DNA of 64,000 nucleotides from an uncultured Gammaproteobacteria bacterium (GTDB lineage Bacteria > Patescibacteriota > Microgenomatia > UBA1406 > GWC2-37-13). A program made the position numbers and the translations under genes. How positions within the stretch are numbered: position 1 is the first letter of the stretch; each line of letters starts with the position of its first letter. Of the stretch, positions 1 through 64,000 are shown piece after piece. Under the pieces are notes generated by a model. It saw nothing but the letters and a program-made list of their open reading frames with translations. It was not told the DNA's origin and searched no databases. The DNA lies in assembly GCA_964490875.1 (NCBI GenBank), contig CAZBEF010000007.1, forward strand, positions 5,241 to 69,240. The letters run 5' to 3'.

Positions 1-1
1 A

Positions 2-3000
2 TCAAGTGGAACATACAATTTATCCAGTCTTGCTTCAGGATTGGTGAAATCAACTTCGGGAATATTATCAGCAGCCGTGGCAGGAACAGATTATCAATCA
101 GCACTATCATTCTCAAATGGTCTCACCTTATCGTCAAACACTGTTACACTCGGCGGTGCATTAACAGCCAACACCACATTGTCAGATGGAGGATTTAATT
201 TGTACTTTGCCGGATCGACCGGAAAACTCGGAGTAGGAACAACTGCACCGGGAGCAAAACTGCATGTAGAAGGAAACGGAACGTATTCTGCATTATTCAC
301 GTCTGGAAATGTGGGAATTGGGACAACGGCACCATCATCATTATTTGCCGTAGGCAGCACTTCACAATTCCAAGTCAATAGTTCTGGAGCGATTGCCGCC
401 GCGACAGGAATAACCTCAAGTGGAACATATAATCTATCCAGTCTTGCTTCAGGACTCGTGAAGTCGACTTCGGGAATATTATCAGCAGCATCAGCAGGAA
501 CCGATTACATGGCAGCAACGTCGTTCTCCAATGGGTTAACATTATCGTCAAACACAGTAACGTTAGGTGGAGCATTAACAGGAAATACAACATTAACAAT
601 TGGGACCAATACCTTTGCAATCGCAGGGGGAGCAGGGAAGGTTGGGATTGGCACTTCTGCTCCGGGATCGAAGTTGTCAGTTTCGGGTGGAGTTGCTATC
701 GGTACCACATCAGTGAGTTCAACATATCATTCATCGATAGCTCCAGATGGTGGATTAATTGTTGAAGGGAATGTCGGGATCGGAATCTCATCACCTGCAG
801 CCAAGTTACATGTTACCGGCAACGGAACGAATGCTGCAATATTTGCTTCCGGAAATGTGGGTATAGGAACTACAGCTCCATCATCATTGTTAGCTGTAGG
901 TTCCACATCACAGTTTCAAGTGAATTCTACAGGTGCAATCGCAGCCGCAACAGGCATTACGTCATCGGGAACATATAACTTATCAAGCTTAGGAACAGGT
1001 CTGGTAAAATCAACGTCCGGAATTCTTTCTGTAGCATCGGCGGGGACAGATTATCAGGCAGCATTATCATTCAGTAATGGATTAACAGCATCAGGAAATA
1101 CGGTTACACTCGGTGGAGCATTAACAGCCAACACTACATTGTCCGATGGAGGATTTAACTTAAATTTTGCCGGATCAACGGGGAAGATGGGAGTTGGAAC
1201 CACTGCACCGGGCGCCAAGCTCCATGTAGCGGGAAATAATACAACCTCCGCAGTATTTATGGCGGGTAATGTTGGAATTGGCACCACCGCGCCCGGATCA
1301 TTATTAGAACTGGTAGATACCGGGACAACCACGAATTCATTCAACTTAACATCAAATAGTATCACGACCGGTATAGCGTTGAATATGAATTTGAACAGCT
1401 TAACTTCAGGGAAAGGATTGTACATTGGATCAACATCAACAGCACTCACCACCGGGAACTTAATTAATGTAGATTGGAGTCCGACTGCAACAACCAATGC
1501 AACAGGAGACTTGATGGTGATTGGAATTGGATCATCAGGAAATATTGGGAATATATTCAACATTAAAGACTCAGGGAGTTCATTGTTCTCCGTATCCGAG
1601 AGCCAGGTAACATCCAACCTTCCGGCATCATTTAATGCACCAGGGGACACTTCATTTGCCTATGATATAAACTTAACAAATAGTACATCGTCAAATATTA
1701 AATCAAACGGTCCATTATATATTAAAGCAGGCGATACATTTGAGAGTAATGACTTAACACTGCGGACCTACAATGCAGGAAACCTGGCAATAGATCTAAC
1801 AGGAACCGGGAGTGCGGTACAGATAACGGGGACCGACACATCATTGGTATTTGATACCCGGACAGCCGGAGATACCGATTACTGGATGGGGATACAAGAC
1901 AATGCGAATAGTACTGATGATGATTTGTTTGTCATTGGTAAAACAACTACACCTGGTTCAAATGCTTTCATAAGCTTAAACACAAATGGGAATGTCGGTA
2001 TTGGAACTACAGCTGCAGGTGCAAAGTTGCAAGTTACTGGTAATGGAACCAATTCAGCAGTATTTATGAGCGGGAATGTCGGGATCAATACCACCTCACC
2101 GTCGTACATGCTGGCTGTTGGATCAGCATCACAGTTTGGGGTTAATTCGTCGGGAGCAATCGCAGCAGCAACAGGAATCACATCCAGTGGAACGATAACA
2201 TTCTCAGGACTGGGGAGCGGACTGGTGAAGTCAACAGCCGGAGTATTGAGTAATGCAGTAGCCGGGACAGATTATCTTGCTGCTATGTCGTTTACGAATG
2301 GACTGACGCTTTCATCCAATACGGTAACGTTAGGTGGAGCATTAACAGCAAATACTACGATTTCAGACGGAGGATTTAATTTGTACTTTGCGGGATCAAC
2401 CGGAAAACTCGGAGTAGGAACAACTGCACCGGGAGCAAAACTGCATGTAGAAGGAAACGGAACGTATTCTGCATTATTCACGTCTGGAAATGTGGGAATT
2501 GGGACAACGGCACCATCATCATTATTTGCCGTAGGCAGCACTTCACAATTCCAAGTCAATAGTTCTGGAGCGATTGCCGCCGCGACAGGAATAACCTCAA
2601 GTGGAACATATAATCTATCCAGTCTTGCTTCAGGACTCGTGAAGTCGACTTCGGGAATATTATCAGCAGCATCAGCAGGAACCGATTACATGGCAGCAAC
2701 GTCGTTCTCCAATGGGTTAACATTATCGTCAAACACAGTAACGTTAGGTGGAGCATTAACAGGAAATACAACATTAACAATTGGGACCAATACCTTTGCA
2801 ATCGCAGGGGGAGCAGGGAAGGTTGGGATTGGCACTTCTGCTCCGGGATCGAAGTTGTCAGTTTCGGGTGGAGTTGCTATCGGTACCACATCAGTGAGTT
2901 CAACATATCATTCATCGATAGCTCCAGATGGTGGATTAATTGTTGAAGGGAATGTCGGGATCGGAATCTCATCACCTGCAGCCAAGTTACATGTTACCGG

Positions 3001-6000
3001 CAACGGAACGAATGCTGCAATATTTGCTTCCGGAAATGTTGGAATTGGCACAACGGCACCAGGGGCGGCACTAGATGTTGTAGGTGATCAGTTGATAAGC
3101 GGAGGACTTGCAGTAGGATTTGCCGGCGATGGCCAGGATGATCGGTTATATGTAGGAGATGCTGCTTTCTATATGGACTTAGGAAATGCAGTTGCAGGGA
3201 GTGCATTAATAGGATTTGACACAACCGATTATTTGGAATATAACAGAGCAGGAAATAGATATTCCTTCTTTGTTGGTGGAACTGAAATGACACGAATTGA
3301 TGGTACTGCATTAAATGCAAATGTTATTCATGATATTTCTGGAGGAAATATTGCATTACAGGATGATGCAGGAAATGTTGGTATTGGAACCACTGCACCT
3401 GGGGCGAAATTACATGTATTAGGCGATGGTACAAAATCTGCTGTATTTATGAGCGGCAATGTTGGAATAAATACCACCTCACCGTCGTACATGTTAGCCG
3501 TTGGATCAGCATCACAATTTGGTGTTAATTCATCAGGAGCAGTGGCAGCGGCAACGGGTATTACTTCTTCCGGAACAATCACCTTTTCAAGTTTGGGATC
3601 AGGTCTGGTGAAGTCAACAGGTGGAGTACTGGGAGTTGCTTCAGCCGGTACCGATTATCAGGCAGCATTATCGTTCAGTAATGGATTAACAGCATCAGGA
3701 AATACGGTTACACTCGGTGGAGCGTTAACAGGAAACACTACATTGTCAGATGGAGGATTTAACTTAAATTTTGCTGGATCAACGGGGAAGATGGGAATAG
3801 GTACAACATCACCGGCAGCGAAACTGCATGTACTGGGAAATGGAACAACAGCAGCAGTATTTACATCAGGGAATGTCGGGATCGGTACGACACTTCCTGG
3901 ATCGTTGTTTGAGCTGGTAGATACCGGGACGACAACGAATTCATTTAACTTAACTTCAAATAGTATCACGACCGGTATTGCCTTAAACATGAATCTCAAT
4001 AGTTTGACGAGTGGGAAAGGATTGTACATTGGATCAACTTCAACCGCACTCACCACCGGGAACTTAATCAATGTAGACTGGAGTCCGACTGCAACAACCA
4101 ATGCAACAGGAGACCTGATGGTGATTGGAATTGGATCATCAGGAAATATTGGGAACATCTTCAACATTAAAGATTCAGGAAGTTCATTGTTCTCGGTATC
4201 CGAGAGCCAGGTAACGTCAAACTTACCGGCATCATTTAATGCCGCAGGGGACACATCGTTTGCCTATGACATCAGCCTCACCAATGAAGTAGCAAGCTAC
4301 ATAAAGTCGAATGGGCCGATGTATATACAGGCAGGGGACAGTTATGAGAGTAATGACTTAACACTGCGGACCTACAATGCAGGAAACCTGGCAATAGATC
4401 TAACAGGAACCGGGAGTGCGGTACAGATAACGGGGACCGACACATCATTGGTATTTGATACCCGGACAGCCGGAGATACCGATTACTGGATGGGGATACA
4501 AGACAATGCGAATAGTACTGATGATGATTTGTTTATGATCGGGAAGTCTCTCACCAGTGGATCGAGTCCATTTGTGGTGATTAATACCAATGGGAATGTA
4601 GGGATAGGCACAACTGCTCCTGGTGCGAAGTTCCATGTTTTGGGAAATGGAACCAATTCAGCAGTATTTATGAGCGGGAATGTCGGGATCAATACCACTT
4701 CACCGTCGTACATGCTGGCCGTTGGATCCGCATCACAGTTTGGGGTTAATTCATCGGGAGCAATCGCAGCGGCAACAGGAATCACATCCAGTGGAACGAT
4801 AACATTCTCAGGACTCGGGAGCGGACTGGTGAAATCAACAGCCGGAGTTTTATCAGTCGGTGCTGCAGGAACAGATTATCAAGCGCCATTATCATTCTCC
4901 AATGGTCTTACCCTTTCATCAAATACGGTAACACTGGGTGGAGCATTAACAGCGAACACGACATTATCAGACGGAGGATTTAATCTGTTATTTGCCGGAT
5001 CAACCGGAAGAATGGGAATTGGAACGACATCGCCGGGAGCAAAACTTCACGTATTGGGTAATGGTACGTATGCAGCATTATTCACGTCTGGAAATGTTGG
5101 AATTGGCACCACCGCACCAGCTGCAGCTTTGAATATTCTTTCAACCGGTGATCAGCTGCGACTTGATTACGATTCAACAATTGGAACCACACTTGGGACA
5201 GGGAGTGATTCGGTTTTTGATATTAAAGGTGTTGCACATGCAGCTTTCCGAGTAAGTTCAGCTACCGGCAATACAGAAAAGAATTTCTATTTCCAGGATT
5301 ATGCAGGAGTCAACGGAAATAATTATTTCTTCCGAGTAGCGAATAATGATTCATTTGGAATGAATATGAATAGAAACAATGCCGGCGATGATCCAGATTT
5401 AGGGGTCAGTTCGTATGGTGCTGTGAAATTAAGTTATGATGCGAACAATGATGGTAACGAAGGTTTGGGTATTTACAACAATGGTGGATTGACTCCTGTA
5501 CTCTATGCCGATCAGAATGGAAATATCGGATTAGGAACAAACGCTCCTTCCCAGGCATTGGATTTTGCGGGAGCGTCGGCTAACCTTACATTCTCAAGTG
5601 CTACGGGACCTCATAGAATAATGACGGGCGGCTCAACACACTTAGCATTAATGCCAGGCGGCAATGTCGGAATTAATACCACGGCGCCTTCATATTTACT
5701 CTCAGTTGGATCAACATCACAGTTTGGAGTTAATTCATCGGGAGCAGTGGCAGCGGCAACAGGAATTACTTCTTCAGGAACTATCACCTTCTCCGGACTT
5801 GGGACTGGACTGGTGAAATCAACATCTGGAGTATTGAGTAATGCAGTAGCAGGTACCGATTATCAAGCAGCATTATCATTCAGTAATGGATTAACAGCAT
5901 CAGGAAATACTGTCACACTCGGTGGAGCATTAACAGCCAACACTACATTGTCCGATGGAGGATTTAACTTAAATTTTGCCGGCTCAACGGGGAAGATGGG

Positions 6001-8509
6001 AATAGGTACAACATCACCGGCAGCGAAACTGCATGTACTGGGAAATGGAACAACAGCAGCAGTATTTACATCAGGGAATGTCGGGATCGGTACGACACTT
6101 CCTGGATCGTTGTTTGAGCTGGTAGATACCGGAACAACCACCAACTCATTTAACTTAACATCAAACTCAATAACCACCGGTATAGCGTTGAATATGAATT
6201 TGAACAGCTTGACGAGTGGGAAAGGATTGTACATTGGCTCAACTTCAACCGCATTAACAACGGGGAACTTAATCAATGTAGACTGGAGTCCGACAGCTAC
6301 AACAACAGCAACGGGAGACTTAGTAGTTATCGGTATTGGATCATCCGGAAACTTGGGTAATATCTTCAATATCAAAGATTCAGGAAATTCACTCTTTAGT
6401 GTCTCAGAAACACAGATTACTTCGGCATTGCCGCATGCATTTACTGCAGCAGGCGATGTTTCGGTTGCATATGACATGCTCTTTACCAACCAGACATCAA
6501 GTTATATCAAGTCGAATGGTCCGTTATATATAGAATCGGGTGAAGCATTTGAAAACAATAATTTAACGTTGAAAACATATGGCAGTGGAAATCTGCTGGT
6601 TGACTTAACAGGAACGGGCAGTTCAGTACAGATTACCGGGACAGATACCACCCTAAAGTTTGATACCCGGACAGCGGGAGATACCGATTTCTGGATGGGA
6701 GTACAGGATGACGCCGGAGCAGATGATGACGACAAACTACAGATTGGCAAAAGCTTAACCGGCGGATCAATACCTTTTATGACATTTAATGTCAATGGAA
6801 ATGTAGGTATAGCAACAACATCACCTGCTTCAAAACTCACCGTCTCTGGAGGTCTTTCTGTAGGAACATCATCTGTATCCTCTGCATATCTTACGAAGTT
6901 AGCTCCAGACGGCGGCGCGTTATTTGAAGGAAACGTTGGAGTAGGTACCACTAATCCAAACTTTAAAGTCTCGTTTGTCGGAACAGCAGCTTCACCAATT
7001 CTTGCAGTAACCAATCTTGCCAGTACAAATGCAAGTACCACAACATTAGTACGCTTAAATATTGGTACTGCAACTGGTGCAGCAAGTACCAATGCTCGCT
7101 TTATCCAATTCTATGCAGGAGCTACGGCAGATAATAATGGTACAGGAGTAGGTTATATAAACCTCAACAACACTGGTGTGCAATATCAGACGGGCGGCGC
7201 AGATTTTGCTGAATACTTTAATGTTGAAGGCACAACACAAGACGGTGATATTATAGCCAACATCGTAGATGTAAATAAGAAAGCCGTGGAATCCCAGCCT
7301 ATATTAGGTGTAGTCTCTGATACTTCTGGATTTGTCGGAAATTCAAGAAATGATAATAAGACTGAAACAATTGTCGGCTTGCTTGGACAAATCAGTGTGA
7401 AAGTTTCGACAATTAACGGTATTATCAAGAAAGGTGATCATATAACTTCAAGTACAATTGCCGGAGTTGGACGGAAAATGACATCTGCAGGATTCACTGT
7501 AGGTAAAGCTTTGGAAGACTTTGATCCGGCCAATGGAAAAGGCACGCAGATTGCCTGCCCAGATGGTTCTCCAAATGGTGTTATCTGTGGAAAAATAAAT
7601 GTCTTGGTAAGTCCGTCTTGGTATGATCCGGGAGTATTCTTAACATCAAGCGGTACAATATCCACGGGCTCAACTTCGCCGGCTCCAACTGTCCAGAGTC
7701 TTTCAGCAGAAATTTCAGCATTGGATGAAAAAGTATCGAGTATGGCCGCCAAACTTGACGAAGTTATAAACAGCACATCGGTTACCAATGTTGCTTCATT
7801 ATCCGGCCGAATCGACAATTTGGAACAGCGCGCCAACCAGACAGATTCTGCCGTAGCTTCTATGTCGGCCCGTTTATCATTCCTGGAACAGCAATTGTTA
7901 GGAAGTAATTCCGCAGTCCTTGGTACGGCTACGGGCAGTGCATTATTTACCGAAGATCAGGTGGCAACCATTGCAGCTCTCACAGTCAGCGGCAAAACAA
8001 ACCTGTATGATCTGGGTGTAACCGGAACAATCAACAATGGTCTTCTTAATATCAACGGATTCGACGATACCTTAGCAACACCGGCTGCGACAATAAACAC
8101 GTTTGGCGGCGCGCTTAAGATTCAGTCTTCGGCGCTTGCGAATGTTGATTTCATGGACGGCAAAGTAATCATCGATACCGATGGCAATATCAAAACAACC
8201 GGTACTATTACCGCTAAGAAAGTCCAGACAGAGAAGCTTGAGATTCTTGATCCAGACGCCAACAACGTGGCAACCACGAGTGCCGTAGTTACCAAGAGTA
8301 TTGGTGAAGGAGTTCTGAAGGCGGGAACAACCAAAATTGTAATCGATACAACTGCAATCACGGCTAACTCCATAGTATTTGTGACAGCCAAGACCAAAAC
8401 CAATGTGCCTCTGGCGGTAACCAGTCAGATAATCGGCGATTCATTCACCGTAGAAGTACCCACAGCACCAGCAACGGATGTGAAGTTTAACTGGTGGGTA
8501 GTGAATTAA
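2..8509 (+). CDS. giant repetitive tail-fibre-like surface protein, 5'-partial (more than 2,835 aa)
   Basis: The frame stays open from the window edge (SSGTYNLSSLASGLVKS precedes the track start at 41) to TAA at 8507-8509. The protein is G/T/S/N-rich. It has a recurring unit GNVGIGTTAPxAKLHVxGNGT..SQFxVNSSGAIAAATGITSSGT..GLVKSTxGxLS..AGTDY, as in phage tail-fibre-like proteins. The C-terminus carries a GGADFAEYF motif and a coiled-coil-like stretch. Confidence 0.85.
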   Translation, partial: SSGTYNLSSLASGLVKSTSGILSAAVAGTDYQSALSFSNGLTLSSNTVTLGGALTANTTLSDGGFNLYFAGSTGKLGVGTTAPGAKLHVEGNGTYSALFTSGNVGIGTTAPSSLFAVGSTSQFQVNSSGAIAAATGITSSGTYNLSSLASGLVKSTSGILSAASAGTDYMAATSFSNGLTLSSNTVTLGGALTGNTTLTIGTNTFAIAGGAGKVGIGTSAPGSKLSVSGGVAIGTTSVSSTYHSSIAPDGGLIVEGNVGIGISSPAAKLHVTGNGTNAAIFASGNVGIGTTAPSSLLAVGSTSQFQVNSTGAIAAATGITSSGTYNLSSLGTGLVKSTSGILSVASAGTDYQAALSFSNGLTASGNTVTLGGALTANTTLSDGGFNLNFAGSTGKMGVGTTAPGAKLHVAGNNTTSAVFMAGNVGIGTTAPGSLLELVDTGTTTNSFNLTSNSITTGIALNMNLNSLTSGKGLYIGSTSTALTTGNLINVDWSPTATTNATGDLMVIGIGSSGNIGNIFNIKDSGSSLFSVSESQVTSNLPASFNAPGDTSFAYDINLTNSTSSNIKSNGPLYIKAGDTFESNDLTLRTYNAGNLAIDLTGTGSAVQITGTDTSLVFDTRTAGDTDYWMGIQDNANSTDDDLFVIGKTTTPGSNAFISLNTNGNVGIGTTAAGAKLQVTGNGTNSAVFMSGNVGINTTSPSYMLAVGSASQFGVNSSGAIAAATGITSSGTITFSGLGSGLVKSTAGVLSNAVAGTDYLAAMSFTNGLTLSSNTVTLGGALTANTTISDGGFNLYFAGSTGKLGVGTTAPGAKLHVEGNGTYSALFTSGNVGIGTTAPSSLFAVGSTSQFQVNSSGAIAAATGITSSGTYNLSSLASGLVKSTSGILSAASAGTDYMAATSFSNGLTLSSNTVTLGGALTGNTTLTIGTNTFAIAGGAGKVGIGTSAPGSKLSVSGGVAIGTTSVSSTYHSSIAPDGGLIVEGNVGIGISSPAAKLHVTGNGTNAAIFASGNVGIGTTAPGAALDVVGDQLISGGLAVGFAGDGQDDRLYVGDAAFYMDLGNAVAGSALIGFDTTDYLEYNRAGNRYSFFVGGTEMTRIDGTALNANVIHDISGGNIALQDDAGNVGIGTTAPGAKLHVLGDGTKSAVFMSGNVGINTTSPSYMLAVGSASQFGVNSSGAVAAATGITSSGTITFSSLGSGLVKSTGGVLGVASAGTDYQAALSFSNGLTASGNTVTLGGALTGNTTLSDGGFNLNFAGSTGKMGIGTTSPAAKLHVLGNGTTAAVFTSGNVGIGTTLPGSLFELVDTGTTTNSFNLTSNSITTGIALNMNLNSLTSGKGLYIGSTSTALTTGNLINVDWSPTATTNATGDLMVIGIGSSGNIGNIFNIKDSGSSLFSVSESQVTSNLPASFNAAGDTSFAYDISLTNEVASYIKSNGPMYIQAGDSYESNDLTLRTYNAGNLAIDLTGTGSAVQITGTDTSLVFDTRTAGDTDYWMGIQDNANSTDDDLFMIGKSLTSGSSPFVVINTNGNVGIGTTAPGAKFHVLGNGTNSAVFMSGNVGINTTSPSYMLAVGSASQFGVNSSGAIAAATGITSSGTITFSGLGSGLVKSTAGVLSVGAAGTDYQAPLSFSNGLTLSSNTVTLGGALTANTTLSDGGFNLLFAGSTGRMGIGTTSPGAKLHVLGNGTYAALFTSGNVGIGTTAPAAALNILSTGDQLRLDYDSTIGTTLGTGSDSVFDIKGVAHAAFRVSSATGNTEKNFYFQDYAGVNGNNYFFRVANNDSFGMNMNRNNAGDDPDLGVSSYGAVKLSYDANNDGNEGLGIYNNGGLTPVLYADQNGNIGLGTNAPSQALDFAGASANLTFSSATGPHRIMTGGSTHLALMPGGNVGINTTAPSYLLSVGSTSQFGVNSSGAVAAATGITSSGTITFSGLGTGLVKSTSGVLSNAVAGTDYQAALSFSNGLTASGNTVTLGGALTANTTLSDGGFNLNFAGSTGKMGIGTTSPAAKLHVLGNGTTAAVFTSGNVGIGTTLPGSLFELVDTGTTTNSFNLTSNSITTGIALNMNLNSLTSGKGLYIGSTSTALTTGNLINVDWSPTATTTATGDLVVIGIGSSGNLGNIFNIKDSGNSLFSVSETQITSALPHAFTAAGDVSVAYDMLFTNQTSSYIKSNGPLYIESGEAFENNNLTLKTYGSGNLLVDLTGTGSSVQITGTDTTLKFDTRTAGDTDFWMGVQDDAGADDDDKLQIGKSLTGGSIPFMTFNVNGNVGIATTSPASKLTVSGGLSVGTSSVSSAYLTKLAPDGGALFEGNVGVGTTNPNFKVSFVGTAASPILAVTNLASTNASTTTLVRLNIGTATGAASTNARFIQFYAGATADNNGTGVGYINLNNTGVQYQTGGADFAEYFNVEGTTQDGDIIANIVDVNKKAVESQPILGVVSDTSGFVGNSRNDNKTETIVGLLGQISVKVSTINGIIKKGDHITSSTIAGVGRKMTSAGFTVGKALEDFDPANGKGTQIACPDGSPNGVICGKINVLVSPSWYDPGVFLTSSGTISTGSTSPAPTVQSLSAEISALDEKVSSMAAKLDEVINSTSVTNVASLSGRIDNLEQRANQTDSAVASMSARLSFLEQQLLGSNSAVLGTATGSALFTEDQVATIAALTVSGKTNLYDLGVTGTINNGLLNINGFDDTLATPAATINTFGGALKIQSSALANVDFMDGKVIIDTDGNIKTTGTITAKKVQTEKLEILDPDANNVATTSAVVTKSIGEGVLKAGTTKIVIDTTAITANSIVFVTAKTKTNVPLAVTSQIIGDSFTVEVPTAPATDVKFNWWVVN
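189..858 (+). repeat. intragenic direct repeat R1, copy a (670 bp)
   Basis: Matches 2370-3039 at an offset of 2181 with about 2 mismatches near the 5' end. The antisense track ORFs 375-620 and 2556-2801 are identical. Confidence 0.9.
1049..2250 (+). repeat. intragenic direct repeat R2, copy a (~1.2 kb module)
   Basis: Offset 2604 to copy b and 4809 to copy c. About 90% aa identity across LSFSNGLTASGNTVTLGG...TAGDTDYWMGIQDNA...NGNVGIGTT. Confidence 0.85.
2370..3039 (+). repeat. intragenic direct repeat R1, copy b
   Basis: See copy a. Identity ends at 858/3039. Confidence 0.9.
3653..4854 (+). repeat. intragenic direct repeat R2, copy b
   Basis: See copy a. Shares stretches identical with copy c that copy a lacks (for example GKMGIGTTSPAAKLHVLGNGTTAAVFTSGNVGIGTTLPGSLFELVD). 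Confidence 0.85.
5858..6700 (+). repeat. intragenic direct repeat R2, copy c (partial, more diverged 3' half)
   Basis: See copies a and b. Confidence 0.75.
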
Positions 8510-8643
8510 AAGGATCACGAAATGGTATTGGAATAACCTCGAAGACTATTATCGTTAAAATAATTTCTGCGTTTAGGAAGAATATACACCGCAATAAATA
8601 ATGCGAATAGATATATTAAGTGATTACTTTGATATATATATTT

Positions 8644-10065
8644 TTACTGTTTTGCGCATGGCCATGAAGGCTTGACCGAAGAATTGGTGCAGTATTCGTC
8701 GGGCGAGCAGTAGCGTGAATCGCCGTCGGTGCAGGTGAACCCATTATTAGGCATCTGTCCTCCCGGTGTTGTGCAGGTGCATGTTACTTGTGAACCTGTC
8801 GGCCCTGGAGTGCTTGTTGGTTGAATACCGCCGGTCGTTGTCGGTGAAGGAACTTGTGCCGTAGTTGTTGGTGTGGGGGAAGGGAGTACCGAAGTTGGCG
8901 TCGGCGAAGGAAGCGGAACAAACGGATCACGGTTTTCTTTTAAAGTAGCTTTCGATAAATTACTTTCTTTTGTGAAAAATATCAGAGGACCGCCTTCTCC
9001 TGGCGCCGCTCCTTCTGAAAAAATATAATAGCTGACAAATAATCCGTTTGTACCATCTGGAAGACTGATGTTGGAAACGCTTGGATTTGCAAACGCAATG
9101 CTCCGGTTGTGAGTATAGGGATCGAGTTGAACAATCTTGCCGTTTTTAACATCGTACAAGAAGCTTCTCCATGATTCCCACGCATCTTTGGTAATTTGAG
9201 CTTCGTACACATTGTAATCTAATGTTCCATACTTACTGTTGGTGAACTTAAATTTAAAATCATCACGATCGCCGTAATTTCCGGTATAACCAATGCTTTT
9301 AAAGTAGTTGTTAATCATGGTATTGGTGGCAGATTTCCAGGTTTTCCAGCTTGTAAGCGAGCCTGTGGCATTTTTATCTGAAACAGAGTCGTAATAATGA
9401 AAACCTAGTTTGATTGTTGAGTTGGTCCAGTCCTGAGTATTATGAATTTTGTCGAAGGCCTTTTTATTTACCGAAAGAAAGTTTGGAGTACCTTCGTTGG
9501 TTCGGGATAATGTGCGGGGAAGATCTTTTTCAGAAAGATACTGGCCGAGAAGAAGGCTTTCATAATTTTTATAATGGCGGATACGAATACCGCTTGATGT
9601 GGACGTGAATTTTTCATATGTTACGAGGTAGTCGCCTTCGGGAAATACCATTATGTCGGCGTGTGTTGCATTGGTGTCTATATCGCCTTTATATGTCCAG
9701 TTCAGTAAGTCGGTAGATTCAGCGATTTTCACCGTAAACACACCATTCACGTTTGTATGATAAATGCCGACATACTTTCGGAAAGCGAAAGGCTGAATAA
9801 CTTTGATAGCGTCCAGTGAATTACCGTTTGAATCTTTTGCCGTATATTTAAAGCCGCTTGAAGCGCGAACATCTTCTATAAGCAAAGCAAGTTTCTGAAA
9901 TTCTGTCATGGTAGCCAAAATTGTCTGCAATGTTCGGATAGGTGTGGGTGAAGGCGACATGGTGGCAGCTCGTGAGAATGAGACGGCACGGTAAATAAGG
10001 ATGGACATGGTAAGGAGGGAAACCAAGAAAAGAGCAACGCCTATGATGATAATTTTTTTATGCAT
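8644..10065 (-). CDS. secreted protein, possible beta-propeller glycoside-hydrolase-like domain, with PT-rich linker and Cys-rich C-terminal module
   Basis: The start was chosen at MHKKIIIIGVALFLVSLL (signal anchor). An extended -10 (TGgTACAAT, 10084-10092) lies downstream of the longer track starts. The motif STDLLNW resembles 5-bladed propeller GH families. The C-terminus has SPTPT-rich repeats followed by 8 Cys. Confidence 0.6.
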   Translation of the reverse strand: MHKKIIIIGVALFLVSLLTMSILIYRAVSFSRAATMSPSPTPIRTLQTILATMTEFQKLALLIEDVRASSGFKYTAKDSNGNSLDAIKVIQPFAFRKYVGIYHTNVNGVFTVKIAESTDLLNWTYKGDIDTNATHADIMVFPEGDYLVTYEKFTSTSSGIRIRHYKNYESLLLGQYLSEKDLPRTLSRTNEGTPNFLSVNKKAFDKIHNTQDWTNSTIKLGFHYYDSVSDKNATGSLTSWKTWKSATNTMINNYFKSIGYTGNYGDRDDFKFKFTNSKYGTLDYNVYEAQITKDAWESWRSFLYDVKNGKIVQLDPYTHNRSIAFANPSVSNISLPDGTNGLFVSYYIFSEGAAPGEGGPLIFFTKESNLSKATLKENRDPFVPLPSPTPTSVLPSPTPTTTAQVPSPTTTGGIQPTSTPGPTGSQVTCTCTTPGGQMPNNGFTCTDGDSRYCSPDEYCTNSSVKPSWPCAKQ

Positions 10066-10237
10066 AGGTAAAGAAATTACCTCATTGTACCACATGAAAA
10101 AGTGTGTGGTATATGTCAAATTTATGAAAGATACCCATTTGTAATTTCCAGTAGCTATAATGAATAGTGTTTAATATAATATAGGACATAAATTGAGGGT
10201 AATTTAAATATATTTTACGTTCGTTTAGATTCTATAT

Positions 10238-12784
10238 ATGAGAGCGGAAAGAATACGTAATTGGATAAATTCTACGGTGTCAGGTGCAGCGGTTTTTGGA
10301 ATGCTGGGTGTACCAGGTATGGCCGAAGCTACACAACAGAGAAGATTCGACATTAATTCGGTTAATACTCCTGCTCCCATTTATCAGAAAGTTGAATATG
10401 GTCCTAAAACGCCTCCGATTTTTGTTGATGCAGCTAAAACTAAAAAGACGCCGGCTCAACAGGAACCAAATGTAAGTGAGCCTGAAGAATTTTTTAAAAC
10501 AGATCCAACTCCATTACGAATAAAATTAATTGCTGAAAAAACTAATATACCAGTAGAAGTGTTAAATGGCTATACTGATGCTCAAATTGCAGATATCTTT
10601 AAGGATCCAAAAAGCAATTTAGGAGCAATGTTAGTTGAAGAAAATCCTAAATGGGATGTCCCAACAATAACAACTCAGGAAGAAGGAATTATCGCGGATG
10701 CAAAGGAAAAGATAGACCAAACTTTTGCTCCCTATCAAGTAACTAAAGGCGGATTACCTGTTGCATCCAACTATTTATATTTGCCAAAAGTAACTTCAGC
10801 AGAAGTAAATAAACCATGGGAACCTCCGCAATTGCCTTTTACACGAGCCGAACTCTCAGGATTAATTGCAAAAGTTCAAACAGCTGAAAACAACCTTATT
10901 CCTAAACAACTGCCTGTAGAAGGGGAAAGCGGATGCCCGGGAGAAGGAATTGGTACTCCGGGTTATATACAACTTCCTGATGGGACTTTAAATATTATCG
11001 GTGAAAGTGCAGAGGCTGGTGAATTTATAAATAGTATTGTAGGTCCTGATTATTATTTATCATCTTATAAATATAAATTTCCGAACGGGAAATATGCTAC
11101 TGTATGGATGGATAAATTAGACCAAAAAGATGGATCTACTTCTTATAGTCTGAGCATACGGGAGTCAAACTTAGCTCCCGGAGCTGCATTTGGATTTGGA
11201 GAATTTACGATTGCGTCGGATATTAGTAAACTCAATTTACCGTATAGTGTGCTCGGTACACTTGCCAAGGGAAAATTTTTTCCAACAGCCCGGTTTGCTT
11301 TACGACATGCATGCCCAATTCTTGTGGATTATGCTCCAGAACAGCCGCTCAATAGCTCGGAGGTTAATTATTACCAATCTTATAATGCAGGTTTAATTGC
11401 AAAAGAAGGAGGATACCAACAAAGCAGCGATGTCTGGGGGCCAATGTTTGGAAGGGTATACTCAGATCCAAATTTCCCGTTTACAACTGCAGCTGCTCCT
11501 GAATGTTTCGAAGATCTGGGTCCACTTAAAAAAAAGAATAAAGCCGGTGTGCCGAGAATTCCATATGAAAGTAAAGTATGTAAATTAGGGGTTGATGCTT
11601 TTCTGGATGCTGCAGCGCTTGATCCACACTATCCAACACTTTATGCAATCAATGCATTATTACAAAAAGGCAATCCTGATGCAGTAATTGAAGCACCTGG
11701 CATACTACCTGGAGATACTACACCACGTAAATTATTTACCTACGTTATTGATAAATTTTCAGTAAAGGATGAGAATAAAAATGTAATTGGAATTAACAAG
11801 TTAGGAAGCGATCCTGAAATAGCAAGTCAGATTAGAGGAGCTGCTGCAGTTAGATTAGCTGCAGATTTGTGCTATAAATATCATGATCCTTTAGCATGTG
11901 CTGTTCTTCCTTCTTTATTAAATGGTATACAAGGTGCTATTGTTGGAGACGATGGTAAATTTGAAACAGAAGAATTGGGAACAATTCAGAGAAATGATAG
12001 CGTTGGAGCAGTACTGCCGGGATGGAGAAAAGTATCCCCTGCTAGTGGAGTGGTGTCAGCTGCACAAGACAAAGTAGTTCTTGAATTAGCAAGAAAATCT
12101 ATGTTGCAAGAGTTAATCGATTCTACCGGTATGACTCCTGAATCTTTAGATGTTTCTCGTATTACGGGAGAATCACAGATTGGTACAATAAAAGCTCTTG
12201 AGGCGGTACAGCAGTATGTTGATCCTTTATCTGCGACTAATGTATGTGATGTGCCTTCAACCTACAGAGTTATCCAACTTGATAAATCTTCGTCTTTAAT
12301 AGCTGTTCCTACTCATAATAGTGATACTCTTGACAGTCTCAGAATTGCTACCGGGGCGAGTAAGGTATGTGAGATGGAAAAAGGCATTGAAAACTGCAGA
12401 AATGGTCAGGGTATTGGTGAAAATAAACCATTATCACCAAATAAAGGATATAGGATATATGATGCTACGTACGATTTTGTAATGGCAGGCGATAGAGTAG
12501 CACATAATGAACAATCGGCATGTAACCTTGGGCCGAGCGGACCTAGTGATTGTGCTTTTCCTTCTCGTCCTTATCCGTTTGGATTGTGTAGTGTGAAGGC
12601 TTCAACTTTAGTAGACATGGGGACTAGAAATAATGGGTGTGAAAACGTTACCGTTTCTAAGTCTTTAGATGATGGTACAACTATAACGTTTCCGGGAGAA
12701 GATTTTATAATTTCACCTAATACAGAGGCGTATCGGCTGACAAGTACAAAAGATTGTACACTTACAATTGGCACTACTCCTTAA
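10238..12784 (+). CDS. secreted hypothetical protein (848 aa)
   Basis: Long ORF with a signal-peptide-like N-terminus (GAAVFGMLGVPGMAEA/TQQ). No domain recognised. Confidence 0.7.
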   Translation: MRAERIRNWINSTVSGAAVFGMLGVPGMAEATQQRRFDINSVNTPAPIYQKVEYGPKTPPIFVDAAKTKKTPAQQEPNVSEPEEFFKTDPTPLRIKLIAEKTNIPVEVLNGYTDAQIADIFKDPKSNLGAMLVEENPKWDVPTITTQEEGIIADAKEKIDQTFAPYQVTKGGLPVASNYLYLPKVTSAEVNKPWEPPQLPFTRAELSGLIAKVQTAENNLIPKQLPVEGESGCPGEGIGTPGYIQLPDGTLNIIGESAEAGEFINSIVGPDYYLSSYKYKFPNGKYATVWMDKLDQKDGSTSYSLSIRESNLAPGAAFGFGEFTIASDISKLNLPYSVLGTLAKGKFFPTARFALRHACPILVDYAPEQPLNSSEVNYYQSYNAGLIAKEGGYQQSSDVWGPMFGRVYSDPNFPFTTAAAPECFEDLGPLKKKNKAGVPRIPYESKVCKLGVDAFLDAAALDPHYPTLYAINALLQKGNPDAVIEAPGILPGDTTPRKLFTYVIDKFSVKDENKNVIGINKLGSDPEIASQIRGAAAVRLAADLCYKYHDPLACAVLPSLLNGIQGAIVGDDGKFETEELGTIQRNDSVGAVLPGWRKVSPASGVVSAAQDKVVLELARKSMLQELIDSTGMTPESLDVSRITGESQIGTIKALEAVQQYVDPLSATNVCDVPSTYRVIQLDKSSSLIAVPTHNSDTLDSLRIATGASKVCEMEKGIENCRNGQGIGENKPLSPNKGYRIYDATYDFVMAGDRVAHNEQSACNLGPSGPSDCAFPSRPYPFGLCSVKASTLVDMGTRNNGCENVTVSKSLDDGTTITFPGEDFIISPNTEAYRLTSTKDCTLTIGTTP

Positions 12785-13213
12785 AAATTACTTGCTAAAC
12801 GAAATAAAACTGGCAGGGGAGTAAGAAGAAGAACTCAGATGCAGTGGCTTACTCACAAAAACAACGAATAACACAATAAGTGCTAGTATAATCCAGTCAT
12901 TATTCTCCTTGTTTGATGTTAACGATAAACTCATATTTCAAATAAACTAATATATTCAGCAACGAAAAGTGTCTTATATTCCCGCTGCAAAAACAGTCCA
13001 GAAGTCGCTCATCAGTGATCCTTCAAAAAACCGTTTAGTTTTTGCGGAAATCATTTCAACAAATCCGCTTATATCCACTGACGGCAGTGTAATATCCTGA
13101 GTCCACGGATACGACACGCGAGTTGTGTTAATTAGTAAATGTGACATATAAATTTAGAATAAACAGAGCGGATAAAAAATAATGTAAGATACCGTAAGAA
13201 AAAGGGAAGAATG

Positions 13214-16200
13214 CTACGGCGATCCGGTTATAGGAGTGAAGTTTACCGAAGATCCGTTGTTCATGATAGTTTTTATTTGAAGTGGGGTTAATGCATAATT
13301 AAATATCCTAACATCATCTATCTGACCATTAAAATTATATTCTGTATTAGGAGTAGCATCATCTCCTGCACCGATAATAGTATGAGTTGAAGTATCAGAA
13401 ATGGCACAAGAATCGGTTTTTGTTTTATCGAGAATTCCATTTTTATAAATTAAAAGGTCGCTGCCATTATATACTCCTACAACATGCGTCCATGAATTCA
13501 AAGGAACAGAGCTAACGCTAGTTGTCCCATATGAACCGCATTCACGAAGAAAATCAATTTGTGAAAGACCATTGATATCTAGATACCATTGTCCTGAAGT
13601 ACCAAAATTATATTTGGAAACGATGCGGCCTGCAGCAGACGGTACACTGGCTGGTTTTATCCATGCAGAGATACTGAACGGAACATTCCCTGTGAAATCA
13701 TAATTATCGCCCAGATCGACAGAGTCATTAGTACCATCAAAGCTTAATGAAGAATTAAATTTTCCATTCGCGCCGTTTTTCCATGCTGCGGTTGCTGCAC
13801 CGGTACATGTTCCGGCTGAAGTATTCGAACCAGTGGCGCCGATTGTAATTGTTCCATTATTTCCCGTTGTATTTTCGGTAAGATTAGGGGAGCTGTCATA
13901 TGCTGTAGTACCCTGGCATTCATCAAATTGGTACCATGCCACCGGCCCGCCATTGTTATAATCCCAGGCAATTTGCGCAGGAGTCCGTACATAATTATAT
14001 ATTTTTACATCATCTATAGTCCCGTTAAAGTTACTAGTGTTTGTTTTATGAGCACCGATTATAAAATCATTATTACCATCATAAGTAGTATCAGTTCCGT
14101 ATACACCTGAAAATGCGCTTTGAGTTGTATACGTAACTTCTGCTCCGTTAATATACATATGTATTTTCCTATCAGTAGAATTATTATAAGTAATATAAAA
14201 GTGATACCAGACACCTGTTGTTACACCCGTGGCTCTGGATATTGCATTATTTTTCAAAGATGAATCAAAATAAACAGTTCCGCTGATATTCACTACACCA
14301 AAATGCCAAATATGATCATCATTTCTACTTTTACCGGCAATAATTTCACCATTATTAACACCAGGTAGAGATTTCAATTTTATCCAGGCTGAAGCGCTAA
14401 AATTATTCGGCGGTAAATTACTTAGTGAAGAAGGGTTTGTTACTAATATATAATCATTGGTTCCATCAAAATCAAGTCCTTTACCAATTTTGCCTGCTAC
14501 CCAATCCGCCTGAGTCATACTTCCATTCATTGAACCAATATTGTTATTTCCGGAGGAATCAATAACGGTGGTTGTACCGTTGCCTTCATCCATTTTGAAC
14601 CATCCGACTGGAGCATTACATGTTGAAGTATCTCCTGGGACACAAAATGCACGGGCGGAAGAATTATCGGCTGTTATACCATTTGAAGCAGTTGAAACCA
14701 CACCCATGACAGTAGACTGCCCTTGGTTATAATCTAATTTAATCTGATCATCGGTAAGCGCTCCTCTATATATTTTTACTTCATCTATATCGCCGTTGAA
14801 TTCATCACCATTATCGGTGCCATCACGATCACCGATGTACAGTGAAACAGCATTGGAGAGGGAACTGGTAGCACCGAGTGATGTATTAGATCCCTCGAGT
14901 CTGCCATCAACAAAAATATCAATTTTTGAAGTACCCGTCTTTCGTGCTGCGATATAATGCCATGCCTGGTCAAACACATTGGTGGTAGACTGCGCCTGAT
15001 CATCTGGTGTCCAGCTGGTATCATCATCTATCGCAAATACTACTTTACCACTTGATGATCCATAGATTCCATATCCTTGAGATGTTGCTGAAGATTTATT
15101 GAGAATGTACTGTGTTCCTGATGCGGTACCATCAGATTTGATCCATGCAGTAAGGGTAAAATCATCTGCTGCTGCGAAATCAAAGTCATCATCATCGGCA
15201 CGTGATGCCCATTGGGCAGCATTGCCATCAAATGCTGCTCCATATTTTCCAGATAATGTAATTCCTCCTGAAGTACCCGAAAATACTAAATCATTGGCAT
15301 TGATTGAAACATCACAGAAATCATTTGTTCCACCGGAGCAAGTATTTAAAGCTCCTTCATCAAACTGCCAGTAGCCAACTTGGGAGCCAATAGGGGAACC
15401 ACCGATGGGGTGTCCGCCGTTCATATCTTCAATTACTTGTGCAGGAGAGCGAGTGTAGTTGTAGATACTAACGTCATCGATTTTTCCGGTGAAATCAAAA
15501 CCACCTAAACCATCTTCACCGATTGTTACATCATAACTAGAGTTAGATATGGTGGTAGATAAAGCAATTGTTTTTACTAGAATGCCATCTATATAAAATC
15601 GAATATTCGAACTGTCGTAGGTACAAGCAATGTAATGCCAATTCTTATCCAGAGTAAGCGCATTAGCTGAGTTAGTATTGTTACCGTTTACGTCGCAATA
15701 GAATGCTACTCGAGATAATCTGATCGAGTATTCTCCTGTGCCATGACTCCCTTTCGCAATAATTTCTCCAGAATCACTATCTCCTGCAGCTAGAAGTTGA
15801 ACCCATGCGCCTAATGTAAAGTTTTGTGAAGTTAGTTTATCATTATCTGCAATATATGCACTATTATTACTGCCATTAAAGGATAAACCTTTACCAAATT
15901 TTCCACTATCCCAACTTGGTGCAACTGTAAAAGCCCCATTGTTTTGATTACCACTACTATCAATAATACTTGACCCAGTACCCTCATCCATATTCCATTT
16001 CGCCACAGGTCCAGGAGCATAATTGTATAAAGCAGAAATTTCAGAAGGAGAAAGGGCACGATTATACAGTCTTGCTTCATCCAAGTCACCTTGAAATTCA
16101 TATTGGTTTAGATAAGCTGTTGACCACTGACCAAAAAGAACTTTATCAGAGGTGAATTTAACTGCTTTTGTAAGATCCCAGCCTTTATCAAAAGTACCGT

Positions 16201-17848
16201 TTATATAAAATTCAACTCTATTTCCTTTGCTTTTATATACTAAAACTACATGCACCCATTCACCAACTGTTGCATTAAAATTAGTAGCTTTATCTGCGTA
16301 TTCTCTTGTTTCATCTTGGTAACCTATAGAAACCCTAAAATTGTTATATAAGTTGATTCCTAGATTCGCATTAACGCTATGGTTATGCTTTGCGAATACC
16401 CCTTTCAAATTACCAGTTACTAAACTAGGTTTCACCCAAATACTATAAGTTTGATCACCACTTAAGTCAAAAGTGTCGCTACTTAAAGTATAATCATCAT
16501 TACCGTCAAAATGAGCACCGTTACCGAATTTTCCCACGCCATATGTTGTATCTCCTGACCAAGAGGCAGAGTGAGAATTACCAGAAAAGTCATTATTTGG
16601 AGTAGAAGTTTCATCCATTTTCCAATATCCAACCAGACCCGTAGAGAGATTTTTATTCATGTCGGAATTACCCATCGAAACACCAGCACCTTTCACACTT
16701 CCGCGAGAATTAAAATCTATTTTTACTTGGTCTGCAGAACGGGCATATGGGTATACTTTCACTGAATCAATAAATCCATCCCACGGATTAGCAAATCCAT
16801 TCTCAATTCCTAGCCGGAAAGCGGGGGAAGAGCCAGACAAAGATCCGGCTGTATAGGCTGTTTCCGTTATCTGTTTTCCATCAATATACAAATATATTTT
16901 AGTAGTCGCTGTGTCCTTCACACCACTCACATAATGCCATTGCGAATCGGCGTAACTGGTGGTGGTACAAGCAGAATTGGCAGGAAACGATCCTGCAGAT
17001 TGATCTATACCAAAGCATATATATCCGGAAGAATCCATATAGATTTTGTATCCAACTCCATTGGCATCGGCTCCATCAACACGGGAAATAATAACATCAG
17101 TCCCAGCTTGAATCGATGTGTGTTTAAACCAGGCGCTGACAGAAAAGCCTGCCGTTCCCGGATCAAGTTCTGTGTCTGAAGAGTAGGATTTTGAAACATA
17201 ATCATTTGAGCCGTCAAACTTCAGACACGATCCATTAACACACAAATCAGAAGCAGTCCAAGTTGGCGCACTGGTTGTAGTTCCAAGAGTTCCTGAATTT
17301 GCATTTAACGTATCATCATTTAAAGTAGAACCATTATTTTCATTCATGCTCCAGGAAAGAACAGGACCAACTGTTTGTTCTTCTGAAGCGGCAGTTGGAC
17401 CGGAGTTAGGACTGAAGGTAGATTGAGAAAATTGAGCAGCTTCGGTACCATTTGCTGCAGTTGAGTTTCCATAATAATGATAAATAATACTTCCACCCGC
17501 CGGAATTGACGGCATCAAAACATAATAATCGGTTGAATTCGTATTACACGCACCTCCTGCAGTATCAATATAATATTTCAGCAATTTACCGGCTGCATCG
17601 GTGAATCGAGAGTCTCCGCAGTCACTTTGCATTTTATTGGCAGTAATGAGAGTTGATGTGTCAATATCCAGTTTTACTTTTTTATTACCATCTGCAGAAC
17701 CGGTGTTGCCAATTGAAATGGCAACTCTATAGATCCAGTTGTCATCGAACCATCCGGCGTCCGGTTTTGCATGAGGCCATAACAGCCATGCACCTAAAAT
17801 CGTTATGATAAGAGGGAAAACAAGGAGCCGGTTCCATTTCAATCTCAT
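13214..17848 (-). CDS. DUF2341-like + 6x LamG (Laminin_G_3-type) surface protein, paralogue 1
   Basis: 1544-aa ORF with anchor MRLKWNRLLVFPLIITILGAWLLWPH. DUF2341-like motifs: WFDD..YR, DCGDSRFTD..GKLLKYY, YHYYGN. Six modules each end in a motif like IDxVKIYNxAxoxxQI, preceded by FDGxNDY and W.HV motifs. The C-terminus is NFTPITGSP. TATAAT lies 6 nt upstream of the ATG. Confidence 0.85.
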   Translation of the reverse strand: MRLKWNRLLVFPLIITILGAWLLWPHAKPDAGWFDDNWIYRVAISIGNTGSADGNKKVKLDIDTSTLITANKMQSDCGDSRFTDAAGKLLKYYIDTAGGACNTNSTDYYVLMPSIPAGGSIIYHYYGNSTAANGTEAAQFSQSTFSPNSGPTAASEEQTVGPVLSWSMNENNGSTLNDDTLNANSGTLGTTTSAPTWTASDLCVNGSCLKFDGSNDYVSKSYSSDTELDPGTAGFSVSAWFKHTSIQAGTDVIISRVDGADANGVGYKIYMDSSGYICFGIDQSAGSFPANSACTTTSYADSQWHYVSGVKDTATTKIYLYIDGKQITETAYTAGSLSGSSPAFRLGIENGFANPWDGFIDSVKVYPYARSADQVKIDFNSRGSVKGAGVSMGNSDMNKNLSTGLVGYWKMDETSTPNNDFSGNSHSASWSGDTTYGVGKFGNGAHFDGNDDYTLSSDTFDLSGDQTYSIWVKPSLVTGNLKGVFAKHNHSVNANLGINLYNNFRVSIGYQDETREYADKATNFNATVGEWVHVVLVYKSKGNRVEFYINGTFDKGWDLTKAVKFTSDKVLFGQWSTAYLNQYEFQGDLDEARLYNRALSPSEISALYNYAPGPVAKWNMDEGTGSSIIDSSGNQNNGAFTVAPSWDSGKFGKGLSFNGSNNSAYIADNDKLTSQNFTLGAWVQLLAAGDSDSGEIIAKGSHGTGEYSIRLSRVAFYCDVNGNNTNSANALTLDKNWHYIACTYDSSNIRFYIDGILVKTIALSTTISNSSYDVTIGEDGLGGFDFTGKIDDVSIYNYTRSPAQVIEDMNGGHPIGGSPIGSQVGYWQFDEGALNTCSGGTNDFCDVSINANDLVFSGTSGGITLSGKYGAAFDGNAAQWASRADDDDFDFAAADDFTLTAWIKSDGTASGTQYILNKSSATSQGYGIYGSSSGKVVFAIDDDTSWTPDDQAQSTTNVFDQAWHYIAARKTGTSKIDIFVDGRLEGSNTSLGATSSLSNAVSLYIGDRDGTDNGDEFNGDIDEVKIYRGALTDDQIKLDYNQGQSTVMGVVSTASNGITADNSSARAFCVPGDTSTCNAPVGWFKMDEGNGTTTVIDSSGNNNIGSMNGSMTQADWVAGKIGKGLDFDGTNDYILVTNPSSLSNLPPNNFSASAWIKLKSLPGVNNGEIIAGKSRNDDHIWHFGVVNISGTVYFDSSLKNNAISRATGVTTGVWYHFYITYNNSTDRKIHMYINGAEVTYTTQSAFSGVYGTDTTYDGNNDFIIGAHKTNTSNFNGTIDDVKIYNYVRTPAQIAWDYNNGGPVAWYQFDECQGTTAYDSSPNLTENTTGNNGTITIGATGSNTSAGTCTGAATAAWKNGANGKFNSSLSFDGTNDSVDLGDNYDFTGNVPFSISAWIKPASVPSAAGRIVSKYNFGTSGQWYLDINGLSQIDFLRECGSYGTTSVSSVPLNSWTHVVGVYNGSDLLIYKNGILDKTKTDSCAISDTSTHTIIGAGDDATPNTEYNFNGQIDDVRIFNYALTPLQIKTIMNNGSSVNFTPITGSP
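14714..15436 (-). repeat. conserved LamG module 4 cassette, copy in paralogue 1
   Basis: IEDMNGGHPIGGSPIGSQVGYW.FDEG ... FTLTAWIKSDGTASGTQYILNKSSATSQGYGIYGSSSGKVVFAIDDDTSWTPDDQAQSTTN.FDQ.WHYIAARKTGTSKID.F.DGRLEGS.TSLGA..SLSNAV..Y.GDRDGTDNGDEFNGD.DEVKIYRGALTD.QIK is shared by all four genes. Confidence 0.85.
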
Positions 17849-17854
17849 GGATTC

Positions 17855-17860
17855 ATTATA
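17855..17860 (-). promoter_or_regulatory. -10 box TATAAT, 6 nt upstream of the LamG paralogue 1 ATG (leaderless-type)
   Basis: Minus strand: ctacTATAATgaatccATG. Confidence 0.5.
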
Positions 17861-17929
17861 GTAGTAATATATATAGAAAAAAAGGAAGTATTTATGGATC
17901 CCACATCAGGTACGGGTTGACGCTTAATT

Positions 17930-20900
17930 TTATGGTGATCCGGTAATCGGGGCAAAATTTACTGCAGAGTTATTATTCATAACCGTTTTAATTTGAGCAT
18001 CGGTAAGTGCATATCGATATATTCGAACATCATCTATCTGTCCAATAAAAAATTCGCCTGTTGTATCGGTTGCACCGATATAAACAGTAGCGTTATCTGC
18101 ATCCGGAACTATACTGCCATTATCTACCCAGTTTCCCGTATATCGCTTACCATTGTAATACATCTTTATGGTACTTGAATCTCCTACGGTCATTGAATAT
18201 ACAACATGCTGCCACGTTCCAGTTGTTACCGGTGTTTGGGTTGTGGTATAGCAACCACCATCGACTGTACTGAAAATACAAAATTCTAATTGTCCAGCGT
18301 AACTTATTTGTGCATAATAACCATTCCCGGAAGCTCCTGGTTTGGCTAATATTGAGGAATATGTATTACCACCGATCGGCAAACTAGAAGGTTTTATCCA
18401 TGCAGAAATAGTCATTGTTTCTCCGCTGGCAAAATCGAAAGCGCTTTTAGTTGAATCGGTGATACTCACATAGTCATTGGTTCCATCCAAACTCAATGAG
18501 GATTTTATTTTTCCATTCACACCATTTTTCCATGCTTCGGTTGCTGCTCCGGTACACGTTCCTGCAGAAGTATTAGAACCGGTTGCTCCAATCGTAATAG
18601 CTCCGTTCATCCCTGTGGCACTAAAATTATTATTCGGCGAACTGTCATAGGAAGTGGTTCCCTGGCATTCATCGAACCGGTACCAGGCCGCCGGTCCGCC
18701 ATTGTTGTAATCCCAGGCAATCTGAGCGGGAGTACGGGCATAGTCATAATAACGAACATCGTCGATGATGCCATTGAATACTCCTGAACCATTTACACCG
18801 CCGATAAAAATCGCAAGCCGTGACTGATATGATAAAGTGCCTGTAGTGGCTTCTTGCGCAGCTACTTTTCCATCAATGTATATGTATTTATTAGTGCCAT
18901 CGTAAACAATACTTACATGTGTCCATTTGTTTGCCGTAAGAACATTACCGGTATCTAATGAATTATCAGATAAACCATAGCCTTGATGGCGTATTGCGCC
19001 ACCATCGAGCATTGACATCCGCCAGAAATTGTTAGCTGTTCTTGCGATAATGTACGGGTTAGATGGCTGGTTTAGTGTTGCAGGATTAATCCAAGCTGAC
19101 ACGGTATAACTGCCGGTTCCATCTAACACTGCAGAATACGTATTGGTAAAACTATTATCGTCGGATCCGTCAAATTTTAATCCAGATCCGTGTCTCCCGC
19201 GGGTCCACTCTGGATCAGAACTTTCAACACCGCTGCCACTTCCTAGGTATAAAAATAAACCATTGTTCATTATATCAGCGACTGTCTGACCGGCATGCTC
19301 CTCAAAGCGGAAATCAAGTATTGGCGGATTGCATGTTGCCGTATCTCCGGGTACACAATATTCTCTTGATGCGGAATTATCGGCGGTGCCATTTGAAGCA
19401 GTTGACTTAGCGCCCATCACCGTAGACTGCCCCTGGTTATAGTCCATTTTAATCTGTTCATCAGTTAAAGCGCCGCGGTATATTTTCACTTCATCAACAT
19501 CGCCGTTGAATTCATCGCCATTGTCTGTACCGTCACGGTCACCGACATAGAAGGAGACAGCATTGGAGAGAGAACCGGTTGCACCTAAGGATGTGTCTGA
19601 TCCTTCGAGTCTACCATCAACAAAGATATCAATCTTTGAAGTACCTGTTTTTCTTGCTGCGATGTGATGCCATGCCTGGTCAAAGATATTGGTTGTCGAC
19701 TGCGCCTGATCATCGGGAGTCCAGGAAGTATCATCATCTATCGCAAACACTACTTTACCCGAAGAAGATCCATAGATACCATATCCTTGTGAAGTTGCTG
19801 AGGATTTATTGAGGATATATTGAGTCCCCGACGCAGTGCCGTCTGTTTTTATCCATGTTGTTAGGGTGAAATCTTCTGCTGCTGCAAAATCAAAGTCGGC
19901 ATCATCGGCACGGGACACATACCGGCTGGCGTTCCCATCCCACGCCCGTCCATGCATTCCTGAAAGAGTCCATGCGGAGGTAGCCGTTGATAACGTGAGA
20001 TCGTTGGCATTTGGTGATGTGTCGTATGCAGTGGTACTATTTCCTTCATCAAACTTCCAGTATCCGACCTGAGAGCCAATGGGGGAACCGCCAACCGGAT
20101 GCCCGCCATTCATATCTTCTATAATTTGCGCCGTAGTACGTGCATAGTTGTAGATTTTAATATCGTCAAAGGTTGCGGGAGTATCGGTATCCGTACCGTT
20201 GTCAGCTCCGATATAAAAATTATTAATCTGAGTATCTATGAGAGAATAACTGGAAGTGGTCCCAACACTTACTCCATTAACAAATAATTCCGTAGTACCA
20301 TCACTGCGCCATACCGCTGCAACATGATACCAAGTACCCACCGTGGGAGCAGAAGTAGTTATTCTATTGATACTTCCACTATTGCTATACTCAAATCTTA
20401 AATTTGATGTTGAAGACTGAAGATAGAGTTCCATCGCATCATTGTCATCGCTTCTTCGAAGTTGTAGTAATTCTCTATATACGCCGCCTAAACCGCCATT
20501 CATCTTGTACCAAAACGAAATAGTCCCCTGATATTCATTTATATTGGCATTTGTAGCAGAATTGCTTAAATTTAAATAATCGTTTGCACCATCTAATTCT
20601 ATGGCAGAGCCAAATTTACCGGGCACCCAGGCGCTTGCTATAATTCCGCCACTCATAGAACCTGAAAGTCCATTTCCAGATTTGTCATAGACAGTAGAAG
20701 TCCCTGCTTTTTCATTGAGATCATAATAAACTGAAGTACCTGGTGTCCAATTATACAGAGACTTCAGTTCAGCAGTAGAAAGCGCGCGGTTATAAGCGCG
20801 TACTTCATCTATTGTTCCTTTAAACGTATCACTATTTCCATCCCACGAACCGATATAGGCAGCAGCAGCGCCATTGGATGCGAGGGTGTAATTACATGGG

Positions 20901-22576
20901 GAGCTCACTGCAACTCCATTCACATAAAATGTTGCAACATTGCTGCTTACTACAACTGCAACGTACTGCCATTGATTCAATGAAACAGCGGCGGTATTTG
21001 CTGAACAGCTTTGAAATCCGTTATACATTGTTAATGTTTGTTCTCCGGCATTATTTGAAATTTCAAACTGATACCCAACAGTACTTCCGCTTTGTCGGGA
21101 GAGAATTGTGCCGTAGTTTGCTTCACCCCAGCCAGTAGGATAAATCCAAGCAGCGAGTGTCATATTCTGAGTGAAATCTAAATTCGTACTTGTTCCTAAA
21201 CTTATATCGTCATCCGTTCCATCAAACTGAAGTCCTGATCCGTATTTGCCGGTAGCCCATGCGGTACCAGAGTTCAGGGTTCCACTCGCATATGAACCAA
21301 TAGTATTTGTAGTTGAAGATCCGGAGCTTTCATCATGTTTCCAGTAGCTGACAAGACCGTTAGATAACGATTTATTCACGTCTGAATTACCCATTTGTAC
21401 ACCTACGCCTTTCACACTTCCACGTGAATTAAAATCAGTTTTTACCTGGTCTGCGGAACGGGCATAGGGGTATACTTTCACCGAATCGATAATCCCGTCC
21501 CATGGATTGGCCGCTCCGTTATCAATTCCTACACGGAAAGCAGGGGATGATCCGCTGATAGAAGAGGCAGTTATTGAAGTATCTGCAGCAATCTGCTGAC
21601 CATCGATATACAGAATTACAGAGGTAGTTCCATTCTTCACTCCTGTTACCTGATGCCATTTTGAGTCGGCATAACTACCTTGTGTCGAAGTCGAGCAGGC
21701 AGAATCTACAGGGAATGAACCGGCAGTCTGGTCTATTCCAAAACAGATATATCCGGAGGAGTCCATATAGATTTTGTATCCGACTCCATTGGCATCCGCG
21801 CCATCTACTCGTGAAATAATCACGTCCGTACCTGCTTGGATAGAAGTATGTTTAACCCACGCACTTACCGAGAAACTACCTGTTCCCGGATTCAGTTCGG
21901 TGTCGGAAGAATAGGTCCGCGACACATAATCGTTTGTACCATCAAACTTAAGACAGGAGCCGTTTACACATAAGTCAGAGGATATCCACGTAGGAGCGCT
22001 CGATGTAGTGCCTAATGTTCCGGTGTTGGCATTTAATGTATCATCATTCAATGTTGAACCACTTGCTTCATTCATACTCCAGGAAAGAACTGGTCCGGTG
22101 CCAGTTTCCTGATTGGTGACATCAGTTATTGCCGGGTCACCACCGCTTGGGGTAAGTGCGGTAACCGCGGATACATCTTGGCTCGCAGAAGTTGCGGAAG
22201 GATTTCCATAGTACACATATCCAATATTCGATCCATTGATAACACTGGGAAAAACAACTTCAAATGTTGTTGCTGCGTTGTTGCATGTACCAGTTAATTG
22301 GTATTTCAAAAGTTTTCCATTAATATCGGTGAATCGTACATCGTCACAATCGGTCTGCATAGCACCATTGCCGATAATTTCTGCGGTATCAAGACTGAAG
22401 GTTACTGCCCGTTCTGTAGAAATAGCTGCATTATGAGAAAATGAGATTTTCTGCCGATAGCCGTACCCATCATCGAACCAGCCTGCTTCGGGTTTTCCAT
22501 GCGGCCATAAGAGCCATACACCAATAATTGCGATTAACAGGGGAATAACCAGGAGCCGATTCCATTTCAATCTCAT
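17930..22576 (-). CDS. DUF2341-like + 6x LamG surface protein, paralogue 2
   Basis: 1548-aa ORF with the same architecture and anchor (MRLKWNRLLVIPLLIAIIGVWLLWPH). Module 1 and module 4 are nearly identical to paralogue 1. The C-terminus is NFAPITGSP. TATAAT-N6-ATG. Confidence 0.85.
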   Translation of the reverse strand: MRLKWNRLLVIPLLIAIIGVWLLWPHGKPEAGWFDDGYGYRQKISFSHNAAISTERAVTFSLDTAEIIGNGAMQTDCDDVRFTDINGKLLKYQLTGTCNNAATTFEVVFPSVINGSNIGYVYYGNPSATSASQDVSAVTALTPSGGDPAITDVTNQETGTGPVLSWSMNEASGSTLNDDTLNANTGTLGTTSSAPTWISSDLCVNGSCLKFDGTNDYVSRTYSSDTELNPGTGSFSVSAWVKHTSIQAGTDVIISRVDGADANGVGYKIYMDSSGYICFGIDQTAGSFPVDSACSTSTQGSYADSKWHQVTGVKNGTTSVILYIDGQQIAADTSITASSISGSSPAFRVGIDNGAANPWDGIIDSVKVYPYARSADQVKTDFNSRGSVKGVGVQMGNSDVNKSLSNGLVSYWKHDESSGSSTTNTIGSYASGTLNSGTAWATGKYGSGLQFDGTDDDISLGTSTNLDFTQNMTLAAWIYPTGWGEANYGTILSRQSGSTVGYQFEISNNAGEQTLTMYNGFQSCSANTAAVSLNQWQYVAVVVSSNVATFYVNGVAVSSPCNYTLASNGAAAAYIGSWDGNSDTFKGTIDEVRAYNRALSTAELKSLYNWTPGTSVYYDLNEKAGTSTVYDKSGNGLSGSMSGGIIASAWVPGKFGSAIELDGANDYLNLSNSATNANINEYQGTISFWYKMNGGLGGVYRELLQLRRSDDNDAMELYLQSSTSNLRFEYSNSGSINRITTSAPTVGTWYHVAAVWRSDGTTELFVNGVSVGTTSSYSLIDTQINNFYIGADNGTDTDTPATFDDIKIYNYARTTAQIIEDMNGGHPVGGSPIGSQVGYWKFDEGNSTTAYDTSPNANDLTLSTATSAWTLSGMHGRAWDGNASRYVSRADDADFDFAAAEDFTLTTWIKTDGTASGTQYILNKSSATSQGYGIYGSSSGKVVFAIDDDTSWTPDDQAQSTTNIFDQAWHHIAARKTGTSKIDIFVDGRLEGSDTSLGATGSLSNAVSFYVGDRDGTDNGDEFNGDVDEVKIYRGALTDEQIKMDYNQGQSTVMGAKSTASNGTADNSASREYCVPGDTATCNPPILDFRFEEHAGQTVADIMNNGLFLYLGSGSGVESSDPEWTRGRHGSGLKFDGSDDNSFTNTYSAVLDGTGSYTVSAWINPATLNQPSNPYIIARTANNFWRMSMLDGGAIRHQGYGLSDNSLDTGNVLTANKWTHVSIVYDGTNKYIYIDGKVAAQEATTGTLSYQSRLAIFIGGVNGSGVFNGIIDDVRYYDYARTPAQIAWDYNNGGPAAWYRFDECQGTTSYDSSPNNNFSATGMNGAITIGATGSNTSAGTCTGAATEAWKNGVNGKIKSSLSLDGTNDYVSITDSTKSAFDFASGETMTISAWIKPSSLPIGGNTYSSILAKPGASGNGYYAQISYAGQLEFCIFSTVDGGCYTTTQTPVTTGTWQHVVYSMTVGDSSTIKMYYNGKRYTGNWVDNGSIVPDADNATVYIGATDTTGEFFIGQIDDVRIYRYALTDAQIKTVMNNNSAVNFAPITGSP
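19412..20125 (-). repeat. conserved LamG module 4 cassette, copy in paralogue 2
   Basis: Same cassette. Approximate bounds from hand alignment. Confidence 0.8.
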
Positions 22577-22582
22577 GATTTC

Positions 22583-22588
22583 ATTATA
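22583..22588 (-). promoter_or_regulatory. -10 box TATAAT, 6 nt upstream of the LamG paralogue 2 ATG
   Basis: Minus strand: ctacTATAATgaaatcATG. Confidence 0.5.
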
Positions 22589-22628
22589 GTAGGATTCAGA
22601 CAGGAAATGAATATTAATAGATGATTTT

Positions 22629-25600
22629 TTACGGAGAACCGGTAATAGGAGCGAAGTTTACTGATGAAGAGTTGTTCATAATAGTTTTAACTTGAGCAGG
22701 TGAAAGCGCATAACTGAATATGCGGACATCATCTATTTGACCATTAAAGTAATAACCATACACATCCCGCTCGCGGCCAATTCTTAATTCGCCATTATTG
22801 ACTGCAGAAGAAAAATCGGATGTTGCATCCGTTTTTGAAGACATAAGTTTTCCATCGAGAAATAAATTTATAGTATTATTTGGATCGTCATACGTACATG
22901 CAATGTGATACCACCGGCCTAAGGTAGGAGTAAACAGATAAGTTAATTCATCGCCAGATACACCATTGTATACTCCGCAAATTAGTGAATTCGGCGTGCC
23001 GCAGCTTGCAGTAGTACATAATGCAGAGTAATAATTGTTTTTAGAGGCATCTCCTTTAGTAACAAAGAAAGCTTCATCAATTGGCAAACTATTAAACTTA
23101 ACCCAAAATGAATGTGAACCAACTGAGGATAAGTCAAGAATACTATTTGTACCTGGATCGGCGACAGAAATATAATCATCTGTTCCATCAAAACTTAAGG
23201 ATGAATTAATTTTCCCGTTGGCGCCGTTTTTCCATGCTTCGGTTGCCGCGCCCGTGCAGGTACCGGGAGCTGTATTCGAACCGGTTGCACCGATTGATAT
23301 GGTGCCATTTAAACCAGCAGCCAGGCCGTTTCCATTCAATACACTGTTGTATGCTGTGGTGCCCGAACATTCATCTAATTTATAATGGGCTATAGGTCCG
23401 CCATGATTATAATCCCAGGCTATTTGTGCCGCAGAACGGGCATAGTCATATATCATTACATTATCAATATCTCCTAAAAGAGCAGATCCGCCCGTACAAT
23501 CCGAAGAAGCAGACTCAGCACCAAAACACAGTGGTTGAGTACCTTGTTGAATAGTTCCCGTCATCGGTACTGTAGAAACGAGGACCCCATTAACATACAG
23601 TTTCATATTCGCCCCGTCATACGTTCCTGCTGCGTGATACCAAGTATTATTTGAAAGATTTGTACGGCTATATACAACAGACTGATCAACTCCAGCTATG
23701 CGAAGCAGAAAACATAAGGCGCTGCTTGATGTGCAGGTTGAAGTACTTAAAGCGAGCCGAAATCCGGTGGTATTTTTTTTAGAAATTATCCGCTGGCTGG
23801 TGGTTATGTCGGTACTGCGGAACCATGTTTCGACTGTGATGGCGCTTGTTGGTTTTATCAAACTATTATCTGATACAGTGACATATTTTCCAGTTCCTAC
23901 CGCCAACGCATTGCCTTTTACACCAGGAATCCATCCGGCTGAAGTGATGGTTCCATTTAATAAATTCGAAGAATTATCATAGGTGGTGCTACCGGTTCCT
24001 TCGTCTAACCTCCACCAGCCAACCGGCGGATTACATGTTGCAGTATCGCCAGGCACACAGAATTCTCGCGATTGTGAATTGTCGACAGTAACACCATCAC
24101 TTGCAGTGGATGTTGATCCCAGTATTATCGAAGAACCTCGATTATAATCTAGTTTAATTTGATCATCGGTGAGTGCTCCGCGATAGATTTTTACTTCATC
24201 CACGTCGCCGTTGAATTCATCACCATTGTCTGTTCCGTCACGATCTCCAACATAGAATGCCACTGCATTGGATAAAGATCCGGTGGCACCGAGTGAAGTA
24301 TCAGATCCTTCCAGTCTTCCATCAATAAATAAATCTATCTTGGATGTTCCCGTTTTTCGAGCTGCAATATAGTGCCATGTCTGGTCAAACACATTGGTTG
24401 TCGATTGCGCCTGATCGTCTGGAGTCCAGCTGGTATCATCATCTATCGCAAATACTACTTTTCCACTTGATGATCCATAGATTCCATATCCTTGAGATGT
24501 CGCACTTGATTTATTGAGAATGTACTGTGTTCCTGATGCGGTACCATCAGATTTGATCCATGCAGTAAGGGTAAAATCATCTGCTGCTGCAAAATCAAAA
24601 TCATCATCATCGGCACGTGATGCCCAGCGGGCAGCATTGCCGTCGAATGCTTTATTAAACTTTCCCGACAATGTTATTCCTCCAGCAGTTCCTGAAAATG
24701 CCAAATCATTGGCATTAATCGAACTATCACAGAAATCATCAGTTCCATTCGCACAGGTATTTAATGCTCCTTCATCAAACTTCCAATACCCAACTTGTGA
24801 ACCAACCGGAGAGCCGCCGATTGGGTGACTGGCGTTCATGTCCTCGATTATTTGTGCTTGAGTACGGGCATAATTGTATATTCGTACATCATCGATTGCA
24901 CCATCTACTCTGCTTGCAGAACTGGAATGAGCCCCAAGTAGCAGAGCACTTGTGTCGACTTGAATGGCGCCGGACGCAGCGCCACTTTGAAAAGCAGTTT
25001 GATCAACACCATTTATGTAAATTTTTATATTACTGGTTGCAGAGTCATATACAGCAGTTAGATAGTACCAAGTATTGGGAACTATTGAATTATCAGCAGT
25101 TTTGACATAAATTAAACTGCCCCCAAGGTGGACAGAAAAACGAATATTATTGGTGGTGTTATGATATTCTAAAATATAACTAGAATTATTAGCACAGACT
25201 GCTCCCGCACAAACTTTCCGTACAATACGTTGGGATTCTCCTTTTGTCGAAGAAAGCTGATTGAATTTAACCCATGTAGAAATTGAAAGTGCGGATGTTG
25301 GAGAAAGTTTTCCATTATCGGTTATATCAATATAATCATCACTTCCGTCAAACATTAGTGCGCTGCCAAATTTTCCTTGTGTCCAGCTGCTTTGACTCAT
25401 ATTTCCATTTATTGTTCCGGTTAGATTATTCCCTGATGCATCATAAATTGTTGTGGCTCCTGTATTTTCATCCAATTTCCAATAGCCTACCGGACCAGGC
25501 GCCCATTTGTATAATGCAGTAACCTCGGATGGGGATAGAGCGCGGTTATAAAAGCGGGTATCATCCATCTGACCATCCAATCGACTTCCACCATTTTGAG

Positions 25601-28580
25601 ATCCAAATCGTAATGGACCAGCACCGCTGCCGTCATACATGGTGCCTGTAAGATTGGTTATCCCTTCAGCAATTCCATTACAGTAGACTCGCAAAATTGA
25701 TCCCTCTTTTACACCCACCACATGATACCAGGTGCCGGTAGTCAAAGCTGAATTGCATGAAGCAAAAAAGTGAGTCTGGTCTGTATTTGTCCAACGCATA
25801 ATCGGTTTATTTGACGAAGAACTAACATACAGAAGATATGATAAATTGCTTAGGCCTGGTTTACTAATTAAGCTTCCATCTTGTGCCATAACCGTTGGCA
25901 GAGTATCAAGCTTAACCCATGTGGCAACCGAAAAGTCACCGGAAGAATAAAAATCTGCTGAATTTGTTACAGTAACCTCATCATCGGTTCCATCGAAGTT
26001 TCCAGCATAGCTGAATTTACTGGTAGAAGTTGTAGTAGCACCATTCACAGATATACCGTGATGGGAATTACCGCTTGAGTCTACAACTTCATTTGTTGTA
26101 CCATTCCAGCTAGCTTCATCCATTTTCCAATAGCCGACAAGGCCTTCGGTAAGGAAATCATTCGAACCTTGCCCAAGTATTGCAGCATTGCCTTTTGGCG
26201 CCGCCAGGGGAGGGCGTGCAGAATCTGCCAGAATCTGTGCATCGCTTCTGGCGTAGCGGTATACTTTTACGGTATCGAGGAATCCGCCGTATGGATTGCT
26301 GCTTCTGTCGCTGTCTATGCCAAGGTAAAAGTCATTACTGTTTGACAGTGTACCGGTTGCGGCGATGGAGGTATCTGAGGCAACCTGTTTTCCGTCAATA
26401 TACAGTTTAAGACTGGTAGTTCCATTTTTGACTGCGTCAAAATGATGCCATTCATTATCATCATATGTTGCCTCAGTTGTTGTTGCAGAGTCGGAGTTTG
26501 AGCCGTCACTTACAGAAAAGGTGAGATCGCCATCAGATTCCATTTGGAGTTTGTATCCGGTATTTGCAGAAGTAGTACAGCTTCCGGTGTTTATGATTTT
26601 GGTATCTACATTTACCGTGCCGAAGCTTCCAATCCATGCATGCATCAAGTCGCAGTTTTGATAATTGAACGCAGACGAGAAATATTTAACTTCGTTCGCA
26701 TCGAAGCTGTTTACCCATAATGTAGCTGATCCGTTCCATGTGGTGCCGCCGTCGGAGGAGTAATTGTAGTAGATATCAGTATTGTCAGAGTTATTCATAC
26801 CGAACACATACACCTTATCTGCGCCTGCATCGACGGTATCAACTGCGGCAGAAACATATCCATCATACTGTGCTGCTTGTGCTGCAACATTGACTATTGT
26901 ATCAACCTGTGTAGATAGTGATCCGTTCAATGTATTCACCACATATGCATCTAGATCATTGGTTCCTTCGTCAGCCGCAAAAGAAATGTTTCGTGTATTG
27001 AAAACCACTGAATTGTATCCTTCGTTATTTGCTGCATATTCTACAGCAGTTTCCAGCTCTTGCTCGGTTCCCAAGCGGTTAGTTTCGCCATAAAAAAAAT
27101 TTGTTTCCAAATCAGAGCTTGCCGTACCGCCGTCGGTATCTATCCAGAAGAGTTGGAAGTCTAGGTTGCCAAACGATTTTATGCCGACACCCATATCGGC
27201 ATTAAAACCGCCGGCTGTTGCGATATCTTCCATGGGGAAACCAGTCTGTGAAGTCCAGGTACCGTCACCGCATGGCGCAGCTTCTTTCCACAGCCATACT
27301 TCGTGCTGATCTCCGGCTGCTTCGGTTGAATCCTGATAATCTGCAATTATCATCGAGCAGCCGTACATATCGGTTGCGATGCGCGGAAACTGGATGTCAT
27401 CGTTGTTGCTTTTTCCGACATCCGAGCTTTCGTATACTTCCTGTTGGGCGTCACAGGTAATATATGGAGCAGAACCGGTTAAGCTGCACCGTGTATAGAA
27501 CAGTTGATCGGTCGAGACGGTAGAATATGTACAGTGGAGATACGTTGAGGGTCCATCGGTATCGACAGAACAGCCATAATCTTCATACTCATATGTTCCG
27601 GCCGCAATTGCGCCGGAGCCATCAAATGTTACTCCAGAAGTTGCAGCGGTTGATCTGTCAAAAATATCGGCGTTCGAATCTATGTATATCACATGCCAGC
27701 GTTTGTTATTGGGGTCATAGACAACACGGTTGAGCCACGAAGCATCATATCCACCGATACCTTCGACTGTTGAAGTGGTGATAGTTGTTGTTGCCGTTGA
27801 ACCGGTTCCTAAGGTTGTTTGTTGTTTACTCAGCAGCACATCGGTTCCCGAAGTTTTAGGAGCATGGCGGAACCAGCCGGAAACGGTAAACGAATCAGAA
27901 GCGGCGAAGTTAAGATCAGATTTAGTGTTTACCATTGCAAAATCGTTGGTACCATCAAATGAGAGACAATTTCCGTCCAGACATTGATCAGCAGATTGTC
28001 TGGTTACACCCGAGGCAGCAAGATCTGTTCGCTCCTGCATTGTATCGCAGAGGTCATTTCTTCCGCCAAAGCAGGTATTGTCTGATCCCTCATCAAATTT
28101 CCAGTAAGCGATCGGTGCGGTAGAGCCTTCTTCTGTAGCGGGTGTACCAACAGAGACATTGGTAGCAGCAGAAGAGAAATCTACAGTTTGGAAACCGTTT
28201 GAAGCCCAGGCGTTGCCATAATAAATGTATATATCTTGAGCGCCGGCGGCTAAGGTATCAAAGTTAATATGAAAAGATGTTGAAGCAGATCCACATCCCG
28301 AAACAATATAGTAGGGGAGAATTTCACCGTTAGCTTTTACAAAGCGAATATCACCGCAGTCAGTTTGGAAACGGGAAAGATTAGAGGTGTCAAAACTGGA
28401 AAGGGTGACATACTTGTTGGTTTCCGTAGAAGTATTATTGGTTACAGTAATTTTCTTCCGGTACTGAAAATTATCATCATACCATCCTGCGGTTGGTTTA
28501 CCATGCGGCCATAACAACCAAAACCCAATTAGAACAATTAGAAGTGGTAATGCAAGAATAGGCTTCCACCGAAATTTCAT
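22629..28580 (-). CDS. DUF2341-like + 6x LamG surface protein, paralogue 3, with a nested ~420-aa Asp-box-containing insert
   Basis: 1983-aa ORF. The N-terminal 215 aa are very close to paralogue 4. The insert splits module 1 between ..GTDVLLSKQQTT and NTGYKLQMESDG and contains SSDGGTTW (Asp-box/BNR). The C-terminus is NFAPITGSP. Confidence 0.85.
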   Translation of the reverse strand: MKFRWKPILALPLLIVLIGFWLLWPHGKPTAGWYDDNFQYRKKITVTNNTSTETNKYVTLSSFDTSNLSRFQTDCGDIRFVKANGEILPYYIVSGCGSASTSFHINFDTLAAGAQDIYIYYGNAWASNGFQTVDFSSAATNVSVGTPATEEGSTAPIAYWKFDEGSDNTCFGGRNDLCDTMQERTDLAASGVTRQSADQCLDGNCLSFDGTNDFAMVNTKSDLNFAASDSFTVSGWFRHAPKTSGTDVLLSKQQTTLGTGSTATTTITTSTVEGIGGYDASWLNRVVYDPNNKRWHVIYIDSNADIFDRSTAATSGVTFDGSGAIAAGTYEYEDYGCSVDTDGPSTYLHCTYSTVSTDQLFYTRCSLTGSAPYITCDAQQEVYESSDVGKSNNDDIQFPRIATDMYGCSMIIADYQDSTEAAGDQHEVWLWKEAAPCGDGTWTSQTGFPMEDIATAGGFNADMGVGIKSFGNLDFQLFWIDTDGGTASSDLETNFFYGETNRLGTEQELETAVEYAANNEGYNSVVFNTRNISFAADEGTNDLDAYVVNTLNGSLSTQVDTIVNVAAQAAQYDGYVSAAVDTVDAGADKVYVFGMNNSDNTDIYYNYSSDGGTTWNGSATLWVNSFDANEVKYFSSAFNYQNCDLMHAWIGSFGTVNVDTKIINTGSCTTSANTGYKLQMESDGDLTFSVSDGSNSDSATTTEATYDDNEWHHFDAVKNGTTSLKLYIDGKQVASDTSIAATGTLSNSNDFYLGIDSDRSSNPYGGFLDTVKVYRYARSDAQILADSARPPLAAPKGNAAILGQGSNDFLTEGLVGYWKMDEASWNGTTNEVVDSSGNSHHGISVNGATTTSTSKFSYAGNFDGTDDEVTVTNSADFYSSGDFSVATWVKLDTLPTVMAQDGSLISKPGLSNLSYLLYVSSSSNKPIMRWTNTDQTHFFASCNSALTTGTWYHVVGVKEGSILRVYCNGIAEGITNLTGTMYDGSGAGPLRFGSQNGGSRLDGQMDDTRFYNRALSPSEVTALYKWAPGPVGYWKLDENTGATTIYDASGNNLTGTINGNMSQSSWTQGKFGSALMFDGSDDYIDITDNGKLSPTSALSISTWVKFNQLSSTKGESQRIVRKVCAGAVCANNSSYILEYHNTTNNIRFSVHLGGSLIYVKTADNSIVPNTWYYLTAVYDSATSNIKIYINGVDQTAFQSGAASGAIQVDTSALLLGAHSSSASRVDGAIDDVRIYNYARTQAQIIEDMNASHPIGGSPVGSQVGYWKFDEGALNTCANGTDDFCDSSINANDLAFSGTAGGITLSGKFNKAFDGNAARWASRADDDDFDFAAADDFTLTAWIKSDGTASGTQYILNKSSATSQGYGIYGSSSGKVVFAIDDDTSWTPDDQAQSTTNVFDQTWHYIAARKTGTSKIDLFIDGRLEGSDTSLGATGSLSNAVAFYVGDRDGTDNGDEFNGDVDEVKIYRGALTDDQIKLDYNRGSSIILGSTSTASDGVTVDNSQSREFCVPGDTATCNPPVGWWRLDEGTGSTTYDNSSNLLNGTITSAGWIPGVKGNALAVGTGKYVTVSDNSLIKPTSAITVETWFRSTDITTSQRIISKKNTTGFRLALSTSTCTSSSALCFLLRIAGVDQSVVYSRTNLSNNTWYHAAGTYDGANMKLYVNGVLVSTVPMTGTIQQGTQPLCFGAESASSDCTGGSALLGDIDNVMIYDYARSAAQIAWDYNHGGPIAHYKLDECSGTTAYNSVLNGNGLAAGLNGTISIGATGSNTAPGTCTGAATEAWKNGANGKINSSLSFDGTDDYISVADPGTNSILDLSSVGSHSFWVKFNSLPIDEAFFVTKGDASKNNYYSALCTTASCGTPNSLICGVYNGVSGDELTYLFTPTLGRWYHIACTYDDPNNTINLFLDGKLMSSKTDATSDFSSAVNNGELRIGRERDVYGYYFNGQIDDVRIFSYALSPAQVKTIMNNSSSVNFAPITGSP
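24121..24851 (-). repeat. conserved LamG module 4 cassette, copy in paralogue 3
   Basis: Same cassette. Long runs are nucleotide-identical to the paralogue 1 copy (for example ccatagattccatatccttgagatgt...gtactgtgttcctgatgcggtaccatcagatttgatccatgcagtaagggtaaaatcatctgctgctgc). Confidence 0.8.
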
Positions 28581-28646
28581 TTAAGTACTGTAGTTTCCAT
28601 GCTGATTTTATTGTAGCGAAATTTTTCTCTGATGTACAGATCATAA

Positions 28647-31600
28647 TCATGGAGAACCAGTTATGGGTGCATATAAAACAGAAGCATTATTGTTATACAG
28701 AGTTTTTACTTGTGCAGAAGTTAGAGGAAAGTTGTAATAACGAAGTTCGTCAATTTGTCCATCAAAGAATGCATCGGCAGCACTATTTCTCGTTCCAATA
28801 TAATCACCTTGAACTGCTGTAGAAAATGCAGTCAACGAATCATTTTGCTCCGTTGAAGTATTGAGCTGGCCGTTTATATATATCAGCAAAGGATCGGCAG
28901 CCACACCCGACCACGTTACTACAATATGTGTCCATGTGTTGTCGGTAAGGGTAGTTGAAGAGTTGGAGATTTTAGTACCTCCTGTTCCAACTAAGATAGC
29001 CCGCGCTTTATTTTGATATATTCCGAGAAAATATTCTCCATTTAATCCTGATGTGTATTTTGCCAGAAGCATTTGAAGTGCCGAAGGCCAAGCGGTTGCT
29101 TTTGCCCAGGTCGAAATAGAAAAGCCGTTCGTTGTCGGGTTTAGTGCTGTTACTGCGCCGATATTTACATAGTCATTTGATCCGTCAAAATCAAGACTTG
29201 ATCCAAATTTTCCGTTGGCGCCATTTTTCCACGCTTCAGTAGCTGCTCCGGTACAGGTTCCTGCTGAAGTATTCGATCCTGTCGCACCTATTGTAATTGT
29301 TCCATTATTTCCGGCTGCTTGGCCATCACCCGTGAGCATACTATTGTAAATAGTAGTACCGGAACATTCATCAAATTTGTACTGTACAACCGGATTACTC
29401 CGATTATATTCCCAAGCAATTTGTGAAGGAGTTCGGATGTAGTCATATAATCGGATAGAATCGATAAGTCCGTTGAAGAAAGAACTGTTACCTCCAATGC
29501 GGATTCCTGATTCATCAAGATTCACGTTCGTATTTATTCCACTGCTTACTACAGTGGTCGATTCTTTTAGTCCATCAATGTAGATTACAATATCGCTTGT
29601 CGTACAGGAAGCATTCCGGTTGAATTGCGCCGCAAAGTAATGCCATTTCCCATCATCTACTGTTGCAGATGTGTTGCGTAAGGTGCAGAAGTTCGAGCTT
29701 CCAGTGTCAACAAGCTGAGCTCTGAGAAAACCGCCATTTAACTGGATACGATAGAAGTTGCTAGTGTTATTTATCGCCATAAATATATTTTGAGTAGTAC
29801 CAGCAGAATTCGATTTAAACCAGCCGGAAATAGTGAAAGCGGTGGAGGTTCCCATATCATAGAGAGTTGTATTATCTGCCTGAACATAATCATTATTACC
29901 ATCAAACGAAATGGCATTGCCGGATTTACCGGGGCTCCACTGGCTTGCGGTTATGGAACCATTCATTGCAGCGTTATTATTATTTCCCGATGTATCGGCC
30001 GTAGAGGTTGTACCGGTATTTTCATCCATTTTCCATTCGCCGATTGGGGGATTACATGTTGCAGTATCACCCGGAATACAATATTCTCGGGAGGCAGAAT
30101 TGTCGGCAGTAATACCATCAGAAGTTGTGGAGGTATATCCGAGTACGGTAGAAGACCCGCGAACGTAGTCCATTTTAATCTGATCATCGGTGAGTGCTCC
30201 GCGATAGATTTTTACTTCATCCACGTCGCCGTTGAATTCATCACCATTGTCAGTACCATCCCGGTCACCGACATAGAATGCCACTGCATTGGATAAAGAT
30301 CCGGTAGCACCGAGTGATGTGTTAGATCCCTCAAGTCTTCCATCAACAAAGATATCAATTTTTGATGTTCCAGTTTTCCGTGCTGCTATGTAATGCCATG
30401 CCTGGTCAAATATATTGGTAGTAGATTGTACCTGGTCATCCGGAGTCCAGCTGGTATCGTCATCTATGGCAAATACTACTTTTCCACTTGATGATCCATA
30501 GATTCCATATCCTTGTGATGTGGCGCTTGATTTGTTGAGAATATATTGTGTACCCGATGCGGTTCCGTCTGTCTTAATCCATGCCGATACAGTAAAATCA
30601 TCGGCTGCTGCAAAATCAAAATCATTATCATCGGCACGTGAAGCCCAGCGTGCAGCATTGCCGTCGAATGCTTTATTAAACTTTCCCGACAATGTTATTC
30701 CTCCAGCAGTTCCCGAGAAGGCAAGGTCATTGGCATTAATGGAAGAATCACAGAAGTCATTTGTTCCACCGGAGCAGGTGTTTAGCGCACCTTCATCAAA
30801 TTTCCAGTACCCAACCTGTGACCCGACAGGGGAGCCTCCCATCGGATGCCCGCCATTCATGTCCTCTATAATCTGGGCAGGAGTGCGTACATAATTGTAG
30901 ATTTTTACGTCATCGATATTACCTAGGAAGTCCCATTGATTATATGAATTTCCTCCATTCCCGATGGCTATATCATAATCGTTTTTCATGCTCCCGGTAG
31001 TCGAATCTGTCGCTGAACCCTGTAGAATTCCATCAACATAAATATAGATTTTGTCAGTAGCTACATCCCGTACTCCGGTTAAATAATGCCAAACATTTGC
31101 ACTGAGTGAATTGTTTGGAGTGCAAGCAGCTGGATTGCTACCACTATCTATGTTAAAACAAACAAAATTAGTGTTATCTATAATAAGGTAAAAAGGTGCT
31201 AACGATGAATCGTTGTAGTCCATTTTGCCTACAACAACACGGTCTCCTGTTGTTCCAATTGTTTTTACCCAAGCAGAAACGGTATAAGATTCTGAAGCAG
31301 CACCTAAATCGGTAGAGGTTGTTTCAGGTATTCTGATAACGCTATTATTGCCAGTAAAGTAAACTGAAGAATTGAATTTTCCTGGTTGCCAACTGGTAGT
31401 GCCAGAAAAGGCGCTGCTGGTATTATTATTTCCACTGGAATCTTTTGTAGTAGTTCCAGTATTTTCATCTAATTTCCAGTAAGCCACCGGTCCGGGAGCC
31501 CAGTTAAATAGCGCGGCAATTTCACGAGGTTCAAGTCCACGGTTATACAATCGGACATCGTCAATTTGTCCATAGAAATTAGTAGTTCCATTATCGCTTC

Positions 31601-34010
31601 CTATACGCAATGGTCCGGATGAATTGTAGGTCAGGGTATCAAAATCATTCGCAGAAGCATCTTCAACACCGTTAATAAACATTTTTGCCGAAAGTAAATT
31701 CTTGGAAAATGCGACATGATACCATGTACCGGCAGTAAGGGCAGTTGATCCAGTTAATACATCATTTCCGCCGGATGAATTGTACCATTCGAATCGGAGC
31801 TTGTTATCGGACGATTGTACATACCACTGATAAGCATTAAACGGACTAACGCTATGACTTTTTCGAATAATAAATGCGTTTTGTCCGGTAGATGAAGGAA
31901 GTGCAGTCATTTTAATCCAGGCGCTTGCGGTAATATCAGACGGAGACAGGTTATCGCTGTCTGCGATTTGAATATAATCGTTGGTTCCATCAAACGCAGC
32001 CGCATTGCCGAATTTAGCAACTGTTGTAGAAGTGGCACCATTTGTCCAAGCACCGTCATTCAGATTTCCCGCTGAATCACACGAATCGTTGCTGCCTCCT
32101 GCACAGGTGTTGGCTGCTGATTCATCAAGTTTCCAATATCCAATCAATCCTTTATTTAAATAATCGTTAGAACCCGCGCCTAACATAACACTGTTTCCTT
32201 TTCCTGTCTGTCCGTTTGGACGGATTGCATCATTTTTTATTTGTGCGGCTGTCCTGGCATAGCCATAGTATTTTACTTCATCGATAAATCCGTCCCATGG
32301 GTTGCTGGAACCATCTGCATCTATACCGATTTTCATGGGAGACGCAGTCCCAGTAATTGAAGAAGAGGTAATAGATACATCCTGTGCAACCTGTTGTCCA
32401 TCGATGTATAATGTTATGCTCGAAGTTCCTGATTTAACTCCTGCAATATGGTGCCATTGATTATCGGCATACGAGGTAGTTGTGCACGCAGAATCTGATG
32501 GGAATGAACCTGCGGCATCATCAATACCAAAACATACGCCATTAGTTGCATCATAATAGAGTTTATATCCAATACCATTAACCCCGTCAGCACGGGAAAT
32601 TATTGTATCCGTTCCTGTTATTGTTGTGGGATGTTTAAACCAGCCAGAAATGGTAAAACTTCCAGTTCCCGGATCAAGCTCCGGATCACCTCCTGAGCCC
32701 GAGTTGGCTTTAAAAGTAGCAAGTGCAGAAGTCCAACGCTGATTGGTACCTGCAGTACCGCCGATTTCCATAGATTGTGAAGAAGTCAAGATCTGATAAC
32801 CCGATTTAATTGAAGTCGCGGAACCTGTTTGTGTGGCATTATATGTCCATCCTGGAATTAAACCACTCAGGGTAGTAGAGGCGGTAATTCCCATATATCC
32901 GACAGCGACTTCATTGGCATAGGTTGTAACGTCCTGTGTGGTTCCTGAATCCGGATTATTAGTGTTATTATTGTCGTTATAATCCATAGCCCATTGATCG
33001 AATGGGCTGGCTGAAATACCGGATAATTCTACAACGGATACACTCAACGAAGAAGATGCACTTCCGCTTACTCCTATCGAAGTCGCTCCGCTTGAAGTTA
33101 GTGAATACCACAGTTCACCGGTGTTTTGTATAGCCGTTGTTTGATGCCGGCAGTTGGTACATTCTGTATAAGTATTTCCACCATTATCTTGGACACTGTA
33201 TGTCCGGGTGGGGCCCTGGTTTGTCTGTAACATAACAACAACCAGATTTCCTGCAGTTGTACTACATGAAACGTTTAAATTAACACCTCCGCTGATATTT
33301 GTACCAGAATTACTACATTCCTTGACAAACTGTGCAAGGTTGCCACTTGTCCCTCCAGCTTTACTTATTGAATCGTTTGTTCCATCAAATTGAAGGCATT
33401 TACCCGAGACACAATTGTCTTCTGATTTCCAGCTGGCGCCAGAAAGTACCAGATCGTTTTGTTGAGGAGTGGAATCACATGCGTCATTCGTACCGTCTGA
33501 ACAAGTATTATCTATTCCTTCATCAAATTTCCAGTATGAGACAGGACCTGGTGAATTTTCTTCAGATCCAGGAGTACCGACCGAAGCATTGGTAGCTGCA
33601 GAGGAGAAATCAGAAGAAACGCCACCATTGGAAACAGTGGAATTTCCATAATAAATATAAATATCCTGAGCACCGGCGACTAAGGTATCGAAATTAATGT
33701 GGAATGAAGTAGAGGCAGTGCCACAGCCGGAGACAATATAATAAGGGAGGATTTCACCATTTTGTTTTACAAAGCGTACATCACCGCAGTCAGATTGAAA
33801 ACGGTTTGTATCTGATGTGTCAAAACTGGAGAGCGTTACATATTTATTCGATTCGGTTGAAGTATTATTAGTAACTGTAATTTTTTTCCGGTAGAGCCAT
33901 CCCTCGTTGTACCATTCTGCAGAAGGATTACTGTGCGGCCATAAGAGCCATAATCCGATGAGTCCTATTAGTAAGGGAATAATAAGCAGTCGATTCCATC
34001 TCAGCTTCAT
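28647..34010 (-). CDS. DUF2341-like + 6x LamG surface protein, paralogue 4, with a nested ~220-aa insert of unknown type
   Basis: 1787-aa ORF. The insert lies between FDGTNDSISKAGG and DPELDPGTGSFTISGWFKH of module 1. The C-terminus is LYAPITGSP. TATAAT-N6-ATG. Confidence 0.85.
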   Translation of the reverse strand: MKLRWNRLLIIPLLIGLIGLWLLWPHSNPSAEWYNEGWLYRKKITVTNNTSTESNKYVTLSSFDTSDTNRFQSDCGDVRFVKQNGEILPYYIVSGCGTASTSFHINFDTLVAGAQDIYIYYGNSTVSNGGVSSDFSSAATNASVGTPGSEENSPGPVSYWKFDEGIDNTCSDGTNDACDSTPQQNDLVLSGASWKSEDNCVSGKCLQFDGTNDSISKAGGTSGNLAQFVKECSNSGTNISGGVNLNVSCSTTAGNLVVVMLQTNQGPTRTYSVQDNGGNTYTECTNCRHQTTAIQNTGELWYSLTSSGATSIGVSGSASSSLSVSVVELSGISASPFDQWAMDYNDNNNTNNPDSGTTQDVTTYANEVAVGYMGITASTTLSGLIPGWTYNATQTGSATSIKSGYQILTSSQSMEIGGTAGTNQRWTSALATFKANSGSGGDPELDPGTGSFTISGWFKHPTTITGTDTIISRADGVNGIGYKLYYDATNGVCFGIDDAAGSFPSDSACTTTSYADNQWHHIAGVKSGTSSITLYIDGQQVAQDVSITSSSITGTASPMKIGIDADGSSNPWDGFIDEVKYYGYARTAAQIKNDAIRPNGQTGKGNSVMLGAGSNDYLNKGLIGYWKLDESAANTCAGGSNDSCDSAGNLNDGAWTNGATSTTVAKFGNAAAFDGTNDYIQIADSDNLSPSDITASAWIKMTALPSSTGQNAFIIRKSHSVSPFNAYQWYVQSSDNKLRFEWYNSSGGNDVLTGSTALTAGTWYHVAFSKNLLSAKMFINGVEDASANDFDTLTYNSSGPLRIGSDNGTTNFYGQIDDVRLYNRGLEPREIAALFNWAPGPVAYWKLDENTGTTTKDSSGNNNTSSAFSGTTSWQPGKFNSSVYFTGNNSVIRIPETTSTDLGAASESYTVSAWVKTIGTTGDRVVVGKMDYNDSSLAPFYLIIDNTNFVCFNIDSGSNPAACTPNNSLSANVWHYLTGVRDVATDKIYIYVDGILQGSATDSTTGSMKNDYDIAIGNGGNSYNQWDFLGNIDDVKIYNYVRTPAQIIEDMNGGHPMGGSPVGSQVGYWKFDEGALNTCSGGTNDFCDSSINANDLAFSGTAGGITLSGKFNKAFDGNAARWASRADDNDFDFAAADDFTVSAWIKTDGTASGTQYILNKSSATSQGYGIYGSSSGKVVFAIDDDTSWTPDDQVQSTTNIFDQAWHYIAARKTGTSKIDIFVDGRLEGSNTSLGATGSLSNAVAFYVGDRDGTDNGDEFNGDVDEVKIYRGALTDDQIKMDYVRGSSTVLGYTSTTSDGITADNSASREYCIPGDTATCNPPIGEWKMDENTGTTSTADTSGNNNNAAMNGSITASQWSPGKSGNAISFDGNNDYVQADNTTLYDMGTSTAFTISGWFKSNSAGTTQNIFMAINNTSNFYRIQLNGGFLRAQLVDTGSSNFCTLRNTSATVDDGKWHYFAAQFNRNASCTTSDIVIYIDGLKESTTVVSSGINTNVNLDESGIRIGGNSSFFNGLIDSIRLYDYIRTPSQIAWEYNRSNPVVQYKFDECSGTTIYNSMLTGDGQAAGNNGTITIGATGSNTSAGTCTGAATEAWKNGANGKFGSSLDFDGSNDYVNIGAVTALNPTTNGFSISTWAKATAWPSALQMLLAKYTSGLNGEYFLGIYQNKARAILVGTGGTKISNSSTTLTDNTWTHIVVTWSGVAADPLLIYINGQLNTSTEQNDSLTAFSTAVQGDYIGTRNSAADAFFDGQIDELRYYNFPLTSAQVKTLYNNNASVLYAPITGSP
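30135..30870 (-). repeat. conserved LamG module 4 cassette, copy in paralogue 4
   Basis: Same cassette. Approximate bounds. Confidence 0.8.
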
Positions 34011-34016
34011 TATTTC

Positions 34017-34022
34017 ATTATA
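34017..34022 (-). promoter_or_regulatory. -10 box TATAAT, 6 nt upstream of the LamG paralogue 4 ATG
   Basis: Minus strand: cacaTATAATgaaataATG. Confidence 0.5.
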
Positions 34023-34062
34023 TGTGATTATTGTTACAATGTGAGCGTAATTTTACCAGATA

Positions 34063-34467
34063 TCACAAGTGATGGGGCTCTAATTTCATCTGAAAATGAG
34101 GATCGTCAAGAAAAATTTTTATTGTGGCGCATACTTCTTCCGGATCAAATCGGACTTTGAGTATATATCCTTGGGCGCCTAATTGGAATGTATGTTCAAT
34201 GATTTCTTTGTCTGCAAGATTGGTAATCATCACAACCGGAATATCTTTGGTTTTTTTGTCGGATTTTAGTTTTTTCAGAACATCTATACCATGAATTTTA
34301 GGAAGCATTATGTCCAGCAGAATAAGATCCGGTTTCGTTTGTGCCTGTTCAAGAGCTTGTGTTCCATCTAGCGCAGTTACTACGGTGTACTGTTTTTTTT
34401 TAAGAACGTATTCGTACATTTCCCGGATAAAAATATCATCTTCAATAAGCAGAATTTTTTTAGACAT
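34063..34467 (-). CDS. single-domain response regulator (CheY-like receiver only)
   Basis: KILLIEDD, LILLDIMLP (acceptor Asp), VVMITN and GYILK motifs; no output domain. The start at MSKK is supported by TATACT-N6-ATG. The track start at 34482 is an alternative. Confidence 0.85.
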   Translation of the reverse strand: MSKKILLIEDDIFIREMYEYVLKKKQYTVVTALDGTQALEQAQTKPDLILLDIMLPKIHGIDVLKKLKSDKKTKDIPVVMITNLADKEIIEHTFQLGAQGYILKVRFDPEEVCATIKIFLDDPHFQMKLEPHHL

Positions 34468-34473
34468 GCTGTA

Positions 34474-34479
34474 AGTATA
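34474..34479 (-). promoter_or_regulatory. -10 box TATACT, 6 nt upstream of the response regulator ATG (34467)
   Basis: Minus strand: TATACTtacagcATG. Confidence 0.4.
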
Positions 34480-34492
34480 CATAGTATTCTGT

Positions 34493-34584
34493 CGTCATTC
34501 CCGCGGACGCGGAAATCAATAAAATTAGATCATCTGATTTTTATTGATTGTATTGTATGGATTCCTGCTTTCGCAGGAATGACG
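34493..34584. mobile_element. MITE-like hairpin-armed inverted-repeat element (family B), intergenic copy
   Basis: Left arm cgtcaTTCCCgcggacgcGGAAAtc, right arm ggATTCCtgctttcgcaGGAATgacg. The termini cgtcattcc/ggaatgacg are inverted repeats, separated by an AT-rich spacer of about 42 bp. It lies between the divergent response regulator and GT-C genes. Confidence 0.75.
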
Positions 34585-34596
34585 TATACACTCCTG

Positions 34597-34602
34597 TATA
34601 AT
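34597..34602 (+). promoter_or_regulatory. -10 box TATAAT, 6 nt upstream of in-frame GTG 34609 (GT-C gene)
   Basis: ctgTATAATcatggtGTG. Confidence 0.4.
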
Positions 34603-34608
34603 CATGGT

Positions 34609-36288
34609 GTGAAAATTTCAAATAGAGTGATATTTATTTCGATTATTATTTTTGTCTCTCTTCTTCATAGTGTATATCTACCCAATGGTTTTAACTGGCT
34701 TGATCATGGCGATATCGAACGGGGCAGAACAATTTTGCCGACTGCCTCATGGCCGATTCTTTTTGTCAGCCGCTTTGGACAAACCGGATTCTTTCGTCCA
34801 ATAGTCGCACTACTAAATAACATCGACTTTATTTCTTACGGACGTGTGGCAATGGGATATCATCTTACTAATGTTTTACTGCACATGGCAGTAGTACTGA
34901 TGACGCCGGTATTCCTTTCTGTTTTTTTCAAACTTACATACACAGAACAATTTTTAAGTATGGTAATCGTCGGTGTTGCTCCTATTCAGTGGCTGCCTGT
35001 TGGGGCCGTGGCATACCGCCCTGAGATTTTGTATACCTTTTTTGCTATGATTTCTATCTGGTGGTATCACAAGGGGAAGAATCTGACAGCGCTTTTCTTC
35101 TTTATTATGTATGCGCTTTTTTCTAAAGAAACTGCAGTGTATATGATTCCTGTTTTATTGCTTATGGTTGAATTGATGAAGAAGCATCACATAATTCCTG
35201 AAAAAAATATATCTAAACAGAAAATAACGCCCGTCATTCAAAGACTAAGTATTATCGTAGTATCGTTTGTTATTTATTGTGTGCTTCGTGCAATTGCGGT
35301 GCCTCAGATATGGACAGTTCGAAATATACCGCTTAGTTTTTCCGAAGCCTTAGGGACTCGGCTTGTCGCAATAGGAAAACTTGCTGCTCAAATTTTTTCA
35401 CCATTTCTTCCTGGTCTTTCGGACTCGACATACATCTACCAGATAAGTAGTATATTTGCCTTAATGAGCGCCATTGCTATATTAGGAAGTATTTACTACA
35501 TAGTTAGATGCGGTTTAAAATCTAATCTAGCTCGAGTTTTACTATTATTTTGGATTAGTCTTCTGCCGGCATTTAATATTCTTCCCGTCCCACGATTCAG
35601 CTCGCCCCATTATGGATATTTTGCCATGGTTATACTGCCGATGTTTTTTATTTTGTTGATGAGAACTGTCATCCCGATGAAGATCGGGATTCCATTAAAA
35701 AAAAGAAGTGTTTATCTACCGCTATCTGGTGCTAATGGGATTCCGGCCTATGCTGGAATGACATTGATTGGAGCATGGATCATAATCGCGGCCTATTCCA
35801 CATTTATCGGCGGTTTTAGATTCAAAAATGACTACACACTCTTTCAGCCGGCAGTGAAACAGGATGATAATTTTTTGGAAGGCCATCAATATCTGGGTGA
35901 TTACTATTTTTACCGTAACGAATTAAAGCCGGCCTCTGCACATTACGAACGGGCGCTAAAAAAAGAAAAAAACATAATCGCCTTTGTCGATACACCTTCG
36001 GTGCTAAATAATTTGGCCGGAGTCCGAATGATGCAGAATCGTTTTACAGAAGCGGACGCGATTCTCGTTTCACTTCAGAAATTACAAGGTGGAAAAGGAA
36101 ATCTTTCCGTCCGATATAACAGAGCTCTTATTGCATATAAACAGAAAAAATATCAGAAGGTAGTCGATCTTCTGTATGATTCATATAAAAAGTGGAACAG
36201 GCCGGAGCCAATTATTTTGCTCGGCGATAGTCTCAAGAAATTAGGAAAAGAAAAAGAAGCTAAAGTAGTATTAAAACTACTTCAGTAA
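34609..36288 (+). CDS. GT-C fold glycosyltransferase (PMT_2/TMTC-like) with C-terminal TPR
   Basis: Multi-pass membrane protein with FFRPIVALLN..GYHLTNVLLH, as in PMT/TMTC-type mannosyltransferases, and a TPR-like C-terminal region. A GTG start at 34609 is proposed because TATAAT (34597-34602) lies 6 nt upstream. The track ATG at 34579 lies inside a repeat arm. Confidence 0.7.
   Translation: MKISNRVIFISIIIFVSLLHSVYLPNGFNWLDHGDIERGRTILPTASWPILFVSRFGQTGFFRPIVALLNNIDFISYGRVAMGYHLTNVLLHMAVVLMTPVFLSVFFKLTYTEQFLSMVIVGVAPIQWLPVGAVAYRPEILYTFFAMISIWWYHKGKNLTALFFFIMYALFSKETAVYMIPVLLLMVELMKKHHIIPEKNISKQKITPVIQRLSIIVVSFVIYCVLRAIAVPQIWTVRNIPLSFSEALGTRLVAIGKLAAQIFSPFLPGLSDSTYIYQISSIFALMSAIAILGSIYYIVRCGLKSNLARVLLLFWISLLPAFNILPVPRFSSPHYGYFAMVILPMFFILLMRTVIPMKIGIPLKKRSVYLPLSGANGIPAYAGMTLIGAWIIIAAYSTFIGGFRFKNDYTLFQPAVKQDDNFLEGHQYLGDYYFYRNELKPASAHYERALKKEKNIIAFVDTPSVLNNLAGVRMMQNRFTEADAILVSLQKLQGGKGNLSVRYNRALIAYKQKKYQKVVDLLYDSYKKWNRPEPIILLGDSLKKLGKEKEAKVVLKLLQ
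35667..35763. mobile_element. family B MITE-like element inserted in-frame in the GT-C glycosyltransferase CDS
   Basis: Left arm tgtcATCCCgatgaagatcGGGATtcc, right arm gGGATTCCggcctatgctGGAATgaca. Translated in frame as VIPMKIGIPLKKRSVYLPLSGANGIPAYAGMT. Confidence 0.75.
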
Positions 36289-36293
36289 TAGTA

Positions 36294-36947
36294 TTACAGC
36301 TTAAATCTCCGTTTTGCAAGCTGTACTATGGTCGCTGCGGCGTCCTCGAGCTTAATCCGTTCGCTGGTGCGGAGGATGATATCGTAATGATGAGGAATTT
36401 TTGGATCGTTGCCGAATAAACCCTGAATAAAATTTTCGCGCTGGCTATCTGAATTTTGTATCAGCTGATTCGCTTCATTGTACGAAACATGTTCATACTT
36501 CATCAACCATTCAATCCGTTGTTCTATCTGGCAGATAAGCCGAACTTTCAAAGCTTCGGGGAATAAATACTGCGCTCCGCGGCCTACAATAATTGCATGT
36601 CCTTTGGCGCCTATTGCAGTGAGTAAAAGCAGCAAATCTTTGTGATATTTACTAAGACTCTGATACACTTCACCAACACGGCTTTCAATCTGTGCTTCTA
36701 CCATCGACTGGGTAATAGTATCAATCTGAGATTTAAACCAGTTGCTTAATTCTTCCTGATGGGCAACAATCTGTTCGAGAGTATCTTGATGGTAGACTTT
36801 CCATGGGTGGCCTAATCGTTCAGCCGCAAGGTACGCAATGGGTTTTCCGCCAGACCCTTTTTCACGCGAGATAGTAATAAGCGGTTTTTCTAACGAAGAT
36901 TTATTCTTAATTACTTTATTGTGGAATATATGCAAAAGTTTTTTCAT
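36294..36947 (-). CDS. cytidylate kinase-like family protein
   Basis: 217-aa ORF with a P-loop-like REKGSGGKPIA motif. Length and layout resemble the Cytidylate_kin2 family. AAGGA lies 7 nt upstream of the ATG. Confidence 0.55.
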   Translation of the reverse strand: MKKLLHIFHNKVIKNKSSLEKPLITISREKGSGGKPIAYLAAERLGHPWKVYHQDTLEQIVAHQEELSNWFKSQIDTITQSMVEAQIESRVGEVYQSLSKYHKDLLLLLTAIGAKGHAIIVGRGAQYLFPEALKVRLICQIEQRIEWLMKYEHVSYNEANQLIQNSDSQRENFIQGLFGNDPKIPHHYDIILRTSERIKLEDAAATIVQLAKRRFKL

Positions 36948-36967
36948 AAGTATTCCTTGATCTTTAG

Positions 36968-36973
36968 TATAAT
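36968..36973 (+). promoter_or_regulatory. -10 box TATAAT, 6 nt upstream of ATG 36980
   Basis: tagTATAATcattttATG. Confidence 0.5.
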
Positions 36974-36979
36974 CATTTT

Positions 36980-37495
36980 ATGGACAAAAATGTCAAGATA
37001 GTAGATGATGAATATGGAAAGTTCTGGGAATATCTTTCTCAGAACCAGAAAGATCTGATTTTAGAAGGTAATTTCCTGATGAATGACATCATCCGGCACA
37101 CGGAATATTCATTTAAAGATTATTCGTTTATTATTTTCCCGTACGCAAAGGCATACGAAGGATTCTTAAAAAAATTATTTCTTGATTTGGATTATATTTC
37201 ACACTTAGATTATATATCAGATCATTTACGACTGGGAAAACTGATGGCGCCGCAGCTTATTGACCATTTAGGCGAAAAGTCCCTCTACAAAAAAATTAAA
37301 GAACATTCAACAAAAGAGACTGCCGATATGATCTGGGAAACATGGAAAGTAGGGCGCAACCAGGTTTTTCATTATTTTCCGCATAATACTCGCTATGTAA
37401 CATTTGGTGAAGCGCAGCTTACCGTGAATCGAATTATCTTGACAATGAAAGAGGCGTTTGAAAAATTATACAGTCCCGCCTCCGTTCCGACTTAA
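36980..37495 (+). CDS. hypothetical protein with an Rx4H (HEPN-like) motif
   Basis: 171-aa ORF with TATAAT-N6-ATG and the motif GRNQVFH near the C-terminus. The last 7 codons and the stop lie inside a repeat hairpin. Confidence 0.6.
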   Translation: MDKNVKIVDDEYGKFWEYLSQNQKDLILEGNFLMNDIIRHTEYSFKDYSFIIFPYAKAYEGFLKKLFLDLDYISHLDYISDHLRLGKLMAPQLIDHLGEKSLYKKIKEHSTKETADMIWETWKVGRNQVFHYFPHNTRYVTFGEAQLTVNRIILTMKEAFEKLYSPASVPT

Positions 37496-37524
37496 CCGAG
37501 AACTACGGCGGGCAAGCCGAAGTC
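37472..37524 (+). repeat. heptamer-flanked GC hairpin element (AGTCCCGCC..N..GGCGGGCAAGCCGAAGTC)
   Basis: agtCCCGCCtccgttccgacttaaccgagaactacGGCGGGcaagccgaagtc. It spans the stop codon of the upstream gene and precedes the ATPase start. Homologous to 38964-39025. Confidence 0.7.
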
Positions 37525-37538
37525 TTACTCAACATTAT

Positions 37539-40175
37539 ATGAAAGGCTTAACAACTCAGGAAGCAGAAAATCTGCTGAAACAATTTGGCCATAATCTGTT
37601 GGAACCGCCGAAAAAACCCGGTTTTATCGCGGTATTTTTTGGTCAGTTCAATAATTTTTTGTCGATTCTGCTTCTTATTGCGGCAGTGCTGGCAATCGGC
37701 ATCGGCGAAGCAGTTGATGGCAGCCTTATTCTGGCGATCGTTTTTTTAAATGCGTTATTTGGCGTATATCAGGAAAAAAAGGCCGAAGCGGCGATCGAAG
37801 CACTTTCTCAAATGAGTGTCACCAAAGTACGGGTACTTCGGGATGGTGAAGAACACGAAATTGACAGCCGTGATATTGTACCCGGCGATATTATTTATCT
37901 AGAAGAGGGGAGCAAAGTGGCGGCCGATGCGAAACTGATCCATGCCGTGCAGCTTGAAATGAACGAATCCGCTTTAACCGGAGAATCGTTGCCGGTTAGT
38001 AAAAAAAACGGCGATGAGATTTACATGGGAACGGTGGTTACACGAGGCCGCACCCACGCACAGGTTATCAATACCGGCGCCAATACCAAGTTTGGAGAAA
38101 TCGCTAAAAATTTATCGACAATCAAAGAACCCAAAACCCCGCTTCAGAAAAAATTGGAGTCTCTTACGAAAGCGATCGGATTAATCGGTATTGCCGCATC
38201 AGTGATTGTTTTCTTTTTGTCACGCGGCGACGGCACCAACCTTTTTGAAGCCTTTCTTCTGGCAGTCTCACTTGCGGTGGCTGTTGTTCCCGAAGGTTTG
38301 CCGGCTGTCCTTACTCTCACTCTCGCGATTGGGGTAAAGGAAATGGCCAAACGAAAAGCAATCGTCCGTAAATTATCGGCCGTAGAAACATTCGGAAGCG
38401 TTACCTTAATCTGTACCGACAAAACCGGAACGCTTACTACAAATAAAATGCAGGTCAAGGAATTATTTGTGAATAATCAGTTAAAATCGGTTGAAATCGG
38501 TCAAAGTCAGTTGGATTCAGCAACTAAAGAATTATTACACTGCAGCATTCTCTGTTCGACAGCTTCATTGGTTCCGGTGCAGGCTTCTTCAAAAAATATA
38601 GAGAAATCATTTGATGTACTAGGCGATCCCACCGAAGGTGCGCCGCTTATTCTCGCTGAAAAAATGGATATGCATGTAGAAGCCGTACGATCACAGTGGG
38701 AAACTACCGATGAAATGCCCTTTGATTCGGTAACGAAACGGATGTGGGTAGCGGTTAGTCCGAAGTCCGAAGTCGAAAGTCCCAAGCAGATGGTCTATGC
38801 AAAGGGGGCGCCGGAAAGTATTCTTTCAATATCAAGTCAAATCATGATTCATAACAAAGTTGAACCATTAACGGACGAGCGAAAAAAAGAAATTGAAAAA
38901 ACTTTAGAAGAGTGGGGAAGAAAAGGGCTCCGTGTTTTGGCATTTGCATATAAACCAGAAAATAGTCCGAAGTCCCGCCTTCGTCAAGACTTCGGCGGGC
39001 AAGCCGAAGTCCGAAGTCGGAAGTCTATAGATGATTTAATTTTTCTAGGAATGGTTGCGATTCATGATGCGCCCCGCCCCGAGGTAAACGAGGCTATTCG
39101 CAAAGCTCATATGGCTGGTATTAGTGTAGTAATGATTACCGGAGATAATGAGATAACCGCTCAGGCAATCGGTTCCTATGTAGGATTGTTAAAAGAAGGC
39201 GATGAAATTCTCAATGGTTCACAAGTTGAAAAATATACGGACGAAGAACTTATGGAAAAACTTCCTAAAGTCCGGATATTCGCCAGAACTACACCGTTTC
39301 ATAAACAACGGATTGTAGCGCTGTATCAAAAACTCGGAGAAGTTGTCGCAGTAACAGGTGACGGCGTGAATGACTCGATTGCGCTTAAACAGGCGGATGT
39401 CGGACTCGCGATGGGCGTTATTGGTACCGATGTTGCCCGTGAAGCGGCAGACATCGTAATCGCCGACGATAATTTTGCGACAATCGTAAATGCCATAGAA
39501 GAAGGCCGCAATATTATTAAAAATGTCAAGAATTCTATTATCTATCTCTTATCATGTAATATTGCCGAAGCGATGTCTTTAATCGGCGGCCTTATGCTTG
39601 GCCTGCCGCCATTATTTCTGCCCATTCAGCTTTTATATATCAATCTGGTAACCGATGGTGTACCGGCGCTTGCTTTAGCTTACAGCCCTCATGAAGAACG
39701 CCTCATGAAACAAGGACCTAAAAAATCCATGACTCTTCTTGAAAAGCCCGATTTTATCCGCATATTTCTCCAGGGTTTTTTTGCAACGGTGTTTGTGTTT
39801 ATAGCTTATTATTTCTACCGATATCAGATGCATCTAGCCGATCAACCGCCGGACACATGGCATAATGTGGGGGCGACAGCCGCGTTTACCGTTCTTGCAC
39901 TAATACAGTCATTTATTTTTCTTGATACCTGGCTTGAACACCGCTGGTTTTTTAAACATATACCAAGGTTGAAGTCTAAAATTTTCTGGATTGCGTTTGT
40001 TATTCCATTTATCGCCCAAGCGGCTATTTTGTATATTCCATCGGCCGAATTGTTGTTTAAAGTTGTTCACCTGAATCCATTTGATTTTGTTATGCTTACC
40101 GGTTTTTCATCCTTCATTTTGGTATTTTTATCGTTCGTTCGGCTGAAACATTCCCATTTATCTTCAAAAGAATAA
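37539..40175 (+). CDS. P-type ATPase, type II (Ca2+-ATPase-like)
   Basis: ICTDKTGTLT, PEGLPAV (TM4), TGDN and GDGVNDS motifs. The N-terminus LTTQEAENLLKQFGHN is typical of Cation_ATPase_N. The start was moved to MKGL; the track start at 37458 overlaps the upstream gene and a repeat. Confidence 0.9.
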   Translation: MKGLTTQEAENLLKQFGHNLLEPPKKPGFIAVFFGQFNNFLSILLLIAAVLAIGIGEAVDGSLILAIVFLNALFGVYQEKKAEAAIEALSQMSVTKVRVLRDGEEHEIDSRDIVPGDIIYLEEGSKVAADAKLIHAVQLEMNESALTGESLPVSKKNGDEIYMGTVVTRGRTHAQVINTGANTKFGEIAKNLSTIKEPKTPLQKKLESLTKAIGLIGIAASVIVFFLSRGDGTNLFEAFLLAVSLAVAVVPEGLPAVLTLTLAIGVKEMAKRKAIVRKLSAVETFGSVTLICTDKTGTLTTNKMQVKELFVNNQLKSVEIGQSQLDSATKELLHCSILCSTASLVPVQASSKNIEKSFDVLGDPTEGAPLILAEKMDMHVEAVRSQWETTDEMPFDSVTKRMWVAVSPKSEVESPKQMVYAKGAPESILSISSQIMIHNKVEPLTDERKKEIEKTLEEWGRKGLRVLAFAYKPENSPKSRLRQDFGGQAEVRSRKSIDDLIFLGMVAIHDAPRPEVNEAIRKAHMAGISVVMITGDNEITAQAIGSYVGLLKEGDEILNGSQVEKYTDEELMEKLPKVRIFARTTPFHKQRIVALYQKLGEVVAVTGDGVNDSIALKQADVGLAMGVIGTDVAREAADIVIADDNFATIVNAIEEGRNIIKNVKNSIIYLLSCNIAEAMSLIGGLMLGLPPLFLPIQLLYINLVTDGVPALALAYSPHEERLMKQGPKKSMTLLEKPDFIRIFLQGFFATVFVFIAYYFYRYQMHLADQPPDTWHNVGATAAFTVLALIQSFIFLDTWLEHRWFFKHIPRLKSKIFWIAFVIPFIAQAAILYIPSAELLFKVVHLNPFDFVMLTGFSSFILVFLSFVRLKHSHLSSKE
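38757..38783 (+). repeat. (AGTCCGA)n heptamer array in-frame in the P-type ATPase
   Basis: agtccga agtccga agtcgaa agtccc encodes SPKSEVESPK. Confidence 0.85.
38964..39025 (+). repeat. heptamer array plus GC hairpin element in-frame in the P-type ATPase
   Basis: agtccga agtCCCGCCttcgtcaagacttcGGCGGGcaagccga agtccga agtcgga agtc encodes SPKSRLRQDFGGQAEVRSRKS, just before the HDAPRPE (DPPR-type) motif. Confidence 0.85.
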
Positions 40176-40382
40176 TTTTTTCAGTCCGGTAGATTCTGTC
40201 AATCGCTCTATTATATATTACATCGCTTGATACCCGTTTTTCGGGGCACCGACACCCTAGTCAGGAGGGGCACCCTCGGTGACACCCTCAAAACGGATAT
40301 CTGCGCTCCTGTTTGCCCCGCGAAGTTTCAACGAAGTGGGGCCACCTGCCAGACTAGAATTAAAAGATGCTTATAGATCTGA

Positions 40383-40388
40383 TATAAT
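40383..40388 (+). promoter_or_regulatory. -10 box TATAAT, 6 nt upstream of ATG 40395
   Basis: gaTATAATcataaaATG, with TTAAAA 17 nt upstream. Confidence 0.5.
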
Positions 40389-40394
40389 CATAAA

Positions 40395-41234
40395 ATGAAA
40401 CAGAAGGAATCGATTTTTTTAAGGCAGTATCTTCCCCTTATTCTTACGTTCGTGATTTTTATACTCTTGTCAATAGTTTTATACCTAGAAATTATCGCGC
40501 TGAATAAATTCTCCCGCGAAGACATTCTCACACAAATACACTGGGGCGATATTATTGTGGGAACTACCATCTATTTAAAAACATCAGTAGATTTTGCAAT
40601 TTTCATCGGCAATCTCATGTCTGTCTACCCAGGATGGAAGAACAGGGTTGCAATTGAGATCGGCACCGCGGTGGGGAATGCGGTCGGCACCATGGCTGTT
40701 TTGGCAATCTGGAGCTTTTTTAAAGAGGTAGAATGGCTTTTGGCAATCATGATCTTTATTGCCGCGCTGGTTCTTCTCCGTTTAGCGCAGGACGGTGTAG
40801 AACATGCCAAAGAAGATCTGCATCATGCTGGCGGAATACTGGGTAAAGCCGTCGATATTCTTGAGAGAATATTGGTTGCTATAAATAAACTAGTAAATCC
40901 GATCTTAAAGTACATTATTCCGCATACTTCGATGAAAGCTTCCGGCAAAAAAACTTTGTTTGGAGTGTTTTTAATGTCATTTACGATACCTTTTATTCTC
41001 GGTCTCGATGATTTCGCCGGATATGTGCCGCTGTTTAACATAGTTAATGTGTTCGGTTTCTCCATCGGAGTTTTGGCCGGGCATATGATTTTAAATGCAT
41101 TTTTGTTTGTTTCTCCAAACAAAACTATTGCGATCGTTAAGAATTCGATAGTTTCATTTTTGGGAAGTCTGGCGTTTATTGCGCTTGCGATCTGGGGATT
41201 CTGGGAAGTTTATAAGCTGCTTTTTCTTCATTAA
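40395..41234 (+). CDS. multi-pass membrane protein, possible CadD/LysE-like transporter
   Basis: 279 aa with about 7 hydrophobic segments. The paired motifs TSVDFAIFIGN and GLDDFAGYVPLF resemble the two half-motifs of the CadD family. TATAAT-N6-ATG. Confidence 0.55.
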   Translation: MKQKESIFLRQYLPLILTFVIFILLSIVLYLEIIALNKFSREDILTQIHWGDIIVGTTIYLKTSVDFAIFIGNLMSVYPGWKNRVAIEIGTAVGNAVGTMAVLAIWSFFKEVEWLLAIMIFIAALVLLRLAQDGVEHAKEDLHHAGGILGKAVDILERILVAINKLVNPILKYIIPHTSMKASGKKTLFGVFLMSFTIPFILGLDDFAGYVPLFNIVNVFGFSIGVLAGHMILNAFLFVSPNKTIAIVKNSIVSFLGSLAFIALAIWGFWEVYKLLFLH

Positions 41235-41304
41235 TAATCGACCTTAGTCATAAAATATCAGATGGTGTATAATAACTATAGGATTTTAATGGTTATCTTC
41301 TACT

Positions 41305-42654
41305 ATGGAAAGGGAACAGCCAAATAAAAAAATTGAAAGTGGCAATGAAGAAGGATATCAATTATTAGGTGTCATAAATCAGACTGCTCATGAATTTCAA
41401 GAAATTCTTTATAACAGGGGGATTTTTAGCAGACGCGAGGCATTATTAGCATTACATAATCAAACTATTGGTGGCCGGCGATCTTTACAATTTCTGACTC
41501 CACATCCTGAACAGTTATTTCCTTTTGATGAAGCCGTACATGTTACTGCTGGAAGAGCAGTTGTGCGACTGTTTGGTTGCGGTTCTCTTATTCCTGGCCA
41601 ATACCTTCAATCCTATGATACTGAATTAAGTGTGCGGTATGAACTACGGCGACAGTTCTGGGAAATGATTCCGGATCCTGGATATAGATCTACTCTTCAG
41701 GCAGTGTGGTTCAACTCTACAGATACCAATTATAATGCCGATGTAGTGCGAGTTCTTGGTGCGCTGCATACTCCTGAAAGAGTTAAAAAAGCAAGATTTG
41801 AATGTATGGATTGTGTAAATTATATCGCAGAACTAGCTCAACAAGGAGGAGTAACAGAAGCAAATTTAGACTTACTAAAGCAAAAAATATTTGATGCTAC
41901 CGGTTTTATGTTTTCGTTTCTTTCGACAACCATTGATACATTAGGTTCGATGGAGCCGAAACAACTTCAACGTATAGCCGGGATACTTAAGACACGTTTG
42001 GAACAGGCAAAGGATCCGATATATGCGCCGTGGATGGAGTACTCTCCAGATCAGGATTTCGGTATTGCAAAAGTGTCGGTGAACTTACAAAAATTATTTA
42101 AGTCATATCAGCAGCAGTCAGCTGGAAATATAAAGAGAGGGCAGGGTAAGGGTACACATCATCCGGGATTCTTTCCGACTATTCCTTCAGACCGGCCGCC
42201 CTTTATCATTCCTGTTCCAGGGGTTCCCCTTGATTGTATCAACAGTATTGTCTGTAATGAAGCATTGTATAGATTTTTTCATACGAGCAAAACGTTCAAA
42301 GATAATCCACTTATTGACATCATACAAGAAGGAATTACTGGTAGTGAAAACCCGGAAGATCTCACCGGACTTAATAAAGAGCATCCAAGCTGTGCTAAAT
42401 ACTACGATGATCCGGCAGCAATACAATTATTTTGGAGAGAACAGATGTTAGCCGGTAATCTGGCGCCTTTAGTCTATCAGGATCCAGAACGTGATCTACG
42501 GTTATTGAAGTATTATTCTGATATTTTTGGATTAACACTTCCTGCTGGTCTGATGAATGGAGTGCTGTTTCCAAAGGGAAACAATAAAATTCGTAATGAA
42601 CTCCGAAGAGCTCTTGATGTCAGACCAGTTCCTATACCAGGTTACAACCAGTGA
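41305..42654 (+). CDS. hypothetical protein (449 aa)
   Basis: Long ORF with a TATAAT about 32 nt upstream. No domain recognised. Confidence 0.65.
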   Translation: MEREQPNKKIESGNEEGYQLLGVINQTAHEFQEILYNRGIFSRREALLALHNQTIGGRRSLQFLTPHPEQLFPFDEAVHVTAGRAVVRLFGCGSLIPGQYLQSYDTELSVRYELRRQFWEMIPDPGYRSTLQAVWFNSTDTNYNADVVRVLGALHTPERVKKARFECMDCVNYIAELAQQGGVTEANLDLLKQKIFDATGFMFSFLSTTIDTLGSMEPKQLQRIAGILKTRLEQAKDPIYAPWMEYSPDQDFGIAKVSVNLQKLFKSYQQQSAGNIKRGQGKGTHHPGFFPTIPSDRPPFIIPVPGVPLDCINSIVCNEALYRFFHTSKTFKDNPLIDIIQEGITGSENPEDLTGLNKEHPSCAKYYDDPAAIQLFWREQMLAGNLAPLVYQDPERDLRLLKYYSDIFGLTLPAGLMNGVLFPKGNNKIRNELRRALDVRPVPIPGYNQ

Positions 42655-42695
42655 TAATTGAATTAATATAACTCCAAGGTTGATGAATGAAACCA

Positions 42696-44621
42696 TTACA
42701 AACGTGACTTTACTGCTTTTACGATTGCGGCAGAATCAATTCCTTCATACTCCATAAGCTCTGCTGGTGAACCGGAATGCGGAATAGCCTGGGCACATAA
42801 ATGGCTGACAGCAACCGGCTTTGATATTTCTTTCGCGAAGGTAGACAAAACATTCTTTACTGCTTCACCAATTCCGCCGGCCGGATAATGATCTTCGACA
42901 ATAATCACGTGTCCGGATTTTTTAGCCTGAGCAATAATAGTTTTTTCATCAATTGGTTTTACGGAGTACAGATCTACAACCGCAACCTTAATATTTTTCT
43001 GTGATAGTTCGTTATATGCTTTTAAGGCTTCATGAACTGTTATTCCAGCTGCAAAAATCACTGCGGAGTCTGTCGAACTTTCATACAGAACTTTGGATCC
43101 GCCAATCTGAAATGTATATTCCGGTTTATATAATGACTGTGTTTTTTCACGCGTAAGGCGAAGATAGACAATTCCTTCATGATTAAATGCTTGTTCTGTT
43201 AATTTTAATGTTGAAATTGGATCGGACGGATATAATACAACTGATTCCAGAATACTCCGCATCATTGAAATATCTTCCAATGCCATCTGCGAAGATCCAT
43301 CATAGCCGATCGAAACTCCGGCATGAGAACCGACAACTTTAATATTTGATTCGCTGTACTGTGCCATGCGGATTTGGTCAAACGCTCGTGTCAAAAATGC
43401 CGCAAAGCTTGACAAATAGGGAATGAAGCCTACCCGGGCCAGGCCGCAAGCAACACCAACCATATTCTGTTCGGCGATAAACATTTCAAAATAACGGTCG
43501 TGAAATTTCTTCGCGAATTTATCAGCATATGTAGAGTTAGAAGTCTCAGCATCGAGCACAACCAGGTTCGGATATTTTTCGCCCATCATAACTAATGCAT
43601 CGCCATACGCTTCGCGAGTAGCCGCTGGTTTGTCATAACTTATAGCTGATGGCTGATCGCTCATAGCTTGCAGATTTCGGACTTCGGACTTGCGACTTTC
43701 AACTAATTTCTCTGGTTTTTGAATTTCTGGTTTAATAGTTTTATTGACCTCGCCTAGTTCCCGAAGAGCCTGGTCCAGCATGTCTTTTGGCACCGGCTTG
43801 CCATGCCAGTCATCTTTGTTTTCAAGAAATGAAATTCCTTTTCCTTTCATGGTTTTGGCAATAATCATGGTCGGCTTTGTTCTATCAAGAGCCATATCAT
43901 TTGCTGCGCCGTAGATATTGGCATATGCCTGGCGGATTTTTTCTATCTCATGGCCGTCCCACAGAGTAATAACATTCCATCCAAAAGCTTTCACACGGTT
44001 TTCGTACGTCTGTAAATCCCAGGCGAGCATGGTTTCACCGCGCTGGCCCAAACGGTTCACATCCAAAATTCCCACCAGATTACTTGCTTTGTAATGTCCT
44101 GCAATCTCAAGCGCCTCATAAATTTGGCCTTCGGCAAATTCAGAATCACCAAGAAGAACAAATGTTTTTGGTAGGGATTGCTTCGTCGTTCCTCCTCGCA
44201 ATGACGTATCGTTTAATTTTAAATTCACCCCTAATGCAATTCCCAATCCGATAGAAAGCCCCTGGCCAAGCGAGCCGGTGGCTGCTTCGGTATATTTGAA
44301 TTTTGGCGTTGGATGGCCTTCTAAATTGGAATCAAATTTGCGAAGAGTCATCAGTTCATCATAAGAAATTGCTCCTGCAACTTGATAGAGCGAATAGAAG
44401 AGGGGAGACGCATGGCCTTTTGAGAAAATAATACGGTCGTTGAGAATATTGTCTGGATTCTCAAAATCATATCGGTAATATCCGCCATACATAAGTGTCG
44501 CCATCAGTTCTACTGCAGAAAGGGAAGAAGTCGGGTGCCCCGATCCTGCCGCTGTGGAAGATGTGAGAATGTCATAGCGGAGAAGTTTACTAAATTCCTG
44601 AAGTTCTTTGGTAGTTATCAT
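42696..44621 (-). CDS. tkt: transketolase (fused N- and C-terminal halves)
   Basis: GHPTSSLS, GSLGQGL, LLGDSEFAEGQ and C-terminal pyrimidine-binding/transketolase-C-like regions. The start at MITTKEL is supported by TTGACG-N17-TACCAT-N7-ATG. The track TTG start lies inside the -35 box. Confidence 0.9.
   Translation of the reverse strand: MITTKELQEFSKLLRYDILTSSTAAGSGHPTSSLSAVELMATLMYGGYYRYDFENPDNILNDRIIFSKGHASPLFYSLYQVAGAISYDELMTLRKFDSNLEGHPTPKFKYTEAATGSLGQGLSIGLGIALGVNLKLNDTSLRGGTTKQSLPKTFVLLGDSEFAEGQIYEALEIAGHYKASNLVGILDVNRLGQRGETMLAWDLQTYENRVKAFGWNVITLWDGHEIEKIRQAYANIYGAANDMALDRTKPTMIIAKTMKGKGISFLENKDDWHGKPVPKDMLDQALRELGEVNKTIKPEIQKPEKLVESRKSEVRNLQAMSDQPSAISYDKPAATREAYGDALVMMGEKYPNLVVLDAETSNSTYADKFAKKFHDRYFEMFIAEQNMVGVACGLARVGFIPYLSSFAAFLTRAFDQIRMAQYSESNIKVVGSHAGVSIGYDGSSQMALEDISMMRSILESVVLYPSDPISTLKLTEQAFNHEGIVYLRLTREKTQSLYKPEYTFQIGGSKVLYESSTDSAVIFAAGITVHEALKAYNELSQKNIKVAVVDLYSVKPIDEKTIIAQAKKSGHVIIVEDHYPAGGIGEAVKNVLSTFAKEISKPVAVSHLCAQAIPHSGSPAELMEYEGIDSAAIVKAVKSRL
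43676..43700 (-). repeat. (AGTCCGA)n heptamer array in-frame in tkt
   Basis: The reverse complement agtcgca agtccga agtccga encodes SRKSEVRN in the inter-domain linker. Confidence 0.8.
44175..44206. mobile_element. solo family B-type arm (ggattgcttcgtcgttcctcctcgcaatgacg) in-frame in tkt
   Basis: The reverse complement cgtcattgcgaggaggaacgacgaagcaatcc has the cgtca + hairpin arm layout. It encodes TSLRGGTTKQSL within transketolase. Confidence 0.55.
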
Positions 44622-44628
44622 ACCCTCT

Positions 44629-44657
44629 ATGGTACACCGTTTGATATGAAACGTCAA
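44629..44657 (-). promoter_or_regulatory. tkt promoter TTGACG-N17-TACCAT, 7 nt upstream of ATG 44621
   Basis: Minus strand: TTGACGtttcatatcaaacggtgTACCATagagggtATG. Confidence 0.5.
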
Positions 44658-44726
44658 CCACCTCCAGCTTACATTATATTAACAGATTTTTTATAGTATT
44701 TAAAAAATTAAATAATATAGTTGGGT

Positions 44727-45020
44727 ATGACAGAAATTGAACAAAAAAAATTACAGTTTGAGCCTCCCCCTGCAGATATATGGACGGGAATGCAAGAGAT
44801 TGCAGTTGCCAAACTTCTTATGGCATTCTATACAGCCGATCAACTTCCTCATCATACGTTGCTCTATACAGACTATAATTCAACAATGCTGAATTATTCT
44901 CCCCGAGAATTAGAAGCTGGTACACTCTGTGTACGATCTAAAAAACCAACAGACGTTGAATTATGGGAAGTAACAGATGCCGATGGAGTTCCTGCGTGGA
45001 TTGAGCGGGGGAAAGCATAA
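44727..45020 (+). CDS. hypothetical protein (97 aa)
   Basis: ORF with ATG at 44727 and TAATAT 8 nt upstream. Confidence 0.5.
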   Translation: MTEIEQKKLQFEPPPADIWTGMQEIAVAKLLMAFYTADQLPHHTLLYTDYNSTMLNYSPRELEAGTLCVRSKKPTDVELWEVTDADGVPAWIERGKA

Positions 45021-45059
45021 AGAATATTCATATTTAAGCTGCTCCAAAGGGATATTTGA

Positions 45060-45065
45060 TATAAT
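45060..45065 (+). promoter_or_regulatory. -10 box TATAAT, 5 nt upstream of ATG 45071
   Basis: gaTATAATttcggATG. Confidence 0.5.
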
Positions 45066-45070
45066 TTCGG

Positions 45071-45811
45071 ATGGAAAGAAAAACGGAAGTGGTGATGCCA
45101 GATAAGGCAGGTGCAGCAAAAGATAGTTGGCTTAATGCAGAAATAGTAGGAAATGGCTTATGGCCTCAGCATTTCGAAGCGATAGCTTTTGAAATGGCCC
45201 ATGCGCTTCTTCAAGATAAACCTCCTGAAATACGCAGGTTTAATAACAGTGTCTTATCTCCTAAACAAATGGCAAAATTACTTAAGTCATCGTCGGGAAT
45301 GCATTCTTCACATCATATTGAAGTTTCAAATGAAAACCCTTTAATTTCTTTTGAAGATAGATTGAGATATTTATGGTCTCAAACTACAACACATACGTTA
45401 ATAGTGCTGGCAAATTATGCACTTTTTATTGCGGAAGGAAGGAATCGTTCATTAATCCGTGTTGATATTCCGGATTTTTTAACTGCTTTGTTTGCTGATA
45501 TGGATAGATCTGTAGGCGCATTAGGGGCAAAACCTTTTTTTAATGAAGTTCACCAAGTTTATCATTCGCCTCATGCATTGGAATTATCCGGAAAGTATAA
45601 AGATAATTATAAGAATTTTTCAGAATGTCCTCCTGCAGAAAAAAATAGAATTAGAGAAGAAAATAGAGTGTTGCGCCACCAGATGGCTTTAGTTCTGACA
45701 GATCATTTTGTTCAACGAGGATATAAAGAACATCTGATGCAGAACTTTGTTAGGGCTTCATTTATGGATTTGGATCCTAAACTACTGCAAGAATTAAAAC
45801 CTAAATTATAA
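45071..45811 (+). CDS. hypothetical protein, paralogue A of a tandem pair
   Basis: 246 aa. The N-terminus VVMPDKAGAAKDSWLNAEIVGNGLWPQ..EAIAFEMAH matches the next gene. TATAAT-N5-ATG. Confidence 0.7.
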   Translation: MERKTEVVMPDKAGAAKDSWLNAEIVGNGLWPQHFEAIAFEMAHALLQDKPPEIRRFNNSVLSPKQMAKLLKSSSGMHSSHHIEVSNENPLISFEDRLRYLWSQTTTHTLIVLANYALFIAEGRNRSLIRVDIPDFLTALFADMDRSVGALGAKPFFNEVHQVYHSPHALELSGKYKDNYKNFSECPPAEKNRIREENRVLRHQMALVLTDHFVQRGYKEHLMQNFVRASFMDLDPKLLQELKPKL

Positions 45812-45852
45812 ACCCGTCTATACCTGTGTTTATATTGTTAGCACAGGCTATT

Positions 45853-45861
45853 TGGTATAAT
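45853..45861 (+). promoter_or_regulatory. extended -10 TGgTATAAT, 5 nt upstream of ATG 45867
   Basis: tTGgTATAATtttggATG. Confidence 0.55.
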
Positions 45862-45866
45862 TTTGG

Positions 45867-46640
45867 ATGGAAATAAAAAAGGGAGTTGTGATACCAGATA
45901 ATGGAGGTCTAGTAAAAAATAACTGGCTTAATGCAGAAATAGTAGGAAATGGCTTATGGCCACAAAGTGAAGAAGCAATTGGAATTGAAGTAGCACACAG
46001 TGTGGTAAGCGGAGGTCTTGATGATATTAGAGCATTCCAAGATTCTGTTTTAAACAGCGCGCAACTTGCCCGCTGGAAACAAGCATTAAATACCATGCAT
46101 AAGAGTTATGGAGTAGATATTCAAACAGACTTTGTATACCCTCATTTCACAATTAATGATGACCATTTCCGTGAAATGTGGGCACAACTTCGCAAAGATA
46201 CTTTAAATACGATTGCAATGTATATTCGGCTTTCTGCTCCGCACCTGGTTGAATTTCCTCCTTACAATAAAGATGATATGAAAGTAATTACAAGTTATTT
46301 AGATCCACAAGCAGGTTCTGATAATTTGATTCAGTTACAAAATTTTTTTAAAACTTTACAAAGTGGACTTCATACAGCAGAAGCAAAAAAACTCGCCCGC
46401 AAATTTAAAGAAAATTTCAGAAATTATTCTGGATTAAATGGGATAGAAAAGTATCAACGTGAAGTGCAAAATTCTCGGCTTCGGCATAGCATGGCAAATA
46501 GGTTAATCTACCATGGGGTTGCCGCAGGGTATAGGCAAGAATTTGTAGAAAATTATTTGTTTCAAACTTTCGAGGGAATTGATCCAGATGTAATAAAATT
46601 GGTTGCGACTTTACCGGAAGATGCTATTTTATCTCCTTAA
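45867..46640 (+). CDS. hypothetical protein, paralogue B of a tandem pair
   Basis: 257 aa with VVIPDNGGLVKNNWLNAEIVGNGLWPQ..EAIGIEVAH. Extended -10 TGgTATAAT-N5-ATG. Confidence 0.7.
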   Translation: MEIKKGVVIPDNGGLVKNNWLNAEIVGNGLWPQSEEAIGIEVAHSVVSGGLDDIRAFQDSVLNSAQLARWKQALNTMHKSYGVDIQTDFVYPHFTINDDHFREMWAQLRKDTLNTIAMYIRLSAPHLVEFPPYNKDDMKVITSYLDPQAGSDNLIQLQNFFKTLQSGLHTAEAKKLARKFKENFRNYSGLNGIEKYQREVQNSRLRHSMANRLIYHGVAAGYRQEFVENYLFQTFEGIDPDVIKLVATLPEDAILSP

Positions 46641-46756
46641 TTATTTCGCCACCTGACGCCTTTTTACAGATTCCAGAAATAATTATAGAATATTAAGCCA
46701 CTACTCAGAGAAGATAGGCTATCTCATATAGAGACGTTTTAGGTAATTAAATCAGC

Positions 46757-47077
46757 TTACGTTGCAGTTCCAGATGCACCGCTATTATTACCTTGATTAT
46801 TTTGATTTTGAGATTCTCTAGCTCTTCTTTCAGCTTCTGCTGCTCTTAGTTGTTCCAAGAATTTTCTATCTTCTTCTAATTGTCGAGCTTGTTGAGCTGC
46901 ATAATCATCATCAGCACTAGGTGCCGGTGTTCCAGTTTTAGAAAACATACGATGATTCGCGAATCCTTCTAATTGTTTGGCTGGTCCAGTAAAAGATTTT
47001 AAGTTTTCAGGTTGATTTTGTTCAACTTGAGGAATTATATTTTTTTGTGGAGGTCTCAATGCTTCAATATTTCTCAT
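46757..47077 (-). CDS. hypothetical low-complexity protein (106 aa)
   Basis: ORF with a TATAAT upstream (gtgTATAATac). Charged and Q/N-rich. Weak support. Confidence 0.4.
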   Translation of the reverse strand: MRNIEALRPPQKNIIPQVEQNQPENLKSFTGPAKQLEGFANHRMFSKTGTPAPSADDDYAAQQARQLEEDRKFLEQLRAAEAERRARESQNQNNQGNNSGASGTAT

Positions 47078-47159
47078 AGAGTTAAAATAAATATTTTTAA
47101 ATGTATATCTGTATTATACACTATATATGCTTTTTTTCACTTTCGTCGAAAATGAAGAA

Positions 47160-48311
47160 TCATCTTGTCACCTGGTAGCTTTTTACGGTTTCCAGAAGTT
47201 TTTTGGCTTCGGCATTCTCTTCGAAATGCTTGCGCACCGGCTGAAGAAGTTCATCAAGCAGTTTAATAACAGTCTGTTTCAAATCCATCGGATGAAGCGA
47301 TTTGTCGGCGTACAATTTTTCCAGTTCTTCATACGACTTAATTTCCAGATTTCCACCAAATTTCTCCGGACGTTCGACTTTAAAGTCCGAAGTCGAAAGT
47401 CCGAAGTCCGAAGCGTCTTCAAGTGCAGGGAAGATGATGTATTTACAGTATTCCAGAACCGGATTTTCTTTAATTTCTCCCTCCGGAGCCCAGGCTTTGG
47501 ATATTTTCCGTTTAATATCTTCTCTCGTATCCGTCATAAATATTGCCGAATCCGGGTGGGACTTCGACATTTTAAGAGCAATTGTTCGGGAAATTTTGTC
47601 ATTTCTGGTTGAACTGTTTTCTGGATCCTTCGCTCCGCTCAGGATGACATCTTGTCCAGATGGTTTCTGCAAACCCATAAGCATATGATGGCTCACTACA
47701 ACCGGTTTCCAGTATCCAAGCATTGGCCCAATTTCGCGGGCGAGCATATTCACTTTCCGCTGATCCATCCCAAGCTGGGTAATTTTAGCTCCAAGGAGAA
47801 ATATATCAGCACACTGCATGCATGGGTAAATAATCTGCGCGGCGGTTAAGTCCATGCTTTCTTCGCGGCCCATAATTTCTGCCGTCCGAATAAACCGTTT
47901 CAGCGAATTTGTTTTCGCAATCTGGAGAACCAGTTTCCAGTAGCTGTCTTTTTTTACGTAATCCGAGGCCCAGTGGAATTCTACATTCGTAAGATCCATT
48001 CCGCATGCTTTCCAGACTTCAATAAAATATTTTCCGACAGTCTGAATTTTTTCCAAGTCGCCGCCCATTTTATTGTTGGCCCAGGCATGCCAGTCGGCAA
48101 CCCACATCTTAAAAGTCACGCCTGCCTTTGTCATTTTATTGACATTAATTGCTTTGAGAAGTCCTTGCGCAATATGAATCTGCCCCGAAGGTTCGAAGCC
48201 GTCGTAGGCAATAATTTTTTCGTTGGAAGAAAGAAGGGCGGTAAGGTCTTCTGTTGTAATTATTTCTTCACCGACTTGCTGAATAAGTTTTATTTTTTCC
48301 TGCAGATCCAT
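47160..48311 (-). CDS. tyrS: tyrosyl-tRNA synthetase, archaeal/eukaryotic-type
   Basis: AYDGFEPSGQIHIAQG (HIGH region), KMSKS, and C-terminal RPEKFGGNLEIKSYEELEKLY..LHPMDLK, which closely resembles M. jannaschii-type TyrRS as I recall it. TATAAT-N6-ATG. Confidence 0.9.
   Translation of the reverse strand: MDLQEKIKLIQQVGEEIITTEDLTALLSSNEKIIAYDGFEPSGQIHIAQGLLKAINVNKMTKAGVTFKMWVADWHAWANNKMGGDLEKIQTVGKYFIEVWKACGMDLTNVEFHWASDYVKKDSYWKLVLQIAKTNSLKRFIRTAEIMGREESMDLTAAQIIYPCMQCADIFLLGAKITQLGMDQRKVNMLAREIGPMLGYWKPVVVSHHMLMGLQKPSGQDVILSGAKDPENSSTRNDKISRTIALKMSKSHPDSAIFMTDTREDIKRKISKAWAPEGEIKENPVLEYCKYIIFPALEDASDFGLSTSDFKVERPEKFGGNLEIKSYEELEKLYADKSLHPMDLKQTVIKLLDELLQPVRKHFEENAEAKKLLETVKSYQVTR
47373..47415 (+). 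repeat. (AGTCCGA)n heptamer array in tyrS, antisense to the gene
   Basis: agtccga agtcgaa agtccga agtccga on the + strand. The gene is on the - strand, so it reads SDFGLSTSDFK. Confidence 0.85.
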
Positions 48312-48317
48312 ACAGAG

Positions 48318-48323
48318 ATTATA
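48318..48323 (-). promoter_or_regulatory. -10 box TATAAT, 6 nt upstream of the tyrS ATG
   Basis: Minus strand: gtTATAATctctgtATG. Confidence 0.5.
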
Positions 48324-48399
48324 ACAAACCCGACAATATTCTACTTGTATTTATTTTTTATTGATGATATCGTAAGTACTAACAGGCATTTTGCTCTAA

Positions 48400-49929
48400 A
48401 TGTATCAAATGGATAATTCACAAAATCAACCGGAACCACCTGCATCCAGCAGTCCATCTTTATCAGATATTTCTGCAGGGAATCCTGTATCTTCGCCTGT
48501 CGACACAACTATAGAATCCAAACCGTTAAGCCAGTCCGATATTTTTCCTTCGTCCGAACCTCAAGCGCCAGTACAATCTTCTCCTCCTCCTGTTTCTTCT
48601 GAACCTGCTGGGCCAGCTCCAGAACAACCAAGTATACCGCCCGTTGAATCAACACCGCCTTCCGTTGGTGAACCGCCAGTACCGCCTCCGCCTCCTCCAA
48701 CACCTCCAGCTATACCTTCGAAAGGCCAGAATAACAAACGGATTGCAATAATTGCCATGATGCTCATTTTCATGTCAGCAATTTTTGCACTCACATTGGT
48801 CTTCCGTTCGACAAAGTTCACAACACAAAATGAAGCAACAACTCCTTCAACCTGTACGTTATATAACACGAATATCGTTTTAGTTATTGACCGTTCCAGT
48901 ACAATGACTCAAAAAGAGTCGGACGGCAGGTCGAAACTAGAATGGGCTAAACAGTCGGCAAAAACACTGGTGTCACGAATCGCTTCTATGACCGGCGCTA
49001 CCGCAAAAATCAGCGTTATTTCGTTCGGAGCGCAGGGGAATGACGGAACAGGTACTCTTTCATCTGATAATAATTCTACTGTTCATATTAGTTTGAGTTC
49101 AGACTTAAATGCGGTTCAAACTGCAATTGATGGAGTCAAATATATTAAGTCGGGTACTTGTATTGAATGCGGAATCCGTCTTGCTAATCAACAGCTAGCT
49201 GCAACAGCATTGAATAGAGTAGTTATTTTACTTTCCGATGGAAAGGCCAATCATGATTGGTTGGGAAAAAGCGCCAATAGTACGGGTGCAATCAATTTTG
49301 CAAATACCGGAAGAAGTTCGGGTATTGTGTACTATGTTCTGGGGTACGGAGTAGGTTCGCAGATAGATGAAACAACATTAAAAGCCATAGCAGGCAAAGC
49401 AGAAAATTATAAATATAAACCAGATGCCACCTCATGGCCGGAAGCGTTCTTAAGCATTGTCGACTTAATCTGTGCATTACCAACTGCTACTCCTACGAAA
49501 ACACCCACGCCTACTCCAACAAAAACGCCTACACCGACACCTACAAAAACACCAACACCATTGCCAACCAAGACGCCTACTCCAACACTAACTAAGACAC
49601 CAACGCCAACGCCTACCAAAACACCGACACCATCACCTACAAAAACGCCGACTCCATCTCCAACAAAAACGCCTACACCGACACCTACAAAAACACCAAC
49701 ACCATTGCCAACCAAGACGCCAACACCTTTACCCACAAAAACACCAACACCTACAACGACATCCACACCAGTGCCAACAAAAACACCCACGCCGTCACCC
49801 ACCAAGACACCAACACCAACTCAAACCTTAACCCCATCGCCAACATCAACCATCACACCGACGCCAACCATGTGTACCGTTCCTAAGGCTGTAACGAATG
49901 TTAAAGTAAGTTGTCCGTTATGTAAGTAA
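48400..49929 (+). CDS. membrane-anchored vWA-domain protein with long TKTPTPxP repeat tail
   Basis: Pro-rich N-terminus, one TM segment, MIDAS-like [11 protein letters not shown] and a vWA-like fold pattern, about 14 repeats of an 8-aa PT unit, and a Cys-containing C-terminus. Confidence 0.8.
49480..49870 (+). repeat. coding tandem repeat, 24-nt period (TKTPTPxP), ~14 units with a 144-nt higher-order duplication
   Basis: Lies in frame in the vWA gene. aaaacgcctacaccgacacctacaaaaacaccaacaccattgccaaccaagacgcc occurs twice, 144 nt apart. Confidence 0.85.
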
Positions 49930-49933
49930 TCGT

Positions 49934-50869
49934 ATGAAAAAGAAACAGAGAATATTAATACTATCCATATTCACAGTAGTCATACTTATTGGCTTAGTCG
50001 TGGCTCTGTATTTACTGCGGGCTCCGCAAACGACGGTAAATCGAGCTACAACAGAACCAATGTGTCCTGCCAACGGCGCCTCATGTTCTTGGGACAGTGA
50101 CGGTAGTGCAACCTCATTCAAAGTAGAAGTTGTTGACGAAAATACCGGCAATACCATCTTAACCACGACAACATCAAATAAAGCTGTACAATTTACGCCG
50201 ATTCCGAATCATAAATATACGTGTAATGTTACGCCGATAAATTCATGCGGAGAAGGACCTGCGGCAACCGCTTCGAATATATGTATTCCAGAAGCTACAC
50301 CGACAAATACACCGTCGCCTTCACCAACCTTAACCCCGACGCCAACCGTTATTGCGTGCCAGCAGCCGAGCACCTGCATGACAGAAGAAGCATGTACATC
50401 ATCCGGAGGAAAAACAAATGGGGAGCGCTGCGAAACCGAAGGTACAATTTGTTGTGTGCCTGCAGAAAGTACACCGACACCAACTCCAACCGAGACGCCT
50501 GTACCTACGGCAACCTACACCCCAACACCAACTGCTACCCCAACACCGATCCCAACCTATACTCCTGTGCCAACATACACGCCGATTCCAACCTATACGC
50601 CATATCCTACCTACACGCCGTTCCCGTCTGCAACACCGACAGTGCTGCCAACCGCAACCCCATACCCAACCTATACACCGCAGCCAACATTTACATCAGC
50701 GCCAACACCCACACCAACAGAAATTGTGATTGCGGTAAATAATACAAACACGCCAACACCAACTCGTGAAGGTACAGCAGTGCCTACAATTCCATCAGCA
50801 GGTATTCCGGTGGCATGGTACGTAATCTTTATTCCTCTGGCGCTTCTTGCTCTAGGGATGGTATTTTAG
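49934..50869 (+). CDS. membrane-anchored Fn3-like/Cys-rich/PT-rich surface protein
   Basis: Starts 4 nt after the previous stop. N-terminal TM segment, Fn3-like segment ([26 protein letters not shown]), PT-rich linkers, and a C-terminal IPSAG followed by a hydrophobic tail. Confidence 0.75.
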
Positions 50870-52313
50870 AAGAATTTTTACCAATCAGGCCTTTTTTCAT
50901 CCATTTTTGCAAGTCTTTTTCCATTCTTCTTCGTAGATGATAAGTCTGACCGATATATAATTGAAGCATCGTGAAAGCGGATGCTATAGCATGTTCTTCC
51001 ACTCCTTCAATGAGTGCTTTTGCCATGGGGTTATTCATCTGTCCACCAAAACCAAGCACACCAACAGCAGTAGGGAATGTGAGAGTCGCACCGGTATCTA
51101 TTCCAAGGTGAACTGGATTATTGGCAAACATCATCCTTGCAGTTTGTAAATATGATTTACCTGTCTGTTTCTGTAAAGCCCGTATAGTATCATGAGTTGT
51201 AATAGCAGCAACCAAAAATGGTACACCTCCATAAACTATTGATCCAGGAACCGAACCGTATGTATCATTTACCATTTCTGCTCCAGCACTTCCGAGAGCA
51301 GTAGTAAGAACACTTGTACTAAATGATCTTCGATGCGATCCAGTTAGTAGACGTTTTCCAAACTCGATTGCTTTCTTAGAAAGTGTTTCATCTTCGAGCC
51401 ATGGAGCCAGTTGCCCCCAGAATGTTACCAAATCGGCTACAAAAGGAGGAATAAAATTGATTAGCGACTGAACAACTGGATTATCTCGGTTATGTTCATT
51501 TAGCACATGTAAAAGCGGCATACAGGCCACAATGCTTGTCATACCATATAATGCTCCTTTCATTTCCTTCGTTAACATTGTTTTCATCAGTATTGCTTCG
51601 GCATAATCGCCTTCAAAATTTTCATCAACTCGTGTGTTTAAAAGCTTTGTTTGTTGGTGAAGTTTGTTTGAATGATCTTTTCCATTATGTATGGGAATTA
51701 GCGCTACATTGACAAATTCGTGGCTTACCTGTTTGATTTTTTCATCTCTGTTTTCTAAAGCAATCGTAACTTTTTCAACAGTACTTTCACCTTCTGTATC
51801 TTCTATGGCTTTTAAATAATGAGGGCTTGGTTTTTTGAATCGTGAAATAACAATCACGGTTTTATCTTCTAGTTCTTCTTTTGCGTTATCAAAAAAATCC
51901 TGTTTCATCTGACTGATTACAAAACGAGTGTGTAAGGATAGTTGTTCAAAAGAAGCGATATCTGAAAGATGTGCTGCAGTAACAACTTCGACATCAATAA
52001 ATTTGCGAATTTTTTTCAATACTTTTTTCAATTCAGGATCTTCAGTATTGGCCATAAGATCCTTCAGAATATCGGCACTGAAGGTATGAGTTGAGTCTAC
52101 TTTGCGTAGGGATGAAAAAGCAGCTCTTAGTTGGCCTATTTCGGTAATAGTTAAGATTCCACCCAAGCCAGCATAGGCAATAGTTCTTTTATCTTTAGTA
52201 GAATATCCAGGAAATTCCATAATTGAAGATAGTTGATAATCCGAAAGAATGATGGTTTTTCTTTCTACGTTTTGTGGAGTTTCTGGTGGGGGAGTATGAG
52301 CTTCTAATGACAT
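50829..52313 (-). CDS. hypothetical protein with hydrophobic C-terminal half (494 aa)
   Basis: Long ORF. Its 3' end overlaps the convergent gene by 41 nt. No domain recognised. Confidence 0.65.
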
Positions 52314-52394
52314 ATATAATATGTATATTATATAATATTATAGGTCAAAATTCAATCTGGTTAAGATCGGTTATATTGAAAAAATTAATGAAGA

Positions 52395-54650
52395 TTAATT
52401 CTGAATGGAATCCTGATTTACCGGCAGTTTAGATGTGGGGAGCGAGAAGCTAAATGTAGAGCCTTTTCCCAGCTCAGACTCCACCCATATCTTGCCTCCA
52501 TGCATTTCTACAATAGCTTTGGAAATATACAATCCAAGCCCGGTTCCTTTCGAGCCTTGGGCCAGCCTTCCCGCCACACGGAAGAACTTGGTAAACAGCT
52601 TCGACAAGGCTTCCTTTGGAATCCCTTCACCGGTATCTTTAATGTGGGTAATAACTTCTTTATCAGTGTAATCAACAAACACTTCAACAGTTCCACCAGG
52701 ATATGTGTAGGACAAAGCATTGGAGAGAAGATTGTTTATAACTTCTGTTATACGAAGCTTGTCGGCCAGAACAGTAAGCGAAGGTAAGCTCGGCGGAGTA
52801 TATACAAGATTTATTTTTTTGTCTTTTGCCCGGCCGTTGAATTCATCTACCGTCTGAGCTACAATCGGCAGCCAGTCGGTGGGCTGCAGAGCAGTTGAAA
52901 AGACGCCGCGTTCTATCTTGGTCACACTGAGAAGATTTTCAACAAGAGCCAGCAGCTGCTGGCTTGCTATCTGAATCCGATCCAGGAACGTTTTTTGTTC
53001 CTCACTATATCGTCCTGTTGTTTCCTGAATAAATATTGAAAGATATCCGCGGATTGCGGTAAGCGGTGTGCGCAGTTCGTGGGCCGCCATGGAAACAAAG
53101 TCAAGCTTCATATCCTCAAGTTCCTGTTGTTTGGTAACATCGTATGTTGTAAGCAGGTACTTAATAGACGACGATTCAGAATTCTGAAGAGGCGAAAGAA
53201 CTGCCCGGACGTATTTTTTTTCATCATTAACCATCACTTTATAGAGTAAAACTTCGGCAGAATCGGCTCCTTGAAGCAACAGTTTTATAGAAATTTTTTC
53301 GTCATCACGGTAGAGCTGGATTGCATCATCGAATGTTTCATTGAGAAGTTTGTTGAAAGATAACGGCGATAATCGGGACAGTGCATTGTTGGCGAAGATT
53401 ATTTTAAAGTCTGCGTTAAGGCCGGCAATTCCATTATCGGTATTTTTAAGTACCGTTGATAATGTATTCTTTTCCTCGACCAGAGAAGTGCGGTCATGTT
53501 TAATATTTTCTGCCATTCTTTTGTATGCATCGGCGAGTGCGTCAAGTTCATCTCCGGTATGAATGTTGATGGGATAATCAAAATCTCCCTTGCCAATCCG
53601 ATCGGCGGCATCGGCAAGAAGTTGAACAGGATGAGTAATCTGTCGGGAAATAAATATGCTGAATAAAATAACAATGATAACGGGAACCAGAAATAACGGC
53701 ATTGCCTGCGTTTGGATCCGGCCCACATCGGATGTAATATCGGCAAGCGGTTCTTCGGCAATTACGGCCCAGCCGGTGCGTTCAATCCGCTGATGTGCAG
53801 CAATTACCGGGACATCCACCAAACTTGCTGTTGTGCGGGCTACCGGTTCGGCTTTTGGATCTGGTACCGCATTCATCCTAACAAAATTTTGCGGTTCTGA
53901 TTGCGGATAAAGTTCGGTATTCATCCCCACCAACCGATTATTCCGGTGAGAAATTACTGCACCATTGTAATCAACCAGATATATATATCCATTTTTTCCG
54001 ATTTTAAATTCTGCAATTTCCGAAGATAACTGCCGCAGCGATACAGTTCCGATTAAGACCCCAAATACTTCTTCCGCGTAGCGGGCCACTACTTGTCCGC
54101 TTGAAAATGTTTTTAGAGACTGGGCATTTTTTGGAAATACGATGGGCACGGCGATAGACATATAGGGCCCTTGCTGAGGATCAAACATCACAGGGCCGAT
54201 ATATTCTTTTCCATATTTAAACAGTGCAACTCTAAATGCTTCACTATCAGCAATATTTTTCAGCTCATTTTTATTAAAGAGTTTGTTTCGCGTTACCTTC
54301 ACCAGTTCCTGTCCGTTTTTATCGGCATACGCTAACGACATAACGTCGGGGTCCTGCAGAAGAAAGTTCGAAAGATCATCCTGAACTAACGCCACGTTGC
54401 CGCTTAAGAGCGAAGCTCCCTGAGAATGGGAAAGAAATCCGAGCAATTTTGTTTTTAAGAAATCATCTATTTTACTGGAAGCGGTTTTTGTTATATCTGT
54501 CAATGTATGTTCAGCAGTACTGCGTGTTGTTATCTGTGTGTTCTGATACCAGTACCAGTTGGTGATGGTGAAGGGGATGATGGCGGTTAGGATAAGGAGG
54601 AAAAAAATCTTAACTCCCATTGAAATGAATATAGATCTGCCGGATTTCAT
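52395..54650 (-). CDS. sensor histidine kinase (extracellular sensor domain, HAMP, PAS-like, HisKA, HATPase_c)
   Basis: Two TM segments flank a domain of about 280 aa. H-box [15 protein letters not shown]-box [10 protein letters not shown]-boxes DTGEGIP and GTGLGLYIS. Confidence 0.9.
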
Positions 54651-54689
54651 ATACAGGTATTATTATCTGAAAAAGTTTACTGCCAGGAG

Positions 54690-55310
54690 TTATGGTTTTG
54701 GCGCCTCTGGGAAAGGAATGTTATTTTCCTGAATATTCTTGATAACTTCCGGTGAGTATACTTCTTCCAATTTTGCATCAGGACAAATCATTTCGAGTTC
54801 ATGATGATCAGCTAAAAATATGTGAAGATCGATATGTGGTACCGGAAATCCAGAATGGGGTGGGCTCCAGTGAATACTAAAGTTTTTATATTCGGCCGGG
54901 GTGAGTTCGAAATGTTTATCGTTGTGAACTACAAAGTCATTTAAATCATAATTATTCTGTTTCATGTAGGCTTCCATCTGAGGAAGAGACATTTTGGCAG
55001 TTTTTTCACCTGGCAGGTCTTCAAGCTTCAGCATGTATTCAAGAGAAACCACTTTTCCGTTATACGCTGTGTAATATGGTCCACCCGGAAGGTCGGCTGG
55101 GCGCACCCAATGTTCGCCTTCAGTTGGGATACATTCAGAAATTTTTACAGCGCCGGGAGGAAGTTTTACAATTTTTTCTGCCGGCTGGTGGGTAATTTTT
55201 GCAGCAGAAGCAGCAACAAGAGCCTGCTGATTTGATCGATACAGGTAATACACAGCCGAAACAAGAATTAGGTAGGTAATTGTTATAAAGACAAAGAAAG
55301 GAATTTTCAT
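54690..55310 (-). CDS. membrane-anchored hypothetical protein (206 aa)
   Basis: N-terminal TM segment. No domain recognised. Confidence 0.6.
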   Translation of the reverse strand: MKIPFFVFITITYLILVSAVYYLYRSNQQALVAASAAKITHQPAEKIVKLPPGAVKISECIPTEGEHWVRPADLPGGPYYTAYNGKVVSLEYMLKLEDLPGEKTAKMSLPQMEAYMKQNNYDLNDFVVHNDKHFELTPAEYKNFSIHWSPPHSGFPVPHIDLHIFLADHHELEMICPDAKLEEVYSPEVIKNIQENNIPFPEAPKP

Positions 55311-55385
55311 TATTAATTACATAATGGAGTATTCTTTGGTGAATGTCAAGATCTTTTTGTGCCTTAGGTCACACACGAAGGAGAA

Positions 55386-55667
55386 TTAATTTGTACCAGG
55401 GCAGGGAGCAAACTGGCAGTTTGGCCCCACTCGGCCAACATACGAACCATCAGGGCACTGCATAGCGTCTGCAGTGCAAAATGTTTCTTCTGTTTCATCA
55501 TTCTCCATTTCTTCAACTGGAGATGGTACAACTTTATTCATGCGGGAAGATTTTCCGCCATTTCCCAATAAAAATCCCAAAATAAACGCAAGAGCAATAA
55601 TGCAGGCTAAAGCAATAAGTATATGATTAGTATCTTTATATTGAAACGGAGGCGTCTTAGATGCCAT
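55386..55667 (-). CDS. small membrane-anchored protein with Cys-rich C-terminus
   Basis: 93 aa with one TM segment and the C-terminus FCTADAMQCPDGSYVGRVGPNCQFAPCPG. Confidence 0.55.
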   Translation of the reverse strand: MASKTPPFQYKDTNHILIALACIIALAFILGFLLGNGGKSSRMNKVVPSPVEEMENDETEETFCTADAMQCPDGSYVGRVGPNCQFAPCPGTN

Positions 55668-55740
55668 ATGAAATCATATTTACATATTGAGAAGTATTTG
55701 TCAATACTATGCAAATAGTATTGTTAAATGTGAGAAGTTT

Positions 55741-56079
55741 TTAGGATAATTTGAAGATTATTTTTAAAATGAAATTTCCTATAAAAAAGGAAAAGGTATT
55801 CATGCATACCGATACCAGAAAAAGTTTTTTTAAACCTTTCCGTAAAGCATAGGCAAGCAATAACCACTCGATAAATATAACTATAATTTCCAAAAATATA
55901 AGGTTGAAAATGTTAGCTTCAAAGAAGCTGTATGAAAGATTTAATTGAAGAATGTAATTTAGTAGCGGATTCGTACACAAATTAACAAGAAATACAGCCG
56001 CAAGGTTTTTTTTATTACGAAATCCGAAGACAAAGACTATAATCAACTCTATAATTTCTGTGATAAACAGAGTGATCAT
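55741..56079 (-). CDS. small integral membrane protein
   Basis: 112 aa with 3-4 hydrophobic segments. AT-rich. Confidence 0.45.
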   Translation of the reverse strand: MITLFITEIIELIIVFVFGFRNKKNLAAVFLVNLCTNPLLNYILQLNLSYSFFEANIFNLIFLEIIVIFIEWLLLAYALRKGLKKLFLVSVCMNTFSFFIGNFILKIIFKLS

Positions 56080-56085
56080 AAAATA

Positions 56086-56487
56086 TTACTTGGTTTTTCT
56101 TTTTCTGATTATTGTTAAAGCTACAAGAGATACTAATGTAATTATTAAGATAACAATTCCCAAGTATATATTTTTTTTCAGTAAAACTTCCGTTCCATTA
56201 TCTTCCGCATTAAGTTTTAAACAATATTTTGATTCCCCGCCAAAGGAAGATCTGTGTCCCGTAAGCGCATAATAATTGGGATTATTGCTGAATTTTATAC
56301 ATTCGTCGTAGGTCAGAGGGCCGAACGGTTTTTCACTCTTATAACTGCATGTAATCTCTTTTTCTCCCGGTTTGCAATGTTTCGTAAAATATGTCGGATC
56401 GATTAAATCAGCACTTACTTGAAATACTGAAAGAAGGAATACAAAGATCGTAATGCCAGTAGAAATTAAGTTGATAGATTTATTCAT
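56086..56487 (-). CDS. secreted/membrane protein with C-terminal TM segment
   Basis: 133 aa with a signal-like N-terminus, 4 Cys and a C-terminal hydrophobic segment followed by RKRKTK. Confidence 0.5.
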   Translation of the reverse strand: MNKSINLISTGITIFVFLLSVFQVSADLIDPTYFTKHCKPGEKEITCSYKSEKPFGPLTYDECIKFSNNPNYYALTGHRSSFGGESKYCLKLNAEDNGTEVLLKKNIYLGIVILIITLVSLVALTIIRKRKTK

Positions 56488-56541
56488 ATCTGTATGTTAT
56501 TAAGTATTCCAGATTAAAATGAAGTTTGCAAGTGATAGCAT

Positions 56542-57516
56542 TTATCCCAAGCCCATTTTTTTCTTGACTTCGGCAACGGTTTCGGCGGCAAGCGTGCGGG
56601 CTTTTTGTGAACCTTCGGCAATTACGCGGTCTACATAGGCAGAATCGGCTTCAAGCTGTGATCGTTTTTCCTGAAGCGGTTTTAATTCGGCAGAAATTCC
56701 TTCGGCAACAGCATCCTTAATCTGTACAAACTGCAATGTGCCTTCTTCATACTGCTTTTTGAATTCAGAAGCTTTTTCGGGAATAAATAAGTCGGCGAAT
56801 GTAAACAGCGCTTTGGTGCCTGGTGTCATTTCGCCTCCGGCTGCAGTAGCCGTGGGGATGGAACGAATTTTTTTGCGAATTTCATCAAGCGAATCCGTTA
56901 AATTAATATAACTACCTTCCACAGACTTGCCCATTTTTCCTTCGCCTTTTAAAGAAGGTACATATTCACCCTTTGTGGCAAAACGGGTTGGTTCGGGGAA
57001 GTCGGTGCCAAAATCGGCGTTCATGCGCCGGGCGATTTCACGGGAAACCTCAAGATGCGGTTCCTGGTCTATCCCAACCGGCACAAGCGATGCTTTATAA
57101 ACCAGAATATCGGCGGTCATCAAAATTGGATAATTTAAAAGAGCCATAGTGGCATGCTGAGGATATTGTTTAACTTTATCTTTAAATGTCGGCAGATGCT
57201 GCATTTTGGCAATGGTTACAACGGAAGAAAAATAAAAGGCGAGTTCAAAGTGCTGCGGCACGTCGGCCTGCTGAAAAATAATGCTTTTTTCCGGATCGAG
57301 TCCGGCGGCTAAATAGTCGATAATTACTTCACGCCGGTTTTTCCGCAGTTCTTCAATATTGAAGGGAGTGGTGATTGAATGTGCATCGGCCACCATGTAC
57401 AGAGTTTCGTATTCTGGATCATTCTGAAGGGCGAGCATGCCTTTTACGGCGCCCAAATAGTTGCCGATATGCAACCGGCCGCTTGCCCGGATTCCCGAAA
57501 GTACTCGTTTTTTCAT
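56542..57516 (-). CDS. trpS: tryptophanyl-tRNA synthetase
   Basis: GRLHIGNYLGA (HIGH), KMGKS (KMSKS), length 324 aa. Extended -10 TGgTATGAT-N6-ATG. Confidence 0.9.
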   Translation of the reverse strand: MKKRVLSGIRASGRLHIGNYLGAVKGMLALQNDPEYETLYMVADAHSITTPFNIEELRKNRREVIIDYLAAGLDPEKSIIFQQADVPQHFELAFYFSSVVTIAKMQHLPTFKDKVKQYPQHATMALLNYPILMTADILVYKASLVPVGIDQEPHLEVSREIARRMNADFGTDFPEPTRFATKGEYVPSLKGEGKMGKSVEGSYINLTDSLDEIRKKIRSIPTATAAGGEMTPGTKALFTFADLFIPEKASEFKKQYEEGTLQFVQIKDAVAEGISAELKPLQEKRSQLEADSAYVDRVIAEGSQKARTLAAETVAEVKKKMGLG

Positions 57517-57522
57517 GAAATA

Positions 57523-57531
57523 ATCATACCA
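57523..57531 (-). promoter_or_regulatory. extended -10 TGgTATGAT, 6 nt upstream of the trpS ATG
   Basis: Minus strand: TGgTATGATtatttcATG. Confidence 0.5.
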
Positions 57532-57699
57532 TACACCATTTGCAGTTTGTTCGGTTATGTGGTATATATAAAATTAAAGACGTCTTAATAATGTAAGTGT
57601 ATTTAATAGTTCAATTTTATTGAACAAATACTTTTAATTTAAAACTAAAATTTCAGTACATTTTGATCATAATTGATAGTTATTGACATAGTGTTTCTT

Positions 57700-58056
57700 A
57701 TGGCAGCGGAATCAAAGGGAAATTCGACTGAGGATTTGATAGCATATCTTAAAGGAATTGATATAACTAGTACTAAAAAAGATCATTCTAAAAAAACACT
57801 CGGGGAATCCATTAAGCAACATGAAATTGAAATTTTCCTTTGTTTGGCAGTTGCTTTAGGTGTAGCAAATAAATATTTTCCTTCTTTAATTAATCAAGTA
57901 CCAGTTCCACAAGAAAGCCAGGGTGACAATCATGTGTTAAATTTACCCAGAACTTTAAGTGAAGTAACCGGGGTTAATTTTGATATTTACAAACCAGCAC
58001 CGACAAATGCTCCTAAGATTACTCCTACATCGACCATAACCCCTACTGTAAAGTAG
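57700..58056 (+). CDS. hypothetical protein
   Basis: ORF with ATG at 57700 (the track start at 57673 is TTG). One hydrophobic segment and a PT-rich end. Weak support. Confidence 0.35.
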   Translation: MAAESKGNSTEDLIAYLKGIDITSTKKDHSKKTLGESIKQHEIEIFLCLAVALGVANKYFPSLINQVPVPQESQGDNHVLNLPRTLSEVTGVNFDIYKPAPTNAPKITPTSTITPTVK

Positions 58057-58229
58057 GCCGCAAGCTAAATCGATTAATAACTTATCAAATTATTAAGTGA
58101 GTAGTTTATACTTTGCGAATTAAATGTTATAAGTCTAATTAGCATGATAATTATAGGATTAAATCGAAAATTATATCTGATTTTTCTACTTTATTTTTTC
58201 TTCAAAAATTTGTGTATACTAAAATTCCT

Positions 58230-59024
58230 ATGAAACGGATTCTTATGTGCCCGCCCGACTATTACGACATTGAGTACGAAATAAACCCGTGGATGCATGT
58301 TTCTAATAAAGTGGATCATGTTAAAGTCCGGGAGTCGTACAAAACAATAAAATCCTTGTATCAATCCTTCGGCGTAGAAGTGTACGAGATTCAAGCTGTG
58401 AAAGGCTTGCCCGACATGGTGTATTCTGCGAATTTTGGTCAAGTAGTAGAGAAGAGCTTCATAAAAGCCAATTTTAAATATCCCCAACGCCGTGCAGAGG
58501 CAGATTTTGCCGCCAAATATTTTGTAGAAACATTCGGTTTTAAAACATTGTCATTGCCCAGTGACATTTTTTTTGAAGGCCAGGGCGATTTGTTGAATGA
58601 CGGCAAACGGTATTTTTTCGGATGGGGGAAACGATCGCAAAAAGAAGCCAAACCATATCTTGAAAAATTTTTGGAAGCAGAAGTTATCGACTTTGAACTA
58701 ATTAATCCCTATTATTATCATCTCGACACATGTTTTGCTCCTCTGCGTCCGGATCTGGTGATGATTAATCCGAAATCGTTCAAGCCGGAAGGCATCAAAA
58801 AAGTCTATGAAAGTTTCGCGAATGTGATTGAGACAAATGATGAAGATAACAAATTTTTAGCGTGTAATTTAATACGTGCGGGAAAAAATATCGTTTTTGC
58901 GAAAGGACAATCTAAACCTTTGCGGGAAAAATTGGAAGGACTTGGATATGTTCTTCATGAAGTTGAAATGGACGAATATATAAAAGGCGGGGGGAGTGTG
59001 AAGTGTGTGAGTTTTGAATTCTAA
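58230..59024 (+). CDS. amidinotransferase/DDAH-family (guanidino-group-modifying enzyme superfamily) protein
   Basis: N-terminus ILMCPPDYYDIEYEINPWM and C-terminus GGGSVKCVSFEF (catalytic-Cys context) are typical of this superfamily. The ATG at 58230 is preferred over the GTG track start. Confidence 0.65.
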   Translation: MKRILMCPPDYYDIEYEINPWMHVSNKVDHVKVRESYKTIKSLYQSFGVEVYEIQAVKGLPDMVYSANFGQVVEKSFIKANFKYPQRRAEADFAAKYFVETFGFKTLSLPSDIFFEGQGDLLNDGKRYFFGWGKRSQKEAKPYLEKFLEAEVIDFELINPYYYHLDTCFAPLRPDLVMINPKSFKPEGIKKVYESFANVIETNDEDNKFLACNLIRAGKNIVFAKGQSKPLREKLEGLGYVLHEVEMDEYIKGGGSVKCVSFEF

Positions 59025-59025
59025 T

Positions 59026-59511
59026 TTATCTTCTTGAGTTGCCGCTTCTTCTTCGGGCAGCTTCTAGATCGGCTTGTACTTGTTGTTCATACATATCAAT
59101 TGCTGGAGTTGTTAATATCTGTTGGGTTTCTTTATCTTTTCTTGTTGGTGTACTTTTTAGAAACGCTATAAATTCTGCCTGATCTGGATGCACTAGTGCA
59201 AGCTCCTGTATTATTTCATCCGCATTTGGCTGGCCGGTAATTAATCTAACCTTCTTAATTATTGCAAGTCTTGCTTCATGAATATTTTTAGGACCATTTT
59301 GTCTTAATTTTTCTGCATCTATTTGAGTTAAGCTTGCTGATAAAGTTGCAATAGAATCTGTTGCGGGTAAATCAAATCCATGATTTTGAAATGACTGCAT
59401 ACGCATATCTATACCGGTAGCAAGAAATGCTAATTCTGACCGGCTAATTTGCGGGAGTTGTTCTTTTTGTGACACTCCCTCTTGACTTTGTGTTTCTGCG
59501 CCTGTTGACAT
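59026..59511 (-). CDS. hypothetical protein (161 aa)
   Basis: ORF convergent with the previous gene. No domain recognised. Confidence 0.5.
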   Translation of the reverse strand: MSTGAETQSQEGVSQKEQLPQISRSELAFLATGIDMRMQSFQNHGFDLPATDSIATLSASLTQIDAEKLRQNGPKNIHEARLAIIKKVRLITGQPNADEIIQELALVHPDQAEFIAFLKSTPTRKDKETQQILTTPAIDMYEQQVQADLEAARRRSGNSRR

Positions 59512-59617
59512 ACATGTTTATAAATTGATATATGAATATAAAATACGCATACAGTGTGATAATTGAGAGATAGCTGCGAAAGAGTTGTGCAAGAAGGACG
59601 CGCTGTTTCATTTCGCA

Positions 59618-59645
59618 TTGCAATCCATGTATTTCCTGATATACT
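59618..59645 (+). promoter_or_regulatory. candidate promoter TTGCAA-N16-TATACT giving a ~185-nt leader for the RRM gene
   Basis: caTTGCAAtccatgtatttcctgaTATACTtattc. Confidence 0.4.
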
Positions 59646-59836
59646 TATTCAGTATTATCGTGTTTCGTATTGTCGTTAGACATCGGAGCGGAAATTTTTG
59701 ATTTTTGTGAAAGATTTTTTTTCAAGCGTTTCATTGCAAGTCGCATACAATTTATCTTCTTATAAAGCTTCAGGTATCCGTACTTATTTTTCTGCTATTA
59801 ATCGTTTATCAATTCGCTCGAAGGGGGTGAGTGTAC

Positions 59837-60205
59837 ATGAATAAAAAGTTATATGTTGGTAATTTGCTATACGAAGTTACCGACGATGAATTATCTCAGT
59901 TATTTTCCCAAGCAGGTACTGTTACTTCTGCTCAGGTAATCCGATATCAAGACACCGGACGCTCAAAAGGCTTCGGTTTCGTTGAGATGTCAACTGAAGA
60001 AGAAGCTCAGAAAGCAATCGATATGTTTAACGGCCAGGACAATAAAGGCCGCAAACTCGTTGTTTCTGAAGCACGACCTATGCAGCCAAGAACTCCAGGT
60101 GGCGGCGGTGGATACCGACGCGGTGGAGACCGAGGTGGTCGCGGTGGTTATGGTGACCGTGGCGGCCGAGGCGGCGATATGGGTGGAGATATGGGAAATA
60201 TGTAA
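59837..60205 (+). CDS. RRM-type glycine-rich RNA-binding protein
   Basis: RNP2 LYVGNL, RNP1 KGFGFVEM and a RGG/GGY-rich tail. SD GGGGGTGA lies upstream of the ATG at 59837. A terminator follows. Confidence 0.9.
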   Translation: MNKKLYVGNLLYEVTDDELSQLFSQAGTVTSAQVIRYQDTGRSKGFGFVEMSTEEEAQKAIDMFNGQDNKGRKLVVSEARPMQPRTPGGGGGYRRGGDRGGRGGYGDRGGRGGDMGGDMGNM

Positions 60206-60230
60206 AAACTATTTCGCATTAGAAATAAAA

Positions 60231-60272
60231 AACGGCAGGTATGTTTCGCAAGAAACCCCCTGTCGTTTTTTT
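60231..60272 (+). terminator. intrinsic terminator after the RRM gene
   Basis: ACGGCAGG-N17-CCTGTCGT stem (one G-U pair) followed by TTTTTTT. Confidence 0.7.
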
Positions 60273-60275
60273 ATA

Positions 60276-60671
60276 TGTCATCCTGATCCGCCTTTGGCGG
60301 AGAAGGATCCAGTAAAATAAAGTATGCCTTCAAAGAACTACTTTGTATATATCCTTGCAAGTAAAAGAAATGGAACTCTATATATTGGAGTAACATCAGA
60401 TCTTATTAAACGTGCATGGGAACACAAGAATTCTATAGTAGAAGGATTTACTAAGAAGTACAAAATAGATCTCCTGGTATATTATGAACAATTTATAGAC
60501 GTAAATCAGGCAATAGCTCGAGAGAAGTATCTTAAAGGAAAAAATAGAAAATTTAAGTTAGGTCTTGTTGAAGAAAAAAATTCTCAATGGGAAGATTTAT
60601 ATGATAAGTTAATTTAATAATTCTGGATTCTTTGCTTCGCCAAGTCAGACTTGGCTTCGCTCAGAATGACA
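60276..60671 (+). mobile_element. family B arms bracketing the GIY-YIG gene (candidate full-length/autonomous element, 396 bp)
   Basis: Left arm 60276-60312 is tgtcatcctgatccgcctttggcggagaaggatccag. Right arm 60623-60671 is ctggattctttgcttcgccaagtcagacttggcttcgctcagaatgaca. The arm termini are the same as in the 85-bp copy in tgt. The CDS fills the interior, with spacers of 11 nt and 5 nt. Confidence 0.65.
60324..60617 (+). CDS. small GIY-YIG nuclease superfamily protein (97 aa)
   Basis: YFVYILASKRNGTLYIGVTSDLIKRAWEHK..GFTKKY..LVYYE..AIAREKYLK matches the short GIY-YIG (COG2827-like) pattern. It is bracketed by inverted repeat arms. Confidence 0.85.
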   Translation: MPSKNYFVYILASKRNGTLYIGVTSDLIKRAWEHKNSIVEGFTKKYKIDLLVYYEQFIDVNQAIAREKYLKGKNRKFKLGLVEEKNSQWEDLYDKLI

Positions 60672-60676
60672 AAGCA

Positions 60677-60713
60677 TGTCATCCTGAGGGAACGAAGTGA
60701 CTGAAGGATCCAG
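60677..60713. mobile_element. additional solo left arm of family B abutting the tgt stop codon
   Basis: tgtcatcctgagggaacgaagtgactgaaggatccag. It ends 2 nt before the tgt stop (60716-60718). Confidence 0.6.
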
Positions 60714-60715
60714 AA

Positions 60716-62068
60716 TCAATAATACCGCAGATATTCGGCCTTTAATTCTCCGAACCGGTTTACGGGAATTGCCTGCCGGATTTCTTCCATTAAATCGGCG
60801 AAGAATTGAATGTTGTGAACTGTTGCATAGAAAAATGAGCGCGGATCTTTCTGCAGAAATAATTCGTACAATTGCTGCCCCGTGATTTTTTGACTGCATG
60901 CGATACACTTACAATCTATTGCGATCGGTTCATTTTGCGTCTTTATTTTCTTGACGGCAATTCTTCCCCGTTTGGTATACAGCATTTTATGCCGAGCTTC
61001 GCGGGTAGGAATAACGCAGTCAAACAGGTCGACGCCGCGTTCAACACCTTCAAAAATGTCGTCTACTTGTCCGATTCCCAGCAAATGTCTTGGTTTCTCG
61101 TTAGGCAGATGGGGCATAATCCATTCCAGAACCTGATGCATATTTTTTTTGCTGTCGCCAAAGCTGTTGCCGAAACTGCCGCCGATTCCAAAACCGGGAA
61201 CGTCGTGTTTGGCACACAGTTTGGCGGATTTTATTCGCAAGTCCTGCCATTCACTGCCTTGGACGATGGCAAATAATGCTTGGGGATTTTTCGTCATTGG
61301 TATTTGTTTGTCATCCTGATCCCGATAGCCATCGGGAGAAGGATCCAGGGCATTAACGTTTATTCTGGATTCTTCGCTTCGCTCAGAATGACAAGAGAGA
61401 AGTTTATGTTTTGTGATACACCTTTCCAGCCAGCGGTCCGTTAATTCAACCGATTTAGAAACGTATTCTTTCGAATTGAACGGCGAAGTGCATTCATCGA
61501 AGGCAAACATTATATCGGCGCCAATCTGGTGCTGCAGTTCCATAGAAAGTTCCGGTGTCAGCGTTCTTTCTTCATCACTTGCCCCGTCGAAGTCCCGACC
61601 GGAGGTAGGGGACGAAGAGGGGTTCCAGCGAAAAGTAACTCCTTCTTCGGTAATAATCAGTGGATTATCGTCATCGTGACTTGTTACAGTAGAAGAATCG
61701 GGCTTAGCAAGTTTGCCAACCTTATGTGTTTTTCCAAATCCTAAAGAAAATACTTGGAATCCTCCTGAATCGGAAGCGACTATACCTGGGAAACCACCAT
61801 ATTCATGAACAGTCTTCGGACTTCGGACTTGTTTCTTCGGACTATCATGAATTTTTTCAATAATATTTTTCGTCCAAATGTGGAAGGTGTTTACTATGCT
61901 GTAGTTTAAGGGGAGTGTATGCGTTACACCAGGGGGAATGCCTTTTATTTGGCCTTCGGTGCCGACAATGGCAAGGGAAGGTGTGTGGAGTGTTCCGTGC
62001 GGTGTTTTGAATTCTCCAGTGCGCGCTTTAGTTTTGGCGTCCTGTGCAGTTAGTTTATATTCGAACAT
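60716..62068 (-). CDS. tgt: queuine tRNA-ribosyltransferase (tRNA-guanine transglycosylase) carrying in-frame repeat insertions
   Basis: TPHGTLHTPSLAIVGT, SDSGGFQVFSL, FDECTS, FAIVQGS, GFGIGG, LFDCVIPTR, zinc site CKCIAC..H and VHNIQFF. At 450 aa it is longer than the roughly 375 aa typical of bacterial Tgt. Confidence 0.9.
   Translation of the reverse strand: MFEYKLTAQDAKTKARTGEFKTPHGTLHTPSLAIVGTEGQIKGIPPGVTHTLPLNYSIVNTFHIWTKNIIEKIHDSPKKQVRSPKTVHEYGGFPGIVASDSGGFQVFSLGFGKTHKVGKLAKPDSSTVTSHDDDNPLIITEEGVTFRWNPSSSPTSGRDFDGASDEERTLTPELSMELQHQIGADIMFAFDECTSPFNSKEYVSKSVELTDRWLERCITKHKLLSCHSERSEESRINVNALDPSPDGYRDQDDKQIPMTKNPQALFAIVQGSEWQDLRIKSAKLCAKHDVPGFGIGGSFGNSFGDSKKNMHQVLEWIMPHLPNEKPRHLLGIGQVDDIFEGVERGVDLFDCVIPTREARHKMLYTKRGRIAVKKIKTQNEPIAIDCKCIACSQKITGQQLYELFLQKDPRSFFYATVHNIQFFADLMEEIRQAIPVNRFGELKAEYLRYY
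61309..61393. mobile_element. family B MITE (85 bp) inserted in-frame in tgt
   Basis: tgtcatcctgatcccgatagccatcgggagaaggatccag + ggcattaacgtttatt + ctggattcttcgcttcgctcagaatgaca. On the coding strand it reads SCHSERSEESRINVNALDPSPDGYRDQDDK. Compared with the arm at 60276, the inner hairpin shows compensatory changes (CCGCC/GGCGG versus CCCGAT/ATCGGG). Confidence 0.8.
61813..61843 (-). repeat. (AGTCCGA)n heptamer array in-frame in tgt
   Basis: The reverse complement agtccga agaaaca agtccga agtccga encodes SPKKQVRSPKT. Confidence 0.8.
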
Positions 62069-62076
62069 ACAGGTAG

Positions 62077-62082
62077 ATTATA
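62077..62082 (-). promoter_or_regulatory. -10 box TATAAT, 8 nt upstream of the tgt ATG
   Basis: Minus strand: gcTATAATctacctgtATG. Confidence 0.45.
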
Positions 62083-62124
62083 GCATTGGACAACGGACTA
62101 TTGATTCATCTGTTTAGTTACTAT

Positions 62125-62463
62125 TTAAAAGTTACATCCTTGTGGACATTTATGATCTGTGTGATCTGGTCTGTCAGTTACTGTGCAATATTCAAGATGT
62201 GGTTTACAAATTGCTCCACATACTACAGACGCAGCGTCCACATTGCGATGCGAATAGTTCATGAATAAACCATTCTTTATGGTTGGCGTTGGTACTTGAT
62301 TTTTTGAAATAGTTGTAACTAGTGCTACCAATAATTTCCCTATGTCAATAGCTCCAACAGGGATTCTTCTTTCATTCGTGATTACTGCTCCACCGGCCTG
62401 ATTAACTGGTTTTTCTTGAGTAGTAGCTGACTGTGTTATTTGTAATAATTCGCATGGAGGCAT
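62125..62463 (-). CDS. hypothetical small protein with Cys-rich C-terminus
   Basis: 112-aa ORF with the C-terminus CGAICKPHLEYC..HKCPQGC. It lies between a duplicated tgt promoter/5' fragment and the intact tgt gene. Confidence 0.4.
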   Translation of the reverse strand: MPPCELLQITQSATTQEKPVNQAGGAVITNERRIPVGAIDIGKLLVALVTTISKNQVPTPTIKNGLFMNYSHRNVDAASVVCGAICKPHLEYCTVTDRPDHTDHKCPQGCNF

Positions 62464-62520
62464 GGAATTTAAAAAAATTAGTAATTAATAAATCAGATCA
62501 TATTTTACTATAAGGTGTAA

Positions 62521-62548
62521 TTGAATTCAATTAGTGCTGAGAATGACT
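62521..62548. mobile_element. degenerate solo right arm of family B next to the duplicated tgt 5' fragment
   Basis: ttGAATTCaattagtgctgaGAATgact resembles ctGGATTC...gctcaGAATgaca. Confidence 0.4.
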
Positions 62549-62561
62549 AGGAAAGGATTAT

Positions 62562-62607
62562 GGAGTTCTGTGCAGTTAGTTTGTATTCAAACATTCCGTC
62601 CATTATA
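62562..62607 (-). repeat. duplicated tgt promoter plus first 9-10 codons (remnant)
   Basis: 62562-62594 matches 62036-62068 at 29/33 positions. It reads ATG TTT GAA TAC AAA CTA ACT GCA CAG (MFEYKLTAQ, the tgt N-terminus), then NSIILS-stop. It keeps TGgTATAAT (62602-62610) 7 nt upstream of the ATG. Confidence 0.75.
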
Positions 62608-62621
62608 CCAGGGAGGAAAAG

Positions 62622-62966
62622 TTACCAAGAGTGTGTTCCACAATAATGCATTACACCTTTATGTTCAAAACCAGGCACTCTACACTTTTCATGGCAAATA
62701 TCACAACGAATTGGACATTCGCCATCCGTCTCCATTGTTGTATCTTTACTGTTTTTTGAATGACTTGTAACAGAAATAAGATCCCGACTTTTTTTTATCT
62801 CAGGGGATTTTCTAGTTCCTTCTATCACTACTTTTGGATTCATGAGACTTAATAAAAATAGATGTACGATCATTCGGCCTTTATCTAAAGCAGGATCCTT
62901 TTTTTGTTCTGCAAGCGCAGTTATTTCTTTTGCAGGAAGTTGAGATTGGTTTGATTCAGCTGGCAT
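62622..62966 (-). CDS. hypothetical small protein with Cys/His-rich C-terminus
   Basis: 114-aa ORF with the C-terminus ECPIRCDICHEKC..HYCGTH. A TTGCCA-N16-TGgTACAAT promoter lies 24 nt upstream. Confidence 0.45.
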   Translation of the reverse strand: MPAESNQSQLPAKEITALAEQKKDPALDKGRMIVHLFLLSLMNPKVVIEGTRKSPEIKKSRDLISVTSHSKNSKDTTMETDGECPIRCDICHEKCRVPGFEHKGVMHYCGTHSW

Positions 62967-62990
62967 ATGTTGAAAATGAAATAGATTTAT

Positions 62991-63018
62991 ATTGTACCAA
63001 AGATCCTTGAAATGGCAA
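62991..63018 (-). promoter_or_regulatory. promoter TTGCCA-N16-TGgTACAAT upstream of ORF 62622-62966
   Basis: Minus strand: aaTTGCCAtttcaaggatctttggTACAAT, 24 nt upstream of the ATG. Confidence 0.5.
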
Positions 63019-63042
63019 TTAGAATGTTCTAGTAAGTCAACT

Positions 63043-63088
63043 AATAGAAAAGAATAGAGACCCTCCCGATAGGCGCATCGGGAGGGCC
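63043..63088 (-). terminator. intrinsic terminator after the Cys-rich peptide gene
   Basis: Minus strand: CCCTCCCGAT-gcgcct-ATCGGGAGGG (10-bp perfect stem), then tctctattcttttctatt. Confidence 0.7.
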
Positions 63089-63119
63089 AGTTGCTGCATG
63101 ATTCAGCTAATATCGATGC

Positions 63120-63239
63120 TTAGCACCGACACCAACTGCAAATCACGCAGTATCCGCAGCCAGGGCACGGTTTACAGCCATTAGTACAACGGCCAAGACT
63201 TACCCTTAAGAAGCGGATGCGCTCTTTGCGCTTGTCCAT
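63120..63239 (-). CDS. 39-aa cysteine-rich peptide MDKRKERIRFLRVSLGRCTNGCKPCPGCGYCVICSWCRC
   Basis: Not in the ORF track (shorter than 60 aa). Translated by hand from the minus strand. A strong SD (AAAGGAGGTG) lies 6 nt upstream of the ATG. An intrinsic terminator begins 31 nt after the TAA. Confidence 0.6.
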   Translation of the reverse strand: MDKRKERIRFLRVSLGRCTNGCKPCPGCGYCVICSWCRC

Positions 63240-63420
63240 GGAATTCACCTCCTTTCATAGAGGTGTGATCCCAGGTGACCCTGGAAATGACAAGCGATTT
63301 GTCATTTTGAGCCTCCTGTGCCTCTTCGGCTTCATAATTTTACTCCATAAAGACATTTATAACATACATAACGTTTATGTATAAATTCTTTCTTTCGTGA
63401 TAAATACTGCTGTGTTACAA

Positions 63421-63426
63421 TACAAT
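63421..63426 (+). promoter_or_regulatory. -10 box TACAAT, 7 nt upstream of the leuS ATG
   Basis: gtgttacaaTACAATtactcatATG. A second overlapping TACAAT lies at 63416-63421. Confidence 0.4.
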
Positions 63427-63433
63427 TACTCAT

Positions 63434-64000
63434 ATGAAAAAATATATTCCCTCCGAATTTGAACAGAAATGGGTGGATACATGGTTGAAAGAGAAGGTGT
63501 ATAGTCCGAAGTCCGAAGTCCGAAGTCTAAAGTCTGAAGTCGAAACTGTAAAGTCGGAGATGCAATATGTGTTGGTAATGTTTCCGTATCCTTCGGGTGC
63601 CGGGCTGCATGTGGGGCACGTCCGTGTATATACCGGCTCAGATGTGGTTGCCCGCTACTTCCGCATGATGGGGAAGCAGCTGCTGTTCCCGATGGGATGG
63701 GATGCATTCGGCCTGCCTGCCGAAAATGCAGCTATAAAAGCTAAAACAAATCCAAAAGAATTGGTGCCTCAATATATTGCCACCTTTAAGCGCCAGATTC
63801 AGATGCTGGGGTATTCGTACGACTGGGACCGCGAAATCGCCACTACAGACCCAAATTACTACAAATGGACTCAGTATCTGTTCATTGAATTCTTCAAAAT
63901 GGGTTTGTTGTACAAAAAAATGACGTCCGTATATTTCTGCGAATTCTGCAAAACCGGTTTGGCCGAAGAAGAAGTGTTACCAGATGGTAAACATGAACGC
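63434..64000 (+). CDS. leuS: leucyl-tRNA synthetase, 3'-partial
   Basis: Hand translation gives MKKYIPSEFEQKWVDTW..MFPYPSGAGLHVGHVRVYTGSDVVARY..PMGWDAFGLPAENAAIK..YDWDREIAT. The ORF is open to the window end. TACAAT-N7-ATG. Confidence 0.9.
   Translation, partial: MKKYIPSEFEQKWVDTWLKEKVYSPKSEVRSLKSEVETVKSEMQYVLVMFPYPSGAGLHVGHVRVYTGSDVVARYFRMMGKQLLFPMGWDAFGLPAENAAIKAKTNPKELVPQYIATFKRQIQMLGYSYDWDREIATTDPNYYKWTQYLFIEFFKMGLLYKKMTSVYFCEFCKTGLAEEEVLPDGKHER
63503..63558 (+). repeat. (AGTCCGA)n heptamer array (8 units) in-frame in leuS
   Basis: agtccga agtccga agtccga agtctaa agtctga agtcgaa actgtaa agtcgga encodes SPKSEVRSLKSEVETVKSE, just upstream of the PYPSG..HVGH region. Confidence 0.9.

Follow-up and report, generated by a model that had tools for sequence, protein, structure and literature searches.

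Is a palindrome that lies within the reading frame of a conserved enzyme a mobile repeat that has become part of the protein, and if so, which repeat is it and how does the enzyme accommodate it? We asked this of tgt, the gene of tRNA-guanine transglycosylase, in a 64,000-nucleotide stretch of bacterial DNA (the window). The initial annotation had placed an 85-bp palindrome in frame inside Tgt, and the observation is real: the window sequence holds an 85-nt palindrome within an intact tgt ORF, both as described (Table 1). We consider it likely that the element represents the ends of an ssn cassette without their gene, a dimer of Ssn-related motifs (SRMs) that is translated as a disordered loop while Tgt remains functional.

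Table 1. Coordinates of the repeat units, their host genes and the nuclease cassette in the window
Feature	Position	Strand	Remarks
tgt, tRNA-guanine transglycosylase, 450 aa, intact ORF	60716..62068	-	Pfam TGT E = 2.9e-90
SRM / TGTC-tagged REP dimer, inverted hairpin units	61309..61393	.	Tgt residues 226-254
Arm D	61309..61349	+	TGTCATCCTGA-TCCCGATAGCCATCGGGA-GAAGGATCCAG; tgt strand encodes LDPSPDGYRDQDDK
Spacer	61350..61362	.	13 nt, + strand roughly GGCATTAACGTTT
Arm E	61363..61393	-	TGTCATTCTGA-GCGAAGC-GAAGAATCCAGAA; encodes CHSERSEESR
ssn-like gene, 97-aa single-domain GIY-YIG nuclease (predicted)	60324..60617	+	Pfam GIY-YIG E = 6.9e-14, residues 5-78
Arm A, upstream of ssn-like gene	60276..60312	+	ends 11 nt before ATG
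Arm B, downstream of ssn-like gene	60620..60672	-	~2 nt past stop codon; inverted relative to arm A
Unit C, extra solo unit	60677..60717	+	tail overlaps tgt stop codon; folds poorly
Second, unrelated in-frame insert in tgt, AGTCCGA heptamer type	61806..61845	-	residues 75-88 (DSPKKQVRSPKTVH)
Unit F, single unit of the same family as the tgt dimer	47621..47651	-	in frame in TyrRS (47160..48311, minus)

Structure of the Palindrome

On the tgt-sense strand the element reads TGTCATTCTGAGCGAAGCGAAGAATCCAGAAT-AAACGTTAATGCC-CTGGATCCTTCTCCCGATGGCTATCGGGATCAGGATGACA, that is, two inverted arms with a 13-nt spacer between them, the TGTC tags pointing outward and the CCAG tails facing the spacer. The units follow a common formula of TGTC-AT(C/T)CTGA, a variable mini-hairpin, and GAAG(G/A)AT-CCAG, and in the main ones a 5-bp outer stem leads through a 2x2 GA/GA internal loop to an inner hairpin whose length varies (7-27 nt). 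The head motif GTCATYCTGA has six copies in the window against 0.36 expected. Folded as RNA, the 85-nt element reached -35.7 kcal/mol (z = -4.95), which was equalled by none of 200 shuffles, and for single-stranded DNA the value was -18.1 kcal/mol whichever strand was folded (z between about -4 and -4.5). Hairpins of single-stranded DNA were also predicted for arm D (-9.9 kcal/mol, z = -2.9), arm A (-9.5 kcal/mol, z = -3.5) and arm B (-9.3 kcal/mol). Of the six units, C and the short GCGAAGC type folded in isolation no better than shuffled sequences.

Inspection by eye of the surroundings of the six units revealed no target-site duplication or flank consensus. A scan of the whole window at the Rfam gathering thresholds gave no family matches, ruling out a described RNA family or intron as the identity of the element. 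Scanned for terminators and promoters, positions 60150-62150 showed nothing resembling a terminator where the element lies; a single weak promoter-like match, on the minus strand, overlaps arm D, and the total count of such matches does not exceed the shuffled expectation. The whole element is also contained in a second assembly, a JGI contig (L003) that equals window positions 63063-61244 at 99.95% over 1820 nt; JGI 3300045377 is a source of this same sequence.

Correspondence to a Nearby Nuclease Cassette

The two arms of the tgt element correspond to the arms of a cassette 640 bp away, in which inverted units flank a small GIY-YIG gene on both sides. The first 14 and last 14 nt of arm D are identical to those of the arm upstream of this gene, and arm E matches the downstream arm except for the longer inner hairpin of the latter. 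Both tgt arms have the same relative order and orientation as arms A and B, with the 13-nt spacer in place of the 294-nt ORF, and the spacer itself is similar to the bases that immediately precede the cassette's downstream arm (alignment: TTAA..T.ATTCTGGATTCTT). This near-identity to intergenic copies bears out the proposal of the initial annotation that the peptide is derived from a mobile element. As the tgt insert consists of the two ends of the cassette without its gene, it is MITE-like: its terminal inverted repeats match a gene-bearing element in the same genome and it has no coding capacity of its own.

The predicted cassette protein has the properties described for Ssn, single-domain GIY-YIG proteins of ~94-105 aa with conserved Tyr, Tyr and Glu (97 aa here; cd10448, PMC11893778). 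Residues Y9, Y20, R30, H34, E67 and N86 are invariant in an alignment of 19 homologues. A search at E <= 1e-5 returned ~8000 candidate homologues, and the best 120 of these were 61-73% identical and came from many phyla. Among 73 usable homologous loci in GTDB genomes, a forward unit was found upstream of the gene in 48, a reverse unit downstream in 59 and both in 44, and shuffled controls for the same loci gave one upstream, one downstream and none with both. Canonical Neisseria NTS units were present at 25 of 80 homologous loci and the published SRM pattern was matched at 57 of 80. Homologues flanked by canonical NTS or SRM units are 54-65% identical to the window protein, from which we infer that it belongs to the Ssn nuclease family. 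The protein had no PDB match by sequence, and NCBIfam returned no specific model, only a sub-threshold match to a group-I-intron endonuclease.

In three related genomes (L001, L002 and L084) an RRM gene directly follows tgt after a gap of 69-231 nt without ssn, the corresponding gap in the window being 510 nt. Judging by its absence from this syntenic site in the three relatives, the ssn cassette itself is an insertion.

The Element as Coding Sequence

The repeat-derived peptide, CHSERSEESRINVNALDPSPDGYRDQDD(K), is flanked by ..RCITKHKLLS and QIPMTKNPQALFAIVQGS in the tgt translation, and one tryptic peptide predicted from the insert is INVNALDPSPDGYR. The element size of 85 bp given earlier stands, but needs a correction for the protein: 85 nt cannot be divided evenly into codons, the stretch derived from the repeat takes up 29 of them (87 nt), and relative to the L002 orthologue, with its possible 12-nt head remnant and no full unit, Tgt is longer by a net 30 residues. 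The dimer is free of stops in only two of the six frames. As the element occupies a stop-free frame and its length preserves the reading frame, it is predicted to be transcribed along with tgt and read as ~29 residues that form a disordered loop on the protein surface, and the insert is presumably present in both the mRNA and the protein.

The best PDB match, 10fb (375 aa), is from its length taken by us to be the E. coli enzyme. Its residue 170 pairs with residue 217 of the window Tgt and its residue 178 with residue 260 (..GNKNALFGIIQGS), and ~7 of its residues correspond to 42 in the window Tgt at the insert site, in agreement with the short E. coli loop given in the initial annotation. The insert lies between a helix (residues 200-230, ..RWLERCITKHK) and a strand (264-269, QALFAIVQG) of the Tgt TIM barrel, and in the AF2 model residues 227-258 have pLDDT < 50 with confident flanks. 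Going by the predicted topology, the insert is exposed at the surface, where the fold can accommodate it. The element, read in one of its two stop-free frames, occupies an alpha-to-beta loop of the barrel, and such a loop is expected on the side away from the active site.

Insertions at the Same Site in Orthologues

The peptide is absent from the Tgt orthologues L002 (403 aa) and L086 (420 aa), and the alignment asked for as a check thereby supports an insertion. These proteins are only 70-77% identical to the window Tgt, so exact insertion junctions are not definable; a possible 12-nt head-like remnant, short of a full unit, is all that the L002 junction retains. At this site the L001 tgt carries one arm, read in the frame used in the window, and it shares half of the peptide (LDPS..QDD). 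An orthologue sharing the peptide without the repeat would have spoken against insertion, but the half-peptide of L001 comes with a repeat arm at the DNA level, which supports insertion instead. The window and L001 agree fully in the outer arm parts CTGGATCCTTC and TCAGGATGACA, and synonymous sites in tgt are saturated. The L084 tgt has a different SRM within the same loop. More widely, the loop has 8-10 aa in most relatives and 13-54 aa in 35 of 97, its inserts being extremely heterogeneous in sequence and length, and relatives with comparable inserts in the same Tgt loops keep intact ORFs. By these sequence comparisons, the loop evidently tolerates insertions.

Integrity and Function of Tgt

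The window protein matches TGT structures in the PDB at 1e-53 and scores 302.9 bits with TIGR00449 and 302.1 bits with TIGR00430, the latter 4.6 bits under the cutoff of 306.75 because the inserts split the match. Residues D100, D191 and Q270 are invariant in the Tgt alignment, and D350, C386, C388, C391 and H418 are nearly invariant (90% or more); the zinc site Cys-x-Cys-x2-Cys...His is complete, and the catalytic Asp residues and substrate Gln are kept. The AF2 model has a pTM of 0.83 and a TM of 0.9 to Z. mobilis TGT (normalised to the target), low confidence being confined to the inserts (pLDDT < 50 at residues 76-83, 123-130, 153-163 and 227-258). On both sides of the insert pN is 0.09-0.16 against a pS of 0.72-0.75, signifying strong purifying selection, with conservation of the gene highest in its downstream half (pN 0.09-0.11); these estimates average over long branches, and a very recent inactivation could escape them. 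The insert-bearing Tgt probably remains functional. The ORF is intact, as noted initially, the catalytic and zinc motifs noted with it stand at invariant or nearly invariant columns, and the view that the gene works gains support from the active-site residues, purifying selection and the TGT-like predicted fold.

Alternative Explanations

That the insert and its fellows have inactivated tgt, leaving the ORF as a recent and undecayed pseudogene, seems to us quite unlikely. The at least three or four low-confidence inserts, the score under the NCBI equivalog cutoff (302.1 vs 306.75 bits) and the averaging of the selection estimates over long branches would fit such a gene, but the 450-codon ORF is intact with all its catalytic and zinc residues, its downstream half is the most conserved (pN 0.09-0.11), relatives with comparable inserts in the same loops keep intact ORFs, and the predicted fold matches TGT at a TM of 0.9. 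Removal of the segment before the mature Tgt, as an intron, an intein or by translational bypass, is very improbable. Group I and group II introns are far longer than 85 nt, and inteins are longer than 29 aa; bypassing needs matched take-off and landing codons, which the segment lacks, as it does an in-frame stop, and the window has no Rfam match at the gathering threshold. Structured RNA can be excised or bypassed, and the hairpin predicted for the mRNA is very stable (-35.7 kcal/mol), yet the L001 Tgt and the window TyrRS hold in-frame single arms, which are incapable of the long hairpin, and the exact keeping of the frame by the element would be needless if it were removed.

We regard it as unlikely that the element is kept for its use, whether as an Ssn target modulating recombination or transformation, as a hairpin for mRNA stability or pausing, or as a peptide with a new function. 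The heterogeneity of the loop inserts across relatives and the predicted disorder of the region speak against it, and only one of the 63 testable copies of an exact 28-nt unit lies in a genuine gene, which looks like selection against coding insertions. SRMs do occupy the same Tgt loop in three lineages, and the outer arm parts are identical in the window and L001 despite saturated synonymous sites, but recent re-insertion or gene conversion among copies explains the conserved termini equally well; a precedent for use is the reduced integration of transforming DNA through SsnA at Neisseria NTS units (PMC11893778). It is scarcely credible, finally, that the segment is an ordinary lineage-specific loop or a repeat assembly artefact with a coincidental likeness to a mobile element. 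The 14 + 14 nt at the arm termini recur unchanged in the intergenic copies on either side of ssn, the head motif far exceeds its expected count (six vs 0.36), at least 120 metagenome stretches hold the exact 28-nt unit, and in the second assembly tgt again contains the complete element (99.95% identity), all of which outweigh the variability of the loop in the family, the fact that contigs often break at repeats, and the end of L003 65 nt past the element.

Relation to Described Repeat Systems

Taking the element as a pair of cassette ends without the gene, we compared it with published repeats. The CGTC REPs of Di Nocera et al. (BMC Genomics 2013) are defined by a CGTC/TGTC tag, AT first in the stem and a CCA tail, have stems of 8-9 bp and loops of 4-5 nt, and include the Neisseria dRS3/NTS and Rickettsia RPE-4 and RPE-6 repeats (PMC3733652). 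The same study documents intragenic single units and dimers encoding 20-30 aa, for example RPE-4 and RPE-6 in R. conorii, and reports no dedicated enzyme gene found for these repeats (PMC3733652). All six main window units start with TGTC, unpaired in the folds, and every unit has AT(C/T)CT...AG(G/A)AT followed by CCAG; the main units lack a simple 8-9 bp stem with a 4-5 nt loop. Tag, AT stem start, CCA tail, inverted dimers and intragenic copies are accordingly common to both sets, and the window differs in its compound hairpin, in the GIY-YIG gene flanked by units and in belonging to a phylum absent from the 2013 sample (PMC3733652). The element is best described as a non-autonomous, MITE- or REPIN-like SRM dimer of the CGTC/TGTC-tagged REP superfamily. 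That it belongs to a described superfamily with a described partner nuclease had been overlooked in the initial annotation.

Chenal et al. (Nat Commun 2025) describe SRMs that bracket the genes of small GIY-YIG single-strand DNA nucleases, an architecture exemplified by the NTS-ssnA-NTS cassette, and show that NTS units around genes in Neisseria reduce the integration of transforming DNA via SsnA (PMC11893778). Their study mentions neither candidate-phyla-radiation bacteria nor units inside coding regions (PMC11893778). The published SRM pattern, HGTCWYN(0-2)YYVSBRHN(0-5)WNVSBRGN(0-2)RNCYNB (PMC11893778), has no match on either strand of the window, and our structural definition of a unit asks instead for the tag, a stem that opens with AT and has 5 bp or more, and a C after it. 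The window and the Ssn/NTS systems share a small GIY-YIG gene between inverted hairpins, a (C/T)GTCAT head, an ATCC(A/R)G tail and many further units dispersed in the genome; unlike in published SRMs, the stem in the window joins AT(C/T)CT to a GA/GA internal loop with a variable hairpin nested inside, and the nuclease is predicted from sequence. Our searches for literature linking GIY-YIG to REP, RAYT or MITE, or on COG2827/UPF0213/YhbQ, found none, and we reached the Ssn paper via dRS3/CGTC.

Rickettsia palindromic elements are said to have been described by Ogata et al. in Science in 2000 as lying in frame in protein-coding genes. RPE-1 is ~100-150 bp long, and the expression of RPE-decorated proteins has been demonstrated experimentally in Rickettsia. 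Like the tgt insert, RPEs are palindromes in frame at fold-compatible sites of unrelated housekeeping genes in a bacterium with a small genome; RPE-1 is unrelated in sequence to the tgt element, and expression of the tgt insert is predicted where that of the decorated Rickettsia proteins was observed. Repeat-decorated proteins are in this sense already known, and the tgt locus is a further example of them and no new kind of system.

What the locus adds is a junction of two published observations, protein-decorating CGTC repeats without a known enzyme (2013) and hairpin-binding Ssn nucleases without a link to coding insertions (2025), since cassette, gene-less derivative and in-frame copies in housekeeping genes stand side by side. 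It also extends the phenomenon to candidate-phyla-radiation bacteria, whose proteins have often been noted for odd insertions. Given that a genuine Tgt is pushed just under the NCBI equivalog cutoff by its inserts and that the SRM pattern misses this repeat variant, annotation pipelines and SRM censuses will undercount such cases.

Possible Mobility of the Units

The REPIN/RAYT and IS200/IS605 systems share with the window hairpins in singlets and inverted doublets, a single-copy gene for a nuclease of single-stranded DNA hairpins flanked by the same repeats, and a doublet as the presumed mobile unit. They differ in their enzyme, an HUH/Y1 transposase in place of a GIY-YIG nuclease, and REPINs are essentially extragenic. 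If the analogy to RAYT/REPIN and IS200/IS605 holds, the units may spread through Ssn-type nicking of the hairpin in its single-stranded form, the 85-bp element corresponding to the two inverted ends of the cassette minus the gene. We know of no demonstration of strand transfer by Ssn. The published activity is the cutting of single-stranded DNA and not transposition; the cognate Ssn binds the motif in single-stranded form and cuts it a few nucleotides 5' of the hairpin (PMC11893778).

More tentatively, one may ask whether the ssn cassette is an active GIY-YIG-based mobile element with the SRM dimers as its MITEs, which we hold to be possible but doubtful. If it were, the window would display a parent cassette, absent at the syntenic site in three relatives, beside a deletion derivative that landed in a gene; SRMs with identical termini in the same Tgt loop of diverged lineages would suggest that re-insertion prefers this site or that gene conversion keeps intragenic units "alive"; and repeat insertion would be a regular source of new protein loops in candidate-phyla-radiation bacteria.

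Other Repeat Inserts and Copies

The tgt palindrome is not the sole case in the window, as TyrRS, transketolase, a P-type ATPase and tgt itself hold further in-frame repeat inserts. The AGTCCGA-type insert in tgt involves the inverted-repeat families I1, I2, I7 and I8, is absent from P0001 and P0003 and has pLDDT < 50 at residues 76-83. Unit F of TyrRS encodes DVILSGAKDP directly before KMSKS, with ~27 extra residues relative to solved TyrRS structures. Further units at 34492, 34558 and 44174 begin with CGTC, and the one at 34558-34584 has an 8-bp stem. Among the 63 testable metagenome copies of the 28-nt unit, four lie in long ORFs, three of them spurious high-GC antisense frames and one genuine (GatB), indicating that in-frame insertion is the exception. 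The GatB gene of L147, another low-GC contig, carries an in-frame dimer of the same kind as that in tgt and so offers a precedent.

An in-frame inverted hairpin dimer, probably translated, within Tgt

The tgt gene contains an 85-bp element made of two mutually inverted arms, D and E, flanking a 13-nt spacer. On the tgt-sense strand, 61393–61309, it reads TGTCATTCTGAGCGAAGCGAAGAATCCAGAAT / AAACGTTAATGCC / CTGGATCCTTCTCCCGATGGCTATCGGGATCAGGATGACA and its predicted translation, CHSERSEESRINVNALDPSPDGYRDQDD(K), corresponds to residues 226–254 of Tgt; only two of the six frames of the dimer are free of stop codons. The initial annotation had described a palindromic element in frame inside Tgt, and the inverted arms and the uninterrupted 450-codon reading frame confirm this. 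The RNA of the region folds at −35.7 kcal/mol (z = −4.95), with none of 200 shuffled sequences equally stable, and the single-stranded DNA of the element at −18.1 kcal/mol, both strands alike. The element is not an artefact of a single assembly, because a JGI contig (L003; 99.95% identity over 1,820 nt) contains all of it.

The window protein matches solved bacterial Tgt structures at approximately 1e-53. In the alignment with the best of these, 10fb (375 aa), query residue 217 pairs with 170 and residue 260 with 178, giving approximately 7 residues in 10fb versus 42 in the window Tgt. Judging by its length, we take 10fb to be E. coli Tgt, in which case the short loop given for that enzyme in the annotation is borne out. 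The active-site and zinc residues D100, D191, Q270, D350, C386, C388, C391 and H418 all lie in invariant or nearly invariant alignment columns, in agreement with the motifs said to be present; we take them to be the equivalents of Asp102, Asp156, Gln203, Asp280 and the zinc ligands of the Z. mobilis enzyme. In comparison with the relative L001, pN/pS is 0.159/0.720 upstream of the insert and 0.108/0.729 downstream, and the values against a second relative, L002, are close to these. Together, the sequence data support the reading of the insert as a mobile-element-derived peptide in a conserved, probably functional enzyme.

The AlphaFold model of the protein (pTM 0.83) superposes on the Z. mobilis and T. 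maritima TGT with a target-normalised TM score of approximately 0.9, and pLDDT falls below 50 over more than three consecutive residues only in the inserts, at 76–83, 123–130, 153–163 and 227–258. The element lies after helix 200–230 and before strand 264–269. As alpha-to-beta loops of a (beta/alpha)8 barrel face away from the catalytic C-terminal strand ends, the topology would place the insert on the barrel face opposite the active site. We found no terminator-like site at the element and no intron, intein or bypass signature for it; we consider translation of the insert, as a predicted disordered surface loop, most probable. The inserts split the match of the protein to the TIGR00430 equivalog model, bringing its score to 302.1 bits, below the NCBI cutoff of 306.75; an annotation pipeline could thus downgrade a genuine Tgt. 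Another stretch, NPSSSPTSGRDFDGASDEER at residues ~150–165 (61560–61640), has pLDDT < 50, is missing in P0001 and P0003, the Tgt proteins of L001 and L002, and includes GTCGAAGTCCC-like sequence.

The repeat unit and the neighbouring cassette

Each unit consists, in order, of TGTC, AT(C/T)CT, GA, an inner hairpin variable in sequence and length, GA, AG(G/A)AT and CCAG. Six copies of the head motif GTCATYCTGA are present in the window, in comparison with 0.36 expected. There are six units of this main type, and four additional ones with other stems at 34492, 34558, 35737 and 44174. Among the main type, folding as single-stranded DNA is clear for the four with longer inner hairpins (arms A, B and D, and the complete dimer): it leaves the TGTC tag and CCAG tail unpaired, with an outer stem of 5 bp closed by tandem GA/GA. 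The short GCGAAGC type and unit C fold no better than shuffled sequences.

Repeat units and associated genes in the window
Feature	Position	Strand	Description
tgt	60716–62068	minus	Single uninterrupted 450-codon ORF; Pfam TGT E = 2.9e-90
ssn-like gene	60324–60617	plus	97-aa single-domain GIY-YIG protein
TyrRS	47160–48311	minus	Archaeal/eukaryal type, NF006330, 372.9 bits
Main-type unit	47621–47651
Main-type unit, arm A	60276–60312
Main-type unit, arm B	60620–60672
Main-type unit, solo unit C	60677–60717
Main-type unit, arm D	61309–61349
Main-type unit, arm E	61363–61393
Unit with other stem, CGTCATTGCGAG...GCAATCC	44174–44206	minus	In frame (TSLRGGTTKQSL) in transketolase, 42696–44657
Unit with other stem, TGTCATTCC...GGAATCC	35737–35763		In frame (GIPAYAGMT) in TPR protein, 34579–36288
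Inverted pair, ATTCC stems, CGTCATTCCCGCGGACGCGGAAATC ... GGATTCCTGCTTTCGCAGGAATGACG	34492–34584		Intergenic, between response-regulator and TPR genes
Tandem heptamers AGTCCGA / AGTCGAA	61806–61845, 47384–47413, 43675–43697, 38757–38786, 39001–39023, 63503–63539		Second repeat family

On the plus strand, a forward arm A, the ssn gene and a reverse arm B form a cassette, with 11 nt from the end of arm A to the ATG and the inverted arm B starting about 2 nt past the stop; solo unit C comes next, its tail overlapping the tgt stop codon. The tgt insert has the same order, forward arm D, 13 nt and reverse arm E. Arms D and A have their first 14 and last 14 nt in common, arm E matches arm B except for the longer inner hairpin of the latter, and the spacer is similar to the bases immediately preceding arm B. 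Insert and cassette stand in the relation expected of a MITE to its parent element. The ATTCC-stem pair indicates that several stem types share one genome, with a single ssn gene seen in the window.

For the GIY-YIG protein, ~8,000 candidate homologues reached E ≤ 1e-5; the 120 best of those listed are 61–73% identical to the window protein, and the names among them include Patescibacteria, Nitrospirota, Omnitrophota, Pseudomonadota and other phyla. We surveyed the flanks of 80 homologous loci from GTDB genomes. By eye, (C/T)GTCAT-stem-loop-stem-ATCCAG directly precedes the gene in nearly all of them, and the reverse complement directly follows it; in the 73 loci usable for counting, units were present upstream in 48, downstream in 59 and on both sides in 44, against 1, 1 and 0 in shuffled sequence. 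The published pattern of the Ssn-related motif (SRM) matched 57 of the 80 loci, and the Neisseria counterpart, NTS, was found with at most one mismatch in 25.

The same sites in related genomes

The host is a candidate-phyla-radiation bacterium, and the named relatives of its Tgt (46–51% identity) are Roizmanbacteria or Woesebacteria. In L001, L002 and L084, tgt is followed by a convergent RRM-protein gene without ssn, the gaps being 231, 69 and 107 nt (4451–4683, 1665–1735 and 4518–4626, respectively); in the window the gap is 510 nt, ~440 nt of which are cassette and solo unit (60276–60717). Compared with these genomes, the cassette is an insertion, and its absence from the three gaps suggests that the cassette itself moves.

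The Tgt loop is variable among relatives. L002 (P0003; 77% identical to the window Tgt) has a baseline-length loop, HKDLS-VIASKKN-QALF, and L086 (P0006; 70%) lacks the unit. L001 (P0001; 77%, and 86% to L002) carries a single arm, CTGGATCCTTCGCTCATCGCTCAGGATGACA, in the position and frame of arm D (LDPSLIAQDDI), and L084 (P0007; 65%) a different SRM, CGTCATTCTGG...CCAGAATCG, RHSGKSINGETRPES, in the same loop and a further unit (RDPDLHRDDK) in the loop at residues 79–88. Among the 120 best Tgt matches, the segment from W..RC to QALF could be counted in 97: it is 8–10 aa long in 56 and 13–54 aa long in another 35, the sequences of the latter being unrelated and of low complexity. The loop is thus a general sink for insertions. 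In L002, a head-like 12-mer, CGTCATTGCGAG (1074–1085, codons ~207–211), lies exactly at the LS junction where arm E starts in the window; it may be what is left of an old unit, or the match may be due to chance. P0012 has a peptide, RHPERNARSKWSEGSH, in a third loop that looks SRM-derived, but scanning the DNA of its gene (L085) revealed no unit.

The outer parts of the arm, CTGGATCCTTC and TCAGGATGACA (11 + 11 nt), are identical between the window (61309–61349) and L001 (3844–3873), the inner hairpins differ, and the synonymous sites of tgt are saturated. Two candidate explanations could account for identical ends despite saturation: constraint or gene conversion may have preserved an old insertion, or insertion may have recurred at the same site.

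Repeat units in other coding sequences

At least 120 metagenome stretches contain the exact 28-nt unit, in several cases as a dimer with a spacer of 16–25 nt. Only 4 of the 63 copies with sufficient flanks lie in long ORFs, versus 53% of random positions, showing a strong overall depletion of the units within genes. Three of the four ORFs are spurious high-GC frames; the other is a genuine GatB on another low-GC metagenome contig (L147, ~4800–4900), with the same kind of SRM dimer in frame (VILSGAKNP...LDPSVVSLPQDDK; NLVILSGAKNPAKRNTAFGLDPSVVSLPQDDKK).

The window is unusual in that several housekeeping genes are repeat-decorated, with in-frame copies also in transketolase, P-type ATPase and a TPR protein. 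TyrRS has ~27 extra residues (PSGQDVILSGAKDPENSSTRNDKISRTIAL) directly ahead of the KMSKS signature. These derive from an SRM unit and a possible second arm that has decayed (CCAGAAATGACA); the protein also has a heptamer-repeat insert of 10 residues. The heptamers are in frame in tgt (SPKKQVRSPK), TyrRS (ASDFGLSTSDF), transketolase (SRKSEVRN) and, in two copies, the P-type ATPase (SPKSEVESPK, QAEVRSRK); one additional copy is probably intergenic. In the Tgt P0086, the main loop contains VRSEKSEVRSKK.

Relation to described repeats

CGTC-tagged REPs carry the tag CGTC or, in many, TGTC, have stems beginning AT and a CCA tail, and occur mainly as inverted dimers; members include Neisseria dRS3 and R. 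conorii RPE-6 and RPE-4, intragenic units or dimers encode 20–30 aa of known proteins, and no dedicated transposase was found (PMC3733652). N. meningitidis SsnA, a 94-aa GIY-YIG protein (cd10448), binds the NTS hairpin only as single-stranded DNA and cuts a few nucleotides upstream; its homologues across bacteria are bracketed by SRMs, and the NTS-ssnA-NTS layout resembles an insertion sequence, mobility being a hypothesis (PMC11893778). That study mentions neither Patescibacteria nor intragenic copies.

The window repeat and gene fit these descriptions (Di Nocera 2013; Chenal 2025) except in two respects: nothing in the window matches the published SRM pattern, and the hairpin is compound, whereas the published one is a simple 8–9 bp stem. 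The element is a variant member of the described superfamily, for which a partner nuclease has also been described. In-frame copies of the superfamily are already documented in Rickettsia and elsewhere; new are the phylum, the compound hairpin variant missed by the published pattern, parent cassette and gene-less derivative side by side, a cassette missing at the syntenic site in relatives, and the recurrent occupation of one Tgt loop.

The window also contains other repeats: a 2,822-aa ORF (41–8509, plus strand) of 300-nt repeats spaced 414 to 1,221 nt, and four tandem paralogous ORFs of 1,544–1,983 aa (13214–34010, minus strand) with common modules 70–82% identical. Thr/Pro-rich tandem repeats of 24 nt (and 18/30 nt) at 49477–49880 and 50285–50712 are located towards the C terminus of a VWA-domain protein (48400–49929) and in the next ORF.
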